Assembly (NCBI GenBank): GCA_949746285.1 | Contig: CATJZH010000135.1 | Span: 1 to 34,684 of the forward strand | Reading direction: 5' to 3' | Length of the DNA: 34,684 nucleotides | DNA from: an uncultured Clostridia bacterium | GTDB lineage: Bacteria > Bacillota > Clostridia > TANB77 > CAG-508 | Shown: positions 1 through 34,684 of the stretch, piece by piece | Position numbering within the stretch: position 1 is the stretch's first letter | Layout: each line of letters opens with the position of its first letter | The notes under the pieces: model-generated | The model's input: the letters and a program-made list of their open reading frames with translations, nothing else | The model's database searches: none | What the model was told of the DNA's origin: nothing | Translations under genes and position numbers: made by a program

Positions 1-605
1 ATAAAAATAAAAATGAAGCTATATCACAAGAAATATTATCAAACTTAACCTTTGAAGACAATGTAGCAGATGATACAACAATTAAATTTTCAAACAATTC
101 AATAGTAGTAATATTAAATACAGAAGATCCATGTGAAGTAGTATACTCTAAGCCAGTAGAAGAACAAAATGAAGAAGATAATATAGAATGGTTACAAACA
201 GCAAGTGGAACAAAGTATTATGCATTAGCAACAATTAATATACCATCAATAAACTGTACATATCCAATTTTAAATGAAACTAGTGAAGAGTTATTAAAAA
301 TAGCACCATGCAAATTTTGGGGAGCAGAACCAAATGAAGTAGGAAATTTCTGTATAGTAGGGCATAATTATAGAAGTGATAAATTCTTTAGTCATGTGCC
401 AGAATTAGGAATAGGAGAAAAAATAGAAATTACAAATTTAAAAAGAGAAACTTTAACTTATAGTATATATGATAAATATATAGTAGAACCAGATGATGTA
501 TCTTGTACAACACAAAGAACAAATGGAGCAAAAGAAATAACTATAATAACATGTACAAATGATAGTAAGCAAAGAGTTATAGTAAAAGCAAGAGAAGTGC
601 AATAA
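1..605 (+). CDS. Sortase (transpeptidase), 3' partial; the ORF is open from the window edge in the frame of position 3
   Basis: The frame-3 translation is open from nt 3 to the stop at 603-605. It contains IVGHNYRSDKFF (catalytic His region), ITIITCTN (TLxTC-type catalytic Cys motif) and a late Arg (VKAREV). The ORF track lists only the last 69 aa, from an internal GTG. Confidence 0.85.
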   Translation, partial: KNKNEAISQEILSNLTFEDNVADDTTIKFSNNSIVVILNTEDPCEVVYSKPVEEQNEEDNIEWLQTASGTKYYALATINIPSINCTYPILNETSEELLKIAPCKFWGAEPNEVGNFCIVGHNYRSDKFFSHVPELGIGEKIEITNLKRETLTYSIYDKYIVEPDDVSCTTQRTNGAKEITIITCTNDSKQRVIVKAREVQ

Positions 606-631
606 ATAGAGAAAAATTAGTAATAGAAGAA

Positions 632-662
632 ACTGTATTAGTAATAACTAATGCAGTTTTTT
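632..662 (+). terminator. Rho-independent terminator after the sortase gene
   Basis: 10-bp stem, actgtattag (632-641) with ctaatgcagt (648-657), including one G-U pair. 6-nt loop, followed by a T-run to 662. Confidence 0.6.
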
Positions 663-1021
663 ATGATTTTAATATATTGAACAAAGATGAAAATATTTAT
701 AATTTTCATCCTTGTTCTTTTTTAGTATATAAATAAATTATATTTTAGATACTGTATACCATGAATTTTAGTTATAAAATAAAATAGGAATTACTATCGT
801 TTTCTTATATAAATATATAAAAATACAGTAAAAAAATGAATAAATATGGAAAAAGCTTTAAAAAATGTAATATATTTGAAATAGAAAAACGTTTAATCCT
901 ACAGAGAAAAGGTGTTTGAATTTTAACATAAATTTAATATTAAAAATAATTAAAAAAGTAACTAGATAAAACTCTTGAAATACAAGTAATACATAAATTT
1001 GGAAACATAAAAACTATTGAT

Positions 1022-1049
1022 TTGACATTACTTTTTAAAATGTTAAAAT
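1022..1049 (+). promoter_or_regulatory. Sigma-A type promoter for nrdD
   Basis: TTGACA (1022-1027), 16-bp spacer, TAAAAT (1044-1049), with an extended -10 TG at 1041-1042. It lies about 70 nt upstream of the nrdD ATG. Confidence 0.55.
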
Positions 1050-1121
1050 GATTTCAAGATTTGAGTTACAAAAGAAAAAATTATGAAGTTCTATAATATA
1101 TTAAAATGGGGGTAAAGATCA

Positions 1122-3263
1122 ATGAGAGTAATCAAAAGAGATGGAAGAAAAGTAGAATACAATAGTGATAAAATTGTTATAGCAATAAGTAATGCAAACA
1201 AAGAAGTTGGTGGTAAAGATAAAATTTCAAGATCATCAATAGAATTTATAACAAAATATATAGAAGGATTAAACAGACCAACAATGTCAGTTGAAGAAAT
1301 TCAAGATATTATAGAACGTAAATTAATGGAATTTGGGAAATTTACATTAGCAAAAAAATATATTTTATATAGAGATAAACATGCATTAATACGTGAAGCA
1401 AACTCTACTGATGAAAGTATATTAACATTAGTAAGAAATGCAAATAAAGAAACAATGGAAGAAAACAGTAACAAAAATGCAGTATTAGTTTCAACACAAA
1501 GAGATTTAATAGCAGGTGAATGTTCAAAAGATTTAGCAGATAGAATAATGTTACCAGACAGAATAGTAAAAGCACATAATGATGGAATATTACATTTTCA
1601 CGATAAAGATTATTTTGTTCAACCAATGCATAATTGTTGCTTAGTAAATATAGGAGATATGCTAGATAATGGAACAGTTATGAATGGAAAAATGATAGAA
1701 AGTCCTAAGAGTTTCCAAGTTGCTTGTACAGTTATGACACAAATAATTGCAGCAGTAGCAAGTAGCCAATATGGTGGACAATCTGTAGACATTCGTCATT
1801 TAGGAAAATATTTAAGAAAAACTTATGACAAAGTATACAAAAAAAGATTTTTAGGATATGTTGAAAAAGGATATTCTAAAGAAGAAGCAGAAGAAAGAGC
1901 AAAAGAAGATGCAGCAGAAAGAAGACAGGAAGATTTAGAAGCAGGTGTTCAAACAATTCAATATCAAATAAATACATTAATGACTACAAATGGTCAAAGT
2001 CCTTTTGTTACAATATTTATGTATTTAGATAAAGATGATGAGTATATCGAAGAAAATGCAATGATTATAGAAGAAATTCTAAAACAAAGATATGAAGGAA
2101 TAAAAAATGATAAAGGTGTATATATAACACCAGCATTTCCAAAATTAATATATGTTTTAGATGAACATAACTGTTTAAAAGGTGGAAAATATGATTATCT
2201 AACAAAATTAGCAGTAAAATGTTCTTCAAAAAGATTATATCCAGACTATATATCAGCGAAAATAATGAGAGAAAACTACGAAGGAAATGTATTTAGTCCT
2301 ATGGGATGTAGAAGTTTCTTATCTCCTTGGAAAAATGAAAAAGGAGAATATGTATTCGAATCAAGATTTAATCAAGGTGTTGTTAGTATAAACTTACCAC
2401 AAATAGGAATTATAGCTAATGGTGATGAAGATAGATTTTGGAAATTATTTGATGAAAGATTAGAACTATGCTATGATGCATTAATGTGCAGACATAATGC
2501 ATTACTTGGAACAATGTCAGATGCTTCACCAATTCATTGGCAATATGGAGCGATAGCAAGACTTGAAAAAGGAGAAAAAATAGATAAATTATTAAATAGT
2601 TGTTTCTCAACAATATCTTTAGGATATATAGGATTATATGAAGTAACTAAAATAATGAAAGGAGTTAGTCATACAGATCCTGTTGGAGAAGAATTTTCTT
2701 TAAGAGTAATGAGGCATTTAAGAGATACAGTAGACAAATGGAAAAAGGAAACAGGATTAGGATTTGCTTTATATGGTACACCTGCAGAAAGTTTATGTTA
2801 TAGATTTGCTAGAGTAGATAAAGAAAGATTTGGAGATATAGAAGATATAACAGATAAAGGATATTATACAAATTCATATCATGTAGATGTTAGAGAAAAA
2901 ATAACAGCATTTGATAAATTAAAATTTGAATCTAAATATCAACCAATATCTTCTGGAGGAGCTATTTCATATGTTGAAATACCAAATATGAAGAATAACT
3001 TAGAAGCATTAGAAGAAATAGTAAAATTTATATACGATAATATTCAATATGCAGAATTTAATACAAAATCAGATTATTGTCATTGTTGTGGATTTGATGG
3101 AGAAATTATTATAAACGAAAAGAATGAATGGGAATGTCCACAATGTGGTAATAAAGACCACAACAAAATGAATGTTACAAGAAGAACATGTGGTTACTTA
3201 GGAGAAAACTTCTGGAATGTAGGAAAAACAAAAGAAATAAAGTCTAGGGTATTACACATCTAG
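1122..3263 (+). CDS. nrdD: Anaerobic ribonucleoside-triphosphate reductase (class III RNR)
   Basis: 713 aa. N-terminal ATP-cone (MRVIKRDGRKVEYNSDKI). C-terminal Zn-ribbon cysteines (CHCCG...CPQCG). Glycyl-radical motif RRTCGYLG near the C-terminus. RBS ggggt lies upstream. Confidence 0.97.
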   Translation: MRVIKRDGRKVEYNSDKIVIAISNANKEVGGKDKISRSSIEFITKYIEGLNRPTMSVEEIQDIIERKLMEFGKFTLAKKYILYRDKHALIREANSTDESILTLVRNANKETMEENSNKNAVLVSTQRDLIAGECSKDLADRIMLPDRIVKAHNDGILHFHDKDYFVQPMHNCCLVNIGDMLDNGTVMNGKMIESPKSFQVACTVMTQIIAAVASSQYGGQSVDIRHLGKYLRKTYDKVYKKRFLGYVEKGYSKEEAEERAKEDAAERRQEDLEAGVQTIQYQINTLMTTNGQSPFVTIFMYLDKDDEYIEENAMIIEEILKQRYEGIKNDKGVYITPAFPKLIYVLDEHNCLKGGKYDYLTKLAVKCSSKRLYPDYISAKIMRENYEGNVFSPMGCRSFLSPWKNEKGEYVFESRFNQGVVSINLPQIGIIANGDEDRFWKLFDERLELCYDALMCRHNALLGTMSDASPIHWQYGAIARLEKGEKIDKLLNSCFSTISLGYIGLYEVTKIMKGVSHTDPVGEEFSLRVMRHLRDTVDKWKKETGLGFALYGTPAESLCYRFARVDKERFGDIEDITDKGYYTNSYHVDVREKITAFDKLKFESKYQPISSGGAISYVEIPNMKNNLEALEEIVKFIYDNIQYAEFNTKSDYCHCCGFDGEIIINEKNEWECPQCGNKDHNKMNVTRRTCGYLGENFWNVGKTKEIKSRVLHI

Positions 3264-3279
3264 TAATAAAAAACAAAAG

Positions 3280-3325
3280 AGCCGTTTGAATGAAATTAAA
3301 ATAAATATTATAAATTCAAACGGCT
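3280..3325 (+). promoter_or_regulatory. Intercistronic stem-loop between nrdD and nrdG
   Basis: Perfect 12-bp stem, agccgtttgaat (3280-3291) with attcaaacggct (3314-3325), and a 22-nt AT-rich loop. No clear T-run follows, so it is probably an mRNA processing, stability or partial attenuation element rather than a full terminator. Confidence 0.45.
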
Positions 3326-3364
3326 TAAATTACGTAATATTTTATTGAAGGAGTGCTTTAAGTA

Positions 3365-4120
3365 ATGAATTATGCAGATATAAAAAAAGTAGATATACAA
3401 GATGGAACAGGTGTAAGAGTTTCAATTTATGTAAGTGGATGCCATTTTCATTGTAAAGGATGTCATAACAAAGAAGCTTGGGATTTTAATTATGGAAAAA
3501 AATTTGATGAAAGTACTATAAATTATATACTAGAATTAATGGATAGAGACTATATTGCAGGACTTTCAATACTTGGAGGAGAGCCACTAGAACCAGTAAA
3601 TCAACAGGGGTTAGTGCCACTTGTACAAAAAGTAAAAGAAAAATTTCCTAATAAAACAATATGGTGTTATACAGGCTATGATTTTGATAAAGATGTATTA
3701 GGAAAAATGTATAAAGAATTTTCGTATACTAAAGAATTAATCAGTAATATAGATATAATGGTAGATGGAGAATTTGTTGAAGAGAAAAAACTTGCAGATT
3801 TAAAATTTAGAGGTTCTACAAATCAGAGAAAAATAGATGTAAAAGCTAGCATAAAAATGGGAAAAACAATTCAGTTACAATTTGGTGATGAAAGTAGATA
3901 TGAAGAAACAGATGAAACTAAAAATCCTAAAATAATATTCTTTAAGGAGTTTAAGGAAAAAGAAGAAAATGAAGAAACATCAAAGGATACAAGTGTAACA
4001 GCTAAAGTAATAGAATCTAATGATAAAGAGACTCCAAGCAATCCTGCATATGAAATAAGAAAACCTGAAATTGCAGTTGCTGCAAAAGGAATTGAAATAA
4101 AAAGAGATGAAAATTTATAA
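3365..4120 (+). CDS. nrdG: Anaerobic RNR activating protein (radical SAM) with a ~75-aa Glu/Lys-rich C-terminal extension
   Basis: CxxxCxxC cluster motif in GCHFHCKGCHN. GGEPL motif. Sits directly downstream of nrdD. RBS aaggag. Confidence 0.93.
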   Translation: MNYADIKKVDIQDGTGVRVSIYVSGCHFHCKGCHNKEAWDFNYGKKFDESTINYILELMDRDYIAGLSILGGEPLEPVNQQGLVPLVQKVKEKFPNKTIWCYTGYDFDKDVLGKMYKEFSYTKELISNIDIMVDGEFVEEKKLADLKFRGSTNQRKIDVKASIKMGKTIQLQFGDESRYEETDETKNPKIIFFKEFKEKEENEETSKDTSVTAKVIESNDKETPSNPAYEIRKPEIAVAAKGIEIKRDENL

Positions 4121-4141
4121 TAAAAATATAAGGAGTAGAAA

Positions 4142-5089
4142 ATGAACAACTTAAAAATTTTTTCATGTAGTGACTCAGCAGAAAAATTTACAGAAGAAAT
4201 ATGTAATTATTTAAAAATTGACAAAGGAAAAATGCGTAGAATGAAGTTTAAAAATGATAATAACTTTGTTCAAATCTTAGAAAGTGTAAGAGATAAGGAT
4301 GTTTTTCTAATACAAACGACGGAACCACCAGTAAATGAAAGGGTAATGGAACTTTTAATAACTATTGATGCAATTAAAAGAGCTTCATCAAAAAGAATAA
4401 CTGTAGTACTACCATATTATATGTACTCAAGATCAGATAAAAAAGATCAACCAAGAATTCCTGTTACAGCTAAACTATTTGCACAGTTAATAGAAGCTGC
4501 TGGAGCAAATAGAGTTTTAACATGTGATTTACACAATAAAGCAATTCAAGCATATTTTAATATAAATTGTGATGTTTTAACAGGAGAATCATTATTAGAA
4601 AAATATTTTGATTTAAAAGACATAGATAATAAGGTAGTAGTTGCTACAGATGCTGGAAGTTCTAAAAAAGCTTATAAATATGCTGAACATTTTGGATGTC
4701 CAATAGCATTAGTAGATAAAAGAAGAGAAGGCAATGATGATAGAGCAGTAGCAAGTAGTGTTATAGGAGAAATAAAGGGAAAAAATGCATTAGTATTTGA
4801 TGATGAAGTAGATACAGCAGGTTCAATAATGGAAACCGTAGAAGTTGTAAAAAAGTTTGGGGCAAAAGATGTATATGTTGGATGTACACATGGAATTTTA
4901 TCAGGACCAGCTATTGAAAGAATAAAAAAATCAAGTTTAAAAGAACTTGTAATGACAAATACTGTACCATTACCAAAAGAAAAACAAATAGAAAAGATAG
5001 TAGTAGTATCAATATCAGAACTTTTTGGGGAAGCAATAAAAAGAATAAATGAAGAAAGTTCAATAGGAGAATTATTTGAAACAAATTAA
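4142..5089 (+). CDS. prs: Ribose-phosphate pyrophosphokinase family protein (PRPP synthetase-like, divergent)
   Basis: 315 aa. Prs-like layout: N-terminal KIFSCS...FxNxxxxVxIxESVRxKDVFLIQ, VLPYYMYSRSDKK (the equivalent of PYxxYARQDRK), a DLH motif, and the PRPP-binding loop VFDDEVDTAGS. RBS aaggag. Begins 21 nt after nrdG. Confidence 0.88.
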   Translation: MNNLKIFSCSDSAEKFTEEICNYLKIDKGKMRRMKFKNDNNFVQILESVRDKDVFLIQTTEPPVNERVMELLITIDAIKRASSKRITVVLPYYMYSRSDKKDQPRIPVTAKLFAQLIEAAGANRVLTCDLHNKAIQAYFNINCDVLTGESLLEKYFDLKDIDNKVVVATDAGSSKKAYKYAEHFGCPIALVDKRREGNDDRAVASSVIGEIKGKNALVFDDEVDTAGSIMETVEVVKKFGAKDVYVGCTHGILSGPAIERIKKSSLKELVMTNTVPLPKEKQIEKIVVVSISELFGEAIKRINEESSIGELFETN

Positions 5090-5092
5090 GTA

Positions 5093-5122
5093 TTGACAAA
5101 TACGTGTTTAGTAATGTATAAT
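5093..5122 (+). promoter_or_regulatory. Sigma-A type promoter for rpsU
   Basis: TTGACA (5093-5098), 18-bp spacer, TATAAT (5117-5122), with TG immediately upstream. Confidence 0.55.
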
Positions 5123-5215
5123 ATTAAACAGTTAAGCGAAAATCTAAAGGATTATTACATAAAAAAATCAATCCCACAAGATGTTTTTTAGGCTTCGGAA
5201 GGAGGGGAAAAAATA

Positions 5216-5386
5216 ATGTCAGAAGTTAAAGTTAAAGATGGAAATATAGAAGATGCTCTAAAAAGATTCAAAAGACAATGTGCTAGAAATGGAGTATTGC
5301 AAGAAGTAAGAAAAAGAGAACATTATGAAAAACCTAGCGTTAAAAGAAAGAAAAAATCAGAGGCTGCAAGAAAAAGAAAATTTTAA
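5216..5386 (+). CDS. rpsU: 30S ribosomal protein S21
   Basis: Hand translation gives [56 protein letters not shown] (56 aa), the typical S21 sequence. Strong RBS ggaaggagggg lies upstream. It is absent from the ORF track because it is under 60 aa. Confidence 0.92.
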
Positions 5387-5410
5387 TATAAAAATAGGCT
5401 GAATGTCAAT

Positions 5411-5455
5411 AGCTGGAACAGAAAACTTTTAAAGTTTTTTGTCTCAGCTTTTTTT
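5411..5455 (+). terminator. Rho-independent terminator after rpsU
   Basis: 18-position stem (5411-5428 with 5432-5449), one mismatch and two G-U pairs, 3-nt loop, then a T-run 5450-5455. Confidence 0.7.
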
Positions 5456-5631
5456 AATGCAGCTTAGTTTTATGTTTTTTAAATGTAATATAAATTTAAT
5501 AGAAAAAATCAAAATATGATGTATAATATAAAGTGTATAATTATAGTGCAAAAACAAATATAAAAACTAAGTGCTATTTTAAAATGACTATACAAAATAC
5601 ATATAGAAATGAAATAGATAGGATTTATTAA

Positions 5632-7284
5632 ATGAAAAATAAAAAAAGCTCAAAAATAACTAAAAATAGAAAAATAGTTTTAAGTGTAATAATAACAATA
5701 GTATTTATTATATTATTAGTAATTACTTTAATTTTAATAAATAAACAGAACTTAAGTAGTGATGTAACCCCAGTAGAAACAGAACATAAAGAAGCAGTAA
5801 AACAAAAAAATCCAGAAAATTATACAGCAGTAATGAGTTTAGATAATATAGAAGTACCAGTGCCAACGGGATATACAGCGTCAAGTGTAGAAAGTGAAAG
5901 GTACGTAAATGGAATAAATGAAGTACATAAAGGGACAGCTAAAACACTTGCTTTGTCATCAGAAGGAGAATATGCATGGACACAAAATGAAGAAGATGGA
6001 GTATGGTCAAGTGGAAATTATAATGTAGCAAGTTCAAGTAGTATATTAGAAAGTGAAGAATTTGAAATAGGAGAAAATGGAGGACACATAAAAGTAAATT
6101 GGAGTGTATCGTCACAATATGGAAATGATGTATTATATGCAACAATAATAAGTGTAGAAACAGGCGAAGAAGAGAGATGTCCAAGTATAAGTAATACAAT
6201 ATATGGAACAAAATATGAAAATTTAGTATATGTAGATTATGATAAAGAACTAGAAGCAGGAAGATATAAAGTAATATTAACATATTCGAAAAATGGTTCA
6301 AGCAATAGTGGATTAGATAAAGGGTATGTAAAAAGTGTAGAAGTAGTAAATTATAGTGCAGATGGAACAGGAGAAGCGGAGGCAGTAGAACATAAATATG
6401 GAGGATTTGTAATATATGAAGGAGACGAAGAAGTAAATGAAAGTAATTTGCTAGAAGCTCAAAAGACAAGAAATCAATGGGTATGGGTACCAGTAAATGA
6501 CCCAAGTAGAATATATAGTGAAACAAATGGAGTAAAAACAGGAAAATATTATAGTAATTGGACATTAACAGGAAGAGGAAGTTCATCAACAGGAACTGAA
6601 CCAAAAGCTTTGACAGGTAGTTATGACACGCCACAGTATTTTTCAAGATATGGACTAGAAGGAATGACAAGAGAAAATTTTGACCAAGAGTTAAGAATAG
6701 AGTTTGAAGAAGCAATAGAAAGTATAAAAACCTATGGAGGATTTTATATAGGAAGATATGAAACAGGAAGTGTAAGTACAAATGAACCAGTAGTAAGAAA
6801 AATGAATACAGATATAGCAAGTCAAACATGGTATGCAATGTATGGAAAGATGGAAGTATTAGGAAGAAGTATGAGTGTAAAAGCAAATATGATATGGGGA
6901 TGTCTGTGGGATGAAGCTTTGCAGTGGTTAGTAGAGAGTGGAAGCAAAACATATGGAGAAATAAGAAATTCAACAAGTTGGGGAAATTATTATGATAGTA
7001 TATTTAAATATACAAATACAAATGGAACAGAAGCAACAAAAAGTATAGGAAGCACAAGAATCCCAAGTGGAAGTAGTGAATATACGAAAGCAAATAATGT
7101 GTATGACATGGCAGGAAATGTGTACGATAGGACATTAGAGGCCGACGGCACCAACTACCGTTATTCTCGCGGGGGCGGTTACAACAGCAACGGTTCTAAC
7201 GGCCTGGCGTACCACAGGTTCAGCAGCATTCCTTACAACAGCAGCAGCTTCCTCGGTTTTCGCGCGTACTTTTATATAAAATAG
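5632..7284 (+). CDS. Membrane-anchored extracellular protein with a C-terminal FGE-sulfatase (SUMF1/CLec-fold) domain; candidate DGR target protein
   Basis: 550 aa. N-terminal signal-anchor (IVLSVIITIVFIILLVITLILI). FGE-family motifs: GGFYIGRYE, WGCLWDEALQW, YDMAGNVYD (equivalent to GNVWEW), RGGGY (equivalent to RGGSW), and a terminal GFR. Confidence 0.8.
   Translation: MKNKKSSKITKNRKIVLSVIITIVFIILLVITLILINKQNLSSDVTPVETEHKEAVKQKNPENYTAVMSLDNIEVPVPTGYTASSVESERYVNGINEVHKGTAKTLALSSEGEYAWTQNEEDGVWSSGNYNVASSSSILESEEFEIGENGGHIKVNWSVSSQYGNDVLYATIISVETGEEERCPSISNTIYGTKYENLVYVDYDKELEAGRYKVILTYSKNGSSNSGLDKGYVKSVEVVNYSADGTGEAEAVEHKYGGFVIYEGDEEVNESNLLEAQKTRNQWVWVPVNDPSRIYSETNGVKTGKYYSNWTLTGRGSSSTGTEPKALTGSYDTPQYFSRYGLEGMTRENFDQELRIEFEEAIESIKTYGGFYIGRYETGSVSTNEPVVRKMNTDIASQTWYAMYGKMEVLGRSMSVKANMIWGCLWDEALQWLVESGSKTYGEIRNSTSWGNYYDSIFKYTNTNGTEATKSIGSTRIPSGSSEYTKANNVYDMAGNVYDRTLEADGTNYRYSRGGGYNSNGSNGLAYHRFSSIPYNSSSFLGFRAYFYIK
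7141..7269 (+). other. DGR variable-region-like cassette (43 codons) at the 3' end of the FGE-domain gene
   Basis: Composition switches abruptly to about 58% G+C (75/129 by hand count). There is no adenine at any third codon position. Adenines occur only at codon positions 1 and 2 (AAC x5, AGC x6, TAC x5, CAC, GAC, ACC). Scaffold residues use A-free codons. Confidence 0.65.
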
Positions 7285-7390
7285 GAATAAATACTAATTT
7301 AAACAAATAGAAATGAGTAGTAAAAAACTATGAAAAGGGCAGAGATTAGAGTCTATTTTATATATGTAGAACTGAAAATTGATAAAAATA

Positions 7391-7427
7391 AAAATCCTGA
7401 AATCTAAACTGAGTTTCAAGATTTTTT
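7391..7427. terminator. Bidirectional rho-independent terminator between convergent genes
   Basis: Stem atcctgaaa (7394-7402) with tttcaagat (7414-7422), one mismatch. An A-run lies on the left and a T-run (7422-7427) on the right. It sits between the stop at 7284 (+) and the stop at 7504 (-). Confidence 0.65.
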
Positions 7428-7503
7428 CATATTTGCATATGTCCAATTAGGGAGGATTGTTTTTGTCCATTTATATACGTATGTTTAAAAAATATTATTT
7501 ATT

Positions 7504-8253
7504 TTATCTTCCAATAAATAATTCAACAATAATTTTTCCATAAGCAATACTATCTACAACAGCAATTCCAGTATAATTGTAATCATTACTTAAAATATTT
7601 TCTTTGTGCGATTCAGAATTTAACCAGCTTTCGACAGCTGCGGGGATACTGCTATTGCCAGCTATATTTTCACTAGCAGTTTTATAGGAAATGTTGTTGC
7701 TTTTTAACATATCAAATGGAGTACCAAGAGTAGGTGAGTTGTGAGAAAAATAATTATTTTGGACTAAATCTTGAGCTTTTAACCTTGCAACATTTTGCAA
7801 ATTCTCATCAATTTCTAAACTAGATAAATTGTTTTTATTCCTTTCTGCATTTATTAAAGATAAAAGCTGTGATTCATCATCAGTTAGATTTTGATTTTTT
7901 GTTTCTTCAACAGTTTCTGTATTTGTAGCTGCGGCTTTTTGTTCAGAAGTAGGAGTTATATAACGTTCATGAGCTGCTCCAATCTTATTTTCTTCATTTT
8001 GTATTATATACCATTCTCCAATCTTTCCAAAAATTCTGACATATTCATTACGTTTTAGAAGATCGACTGATTTAAAATTTATTCCAGCACCACTTCTCAT
8101 ATTTAAGTAATCAGTATTAACAATTCCTAATGAAAAATCTAGTGTTTGATAGTCTTCCATACCAAAAGATTTGGCAAAAAGACTTACTAGTAAAATCAGT
8201 ATTATTGAAATTAATACTATTGTAATTTTATTTTCTAATATAAATTTTTTCAT
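7504..8253 (-). CDS. Secreted or membrane-anchored SH3 + CAP/SCP (YkwD-like) domain protein
   Basis: 249 aa. N-terminal TM segment. Bacterial SH3 motif (YLNMRSGAGINFKSVDLLKRNEYVRIFGKIGEWYII). C-terminal CAP/YkwD-like region (LINAERNKNNL...YFSHNSP...ENIA...WLNSESHKENIL). RBS aaggagg. Confidence 0.8.
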   Translation of the reverse strand: MKKFILENKITIVLISIILILLVSLFAKSFGMEDYQTLDFSLGIVNTDYLNMRSGAGINFKSVDLLKRNEYVRIFGKIGEWYIIQNEENKIGAAHERYITPTSEQKAAATNTETVEETKNQNLTDDESQLLSLINAERNKNNLSSLEIDENLQNVARLKAQDLVQNNYFSHNSPTLGTPFDMLKSNNISYKTASENIAGNSSIPAAVESWLNSESHKENILSNDYNYTGIAVVDSIAYGKIIVELFIGR

Positions 8254-8353
8254 AAAAAAACCTCCTTATTATTTTAAGGAGATTTTACCCAATTTTTAAT
8301 TTGATTAAACATAATTACTGTTTATTTAATAAATTTATTTAATTATAAAAAAA

Positions 8354-8540
8354 CTATCTATAAATATATATCATTAAATTTAAAATCTCGGCAATACTTC
8401 GCTTTCGATAAATTACAGTATTTTCAAATTATAGCGCCCTCAATATAAAATTGAGATTCCCTATAATTTGAAAAATGTAATTTTAATCTCAAGCTCAAGT
8501 GCATTCGATTTTAAATTTAATGATATATATTTATAGATAG
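8354..8540. repeat. 187-bp imperfect palindrome with perfect 34-bp terminal inverted repeats; probably a long structured RNA or terminator read on the - strand
   Basis: 8354-8387 (ctatctataaatatatatcattaaatttaaaatc) is the exact reverse complement of 8507-8540. The inner arms are homologous but diverged, with a second stem near 8409-8433/8461-8486 and an apical stem ctcaa/ttgag. On the - strand the hairpin is followed by T7 (A-run 8347-8353 on +). Confidence 0.7.
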
Positions 8541-8564
8541 ATAAACTATATTAAAATAAATTTA

Positions 8565-9779
8565 TTAAAAAACAAAAAGATTACGTATAATCAAATTAAA
8601 ATAATATAAGGAGGTGTTTTTAATTAATTCATTATCAAGAGTAATATCAGCTGTGCAAAGTAAAGAGTTTCCATTATAAAGTTCCAAAGTACCGATTTTG
8701 CTACCTTGATTAGTAGAAGGGGACATAGAAGAAACAGTATAAATTTTGGTGTTTAACTCTAAAGCATCATTAATAGGAAGCGGAAATTTGTAATTTTCAA
8801 GTTGCTGCAATTTTAAAATAGGTGAGGTTCTAGTTTTTTTTAGTAAACAATTTTTTTCGAATAAAGGTAAATATTGATTAAATGAATCGTTTATAGTAGA
8901 TGAAACATCAATATAATTATAGGTATTTAAAATATAATTTATTAGTGAAGCACTATCTTTTGTTCTAATACTTTTTGTATTTGCACCTAAAACAACAACG
9001 ATTATGTCTAAAGAATCCCTTTTACAAGCAGAAACCAGACATCTACCAGCTTCAAAAGTAAAACCTGTTTTTACTCCATAGATGCCTTCTAGATTTCCTA
9101 ATAATTCATTAGTATTTGAAATAGTTCTATTTCCACCATTAAAAGAAATAGTATGAGTTTTTGTGGAAACTATATTTCTAAATTGTTCATTTTTTAATGC
9201 ATAATCTGTTAAAATAGCAAGTTCATATGCAGTTGTGTAATGATTTTCGTCATCAAGTCCATGAGGAGTAACAAAATTTGTATTATTTAAGCCTAATTCT
9301 TTTGCTTTTTGATTCATTAAAACAGAAAAGTTTTCAACAGTTCCTGATAAATGTTCGGCTAGGCTTATAGCACAGTCATTTCCTGATCTGAGCATAAGAC
9401 CATAAAGTAAATCTAAAACAGAAATTTTCATATCAGTAACTAATCCTAAAGTAGAACCATGAACAGAAGCAGCTTTTTTTGAAACAGTAACTATGTCATC
9501 TAAAGAACAATTTTCTAAAATAATAATGCAAGTCATAATTTTTGTAGTTGAAGCCATAGCTACTTTTTCATATGCATTTTTTTCATAAAGAACAGAAAGA
9601 GTTTTCCTGTCAAGTACAACAATATTTTTAGAGTTAGTTATAGGTTCGTTAGTAGAATTTGAAGATGCTTGAAAAGAAGCATAATCATCAATTCCTTCTA
9701 AATCTAAGCTTTCATCTGCAAAAGATGTGCTATTTAATATAAAAATAAAAATTAAAAATAAAGACAATATTTTTTTCAT
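8565..9779 (-). CDS. D-alanyl-D-alanine carboxypeptidase (S11 family, low-molecular-weight PBP)
   Basis: 404 aa. Signal peptide. SxxK (ASTTK), SxN (RSGND) and KTG (VKTGFT) motifs in the correct order, plus a C-terminal PBP5-like domain. RBS aggag. Confidence 0.9.
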   Translation of the reverse strand: MKKILSLFLIFIFILNSTSFADESLDLEGIDDYASFQASSNSTNEPITNSKNIVVLDRKTLSVLYEKNAYEKVAMASTTKIMTCIIILENCSLDDIVTVSKKAASVHGSTLGLVTDMKISVLDLLYGLMLRSGNDCAISLAEHLSGTVENFSVLMNQKAKELGLNNTNFVTPHGLDDENHYTTAYELAILTDYALKNEQFRNIVSTKTHTISFNGGNRTISNTNELLGNLEGIYGVKTGFTFEAGRCLVSACKRDSLDIIVVVLGANTKSIRTKDSASLINYILNTYNYIDVSSTINDSFNQYLPLFEKNCLLKKTRTSPILKLQQLENYKFPLPINDALELNTKIYTVSSMSPSTNQGSKIGTLELYNGNSLLCTADITLDNELIKNTSLYYFNLIIRNLFVF

Positions 9780-9886
9780 AATAATTTTCTCCTAAATAAA
9801 TTTATGAACAAAAATGACTATATATTCAAAATAAAAAATAAAAAAATAGAAAATAAAGGAAAAGCCCTAAAAATTCACATAAATAC

Positions 9887-9915
9887 TTGATTTTATGATT
9901 AAAATGTAATATAAT
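9887..9915 (+). promoter_or_regulatory. Candidate promoter P1 upstream of the thioester adhesin gene
   Basis: TTGATT (9887-9892), 17-bp spacer, TATAAT (9910-9915). Confidence 0.45.
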
Positions 9916-9977
9916 TGATATGTACCGTAAAATCGGGAGTACTCTAAGGAAATACAAGCATTTGTCAATAACTAATA

Positions 9978-10005
9978 TTGACATGATATTTTTTAGAGTT
10001 AAAAT
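9978..10005 (+). promoter_or_regulatory. Candidate promoter P2 upstream of the thioester adhesin gene
   Basis: TTGACA (9978-9983), 16-bp spacer, TAAAAT (10000-10005). Same architecture as the nrdD promoter. Confidence 0.5.
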
Positions 10006-10057
10006 ATATTATATGATAATATAACTATGTAAAATTATATATAAGGAAGGTAGAATT

Positions 10058-13000
10058 ATGTTAAAGAAAAGAATAGTAAAAATAGCTATTGTATTAGCAT
10101 GTGTATTAACATTATTAACACCATATACAACTGTATTTGCTATGTTAACTCAAGCAGATACTACAGCTAATTTACAATCTGTTATTATGCACGAAGGAGG
10201 AGAAGAAGCTAGTGGAACATTAACGGATGAACAAAAACAGCTTTATGATGAAAATCCACATGGTTATGAAGTTGGAGATACTCTAATTTGTAAAATAATA
10301 GAAGAAGGCGACATGAATTATGAAAATGCATTCTATTGTTTAAATGCTATGAAATCATTCCCAGGAGCAACTTCAACAGGATTTACAAGTTTAGAGTACA
10401 AAAATGTAGCAGATTTTAAAGATTCAACAAATTCAGAAGTAAAATCTTTACATTTAAGTACAGCATATTCAGAAGATAGTGCACTTTGGACAGCTAATTA
10501 TAAAGCTTTAAATTGGATATTTGAAAATTCTTATTTAAGAAAACAAACACCTGAGCAAAAAGATGATTATTTAGCAAAAGCTTTTGCAGATTATGAATAT
10601 GAGTTAGATGCAGTAAAAGCATATCTAACAGATGACGATATAGATGTTGTTCAACAATATGCTATTTGGTATTTTACAAATAGAGATACAGAAAAATATA
10701 ATGTAACAACATTACCAGCAGTTACACTAAGTGGATTTAGTGAAGATGGATCAACATACAAAGGCTCATACCGTGATGTAACAGGAAGTAATTTACGTCA
10801 AGAAATGGCTAATCATTTATATCAATATTTAATAAATGAAGCAGCAAAAGGAACAGAAACTGTTCAAAATACATATCCATCATTAGGAAGAAATGATGCA
10901 GCTTTAACAGAAAATGAAAATTACTATATAGTAGGACCATTTAATATAAAAGCAGGAACAGCACCATCAACAGAGTATAGTATAAAATTATTAGATGCTG
11001 CAAATAAAGAAATAGCTAGAAAAGATTATGAAATATTGTTAGAAGGTGAATCAAATTTCACAAATAAAAATGTAAATGAAATATTTGATACAAATTATTA
11101 CATATATCTACCAAAAACAAATGAAGTAATAACAACTATTAATTTAGAATTAAATTATTCAACATTTGAAACACAAGGTTCAGTATGGAAAAATAAAATA
11201 ACAAATGATGAAGGCGTAGAAGTATATCAACCGCTTATATTATTAACAAGAGGAGAAACACCACATAAAGTAAATGTACCAGTTGAAATAAAAAGAACAT
11301 CACCAGACTTAGCTTTAAGAAAATATATAGCAGCAGTAACAAAAGCAAATGGTACTACTCAAAAATTTGATAGAGCACCAAAAGTAGATATTTCAAAATT
11401 AAAAGATGGAACAAGTGAAACAGCAGAATATAAACATGCAAAAGATCCTGTATCAGTATCAGTAGGAGATAAAATTATATATGAAATAAGAGTATATAAT
11501 GAAGGTGATGTTGATGCAAAGGAAACAGTAGTAATAGACGCTTTACCAAAAGGATTAGAATATGTAGAAGATAGTGAAATAAATGCAACATATGGATGGA
11601 AAAAAGTTTCAGAAGGTTCAAATGCTACAGTATATTCAACAGATTATTTAAAAGATACAACAATAGGAGCATTTGACAAAGAAAATAGTACATCTTTAGA
11701 AAGTGCATATGTTCAAATAGAATGTAAAATAGCTGATAATGCAAAACCATCAGCAGTATTAACAAATGTAGCTGAAATAGGAGAAGATGGAATTGCAGAT
11801 AGAGATTCTACTCCAAGCAATAATGATTATACACAAAAAGATAATGATTCATCAAACTACACAGGAGATAAAGATAATAAATCAGATTTAACAGATAGTG
11901 ATTATTTCTATAAAGGTAGAGAAGATGATGATGATTTTGAAAAAGTAAAAGTAGAAGGAAAAGCTTTTGACTTAAGCTTACAAAAATTTATAACAAAGAT
12001 AAATGGAAATGCACCATCTAAAAGTAGAGAGCCTGTTGTAGATGTTTCAAAATTAAAAGATGGAACAAGTACAGATGCAACATACACTACTACAAAATCA
12101 GCACTTTCTGTAGAACAAGGAGACGTAGTAATATATACAGTAAGAGTGTATAATGAAGGAGACTTATCAGGATATGCTGAAGAAGTAGCAGATTATATAC
12201 CAGAGGGATTAGGATTTTTAGTAAATCATACAACAAATGTAGATAATTACTGGTCAATTCCAGAAAATGCAAAAACAGTAAAATTAAGCACAATATCAAA
12301 TGGAACAAAGAATTTAGAAACAGATGACTTTACTGATGTAAAGAATTTATCAGATGTAGATGTTGTATTAGGAAGTGCAAAATTAACATCAACAAAATTA
12401 AAATCTTCACCAACAGATACAAAAAATCTAATAAAAGCATTTGATAAAGAAAAATCAGAAACATTAGATTATAAAGATATACAAGTAGCTTGTATAGTAC
12501 TTACAAATGTATCAACAGGAACAAATTTAAGAAATATAGCAGAAATAACAAAAGACTCAGATGAAAACAGAGAAGAAGTAACAGATAGAGATTCAACACC
12601 AGATACAGTTGATCCAAATAGATATCCAGGGGATGATGAAAATCAAGATGATCATGACTATGAAAATTTAACACCACAAGAATTTGATTTAAGTCTTCAA
12701 AAATTCATAACTGGAGTAAATGACAAAAAAGTTGATGGAAGAGAACCCAAAGTATCTGTAAATTCAGAAGGAAAAGTACAGTTTTCTTCAACAGCATCAC
12801 CATTACAAGTAGAAAATAACGATATAATTACTTATACAATAAGAGTATATAATGAAGGAAATATAGCAGGATATGCTAAAGAAGTAGCAGATGATTTACC
12901 AGAAGGAATAGAATTTTTACCAGATAACGATACAAACAAAAAATATGGTTGGAAGTTATATGATAAAGACGGAAATGAAACATCTGATGTAAGTCAAGCA

Positions 13001-13897
13001 GTATCTGTAAAAACAGATTATTTATCTAAAGAAAAATCTGAAGAAAGAAAAGATGATTGTTTATTAAAAGGGTTTGATTCCAAAACATCAAAAACACCAG
13101 ACTTTAGAGATGTTCAAATAGCATTTAAAGTTGTAGAAAATAAAGTAAAAGGAAAAGACAGAATAGTTAAAAACATAGCAGAAATAACAGATGATGAGGA
13201 TGAAAATGGAAACCCAATAGATGATATAGATTCAACACCAGGAAATAATAAACCAGGTGAAGATGATATAGATGATGAACAAATATATGTAAAATATTTT
13301 GATTTAGCATTAAAAAAGGATTTAATAAAAATAATTATAAATGAAAATGGAACAACAAGGGAAATATCACTTGGAGAAAATGATCCATTACAAAAAGTAG
13401 ATATACACAGAAAGAAACTAAAGTCAACAACAGTTAAATTTGTTTATAATATAACAGTTACAAACGAAGGTGAAATAGCAGGAAGTGCTACAGAAATTAC
13501 AGACTATATACCAGAAGGACTAGAATTTATAGCAGAAGAAAATAGTAGTTGGACACAAGTTTCTACAAATGTAATTACAACAAATGCCTTATCAAATACT
13601 CGTTTAGAACCAGGTCAATCAGCGTCTGTTCAAGTGGTATTAAAATGGATAAATTCTGAAAATAATTTAGGACTTAAAGTTAATACTGCAGAAATAAGTA
13701 AAGATCAAAATGATAGCAATACACCAGATATAGACTCAACACCAAACAATAAAGTCCCTGGAGAAGATGATATAGATACAGCAGAGGTATTTTTAGGAAT
13801 TTCAACAGGTAGAGCACCAACATATATAGCACTTACAACAACAGTACTTGCAATAATGACAACAGGAGTAATATTAATTAAGAAATATGTTTTATAA
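10058..13897 (+). CDS. Surface adhesin: signal peptide, thioester (TED/TQXA-like) domain, four DUF11-like repeats, C-terminal hydrophobic anchor
   Basis: 1279 aa. Signal peptide ends around TTVFA. FYCLNAMKSFPG (Cys94) and VVQQYAIWYFT (Gln200) match the Cys and Gln motifs of thioester domains. Four repeats begin DL(A/S)L(R/Q/K)K, each with a (Y/V)NEG core, LP(K/E)GL(E/G)(Y/F), and D(R/I)DSTP...EDD tails. The C-terminus is a TM helix plus KKYVL. Confidence 0.75.
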   Translation: MLKKRIVKIAIVLACVLTLLTPYTTVFAMLTQADTTANLQSVIMHEGGEEASGTLTDEQKQLYDENPHGYEVGDTLICKIIEEGDMNYENAFYCLNAMKSFPGATSTGFTSLEYKNVADFKDSTNSEVKSLHLSTAYSEDSALWTANYKALNWIFENSYLRKQTPEQKDDYLAKAFADYEYELDAVKAYLTDDDIDVVQQYAIWYFTNRDTEKYNVTTLPAVTLSGFSEDGSTYKGSYRDVTGSNLRQEMANHLYQYLINEAAKGTETVQNTYPSLGRNDAALTENENYYIVGPFNIKAGTAPSTEYSIKLLDAANKEIARKDYEILLEGESNFTNKNVNEIFDTNYYIYLPKTNEVITTINLELNYSTFETQGSVWKNKITNDEGVEVYQPLILLTRGETPHKVNVPVEIKRTSPDLALRKYIAAVTKANGTTQKFDRAPKVDISKLKDGTSETAEYKHAKDPVSVSVGDKIIYEIRVYNEGDVDAKETVVIDALPKGLEYVEDSEINATYGWKKVSEGSNATVYSTDYLKDTTIGAFDKENSTSLESAYVQIECKIADNAKPSAVLTNVAEIGEDGIADRDSTPSNNDYTQKDNDSSNYTGDKDNKSDLTDSDYFYKGREDDDDFEKVKVEGKAFDLSLQKFITKINGNAPSKSREPVVDVSKLKDGTSTDATYTTTKSALSVEQGDVVIYTVRVYNEGDLSGYAEEVADYIPEGLGFLVNHTTNVDNYWSIPENAKTVKLSTISNGTKNLETDDFTDVKNLSDVDVVLGSAKLTSTKLKSSPTDTKNLIKAFDKEKSETLDYKDIQVACIVLTNVSTGTNLRNIAEITKDSDENREEVTDRDSTPDTVDPNRYPGDDENQDDHDYENLTPQEFDLSLQKFITGVNDKKVDGREPKVSVNSEGKVQFSSTASPLQVENNDIITYTIRVYNEGNIAGYAKEVADDLPEGIEFLPDNDTNKKYGWKLYDKDGNETSDVSQAVSVKTDYLSKEKSEERKDDCLLKGFDSKTSKTPDFRDVQIAFKVVENKVKGKDRIVKNIAEITDDEDENGNPIDDIDSTPGNNKPGEDDIDDEQIYVKYFDLALKKDLIKIIINENGTTREISLGENDPLQKVDIHRKKLKSTTVKFVYNITVTNEGEIAGSATEITDYIPEGLEFIAEENSSWTQVSTNVITTNALSNTRLEPGQSASVQVVLKWINSENNLGLKVNTAEISKDQNDSNTPDIDSTPNNKVPGEDDIDTAEVFLGISTGRAPTYIALTTTVLAIMTTGVILIKKYVL
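11306..13798 (+). repeat. Four tandem protein-level repeats (~200-225 aa, DUF11/conserved-repeat-domain-like) within the adhesin gene
   Basis: The repeat starts DLALRKY, FDLSLQKF, FDLSLQKF and FDLALKK each recur with the motif order given for the adhesin CDS. The DNA copies are diverged. Confidence 0.7.
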
Positions 13898-13916
13898 TAA
13901 ATAAAATATAAAAATT

Positions 13917-13950
13917 GAAGCAGACCCAATAAAAGGTTTGCTTCTTTTTT
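13917..13950 (+). terminator. Rho-independent terminator after the adhesin gene
   Basis: gaagcagacc (13917-13926) pairs with ggtttgcttc (13935-13944), one G-U pair, then T6 (13945-13950). Confidence 0.8.
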
Positions 13951-14055
13951 GTATAATAGAATATCAAAAACAATATAAAAGAATTTGCTATATATCCTTT
14001 GAAAAGCTAGGGCTTCAAGATTTACAAAAAATGTATAAAAAGGTAATTTTATATG

Positions 14056-14084
14056 TTTACAATAAAAATTCTATATGATATAAT
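14056..14084 (+). promoter_or_regulatory. Promoter for the 404-aa Ig-repeat gene
   Basis: TTTACA (14056-14061), 17-bp spacer, TATAAT (14079-14084), with an extended -10 TG at 14076-14077. Confidence 0.55.
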
Positions 14085-14119
14085 TTAGCTTGAAGTAAGT
14101 TAAATGAGGTGTAAAACAT

Positions 14120-15334
14120 ATGAACCAAATATTAGATTATAATCCAAATAAGAGCTCTGGTGGGGGAACATCTGGTTCAGATAAAATTGTAAGAGTTTTT
14201 GCTGTAATATTAGCTATATTTGCTATATGCTTATTAGCAGGTGGAGCATACGGAATATACAAAAACAATAGTAAATCAAATCTTCCAGCACAAGCAGCAA
14301 CAAAAGCTCAAATAAATATAGAACAAAAAGAAACAACAGCAGTAATAAAAGTAAAACATGATAAAGTAATAGAAAAGTTAATATATAATTGGGATTCAGA
14401 AAAAGAAAATACAATAAAAGGTAGTGGAGAATCTGCAATGGAATCAGAAATTTCATTATTCGCAGGTGAACACACTTTAAATGTAAAAGTAATAGACATA
14501 GAAGGAAATGAAACAATATATGATCAAGTAATAACATCAGAAGCAGGAGAAGACAAATTATATCCAGTAATTTCATTAAATGTCAATAATGAAACAAAAA
14601 GATTAGTAATAACAGCAACAGATGAAACAGCTATTGATTATGTAACATATAGATGGAATGATGAAGAAGAAGAAAAAGTTGAAGTAGAAGACGATGAAAA
14701 GAAAATAGAATTTGATATTGAAATTTTAAAAGGAAAAAATGACTTAACAGTTATAGCAGTTGATAAAAATAAAAATACAACAACAGAATTAAAGAGTTTT
14801 TCTGGAGTGACAAAACCAGATGTAAAAGTAACAATAGCAGCAGATAAGAAATCAGCAGATGTATATTGTTTCCATGAAAACGGAATAAAAGAAGTAAAAT
14901 TCAAAATAAATGACCAAGATTATAATGGAGATATAGGAGAAGAACAACAAAAAGAAATTAGATTTAATGGTATAGCATTACCAGAAGGAAATAGTACTAT
15001 AACTGTAACTGTATCTAGTGTTGATGAGACTGAAACAGTTGTAACAGAAAATGTTGAAGCAACACCAACAAATGAAGATGAAATAAATATATCTATAGAA
15101 AAATCAGAAGCAACTGAAGGAAATGCAACTATAAAAACAAGTTCGCCAGCAGGAATTAAAGAAATAAAATTAAATGTAAATGATGTAGATTATAATGTAG
15201 ATCTTCAAGGACAGATAGCACTAGAAGTAGGACCATTTGATATAGAATTAGTAGAAGGAAGTAATAAAATTACATTAACAGTTATATCAGCTAATGGAAC
15301 AGAGAAACAAGAAGTAAAAGAAATTACTCGTTAA
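14120..15334 (+). CDS. Type II membrane protein with four Ig-like/beta-sandwich repeats; function unknown
   Basis: 404 aa. Short Gly/Ser-rich cytoplasmic N-terminus and one TM helix (VFAVILAIFAICLLAGGAYGI). Four ~75-85 aa repeats share a pattern of I(D/K)x(V/I)xYxxNDxxx...G(E/K)Nx(L/I)T(V/L)xxxDxxxN. RBS gaggtg. Confidence 0.6.
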   Translation: MNQILDYNPNKSSGGGTSGSDKIVRVFAVILAIFAICLLAGGAYGIYKNNSKSNLPAQAATKAQINIEQKETTAVIKVKHDKVIEKLIYNWDSEKENTIKGSGESAMESEISLFAGEHTLNVKVIDIEGNETIYDQVITSEAGEDKLYPVISLNVNNETKRLVITATDETAIDYVTYRWNDEEEEKVEVEDDEKKIEFDIEILKGKNDLTVIAVDKNKNTTTELKSFSGVTKPDVKVTIAADKKSADVYCFHENGIKEVKFKINDQDYNGDIGEEQQKEIRFNGIALPEGNSTITVTVSSVDETETVVTENVEATPTNEDEINISIEKSEATEGNATIKTSSPAGIKEIKLNVNDVDYNVDLQGQIALEVGPFDIELVEGSNKITLTVISANGTEKQEVKEITR

Positions 15335-15355
15335 AATTTAAATAAAACTAATTAA

Positions 15356-15391
15356 GGGCTTACATAATAGTTAGTAAGCCCACTATTTTTA
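15356..15391 (+). terminator. Rho-independent terminator
   Basis: gggcttac (15356-15363) pairs with gtaagccc (15374-15381). A T-run follows at 15386-15390. Confidence 0.65.
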
Positions 15392-15411
15392 TTATATTAT
15401 TAGAGGTATAT

Positions 15412-16341
15412 ATGATTAAAGAAATATATGTAATAGAAAACGAAATTGAATTAAAAGAAAGACTAGTCCGAAATTTTACAAGAGAACCAGATGAATATAA
15501 ATTTAAAACAATAATACCTTCTGAACTAGAATTAGCTCTTAGGAGTATACCAGATTTAATAATTATAGATGAAGATAATGTTGATGTTAATATAGTAGAA
15601 TTTTGTAAAAGTATTAGATCAAATGAAGATAATAGCATAACACCTATAATAGTAGTAGGCTCAAGTAACGATAAAAAGCATCAAATTGATGTATTAAAGG
15701 CCCATGTTGAATATTATATTGAAAGACCAATAAATGATGAATATTTTTATTATACAATTAAAAACATAATTGGTTTATTAACAAAAAATAGTGGAATTAG
15801 CCCCTTAACAGGGCTTCCAGGAAATGTTCAAATTCAAGCTGAAATGAAAAAAAGACTATTAAATAAAGAAACATTTGCTATACTATATTTCGATTTAGAT
15901 AATTTTAAAGCCTATAATGATGTATATGGATTTTCAAATGGAGATGAAATAATTAAATTTACATCTAGAACAATTACAAAACATATACATCAAATTCAAG
16001 GCAGTAACAATTTTATAGGACATGTTGGTGGAGATGATTTTGTTGCAATAATTGGAAGAACAGATTATGATAAAGTATGTCAAAATATAATAGCAGAATT
16101 TGATAAATTTGCAGTAGACTATTATAATGATATTGATGTTGAAAGAGGATATGTAGAAGTTGCAAATAGAAGAGGAATAATAGAACAATTTCCACTTACT
16201 ACAATATCAATAGCAGTATTAGAAGTAGATTCAAGAGTATATAAAACTACACTAGAAATAGGAGAAGTCGCAGGTCAAATAAAGCATCAAGCAAAATCAA
16301 TTTTAGGAAGTACATATGTAATAAATAGAAGAAAATTTTAA
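15412..16341 (+). CDS. Receiver-like domain fused to a GGDEF-family nucleotide cyclase with a GGDDF active-site variant
   Basis: 309 aa. The N-terminal CheY-like fold has the Asp in LIIIDED, but ENE replaces the acidic DD pair and ERP replaces the conserved KP. The C-terminal part has LTGLPGN, FDLDNFKAYND, YGFSNGD and HVGGDDFVAI. Confidence 0.85.
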   Translation: MIKEIYVIENEIELKERLVRNFTREPDEYKFKTIIPSELELALRSIPDLIIIDEDNVDVNIVEFCKSIRSNEDNSITPIIVVGSSNDKKHQIDVLKAHVEYYIERPINDEYFYYTIKNIIGLLTKNSGISPLTGLPGNVQIQAEMKKRLLNKETFAILYFDLDNFKAYNDVYGFSNGDEIIKFTSRTITKHIHQIQGSNNFIGHVGGDDFVAIIGRTDYDKVCQNIIAEFDKFAVDYYNDIDVERGYVEVANRRGIIEQFPLTTISIAVLEVDSRVYKTTLEIGEVAGQIKHQAKSILGSTYVINRRKF

Positions 16342-16346
16342 AATAT

Positions 16347-16376
16347 AACCCTTTAAAAAAGGGTTTATTTTTTTTA
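16347..16376 (+). terminator. Rho-independent terminator
   Basis: aacccttt pairs with aaagggtt (16347-16365), followed by tattttttttt. Confidence 0.7.
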
Positions 16377-16425
16377 TTTTTAAGTATATAATATGTTTTG
16401 AAAATAAATAAAGGAAGAGATTAAA

Positions 16426-17709
16426 ATGTTTAAAAATAAACGTTCATATTTAGTTCCGATAATAGGATTTGCATTCATAATTTTAATTTCTACAATAGTA
16501 CTTTGTTTACCAATATGTAATTATAAACCAATAAGCTTTAGAGATGTTTTATTTACAGCTACATCAGCACTTACAACAACAGGATTTACTAAATCAGCTT
16601 TGCAAACACAATTTAATTTCCTAGGACAGGCTATTCTTGCAATACTTATGGAAATAGGAGCAATGGGCTTTGTTATTTTTATATCTTATTTTTTAAGTGT
16701 AAGAAATAAAAAAATAAGAATGTCAGATATAATCTTAATAAACGATAATATAAGTGGTGATAGTTATGCTTCTATAAAAGAGCATTCAATATTTATTGGA
16801 AAACTTATGCTTAAAGTACAATTAGCAGGAATTATTTTTTTGGCATTAAGATTTATTCCTATGTTTGGAATAGGAAGAGGGATTTGGTATAGCATTTTTC
16901 ATACAATATCTGCATTTAGTAATACAGGATTTACTTTATTTGAAGGAGAAAGTTTAAGCTATTTTGCAAGTGATATATATGTTCAAATAGTTTTAATAGT
17001 ACTTATGATTTTAGGAAGCATAGGAATATTAGTAATTGAAGATTTAAAGAAAAACAGGCATAAAAGATTTAATAGATTAAAGTTGCAAACAAAAATAGTT
17101 TTGACATACACAATAGGATTATTATTTGTTCCAATGTTTATAATGAAAATGTTAGACCCAACATTATCATTACTAAATTGTTTGTTTATGTCTACTACAA
17201 CAAGATCAACAGGATTTGCAATTACAAATGTATCAAAATTATGCATGGAAAATCAAGCAATGCTTATGATACTTATGTTTATAGGTGGGTCACCAACATC
17301 AACTTCAGGTGGTGTTAAAATAATAACAATAGCAATATTACTTTCAACAGTAATATCAACATTAAGAGGAAAAGAAGAAACAGTAATGTTTTGGAAAAGA
17401 ATACCAGATTCTAGTATAAGAAAAGCATTTTCTATATTGATGGTTTTTGTTATTGTATTGGCAGTAACTTGTACAATATTCTATCATTTAGATAATATAG
17501 GAATATTTAATATTATATTTGAAAGTATTTCGGCAATAACAAATACAGGTTTAACTGTTACAGATTATAATACTTTAAAGATAGGTGGAGAAGTGATAAT
17601 AATGTTCTTAATGTATGTAGGAAGAGTAGGACCTTTAACAATGGTACTTGCAGTAATAAATAAAGATAGAAAAAATATAAAATATCCAAGTGAAGACGTA
17701 ATATTATAA
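16426..17709 (+). CDS. ktrB: TrkH/KtrB family K+ uptake membrane subunit
   Basis: 427 aa polytopic membrane protein. Repeated selectivity-filter-like TTGF/NTGF/STGF/NTGL motifs typical of the Trk/Ktr/HKT superfamily. Followed by a TrkA-N gene. Confidence 0.88.
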   Translation: MFKNKRSYLVPIIGFAFIILISTIVLCLPICNYKPISFRDVLFTATSALTTTGFTKSALQTQFNFLGQAILAILMEIGAMGFVIFISYFLSVRNKKIRMSDIILINDNISGDSYASIKEHSIFIGKLMLKVQLAGIIFLALRFIPMFGIGRGIWYSIFHTISAFSNTGFTLFEGESLSYFASDIYVQIVLIVLMILGSIGILVIEDLKKNRHKRFNRLKLQTKIVLTYTIGLLFVPMFIMKMLDPTLSLLNCLFMSTTTRSTGFAITNVSKLCMENQAMLMILMFIGGSPTSTSGGVKIITIAILLSTVISTLRGKEETVMFWKRIPDSSIRKAFSILMVFVIVLAVTCTIFYHLDNIGIFNIIFESISAITNTGLTVTDYNTLKIGGEVIIMFLMYVGRVGPLTMVLAVINKDRKNIKYPSEDVIL

Positions 17710-17722
17710 AAGGAGGAGAGTC

Positions 17723-18154
17723 ATGAGAAAACAATGTGTAATAGTTGGATTAGGAAAATATGGAACAAGTATTGCTAAAAAATTGTCAGACTCTAAAATA
17801 GAAGTTTTAGCAATTGATAGTGATATAAAAGTAGTAGAAAAAGTTAGTAATTATGTTACAAAAGCTATATGTATAGATGTAACTTCTGAAGAATCTTGGA
17901 GTAAAGTTCCATTAAAAGATTTTGATGTAGGAGTAGTATGTTTTGGTGAAAATCTTACAGCTAGTATAATATCATGTATGGAACTTCAAGATGCTGGAGT
18001 AAAATATATTATAGCTAAAGCAGGTGATAAACACCATAAACAAATTCTTCAAAAATTAAACATAGACGAAGTAGTATTTCCAGAAGAATTTGTTGGAGAA
18101 ATTACAGCAGAAAATATATTACAAATGGAAGAACAGAAAAAATTGAAATCTTAG
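17723..18154 (+). CDS. ktrA: TrkA/KtrA-like RCK_N (NAD-binding) subunit lacking an RCK_C domain
   Basis: 143 aa. Rossmann motif VGLGKYG. Sits next to ktrB. RBS aaggagg. The protein ends at the usual RCK_N/RCK_C boundary. Confidence 0.82.
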   Translation: MRKQCVIVGLGKYGTSIAKKLSDSKIEVLAIDSDIKVVEKVSNYVTKAICIDVTSEESWSKVPLKDFDVGVVCFGENLTASIISCMELQDAGVKYIIAKAGDKHHKQILQKLNIDEVVFPEEFVGEITAENILQMEEQKKLKS

Positions 18155-18181
18155 GATTATCGAGAAAGGAATGAAATTAAA

Positions 18182-18697
18182 ATGAGTGAAAAATTAGTAA
18201 ATGCAATATTAGGTGCATTTGGTGGACTTACAGCAATAGCATATGGCAAAGAAATATTAGTATTTATAATATCTTTAATGCCAATACTAGAATTAAGAGG
18301 AGGACTTATTGCAGCAGCACTATTGGGATTGGATCCAATTCCAAGTTATATAATAAGTATAATAGGAAATATAATTCCTGTACCATTTATTTTATTGTTA
18401 ATAACAAAAATATTAAAATGGATGAGAAATAGTAAATATTTCAAAGGATTTGCTAACTGGTTAGATTCAAAAGTAGAAAAACATAAAGGACAAATAGAAA
18501 AATATGGATATTTAGGTGTTGTTCTATTTGTTGGAATACCACTTCCAGGAACTGGAGCGTGGACTGGTTCTTTAATTGCTTCTGTGCTTGAAATGGATAG
18601 AAAGAAAACTTTTATAGCTGTTCTTGCAGGTATAGTTATGGCAAGTATTATAATGATGATTCTTTCTTTTGGATTAATTGCAAATGTAATAGGATAG
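18182..18697 (+). CDS. Small integral membrane protein (COG2426, putative small multidrug export family-like)
   Basis: 171 aa with 4-5 TM helices. Motifs PILELRGG and GIPLPGTGAWTG are typical of that family, recalled from memory. Confidence 0.65.
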   Translation: MSEKLVNAILGAFGGLTAIAYGKEILVFIISLMPILELRGGLIAAALLGLDPIPSYIISIIGNIIPVPFILLLITKILKWMRNSKYFKGFANWLDSKVEKHKGQIEKYGYLGVVLFVGIPLPGTGAWTGSLIASVLEMDRKKTFIAVLAGIVMASIIMMILSFGLIANVIG

Positions 18698-18733
18698 TAA
18701 TAAATATATAAAACGTTTTCCAATTTACCACTA

Positions 18734-18772
18734 AGCTTTTTTATGTTTTAGTAACATAAGAAAGCTTTTTGT
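18734..18772 (+). terminator. Rho-independent terminator
   Basis: 14-bp stem, agcttttttatgtt (18734-18747) with aacataagaaagct (18753-18766), one G-U pair, 5-nt loop, then ttttgtt. Confidence 0.75.
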
Positions 18773-18969
18773 TATGTTAAAGTAATTAAAAATATATATA
18801 AGTTATAAATCATGTGTCCCTACTAAATACTTAAAAAGCATTGAAAAATGTAAGAAATTTGTTATTTACTTTATATGTTTTAACAAAGTATAGTAGTATT
18901 AGATAATTAGGCGTTTAACTTTGAAAGAGAGGAAAATAGCATTAATAGGTCTTAAATTGGAGGAAGAAA

Positions 18970-21900
18970 ATGGAAAAGAAGTTTATGATTAATTTTAGTA
19001 GGAAGCAAAAAGTAAGTATTTTTATTATATTTACAATTATAGTTTTATTCATAATAGGAGTTTTAAACTATAAAGATAATAAAACCAATAGTATTGCTGC
19101 AAATAGTGAAATGGCTAGAACCTTAACATATGCAGAAGCTCAAGATGGAGATGAAGATATTAAAAATACTGAAAATGTGAAATTTGATGCGTTCTTTTTG
19201 CAGGACTTAGATGGAGATGGGAATGCAGAAAAAATAAGAGGTACTTGCAAAGAGGTAGGAAAAGAAGATACTTTATATATGGAACTAAAAGTACAGACAG
19301 AAGGATATTTAGAAAATGCTCGTATTGAAATAAATGGAAAAAACTTTTATTTGCAAACTTCTTTACCAAAAGATTCTGAACTTAAATATAATTATATAGG
19401 TAATAATATAAAAGAGCTAGAATTTAATACAATAAATAGTGGTAGTCAAAAAGTAATAACAGGAATTGTACGAAGTGGAGATTATAATTATGATTCAAGA
19501 ATTGCAGATGCAATAGGAAATAATATAAATAAGTATAGTAAAGTAAATGATGTAAAATTAACAGGGACTTATGTAGGTCAAGATGGAGCTAGAACTTATA
19601 TAGAGAAAAATGTAGAATTTAATGTAGATTGGTATGGAACAATAGATACCAATATTTATTCAACAAGTCAAAATAGAAATATAACTGAAATGATAAATAA
19701 AGAAGAAGGAACAATAAGTTTTAATTTCGATATATATACTGAAGATAGAGAAGAAAAGTTGTTATTAAAATCTAATCATATAGAAGGAGAGATACCAGAG
19801 ATAAATGGATATTTGCCAATAGAGGTAAAGTATTTGGGTAAAAATGATAGATTTAATTATGATGAAACAACTAGAAAATTTATAATAGATAGAGAAACAG
19901 AAATTATACATGATGAAGTACTAAAAACAACTATGGATTCAAGAAACAAGTATGAGATGAAAATAGTGTATTCAATAGAAGCATATGAGAGTGTTGGAAA
20001 AGAATCAATTCAGTTGCAAATACCAGTAAAAACATACTATAAAGGCTATAACAATCCTAATATAGAATTTAATAACCCATACATAAGTAACATCGAAAGT
20101 TCGACAATTGTATTGGATTGTAATGTGCCACCTACTGTGACAGATCAAACATATAGAACCAACTTTAATGTGAAAGTAGGAAGATATATTTGGAATGATA
20201 TGTCATATTTAGTATTAAAAGATAAACCATTAAATTTATATAATGGAAATAGTGAAGAAGAAAATGATGATACATATAAAGTAATGTGGAAAGTTTTTAT
20301 TGGAACTGAAGAAAAACTAGATTCAATTATAATGAAAGAAACAGCAAATGGAGAGGAAAAACAGTCAGACAAATTTATAAAAAAAGATAGTACAATAGAA
20401 AGTATGGAAGATGTGACATCAAATGTAGGAATATATTTTTATGGGGCTGATACTATATTAGGAGATGATGGATGGATAAAAATATATGATGACGAAACTG
20501 ATACTTTATTAGAAACATTTACAAAAGATACTTGGAACAAATATAAAGAAGAAAACCCATACAGATATGAATTACCAGTAAAACATATAAGAATTGAAAC
20601 AAGTAAGGCTATAAAAAACGAGAGTTATCTAACAGTATATAATATAAAAGAATTAGATGATGAAAAAATAATTCAAAAATATGAAAAGAACGAATTTGAT
20701 GGATTACAACATATAAGCTCAAGATTAGTTGGATATGTGGGAAATACAGAAATTGAAAAAGTTTCTCATACAGCGAAATATGTGGCTCCAGAATCAGAAG
20801 CGACAGTATTTATTAGTAGAGATAAATTATCAACTCAAGAATCAGAAAAGAATATTGATATATATATACAAACTATTGCAGATGATAATAAAAATGAAGT
20901 AAGATGGAAAAATGGTTCATTTTTATTAAGACTACCAGAAGAACTTATAGATGTAAAATTAAATGAAATTTCAATAAATAATACAAATGTTAGTTTAGAA
21001 AGCTATGAATTAGTAAAGGAAAATGGACAGTATTTTATAAAAATATTGACAGAAAATGAGACTCCTCAAACGTACACAATAAGGATAAATTTAGATTTAA
21101 CTGCCAACCCAAGAATGTCAACAGCAACAAGAAATATAGAATTATATGCAACAAATGAAAAAAATAGTGATTATTATTATAAAACATCAGATATTTATGA
21201 TGTAAATAATAACTTAAATACAGAAGAGCAAGTATATTATAATATAGTTAGTATAAGTATGATATCACCAAATTCATTATTAACTACACAGATAGCTAGT
21301 AATTATGATGAGAATGGAAGTATTGCGTTAGCACCACAGATAATAGAATTAGAATATAGATATGATTTAGAAAATGAAAAAACAGTAGATATAGGAATAG
21401 ATGTAATAAATAATTATAGTAATACAATAAGTGAAGTATCAATAATTGGAAAGATACCTTTTGAAGGTAATACTTTTGTATTAAGTAAAAATAATTTAAA
21501 TTCTGAATTTAGTACAAGAATGACAGAAGATGGATTAAGAATACCAGAAGCAATGAAAGATGAAATAAAAGTATACTATTCAGAAAATGAAAATCCAGAT
21601 AAAGATTTAAGCAAAGCTGAGAATGGCTGGAAGACAAAAGATGAAGTGAAGAATTGGGATACAATAAAGAGCTTTTTTATAGATTTCCAAAATTACATAA
21701 TGGATATAGGAGAAAAGGTTGAATTCGGATATACTATAAAGATACCAAAGAAGACTGAATTAAACAAAACATCATATAGCCATCATGGAATAGAGTTTTG
21801 CTTAGATACAGAACAGGGAAAATATAGAACTAGTATAGAACCAAACAAATTAGGAATTAGATTAACAAAAAAATATAATTTTGAATTACAAAAATACCAA

Positions 21901-24900
21901 GAAAATAAAGAAAAATTAATATCAAAAGTAAAATATTCTATAAAAGAAATAAGTATAGATAAAGATGGAAATGAAAAACAAGAAGTAATAAAAACAGATG
22001 TAACAAATTCAGAAGGAAAAATACAATTAAGTAATTTAGCAGTAGAGAAAATATATGAAGTAAAAGAAATAAAAGCGCCAGAGGACTATGAATTAAATTC
22101 AGATGCTATCAGGTTTATTTGTCATATGAATGAAGATGGAAGCATAACTATCGAAAAGTTAAATGGCGAAACTCGAGAAGAAATTGCTATAGAAAAAGAT
22201 GAAGTTAATAATTATAAAGTAGTATTAAAATTAGAAGATAAAGTGAAAGCTAGATTAAAAATTACGAAAAAAGAATTAGGAACAGAAAATAGAGTGGAAA
22301 AGGCTTACTATAAAGTAACTGGAGAAGGACTACCACAAGGTGGAAAAATTTTATCTACTAATAAAGATGGAGAACTTACTTTTGTAGGACTTAGTATAGG
22401 TGAGGAATATGTATTGCAAGAAGTAAAGGTAAGTGGATATTATTTGTCAAGTCCAGTTACATTTAAAATACTAAAACAAGACGAAAGTTATGAAGTTGAA
22501 ATACTAGATGGAGAGGTACTCAAAGAAAGTTTTTCAGAAGAAGATAATATACCAGTTTTAAATATTGTATTAGAAGATGAAAAAATACCAACATATAATT
22601 TAGAAGTCACAAAAATAAAAAGAATAGAAGAGACAACATTAAGCAAGACAGTAGAAGAAAATTCTTCTACTGAAGAAACAACATATTTAGAGGGAGCAAA
22701 ATTTAAATTATATAAAGGAAAACAAGAAATAGGCGAATATGTTACAGATAGTACAGGTAAGATAACAATTACAGGATTATATTTATATGAAGAAGGACGA
22801 AATATAAATCAAACATATACTTTAAAAGAAGTATCAGCACCACAAGGATATACTAAAGTAAAAGATATAACATTTAGAGTGCAAAATAATAATGGAAGCT
22901 TACAATATATAGAAGAACTAAGTTCAGGACAAACAGAAAAAGCATATACAGTAGAGGAAAATACTGTAAAACTTATAATAGAAGATACACCAGCGTTTAA
23001 ATTAGTAAAAAAAGATTTTGAGACAAAAATGCCAGTAGCAAATGTAAAATTTGCAATTTATAACGTAGATGTTGAAGAAGTACCAGCAAAAAATAACAAA
23101 AATGAAATTTTAGGAACGAAAGAGATTGTAAACGGAAAAGAGTACTATACACTAACAACAAATGAAAATGGAGAAATAATAGCAGAGTTACCAGAAGGTA
23201 TATATAAAGCTGTTGAAATAGAAGCTCCTGAGAAATATGATGTTACAGATACGATTCAATATTTTGGAATAGGTACTTCAATAGAAGGAAACAAGTCATT
23301 AGAGAAAATATGGTCAAAAGAAATATTAACTAATTCTGGTGATCAAATAGTATCAGCGAAAGAAACATCTGATGGAGGAATTATAATAGCAGGAAACTTT
23401 AGGAGTAATATAATAGATTTAGGAAATGATGTTATATTAACTAAAAAAGTTGCCACATATTATACTGCTGGAATGGTAATTAAATATAGTCAAGACAAAG
23501 AAGTTGAATGGGCTAAAGCAATAGAAAGTGATTCTAATGTTTATATAAATTCTGTAAATGAAACAACAGAGGGGAATATATTAGTAGGTGGATCTTTTAA
23601 TGGCAGAGGTATGATAGCAGAATATAGTAGCAAAGGTGAAGAAATTTGGGGTAACTTAACTATAGGAATAGATATAAGTTTTATACAGGGAACTGCTGAT
23701 AAAGGAATAGTAATAGCAGGAGAACTAAAAGACTATTGTAAAGATTTTGGAATAGAACCAATAGGTAAAAATAATGGATTTATAGCTAAATATGATAACA
23801 GTAAAGAGTTACAATGGGCAAAAGTAGTAGGAGGAAGTAAATCAGATTATATTAATTCACTATCAGAAACATCTGATGGAGGAATATTAGTAGGAGGATA
23901 TTTCACATCAAGTGAGATAGAATTAGAAGAAAATGTAGTTTTAGAAAATACAAGTTCTTGTAATGGAATGATAATAAAATATAATACTTTAGGAAGTGTA
24001 GATTGGACCAAAACAATTGGAGGAAGCGATACACGTATAAAATCGGTACAAGAGACAAATGATAATGGGTATATAGTAGCAGGATATTTTCGAAGCCAGA
24101 CTTTGGATTTAGGCAATGGTACAATTTTGGAAAAGGTAAGCGGATATAATACTGAAATGGTAATAAAATATGATATGGCTTTAAATGTAGAGTGGGCAAA
24201 AACAGAGGGTGAAGGAATTAATATTTTTATAGAAGAAGCAGATGATAATGGATTTGTATTATATAATGGAAGTATAATAAAATATAATAGCATAGGAGAA
24301 ATTGAATGGAAAAAGGAAATAAAAAGTAATGTAAATTCATTATTGGAGTTAACATCTTCTGAATGTTTAATTATAGAAGATAAAGCAATATCTAAATATA
24401 GTTTTTGTGATATACCAGAAGTAAAAGTTGAAAGAAGAGAGAATGCAGATATTTCAATAGAATCTATGATAAACAATGGTATTAGCGGATATATAGCGGG
24501 AGGATACTTTGAAGATACAATTGATTTAGGCAATGGAATAATATTAGAGTCAAATGGAGGATTAGATGCAGCGATAATTAAGTACTCTAGTATGGGAAAT
24601 GTAGAATGGGCAAGAACAATTGGAGGAGAAGAAGTAGAACAAATTAATTATATAACATCAACAAGTGACAATGGTGTAATAGCTGTAGGATATTTTACAA
24701 GTTTATCAATTGATTTAGGAAATAATATATTTTTAGATTTAACGGATGATGATTTAACAAGAATGGTTATAAAATTTAATAGTAATGGAGAAACAGAATG
24801 GGCAAAGGCAATAGGAAATAGTTGGAGTGACAAAATTGACTCAGTATTAGAAACAAAAGATGGAGGAATACTGGTATCAGGACAGTTCTATGCAGATCAA

Positions 24901-27900
24901 ATTGATTTAGAAGATGGTATAGTATTAGAAAGAAAAAATGAAGAAGCAGGAATGATAATTAAGTATGATGCCAAAGGTAAGTTAGAATGGGCAAATACAG
25001 TGGAAATAAGTTCTCGAAATGGAATAGATACTATTATTGAGACAAAAGATGGAGGTTATGCAATTACAGGAAATTTTTCACACGGAACATATGACTTAGG
25101 AAATGGAGTAGTATTAAATTGTGCAGGTGCTAGAGCAGGAATGTTAATAAAATGTGATTCAAATGGAAATATACAATGGGCAAAAGCTATAGGAGGAGAG
25201 AAAGAAAATGAACTATTATCAATAGTAGAAACGTCAGATGGAGGTTATATAGTATCTGGATATTTAGGTACGGGAAAAATAGACTTTGGAAATGGAATAG
25301 TTCTAAATGGATCAAATAATTATTATTCAGGAATGCTAATAAAATTTAGTAATTTAGGAGAAGTTGAATGGGCAAGAAATAGTGAAGAGGTAAATTCAAT
25401 ATTGCAAGATTCAGATGGAGGAATTGTAGTATCAACATTTTCTGGTTTATTTAAATATAGTACTGAAGGTAAATTAGAATGGTCAAACGATTTTGAAACA
25501 ACTTCAGCAATAAGAATATTTGATGGAACTTATTTAGTAAGTAATTATGGAGAAGTATTAAGAGTAAGAGCAGGTATAGGGATTTCAGAAACTCAAGAAC
25601 TAATAGTAGAGAATAAAAGAAAAGAATTTGCAATTTCAACAGGAGTAAAAAAGATAGGCGAAACAAAAGGGGGAGACATTTCAGGAGAGAACTTAAAGGT
25701 ATATGAAAGAGTAAAATATGGTGATAACAGTAAAAAAGAAATAATAATGACACCAGATAAAGGATATGAAATAATTGCAATTACAGTAAATGGAGAAAAA
25801 CACGTATTTACTCAAAATGAAGATGGAACATATACAATGCCAGTTATTCAAAACATAACAGAAGACCAATATATTGAAGTAAGTTATGGTATAAAATACG
25901 AAGATATTATTGATGACAAAAATAATAATATAATAGTTATAAATAAAATAGATAGTAAAACCAAAGAACCAATACCAGAAGTAACTTTTAAAATTGAAGA
26001 AGTTAAAAAAAGAGAAGGACTAGAAAATGCAATTGGAAATCCAGTAGGTAATGGAAGAGGTGTCCAAGGTGTTGATTATAAAAACCCAGAAAATATTGAA
26101 GAGACTATGGTACAAAATGGAGATTATTATTTTATAGAAAATAATGGGACTTACATACCAAATAACTCAGATACACAAGGTACTGTAGCAAACTCATATA
26201 TTCCAATAGATTTACGTAATAAAGATAAAGAATATGCAGTTGTTGTAAATGGAGAAATGGAATGTGATGGAAATGCTTTATTATATGCATCTATATCAGG
26301 AGATACAAATGCACCAGGATGGGGAAATATTATGGATGTGCGATATTCTGCTGCAGCACAAAATTATTACATATATTTACCACCAGGAAATTTATACTAT
26401 TTACATTTAGGATATGAAAATAGTACTAATAATTTAAGTAATGTAAAAATAAATAGTATACAGGTTTGTCCAGTAAAAGAAATTGCATATGAGTTTATAG
26501 AAAAAGATGGAAAATATGAACCAAACAATAAAGGAATTGATGATACTTGTGCAAATTCTTATATACCAATTGATTTATCAGGTTGTACAGGAAAATATAA
26601 TTTAACAATAAATGCTCAAGTATCAAGTGATTTAGATGGAGATATCGGTTATATGAGTATAACTGAAAGTCCATATAGGATTGATTATAGAAATGCAGAA
26701 ATATGTTTATCTGGAAATGTTGAAGCGAAAGATTATAATTTTGAACTTTCAGGAGGAAAAATATATTATTTACAGTTAGGATATTATAAAAATTCGTATT
26801 ATTCTTGGGGGGATGATTCTTTAATAATAAATAGTTTAAATCTAACTCCAATAGATTCTAGTGAATATAGCATAGAGGTTCAAACAAATAGTGAAGGAAA
26901 AGCAATTGCACAGATACCTTTTGGAACATATAATATAAAAGAAATTGCAGCTCCTGAAAAATATTTGCTAGCAGATGAAATTATGACAATAGACTTTGCA
27001 CTAGATGGGCAAAAAGAGTTTACAATTGAAAATACAGTAGCATCAGAAGTAATAGCTCATCATTATAAAGCAAACAGAAATGCAGAAGGAAATTATGAAT
27101 ATACAGAAGAAAAAATTGTCGAAGACAATATAACTAGAGGTAAGGTTGGAGAAAAATATATAACAGCACCAAAACTAGACTTAGAAAAATATGAATTAAT
27201 AAAAGATGAAAATGGAAATTATGATATTCCAAAAAATGCAACAGGAACATATGGAGAAGATACAATAGAAGTAAACTATTATTATGCAGAAAAAGAGATT
27301 CCACTTACTGTATATCATTATATTGAAGGAACCAATATAAAAGTTCCATTAATGGATGGAACTGAAGCTGAAGAAGAGGTAAGCTACGGAAAAGAAGGAG
27401 AAGAATATGTAACAAATGGTCTTGCTAATGATAGGTTATCTAATGAATATGAATTAGTGGAAGAGGCAGAAAATAAATCAGGAGTATATAAAGTAACAGA
27501 AGTATTTGTAACATATTATTACAAAAAGATTGAAAGAAACATTACTATAGTTAAATATGCAGAAGATGGACAAACACCACTTCAAGGAACCAAATTTAAA
27601 ATAAAACCCAAAAATCAAGAAGAAGCTACAGAAGAAACATATGTAACAGATGTACAAGGAAAAATAAGAATTACTTTAGAAGCTGGAGAATATGAACTAA
27701 TAGAAGTAGAACCTTCAGAAGGATACATGCTTCCAGAAAATCCAATAACAAATATAAATGTAACAAGAGAAACAGAAGATGAAACAAAAATAACATTAAC
27801 AAATGAAAGAGCAAGAGGACAAGTTATAGTACATTATTATTTAGAAGGTACAACTGAAAAAATAATTGAAGATGAAATAAAAACTGGTGTAATAGGAGAA

Positions 27901-30726
27901 ATATTTGCAACCAAACCAAGTGACACGGTTCCAGAATATTGTGAATATGTAAAATCTAGTGAAGTAACAAGTGGAAAATATGCAGAAGAAACACAAGAGG
28001 TAATATATTATTATAGACTAAAAGATTATGAATATAAAATAGAATACTATTATAATAATATAAAAGATGAAGAAAAGACAGAAACAAGAATAGCAACTTA
28101 TGGAACAAGTATAGAAGAATTTTCTAATAAAATGAAATATGGATATAAATATGAAAAAGCAGAAAACTTCCCATTAAAGGTATCTGAAGTTTTGGAAAAC
28201 AATATAATAAAAATACATTATATTCCAGATGAAGCTAATACAAAAGATTTATTTTATACAGTAGAATTTTATAAGGATAATGAAAAAATAGATAAAGATA
28301 CACAAATAGAAAAACAAGAAGTACAAGTATTAGAGGCAGACATTTTGAAAGTAAACAAGGAAAATATAAATATAACAGATAAATATAATGGATATAAGCT
28401 AGATAAAATAGAATATAAAGAAGAGACATCAGTAGAGTTACCAAATGAAGTTGATAATGAATCAGTAATAAAAGTGTACTATGTATTAAAAGATGCAAAA
28501 CTTACAGTAAAATATGTAGATAAATTTACAAATGAAGAGATATCAGACAAAATTGAAAAAACAGGAAAGTTTTTTGAGAAGTATGATATATCTGAAGATG
28601 AGAAAGAAATAGAAGGGTACACCATAATTGAAAGACCCGAAGAATTAACGGGTATATTAGGAGAAGAAGAGGAAAAGATATTCTATTATGCAAAAAATAC
28701 TAATGTTATAGTAAAATACTTAGAAAAAGATGAGACACCAGAAAACAATATGGACAATAAAATATTAGCAGAAGAAATAATTATAAATGGATATGAAGGA
28801 AAAGAGTATAAAACAGAACAAAAAGAAATAGAAAACTATACATTTGTAGAAAGCACAGAAAATACATCTGGTATAATGATCAAAGATAGAGTAGAGGTAA
28901 TTTATTATTACTTACAAAATACAAAAGTAATAGTAAATTATATAGATAAAACAACTGGAGAAAAATTAGAAACAATAGAAAAAGATGGAGTAGCTGGAGA
29001 TACATTTATAGGAGTGGCAAAAGATTTTGAAAATTATGTATTAATAGAAAGACCAGAAAATGAAACTGTTACAATGGAAAAAGAAGAAATTGTTTTAAAC
29101 TACTATTATGTACATATATCAAAAGGATTAGTAGAAAAACATATTGATATAACAACAAATGAAATATTAGACAGTGTAGAGTATGAAGGAAATGTTGGAG
29201 ATGAATATGAAACATCACCAAAAGAATTTGAAGGTTATGATCTTGTAAAAGATAAATTGCCAGAAAATGCAAAAGGAATATTAACATTAGATGGAATAGA
29301 AGTAAAATACTATTATGTAAGAAATTTATCTGTGAAAGTAGAATACATCGATAAAATAACAGATGAAAAGATATTAGAAGCAAATGGAAAAGATAGTACA
29401 ATAATTATTGAAGGACATGAAGGCGATACTTATAAAACAGAAGAAAAACAATTTAATGATTATGTAATTGTTGCAGAAATGTACCCAGAAAATACAGAAG
29501 GGACAATGAAAACAGTTATAAATTCAAACGGAACAATAGATACAGAGATAATAGTAAGATATTATTATGTACATGTATCTGCGGGTGTTATAGAAAGACA
29601 TATTGATGTAAAAACAGGTAAATTGATTGAAAAAGAAACATTATATAATGGTAATGAAGGAGATAAATATAAAACACAATCAAAAGAATTTGAAGATTAT
29701 GACATTGTAGAAGATAATTTACCAAATAACGCAGAAGGAATAATGACAAAAGAAGAAATAATTGTTAATTACTATTATGAAAGAAAAATGAAAGTTGTAG
29801 TAGAGTACATAGAAAAAATGACTGAAATAGTAATGGATACAGAAACAATTTTTGGACATGAAGGTGATATATATGAAACAAAAGAAAAAGAATATAAGGG
29901 ATATAAATTAACTGAAGTAACGTCAAATACATATGGTGAAATGAAATTATCAGAAGCAGAAGACGGAACAATATATGTAAAATATTATTATGCAAGAGAA
30001 TCAGCAGGAGTAAAAGAAGAACATATTGATATAAGAACAGGAAAAGTTTTAGATGAAAGTGTATATAATGGATATGAAGGAGATGAATATGAGACATTTT
30101 CAAAACAGATTAAAGGCTATAAGGTTATGGAATCTAAATATCCAGAAAATGCAAAAGGACAGATGACAAAAGAAGAAATAATAGTAAAATATTATTATAC
30201 AAAGCAAGCAAAAGTAATAGTTCAATATATAGACAATGAAACAAAATCTAAAATAGTTGAAGATATTACAATAGATGGATATGAAGGAAAAAGATATGAA
30301 ACAGAAGTAAAAGTGTTTGATGGATATAAGTTGTTTAGTAAGCCAGAAAATGCAGAAGGTAAAATGCAAGTAATAGAGACAGATGACGGAGAATTAGAAA
30401 CAATAACATATGTAAGATATTACTATACAAAAGTGGCGGAAGAAAATAAAGTATCAGAAAAGCAGGAACATATAACAAATATTTATAATAATATATCAAA
30501 TAATAATCCAAATCCATCAGGAAATTCGACAAATGTAAATGGTAAAGAAGATTTACCTAATAAACAGGAAGTAAAATCTGATAATAATGTATCAGAGAGA
30601 ACACCAGGCACAGGAGATATGTTACCTATAGTAACTTTAGGAACAATTGTGTTAGTAATAGTATTAAATATATTGTATAGTACAGTAAAAGTATTTAAAG
30701 GTAGCAAAAAGAAATTTATTAAATAA
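18970..30726 (+). CDS. Giant (3918 aa) mosaic cell-surface adhesin
   Basis: Single uninterrupted ORF with RBS ggagg. N-terminal signal-anchor. CnaB/SpaA-type repeats (~21871-23275). About 13 SBBP-like beta-propeller repeats (23311-25575). One InlB-B-repeat-like module. Two tandem copies of an unnamed ~120-aa module (26101-26850). At least 12 MucBP-like repeats (27049-30432). Asn-rich linker. C-terminal TPGTG motif, then a hydrophobic helix and the basic tail KGSKKKFIK. Confidence 0.85.
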   Translation: MEKKFMINFSRKQKVSIFIIFTIIVLFIIGVLNYKDNKTNSIAANSEMARTLTYAEAQDGDEDIKNTENVKFDAFFLQDLDGDGNAEKIRGTCKEVGKEDTLYMELKVQTEGYLENARIEINGKNFYLQTSLPKDSELKYNYIGNNIKELEFNTINSGSQKVITGIVRSGDYNYDSRIADAIGNNINKYSKVNDVKLTGTYVGQDGARTYIEKNVEFNVDWYGTIDTNIYSTSQNRNITEMINKEEGTISFNFDIYTEDREEKLLLKSNHIEGEIPEINGYLPIEVKYLGKNDRFNYDETTRKFIIDRETEIIHDEVLKTTMDSRNKYEMKIVYSIEAYESVGKESIQLQIPVKTYYKGYNNPNIEFNNPYISNIESSTIVLDCNVPPTVTDQTYRTNFNVKVGRYIWNDMSYLVLKDKPLNLYNGNSEEENDDTYKVMWKVFIGTEEKLDSIIMKETANGEEKQSDKFIKKDSTIESMEDVTSNVGIYFYGADTILGDDGWIKIYDDETDTLLETFTKDTWNKYKEENPYRYELPVKHIRIETSKAIKNESYLTVYNIKELDDEKIIQKYEKNEFDGLQHISSRLVGYVGNTEIEKVSHTAKYVAPESEATVFISRDKLSTQESEKNIDIYIQTIADDNKNEVRWKNGSFLLRLPEELIDVKLNEISINNTNVSLESYELVKENGQYFIKILTENETPQTYTIRINLDLTANPRMSTATRNIELYATNEKNSDYYYKTSDIYDVNNNLNTEEQVYYNIVSISMISPNSLLTTQIASNYDENGSIALAPQIIELEYRYDLENEKTVDIGIDVINNYSNTISEVSIIGKIPFEGNTFVLSKNNLNSEFSTRMTEDGLRIPEAMKDEIKVYYSENENPDKDLSKAENGWKTKDEVKNWDTIKSFFIDFQNYIMDIGEKVEFGYTIKIPKKTELNKTSYSHHGIEFCLDTEQGKYRTSIEPNKLGIRLTKKYNFELQKYQENKEKLISKVKYSIKEISIDKDGNEKQEVIKTDVTNSEGKIQLSNLAVEKIYEVKEIKAPEDYELNSDAIRFICHMNEDGSITIEKLNGETREEIAIEKDEVNNYKVVLKLEDKVKARLKITKKELGTENRVEKAYYKVTGEGLPQGGKILSTNKDGELTFVGLSIGEEYVLQEVKVSGYYLSSPVTFKILKQDESYEVEILDGEVLKESFSEEDNIPVLNIVLEDEKIPTYNLEVTKIKRIEETTLSKTVEENSSTEETTYLEGAKFKLYKGKQEIGEYVTDSTGKITITGLYLYEEGRNINQTYTLKEVSAPQGYTKVKDITFRVQNNNGSLQYIEELSSGQTEKAYTVEENTVKLIIEDTPAFKLVKKDFETKMPVANVKFAIYNVDVEEVPAKNNKNEILGTKEIVNGKEYYTLTTNENGEIIAELPEGIYKAVEIEAPEKYDVTDTIQYFGIGTSIEGNKSLEKIWSKEILTNSGDQIVSAKETSDGGIIIAGNFRSNIIDLGNDVILTKKVATYYTAGMVIKYSQDKEVEWAKAIESDSNVYINSVNETTEGNILVGGSFNGRGMIAEYSSKGEEIWGNLTIGIDISFIQGTADKGIVIAGELKDYCKDFGIEPIGKNNGFIAKYDNSKELQWAKVVGGSKSDYINSLSETSDGGILVGGYFTSSEIELEENVVLENTSSCNGMIIKYNTLGSVDWTKTIGGSDTRIKSVQETNDNGYIVAGYFRSQTLDLGNGTILEKVSGYNTEMVIKYDMALNVEWAKTEGEGINIFIEEADDNGFVLYNGSIIKYNSIGEIEWKKEIKSNVNSLLELTSSECLIIEDKAISKYSFCDIPEVKVERRENADISIESMINNGISGYIAGGYFEDTIDLGNGIILESNGGLDAAIIKYSSMGNVEWARTIGGEEVEQINYITSTSDNGVIAVGYFTSLSIDLGNNIFLDLTDDDLTRMVIKFNSNGETEWAKAIGNSWSDKIDSVLETKDGGILVSGQFYADQIDLEDGIVLERKNEEAGMIIKYDAKGKLEWANTVEISSRNGIDTIIETKDGGYAITGNFSHGTYDLGNGVVLNCAGARAGMLIKCDSNGNIQWAKAIGGEKENELLSIVETSDGGYIVSGYLGTGKIDFGNGIVLNGSNNYYSGMLIKFSNLGEVEWARNSEEVNSILQDSDGGIVVSTFSGLFKYSTEGKLEWSNDFETTSAIRIFDGTYLVSNYGEVLRVRAGIGISETQELIVENKRKEFAISTGVKKIGETKGGDISGENLKVYERVKYGDNSKKEIIMTPDKGYEIIAITVNGEKHVFTQNEDGTYTMPVIQNITEDQYIEVSYGIKYEDIIDDKNNNIIVINKIDSKTKEPIPEVTFKIEEVKKREGLENAIGNPVGNGRGVQGVDYKNPENIEETMVQNGDYYFIENNGTYIPNNSDTQGTVANSYIPIDLRNKDKEYAVVVNGEMECDGNALLYASISGDTNAPGWGNIMDVRYSAAAQNYYIYLPPGNLYYLHLGYENSTNNLSNVKINSIQVCPVKEIAYEFIEKDGKYEPNNKGIDDTCANSYIPIDLSGCTGKYNLTINAQVSSDLDGDIGYMSITESPYRIDYRNAEICLSGNVEAKDYNFELSGGKIYYLQLGYYKNSYYSWGDDSLIINSLNLTPIDSSEYSIEVQTNSEGKAIAQIPFGTYNIKEIAAPEKYLLADEIMTIDFALDGQKEFTIENTVASEVIAHHYKANRNAEGNYEYTEEKIVEDNITRGKVGEKYITAPKLDLEKYELIKDENGNYDIPKNATGTYGEDTIEVNYYYAEKEIPLTVYHYIEGTNIKVPLMDGTEAEEEVSYGKEGEEYVTNGLANDRLSNEYELVEEAENKSGVYKVTEVFVTYYYKKIERNITIVKYAEDGQTPLQGTKFKIKPKNQEEATEETYVTDVQGKIRITLEAGEYELIEVEPSEGYMLPENPITNINVTRETEDETKITLTNERARGQVIVHYYLEGTTEKIIEDEIKTGVIGEIFATKPSDTVPEYCEYVKSSEVTSGKYAEETQEVIYYYRLKDYEYKIEYYYNNIKDEEKTETRIATYGTSIEEFSNKMKYGYKYEKAENFPLKVSEVLENNIIKIHYIPDEANTKDLFYTVEFYKDNEKIDKDTQIEKQEVQVLEADILKVNKENINITDKYNGYKLDKIEYKEETSVELPNEVDNESVIKVYYVLKDAKLTVKYVDKFTNEEISDKIEKTGKFFEKYDISEDEKEIEGYTIIERPEELTGILGEEEEKIFYYAKNTNVIVKYLEKDETPENNMDNKILAEEIIINGYEGKEYKTEQKEIENYTFVESTENTSGIMIKDRVEVIYYYLQNTKVIVNYIDKTTGEKLETIEKDGVAGDTFIGVAKDFENYVLIERPENETVTMEKEEIVLNYYYVHISKGLVEKHIDITTNEILDSVEYEGNVGDEYETSPKEFEGYDLVKDKLPENAKGILTLDGIEVKYYYVRNLSVKVEYIDKITDEKILEANGKDSTIIIEGHEGDTYKTEEKQFNDYVIVAEMYPENTEGTMKTVINSNGTIDTEIIVRYYYVHVSAGVIERHIDVKTGKLIEKETLYNGNEGDKYKTQSKEFEDYDIVEDNLPNNAEGIMTKEEIIVNYYYERKMKVVVEYIEKMTEIVMDTETIFGHEGDIYETKEKEYKGYKLTEVTSNTYGEMKLSEAEDGTIYVKYYYARESAGVKEEHIDIRTGKVLDESVYNGYEGDEYETFSKQIKGYKVMESKYPENAKGQMTKEEIIVKYYYTKQAKVIVQYIDNETKSKIVEDITIDGYEGKRYETEVKVFDGYKLFSKPENAEGKMQVIETDDGELETITYVRYYYTKVAEENKVSEKQEHITNIYNNISNNNPNPSGNSTNVNGKEDLPNKQEVKSDNNVSERTPGTGDMLPIVTLGTIVLVIVLNILYSTVKVFKGSKKKFIK
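23311..25575 (+). repeat. About 13 tandem ~55-65 aa beta-propeller-type (SBBP-like) repeats at protein level
   Basis: The recurring unit is W(A/S)K(A/T)IGG...(I/V)xxxxET(S/K)DGG(Y/I)(I/L)VxGxFxSxxIDLGNGxxL...GM(I/L)IKYxxxGxxE. Confidence 0.7.
27049..30432 (+). repeat. MucBP-like repeat array; from about 28921 it becomes an alternating A-B two-domain super-repeat (~145 aa)
   Basis: Each unit ends in (V/I)x(V/Y)YY(Y/V). Type A units start KV(I/V)VxYI(D/E)K. Type B units start (A/K)G(V/L)xExHIDxxTxxxL and carry EGDEYxT...GY. A and B alternate for at least three and a half cycles. Confidence 0.7.
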
Positions 30727-30737
30727 TTGAAATGAAG

Positions 30738-30776
30738 AAATCCAAGTTTAATTTAAAAGTTAAACTTGGATTTTTT
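30738..30776 (+). terminator. Rho-independent terminator after the giant adhesin gene
   Basis: Perfect 14-bp stem, aaatccaagtttaa (30738-30751) with ttaaacttggattt (30760-30773). The T-run extends to 30776. Confidence 0.85.
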
Positions 30777-30831
30777 AAGTAATATTTTTTGTGCCCGCTT
30801 TTCTTGATTGTTACAAGATATAGTACAATTT

Positions 30832-30900
30832 ATTCAAAATATGCACAATAAAGCACTCAAAAAACGCACAACAAAACACTCAAAAAACGCACAATATATA
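30832..30900 (+). repeat. Three tandem 23-bp direct repeats (iteron-like) abutting the -35 of the ATPase gene promoter
   Basis: R0 attcaaaatatgcacaataaagc (30832-30854). R1 actcaaaaaacgcacaacaaaac (30855-30877). R2 actcaaaaaacgcacaatatata (30878-30900). The GCACAA cores are spaced exactly 23 bp apart. R1 and R2 are identical over 17 nt. Confidence 0.7.
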
Positions 30901-30929
30901 TTGAAAAAAATAAAAGAATATGTTATTCT
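30901..30929 (+). promoter_or_regulatory. Candidate promoter of the ATPase gene
   Basis: TTGAAA (30901-30906), 17-bp spacer, TATTCT (30924-30929), with an extended -10 TG at 30921-30922. Confidence 0.35.
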
Positions 30930-30947
30930 AGAAAAGAGGTGAATATA

Positions 30948-32228
30948 ATGAAATTAACAAAAAAAGATTACATACCAAGATTAATAGATAAATCAATAGA
31001 AGAAAATTTAGAGATTTTTGGAGCAGTAAGTATTGAAGGCCCAAAGTGGTGTGGAAAAACTTGGACTGCACTAAATCATTCTAATAGTGTTATATACTTA
31101 AACAATACAGCAGATAATTTTAGAGAAAAGCATTTGGCAGAAATGGACGTAAATTTAGTTTTAGACAAAGAAGCACCAGAACTTATAGATGAATGGCAGG
31201 AAGTTCCAGCAATATGGGATGCAGTGAGATTTAAATGCGATCAAGATAAGGAAAAAGGCAAATATATTTTAACAGGTTCGAGTGTTCCAGTAAGTGATAA
31301 AATACATCATTCTGGAGCGGGAAGAATCTGTAAAATGAAGATGCGTACAATGTCTTTGTATGAATCAGGAGATTCTAGTGGAGAAGTTTCTTTAAAAGAA
31401 TTGTTTGAAGGTAAGGTTAAAAATAAATTAGTAAATAAAGTAGAATTGCAAAGAATAGCGGAGTTAATTGTAAGAGGGGGATGGCCAGAAAGTATTAATA
31501 TTAGCGTTGATGGAGCAATGAAGATAACAAAGAGTTATATTGAAGCAGTATTAGATAAAGATATTGTGGCTATAGATGGTGTGAAAAGAGATAAAACAAA
31601 AATGGAAATGCTACTAAGATCTCTAGCAAGAAACGAAAGTACTATTTCATCAAATAATATATTAATAAAAGATATAGATGATAATGTTACTGAAGAAAGA
31701 ACTAGCATAAGTAAAAATACAGTCGCAGACTATTTAAACATATTAAATAGATTACATTTAATAGAAAATCAAAATTCTTTTATGTATAAAATACGTTCAA
31801 GATTGAATGTAGGAAAAAATCCTAAAAGACATTTTGTAGATCCATCATTAGGATGTGCAATTTTAAATATCACTCCAGAAAAATTGATAAACCAATTAGA
31901 TACTTTTGGATTATATTTTGAAGCTTTATGCGAAAGAGATTTAAAAATATATGCTGAAAGCATAGGTGCAAAATTGTATCATTATAGAGAAAATGATACA
32001 GGTGTAGAGGTTGATGCAATAGTAGAAATTGCAGATGGAGAATATGGAGCGATAGAAATAAAATTAGGTGCGAATAAAGAAGAAGAGGCAGTAGCAAGTT
32101 TAAAAAGATTTTATGAGTTAGCTGAGATTAAGCCTAAATTTATGTGTGTAATTTGTGGATTATATGATGCAGTTGTAAAAAGACCAGATGGAATTTATGT
32201 TTTACCAATTACAGCATTAAAACCATAA
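30948..32228 (+). CDS. AAA-type ATPase with a DUF4143-like C-terminal domain (COG1373 family)
   Basis: Walker A-like GPKWCGKT. Walker B-like LIDEWQ. The C-terminal DxxxExxxK-type region (VEVDAIVE...AIEIKLG) resembles the restriction-endonuclease-like DUF4143 fold. I moved the start to ATG 30948 (MKLTKKDY), 6 nt after the RBS agaggtg, because the track's GTG at 30939 lies inside that RBS. Confidence 0.78.
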   Translation: MKLTKKDYIPRLIDKSIEENLEIFGAVSIEGPKWCGKTWTALNHSNSVIYLNNTADNFREKHLAEMDVNLVLDKEAPELIDEWQEVPAIWDAVRFKCDQDKEKGKYILTGSSVPVSDKIHHSGAGRICKMKMRTMSLYESGDSSGEVSLKELFEGKVKNKLVNKVELQRIAELIVRGGWPESINISVDGAMKITKSYIEAVLDKDIVAIDGVKRDKTKMEMLLRSLARNESTISSNNILIKDIDDNVTEERTSISKNTVADYLNILNRLHLIENQNSFMYKIRSRLNVGKNPKRHFVDPSLGCAILNITPEKLINQLDTFGLYFEALCERDLKIYAESIGAKLYHYRENDTGVEVDAIVEIADGEYGAIEIKLGANKEEEAVASLKRFYELAEIKPKFMCVICGLYDAVVKRPDGIYVLPITALKP

Positions 32229-32271
32229 ATTTAAAATTATTGTTAAAATTACAACAAAGGAATAATTAGGA

Positions 32272-33258
32272 ATGGGAAGAAAAAGTAATAGAAAAATAGA
32301 AAATCAAATAAAAAGAGTAATTGTTTTAGTAATTATTTTACTGGTATTAGCTGTAGCAAGCAAAAATGGAATACTAGAAAACATTGAAAAAGATTTAACT
32401 CAAATTGGAATTTTAGAGACTGTAGGAGAAGTAAAACAAAATCAAGAAGTAGATACTAAAATATCAGAAAATATAGTATTAGACAAAAATAAATTAAATA
32501 TATTATTTTTTGATGTAGGACAAGCAGATTCTGAACTAATTTTTTATAATGGAAAAACAATTTTAATAGATTCTGGAAATACTAATGATGGAGAAAATAT
32601 TGTAAATGGAATTAAATCATTAGGAATATCAAAATTAGATTATGTAATAGGAACACATGTACATGAGGATCATATAGGTGGCATGAGTTATATTGTAGAT
32701 GAAATTGAAATAGGAAATTTTTATTTACCATATAATACAAAAACTACATCAAGTTATTATAAAAGATTATTAAATTCCCTTACTGAAAAAAATATAGGAA
32801 TAGAAGAAGCTACAGTTGGAGATAAAATTCAAATAGATGACCTTATATGTGAAATTATGTCAGTTGATAATGAAGAGCCTGAAGATGCAAATGATGCTTC
32901 AATTGTGACACAAATTACTTATGGAGAATTAAAATATTTATTTATGGGAGATGCTACATCAAGAAACGAAAATAGTAGAGAATGGGAAGATGTAGATATA
33001 CTTAAAGTTGGTCATCATGGTTCAAATACAAGCAGTACAGAAAGATTTTTAAAGCAAACTTTAGCAGAAATAGCTATAATACCAGTAGGAAAAGAAAATA
33101 GTTATGGTTTACCTAAACAGGAAATCTTAAATAGATTAAATAACTTGGGAAGTAAAATTTATAGAACAGATATTGATGGAACAATACAAATTTTAAGTGA
33201 TGGAAAAACAAATGAAGTTATAAAAATAGATGTGAGTTTTGATGGAAGTGAAGAATAG
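32272..33258 (+). CDS. Membrane-anchored metallo-beta-lactamase fold hydrolase (ComEC C-terminal domain-like)
   Basis: 328 aa. N-terminal TM helix. HxHxDH motif (THVHEDHIGG). Later GDA and VGHHGS motifs typical of the ComEC/Rec2-related MBL domain. Paired with a DUF3006 gene. Confidence 0.8.
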   Translation: MGRKSNRKIENQIKRVIVLVIILLVLAVASKNGILENIEKDLTQIGILETVGEVKQNQEVDTKISENIVLDKNKLNILFFDVGQADSELIFYNGKTILIDSGNTNDGENIVNGIKSLGISKLDYVIGTHVHEDHIGGMSYIVDEIEIGNFYLPYNTKTTSSYYKRLLNSLTEKNIGIEEATVGDKIQIDDLICEIMSVDNEEPEDANDASIVTQITYGELKYLFMGDATSRNENSREWEDVDILKVGHHGSNTSSTERFLKQTLAEIAIIPVGKENSYGLPKQEILNRLNNLGSKIYRTDIDGTIQILSDGKTNEVIKIDVSFDGSEE

Positions 33259-33286
33259 GAGTGAGAAATCATTCCTTTATTTTTTC
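33257..33286 (+). terminator. Terminator hairpin overlapping the 3' end of the convergent DUF3006 gene
   Basis: aggagtga (33257-33264) pairs with tcattcct (33269-33276), one G-U pair, loop gaaa, followed by ttatttttt. Confidence 0.5.
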
Positions 33287-33588
33287 TTTTTAAATAAATT
33301 GTTAACTAAACTCTCTATTTCTTTTTGAGTAGCTTTTGTTTTTTCTTCATCTAAAATATATTTATTATTTTCAAATCTTAATATAGAACCTTCTTTACAA
33401 TTGTCGGGTAATAATTCTATAGGAATGTTTAAAAACTCACCAGTTTTTAAATTTTCGCAAACAGCAAAATTTTCTTCAAATCTATCTATCGAAAATGAAG
33501 TGTTTGTTTTTTCTAAGTGTTTTTTTAAATCGTTTGAAAAATTATCATGATTTAAATTATTATTAGCATTTTCTATTTCTAAATTCAT
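33277..33588 (-). CDS. DUF3006 family protein
   Basis: 103 aa. SIDRFEENFAVCE...IPIELLPDNCKEGSIL...ILDEEKTKATQKEIESL matches the DUF3006 pattern, recalled from memory. That family commonly sits next to ComEC-like MBL genes. RBS gggaggtg. Confidence 0.7.
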   Translation of the reverse strand: MNLEIENANNNLNHDNFSNDLKKHLEKTNTSFSIDRFEENFAVCENLKTGEFLNIPIELLPDNCKEGSILRFENNKYILDEEKTKATQKEIESLVNNLFKKKK

Positions 33589-33638
33589 ATTTTCACCTCC
33601 CTTGGAAATTTATTAAATAATAACACAAATTATAGTTG

Positions 33639-33667
33639 TTTACAAATAAAAATTTTATTGATAAAAT
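33639..33667 (+). promoter_or_regulatory. Promoter for the thioredoxin-fold gene
   Basis: TTTACA (33639-33644), 17-bp spacer, TAAAAT (33662-33667), with an extended -10 TG at 33659-33660. Confidence 0.5.
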
Positions 33668-33705
33668 ATCAAAATAGTAGAAATAATAGTATAAAGGAGA
33701 AAATA

Positions 33706-34254
33706 ATGAGTAAGAAAAATATTATTTATCTAATAATATCAATTATTTTAGTTATTATAGCTGTAGTATTTTGTTTATATGTTTTTGTTTTTAGTAATCC
33801 AAATAGAAATAAGGCTTCAGATTTAGAAGTTTCAAAAACAAAAGATATAGAAGATGCTAAATATTCTGATATTACAGTATATAAAGCTGATGGAACAGAA
33901 GTTAAACTTTCAGATTATAAAGATTCTGCTATTGTACTTTTCTTTTTTAATAAAGAATCTGAGGATTCTATGAAAGATTTAGAAAAGTTTGAAGATATGT
34001 ACAAAAACTATGAAGATAAAATTAAGTTTTTCATTATAAATGTAACTCAAGATGTTGACAATGAACTTGAAAATGAGTATTCAATAGAAATATTATATGA
34101 TTTTTATAAAGAAGCAATTAGAAATTATGATATAAAAGAGTACCCATCTATTATTTATATAAATTCAGATAATGACGTTTTTAATGCTAAATCTGGTTTT
34201 ACAACAACAGATGCATTAGAAGCAAATTTAGATATATTATCAAACAATATATAA
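33706..34254 (+). CDS. Membrane-anchored thioredoxin-fold (TlpA/ResA-like) protein lacking the CxxC active site
   Basis: I moved the start to ATG 33706 (MSKKNIIYL), downstream of the RBS aaggag; the track's start at 33658 is a TTG with no RBS. One TM helix. The region VLFFFNKESEDSMKDLEKFEDMY aligns to the FWAxWCxxCxxExP region, with SEDS in place of CxxC. Confidence 0.65.
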   Translation: MSKKNIIYLIISIILVIIAVVFCLYVFVFSNPNRNKASDLEVSKTKDIEDAKYSDITVYKADGTEVKLSDYKDSAIVLFFFNKESEDSMKDLEKFEDMYKNYEDKIKFFIINVTQDVDNELENEYSIEILYDFYKEAIRNYDIKEYPSIIYINSDNDVFNAKSGFTTTDALEANLDILSNNI

Positions 34255-34375
34255 TTATGGTACTTTTATAAAAAGTATAAGATATATTATATAATATATG
34301 AAATCATAAATGCATATTGAATATAATGCAATTTTGGTTCCAAAAAGAATCTGACAAATAAGAATAGAAATTATA

Positions 34376-34684
34376 TTAACAACGATTTTTGATAAAAAAA
34401 GAATCGTTGTTTTTTTGCGTTCTGAAGGTAGAGAATAAAATAAATAGGCTGGTAATAAAAATAATTTTAGAAGCATAGACAGCATAGTTTATTATTCCAG
34501 AAGACTGTGTGAAAATAGAAAATATCTTTTCAGCAAGTGCATATATAATAAATGAAAATAATATTTCTAAAATTGTTACAAAAACCAGTGATTTTATTAA
34601 AGTCTTTTTATTTCTATATATTTGTTTATTAAAAACTAAAATAATAATAGGAAGTATTATTATTATATATAATATTAAATTTAA
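34376..34684 (-). CDS. Hypothetical polytopic membrane protein, 3' portion; the 5' end lies beyond the window
   Basis: Hand translation of the - strand is open from the window edge to TAA at 34376-34378: LNLILYIIIILPIIILVFNKQIYRNKKTLIKSLVFVTILEILFSFIIYALAEKIFSIFTQSSGIINYAVYASKIIFITSLFILFSTFRTQKNNDSFFIKNRC. I recognise no family. AT-rich sequence can produce such ORFs by chance. Confidence 0.3.
   Translation of the reverse strand, partial: LNLILYIIIILPIIILVFNKQIYRNKKTLIKSLVFVTILEILFSFIIYALAEKIFSIFTQSSGIINYAVYASKIIFITSLFILFSTFRTQKNNDSFFIKNRC
34378..34417 (+). terminator. Rho-independent terminator for the thioredoxin-fold gene
   Basis: Perfect 10-bp stem, aacaacgatt (34378-34387) with aatcgttgtt (34402-34411), extendable by tt/aa pairs, followed by a T-run to 34416. 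Confidence 0.7.

Follow-up and report, generated by a model that had tools for sequence, protein, structure and literature searches.

The GC-rich block at positions 7139-7270 of the window, that is, of the whole 34,684-nt stretch of DNA from an uncultured Clostridia bacterium analyzed here, is very probably the variable region (VR) of a diversity-generating retroelement (DGR) target gene, T1, whose cognate cassette lies outside the window, with T1 as a non-adjacent target. DGRs are known systems that rewrite the binding tip of a surface protein, and the block is a clear new example of this kind, involving no new mechanism. A preliminary description made from the sequence had read the block as a probable DGR VR, and that reading is supported by a template repeat (TR), an Avd gene and a reverse transcriptase (RT) on related contigs, by adenine-specific mismatches between VR and TR, and by the differences between strains. 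The case illustrates that the raw sequence of an AT-rich genome is enough for recognizing a DGR VR, even one whose cassette is on another contig.

The composition of the block is anomalous, and the anomaly is real and unique within the window. G+C at positions 7141-7269 is 75/129 (58.1%), compared with 27.1% for the whole window; in a sliding 129-nt window nothing else in the 34.7 kb exceeds 42%, and the peak (58.9%) falls at 7138. The block is in frame with the 550-aa open reading frame (ORF) at 5632-7284, the stop codon of which ends at 7284. Its third codon positions hold 28 C, 10 T, 5 G and no A, while A is found at position 3 in 290/503 upstream codons of the same gene and in 21/44 of the codons directly upstream; given the upstream frequency, the probability of 0/43 codons ending in A is approximately 9e-17. 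The adenines of the block are distributed over codon positions 1, 2 and 3 as 14, 13 and 0. Hence the rise in G+C above AT-rich surroundings, the third-position counts, and the restriction of adenine to codon positions 1 and 2 were all reproduced as first described, and the A-free codon usage was confirmed as a synonymous switch from gga/aga/tta to ggc/cgc/ctc. Homology to the TR, from an ungapped alignment, the mismatch pattern and seven cognate alleles, sets the extent of the VR at 7139-7270 (132 nt, forward strand), and the boundaries originally placed at 7141 and 7269 were therefore right to within 2 nt.

The second copy of the block anticipated in the preliminary description was found beside an Avd gene and an RT gene on contigs of the same strain-level population, as a non-coding 132-nt sequence at L004:584-715 and L005:7626-7757, within a non-coding copy at L004:584-738 and L005:7626-7780. 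This TR reads AGGCCAACGGCACCAACAACCGTTATTCTCGCGGGGGCGATTAC...GCGCGTACT, and all comparisons with it use the copy from these related contigs, outside the window. Aligned without gaps, the window VR has 18 mismatches to the TR, 17 of them at TR adenines and the remaining one at a C, which bears out the adenine specificity proposed for such a pair (17/45 adenines vs 1/87 other bases; Fisher p = 1.4e-8). Six other cognate alleles show 17-22 adenine mismatches and 0-3 elsewhere, and the specificity is significant in each allele, with p from 1e-8 to 1e-10. The sole non-adenine mismatch, at position 7205 (forward strand), replaces a TR C with T and Pro525 with Leu. Only the window's copy has it, all other copies of the allele having C, and it is most simply an ordinary point mutation that followed the last retrohoming. 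The 45 TR adenines are found at codon position 1 (21) and codon position 2 (24) and never at position 3, and the TR codons include 17 AAC and one AAT. Because of this placement, adenine mutagenesis of the TR reaches no stop codon and leaves 26 codons variable, and therefore about 10^26 protein variants (10^25.9) are allowed.

The order of elements in the cassette is TR, a MutS-like (MSL) gene, avd, RT, a small conserved ORF, and paralogous targets, so that the DGR-type RT and the Avd-like gene predicted to adjoin the template copy are both there. The Avd gene matches bAvd (PF22296, 2e-18), PHROG 3206 ("Avd protein of DGR," 2e-19), and NF033474 (DivGenRetAVD, 1.5e-19), the last with 70.2 bits, under NCBI's cut-off of 80 bits. 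The MSL gene encodes a MutS_I-like protein of 130 aa (PF01624, 1e-6). The RT (336 aa, PF00078) lies approximately 0.9 kb downstream of the TR, carries an IGNYTSQ motif, and has as its closest solved relative 8ub7, matched over the full length at E = 1e-40, whereas group II intron RTs reach 4e-17. By tblastn, the chain in 8ub7 shows 100% identity to Bordetella phage BPP-1 brt. By these sequence features, the cassette RT is assigned to the DGR subclass. The conserved ORF of 82-95 aa that follows the RT has no family match. A doubtful further reading, to which we give a small but real chance, is that MSL, Avd, RT and the 82-95-aa protein form a four-gene core in which the small protein is an undescribed accessory factor, and that the remote target is kept by infrequent or partial retrohoming.

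Neither TR, RT nor Avd was found within the 34.7-kb window, which is an entire contig and where the TR was sought by a repeat search and a 3-mismatch pattern search, or within 10 kb to the left or right of it on longer related contigs. As a non-adjacent target, T1 is separated from any cassette by no less than 10 kb on one side and 37 kb on the other. Such isolation would also be seen in a fossil or orphan VR, written by an ancestral DGR whose cassette has since been lost or become inactive, the block now drifting slowly as ordinary coding sequence; we regard this as unlikely. In its favor, the NCBI and JGI sources with the window-type allele have no RT of at least 90% identity on record, and neither do the five BATT21-1 samples that carry the window allele. 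However, the missing record is weak evidence, because the look-ups need an exact sequence and show only some contigs. Furthermore, contigs of the window type (99.94-99.97% identical over 12.2 kb, about 99.95%) are accompanied by the cassette contig in three samples, with coverage matched in each (6.12 vs 6.10, 10.70 vs 11.01, and 6.43 vs 6.75), and on this basis the genome of the window itself probably carries the cassette.

Wider searches used the 19-mer CGTTATTCTCGCGGGGGCG, which is common to the TR and all VRs. Among representative genomes it had one match, in an unrelated GC-rich gene of another Clostridia MAG, which is due to chance. In JGI metagenome contigs there were 15 matches, all on contigs of 53-64% GC with no further similarity; these are chance matches as well, and the collection evidently has no contigs that carry the window-type gene. 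Candidate links between T1 and a cassette were rejected. L004 was set aside as proof that T1 adjoins the cassette, given that its third gene is a T2/T1 mosaic (the first 560 nt 100% T2, the rest approximately 100% window-like) and that its T2 and T3 VRs are identical, unlike those of L005; its layout is therefore that of a chimeric assembly or a recombinant. P0166 (78% RT) was rejected as the window lineage's own cassette, as it belongs to a different organism and a different context. The RT variants P0285 and P0288 were likewise not accepted as those of the window strain, both coming from the L004 study series and not from the window strain's samples.

Comparison of alleles bears further on whether the block is still maintained. 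All 12 TR copies, drawn from 10 assemblies, are identical, while the cognate VR occurs as seven distinct alleles. Between the window and L006, which is the same locus in another strain, there are 54 differences in 3840 aligned nt; 33 of these lie inside the 132-nt VR, 29 of the 33 at TR-adenine sites (p = 2e-36), and at the protein level 20/24 differences fall within residues 504-546. The expectation that strain differences would concentrate in the block at AAC-type codons thus held. That other strains carry different alleles at the T1 locus, changed at TR adenines, counts against a fossil VR, as does the undecayed state of the block: its non-adenine mismatch rate of 1/87 is no higher than the divergence between strains (0.6-1%), and both the 58% GC and the intact GC-rich 3' end have been kept. 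On the other side, a fossil would account for the private substitution at 7205 and for the recurrence of a single allele, as the window allele is found in the five BATT21-1 samples and a near-identical allele, one base off, is found elsewhere. This recurrence in many samples implies slow turnover; the window allele is widespread and stable, so diversification at the T1 locus is infrequent. Targets of this element can also drop out of maintenance, as one paralogue VR has 25 non-adenine mismatches, a GC content down to 45%, and a lost GC-rich 3' end, and this drifted copy shows what an unmaintained VR looks like.

A different account of the T1 alleles is that their differences arose mainly through recombination or gene conversion among the VRs of T1, T2 and T3 or among strains, with little fresh retrohoming, so that the DGR acts on its adjacent targets and T1 only borrows their sequence. 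We consider this improbable, somewhat more so than a fossil VR. In its favor stand the similarity of the paralogues (85-88% identity, with identical 3' flanks), the T2/T1 mosaic gene on L004, and the L007 allele, which departs from that of the window at just four TR-adenine sites and has the other substitutions in common with it, unlike the outcome of an independent full retrohoming. In the doubtful reading given above, with partial retrohoming into the remote target, the difference at four sites would imply patch-wise integration of cDNA and not replacement of the whole VR. Conversely, none of the T2 and T3 alleles seen corresponds to the T1 allele of L006, T1 has exactly the TR-homology boundaries and 3' end of the adjacent target, the mosaic in L004 could be an artefact of assembly, and cellular DGRs with remote targets are documented (PMC5758913). 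A block unrelated to any DGR, either a horizontally acquired GC-rich segment or the product of selection for a Gly/Asn/Ser/Tyr/Arg-rich peptide, would be suggested by composition alone and has a negligible probability, as the invariant non-coding copy adjoins an Avd gene and a Brt-like RT, peptide selection leaves the A-free third positions and the codon switch unexplained, and the adenine-specific mismatches in every allele already effectively refute it.

In the preferred reading, a maintained VR of a remote DGR target, the TR would be transcribed, as in the established DGR pathway; an RT-Avd complex would then make TR cDNA, misincorporating specifically opposite template adenines, and the cDNA would replace the VR, guided by the common GC-rich 3' end. 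The GC-rich makeup of the block, with its A-free third positions, would then be the composition of the TR, written again and again into an AT-rich genome. The permitted variants would fall on the putative ligand-binding face of an FGE-type C-type-lectin domain in a membrane-anchored protein.

T1 (5632-7284, forward strand) encodes this 550-aa surface protein, as judged from the ORF and its translation, more than 1500 homologues, and an AlphaFold model (pLDDT 86.6, pTM 0.83; VR pLDDT 79-92 in the full-length model). A hydrophobic N-terminal helix at residues about 11-41 of the model (5662-5754, forward strand), with the sequence KIVLSVIITIVFIILLVITLILI, is a predicted membrane anchor, and the protein is probably anchored in the membrane at the cell surface. 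Residues about 60-255 (5809-6396, forward strand) form a β-sandwich domain of the jelly-roll, MAM/CBM-like type. This domain dominated the full-length Foldseek search, which returned MAM, CBM6/29/35, Eph ligand-binding, and gingipain adhesin domains (E 3e-6 to 6e-4) and was uninformative on the VR domain. The remainder, residues 256-550 (6397-7281, forward strand), with the VR at its C-terminus, appears to be a divergent FGE-sulfatase-like domain of C-type-lectin fold, based on family-level Pfam matches, a profile search of the PDB, and Foldseek. PF03781 was matched in 21/40 homologues that are 40-82% identical to the window protein (best E = 3e-6), while the T1 protein of the window alone has no Pfam match, PF03781 included. 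A family profile searched against the PDB gave SUMF2 (1y4j) at 5e-5, and FGE, PorK, TvpA (2y3c, 0.04) and PvdO at 0.03-0.4. When the C-terminal domain was remodelled alone, Foldseek gave weak but coherent FGE-type matches, namely ToxD, TaqVP (5vf4), EgtB/OvoA, PvdO, PorK and TvpA, with E of at least 0.013 and TM of approximately 0.35; almost all of the leading matches are FGE-type folds. At the family level, the domain with the VR shares homology with the FGE-sulfatase (PF03781) fold, with weak scores for the window protein itself, and it is at this level that the fold originally proposed for the host domain is supported. The gene belongs to a repeat unit at 5464-7384 (forward strand), which is common to T1 and the cassette-locus targets T2 and T3 at 85-88% identity (L004, L005 and L029 compared with the window by blastn) and takes in the upstream region, the gene, and approximately 100 nt of 3' flank. 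The analysis brings to light, in an uncultured Clostridia-like organism represented solely by metagenome assemblies, a hypervariable and probably membrane-anchored surface protein of lectin-like type; proteins of this sort may serve in adaptive binding to ligands of a host, a phage or other microbes. The contrast between maintained and decayed VRs in this family is a clean natural one, which could serve to estimate the rate at which remote targets are rewritten.

The closest described systems resemble this element in different respects. Previously described DGRs include some with MSL accessory genes, with several targets, or with remote targets, and those with an MSL gene constitute "Architecture D" of Wu et al. 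(2018), with 16 in the survey and Legionella pneumophila given as one bearer (PMC5758913). The present element is like these in combining avd and a DGR RT with a small MutS-domain-I-like gene, in its cellular, non-phage setting, in its multiple and non-adjacent targets, and in its C-terminal VR and AAC-rich TR codons. It differs from the survey's description in the order TR-MSL-avd-RT-small ORF-targets, in the extra conserved ORF after the RT, in its uncultured low-GC (27%) Clostridia-like host, and in a target that combines a transmembrane anchor, a jelly-roll, and a divergent FGE-like domain. In the Treponema denticola DGR, the VR likewise forms the C-terminal end of an FGE-type C-type-lectin surface protein, TvpA (2y3c), and the cassette serves remote targets (PMC5758913). 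TvpA is among both the profile and the fold matches of the window family, but the similarity is weak (profile E = 0.04; Foldseek E = 2.7, TM 0.35); T1 has, unlike TvpA, a membrane-anchor helix and an extra β-sandwich domain, and the Treponema element has an HRDC accessory gene (PMC5758913) where the cassette described here has MSL and Avd. The prototype DGR of Bordetella phage BPP-1 (Mtd, Avd, Brt) has in common with it the adenine-specific transfer from TR to VR, Avd and an RT (alignable to Brt over the full length at E = 1e-40, with a common IGxxxSQ motif), and a C-terminal VR with a stop codon close behind and a GC-rich invariant 3' end. Unlike in BPP-1, the cassette resides on a chromosome and not in a phage, the TR precedes the accessory genes, where that of BPP-1 stands between avd and brt, an MSL gene and a small ORF are added, several paralogous targets are present, one of them non-adjacent, the target is an FGE-type and not an Mtd-type C-type lectin, and no clear downstream hairpin was found. 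TaqVP of Thermus aquaticus (5vf4), also a DGR variable protein of C-type-lectin fold, was the second-best fold match of the VR domain (Foldseek E = 0.047, probability 0.75), but sequence identity is 12-15% and TM only approximately 0.3, and the organism and domain context are different.

At its 3' end the VR meets a putative homing boundary at 7251-7293 (forward strand), delimited by alignment of the VR and TR flanks and IMH-like by analogy. The last substituted TR adenine falls at 7250; the next 20 nt, the GC-rich segment CTCGGTTTTCGCGCGTACT at 7251-7270, are the same in VR and TR, and beyond them, from 7271 on, the flanks of VR and TR resemble each other only in part. By analogy, the partly similar flanks that follow the common segment may correspond to an IMH/IMH* pair. 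The fold of 7245-7400 was no better than that of shuffled sequences (z = 0.16), giving no significant hairpin downstream of the VR, and no terminator-like site was found at 5090-7520. Elsewhere, an Rfam scan of the window had no match, and a TTG-start ORF at 33658-34254, for which a look-up returned no record, probably has the wrong start codon. Immediately at the end of the VR, an AT-only palindrome, TTTTATATAAAA, is present at 7270-7281.

G+C content reaches 58.1% in a 129-nt block (7141-7269) at the 3′ end of the 550-aa ORF of the target gene T1 (5632-7284, plus strand), against 27.1% in the window as a whole, and a 129-nt sliding window exceeds 42% GC nowhere else. Third-position A is absent from the block's 43 codons (28 end in C, 10 in T, 5 in G) and occurs in 290 of the 503 codons that precede it in the ORF; at the gene's own frequency, the probability of 0 in 43 is ~9e-17. 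Every one of the block's 27 adenines lies at codon position 1 or 2. The preliminary description was right in all of its counts; it had interpreted the block as the variable region (VR) of a diversity-generating retroelement (DGR) and had called for a search for a near-repeat elsewhere, for mismatches at that copy's adenines, for an adjoining DGR-type reverse transcriptase (RT) and Avd, and for hypervariability among strains. A non-coding 132-nt copy, the template repeat (TR), was found on related contigs and aligns with window positions 7139-7270 without gaps. The two differ at 18 positions, 17 of them among the 45 TR adenines and one among the 87 other bases (Fisher p = 1.4e-8), and all other alleles show 17-22 adenine mismatches with 0-3 at other bases. 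All 12 TR copies, drawn from 10 assemblies, have one and the same sequence, whereas the VRs fall into seven cognate alleles. All 45 TR adenines occupy codon position 1 or 2, and 36 were substituted at least once among six alleles, in which the bases seen at these sites were A (159), G (67), T (39), and C (5). Read in the VR frame, the TR contains 17 AAC codons, one AAT, and a few single-A codons; its 26 mutable codons can reach no stop and give a theoretical repertoire of ~10^26 proteins. This mismatch pattern is the signature of adenine-specific mutagenic retrohoming, and the block is very probably a DGR variable region, as had been proposed.

TR-VR homology starts at AGGCC (7139) and ends after the GC-rich CTCGGTTTTCGCGCGTACT (7270), with 7250 being the last substituted adenine in the window VR. 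Past 7270 the sequences flanking VR and TR share only partial similarity, resembling in this respect the IMH and IMH* homing boundary signals of the prototype. The prototype also has a downstream hairpin, whereas none of significance was found downstream of the window VR (z = 0.16). Two further observations concern the substitutions themselves. A-to-C changes are rare across alleles (5/111), and the few non-adenine mismatches include T-to-A changes at TR thymines near the VR 3′ end (window 7258-7259) in the alleles L006 and L004a, which convert the Phe543 codon TTT to ATT and TAT.

The T1 protein has more than 1500 relatives. Between the window protein and P0125, which belongs to its 90% identity cluster, 20 of 24 residue differences fall in residues 504-546. 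In another assembly, contig L006 carries this locus beside the CAP gene that also flanks it in the window, and 54 of 3840 positions differ between the two; 33 of these are inside the 132-nt block, 29 of them at TR-adenine positions, and divergence outside the block is 0.57% over 3708 nt (Fisher p = 2e-36 for concentration in the block). The exact window allele recurs in five other ENA samples, and an allele one base away from it occurs in JGI and ENA samples. Given these strain differences and this recurrence, the block is hypervariable between lineages yet stable within a lineage. A VR on contig L007 (L007:11508-11639) differs from window 7139-7270 at just five positions, four of them TR-adenine sites (7198, 7243, 7247, 7249), and shares the remaining substitutions. 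That pattern does not fit independent whole-VR replacement and suggests that a cDNA was integrated only in part, or that point mutations arose under selection.

The window contains no RT, Avd, or second copy of the block. T1 paralogues of clusters P0002 and P0003 (~80% identical) are found on the related contigs L004/L030 and L005/L029, together with a cassette whose genes all lie on one strand: the non-coding block copy (L004:584-738), a 130-aa MutS-domain-I-like protein, a 122-aa Avd, a 336-aa RT, a 90-95-aa ORF, and the paralogous targets with AAA_14/DUF4143 genes between them. The RT and Avd sought beside the template are thus both present, on related contigs rather than in the window. The Avd matches PF22296 (2e-18), the PHROG family 'Avd protein of DGR' (2e-19), and, somewhat under the curated cut-off, the NCBI DGR Avd model (1.5e-19). 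The best solved relative of the RT is 8ub7, matched at E = 1e-40 over the full length of the RT, ~24 orders of magnitude ahead of retron or group II intron RTs. The 8ub7 chain and brt of Bordetella phage BPP-1 are 100% identical, and IGSLTSQ of Brt aligns to the motif IGNYTSQ of the RT. The small ORF directly 3′ of the RT (L004:2624-2896; L039:11032-11280; 82-95 aa) is conserved in two cassette lineages at 46% identity (E = 4e-23), their RTs being 78% identical. Pfam, NCBIfam, and PHROG gave no match for it, and it is a candidate for a further accessory gene of the DGR. The AAA_14/DUF4143 ATPase genes between the targets (L004:4928-6281, 8452-9805) are each split into two ORFs. An intact gene of this type lies in the window (30939-32228), downstream of a 3918-aa surface protein, and blastp finds no match between its product and the cassette copies at E ≤ 1e-5.

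At first sight L004 places T1 directly downstream of the cassette. We dropped this placement: the third target gene of L004 (L004:10001-11650; ERZ14864040 NODE_1643) is a mosaic that matches the paralogous target T2 at 100% over its first 560 nt and the window at about 99.9-100% over the remainder, with the CAP flank, and the VRs of T2 and the further paralogue T3 are identical to each other in L004. This layout represents either a chimeric assembly across repeated genes or real recombination joining the cassette and T1 loci, and the cassette architecture was taken from L005/L029 instead. The 10 kb left of T1 and the ~37 kb right of it are free of any cassette, and a scan of representative genomes and JGI metagenome contigs gave chance matches only. 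Three samples (ERZ14864040, ERZ14865206, ERZ14864010) contain both the cassette contig and contigs that match the window at 99.94-99.97% identity over 12.2 kb, with the same G+C and SPAdes coverages of 6.12 vs 6.10, 10.70 vs 11.01, and 6.43 vs 6.75; ERZ14864010 has the T1 gene (P0122) on an 82-kb window-type contig and the cassette on a separate 20-kb contig. A recent loss of the cassette from this particular genome would be in keeping with the lack of any RT at ≥90% identity on record from NCBI, JGI, or the five samples in which the window allele recurs exactly, but this co-occurrence makes it improbable, as does the undecayed window VR, with 1/87 non-adenine mismatches. The T2 VR in L005 (L005:15029-15160; gene L005:14866-16521 = L029:16376), unlike it, has 25 non-adenine and 21 adenine-site mismatches to the TR, 45% GC, and a mutated GC-rich 3′ end (GCGCATATC), and seems to be a target that the DGR no longer maintains. 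Given the co-occurrence at matched coverage, the separate contigs, and the undecayed VR, the cassette most likely serves T1 in trans, as a non-adjacent target.

A confident AlphaFold model of the whole T1 protein (pLDDT 86.6, pTM 0.83) predicts an N-terminal helix (residues 11-41), plausibly a membrane anchor, a β-sandwich (residues ~60-255) resembling MAM domains, CBMs, and adhesin domains, and a C-terminal α/β domain with the VR at its end. By itself the protein has no Pfam or NCBIfam match. Solved structures exist for the FGE-type C-type-lectin variable proteins TvpA and TaqVP. The family profile of T1 matches SUMF2 (5e-5) and FGE, PorK, TvpA, and PvdO (0.03-0.4), with every match spanning the last 60 residues; a fold search with the VR-bearing domain returned ToxD, the DGR variable protein TaqVP, EgtB/OvoA/OvsA, PvdO, PorK, and TvpA (best E 0.013, TM ~0.35). 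PF03781 matches 21 of 40 family members but not the window protein. The evidence for the FGE-type C-type-lectin fold assigned to this domain in the preliminary description is therefore coherent but weak.

MutS-like accessory genes ('Architecture D'), multi-target cassettes, and remote targets in non-phage DGRs have been surveyed (Wu et al., PMC5758913), and the window target fits the known DGR framework with no departure. The particulars are new but incremental: an uncultured low-GC Clostridia-like host, a target combining a TM anchor, a jelly-roll, and a divergent FGE-like domain, and the conserved small ORF that follows the RT.

The window represents an ordinary chromosomal region of a low-GC Firmicute, with the gene order nrdD, nrdG, prs, T1, CAP/SH3 protein (7504-8253, minus strand), D-Ala-D-Ala carboxypeptidase (8565-9779, minus strand), 1279-aa thioester/CLIPPER adhesin, GGDEF regulator, TrkH, TrkA, 3918-aa surface protein, AAA_14/DUF4143 ATPase, and metallo-β-lactamase-fold protein. 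Very large surface proteins are abundant in this neighbourhood (10058-13897 and 18970-30726), the 1279-aa protein carrying a thioester domain and DUF11/CLIPPER repeats and the 3918-aa protein being of SpaA/MucBP type with many internal repeats; giant surface proteins (3858 aa and >2747 aa) flank the cassette locus too. nrdD is intact in the window (1122-3263, 713 aa) and is split into two ORFs (174 and 534 aa) by a frameshift or sequencing error in a JGI contig (L001:5510-7632). The intergenic stretch between the CAP/SH3 and carboxypeptidase genes (8300-8600) contains an inverted repeat that is very long and almost perfect, its arms (8322-8387 and 8507-8572) being prolonged by weaker pairing on their flanks; it folds into one hairpin of ~300 nt (-109 kcal/mol vs -43 shuffled, z = -14.9). 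No Rfam family matches this hairpin, which may represent a MITE-like element or else a large regulatory/terminator structure.
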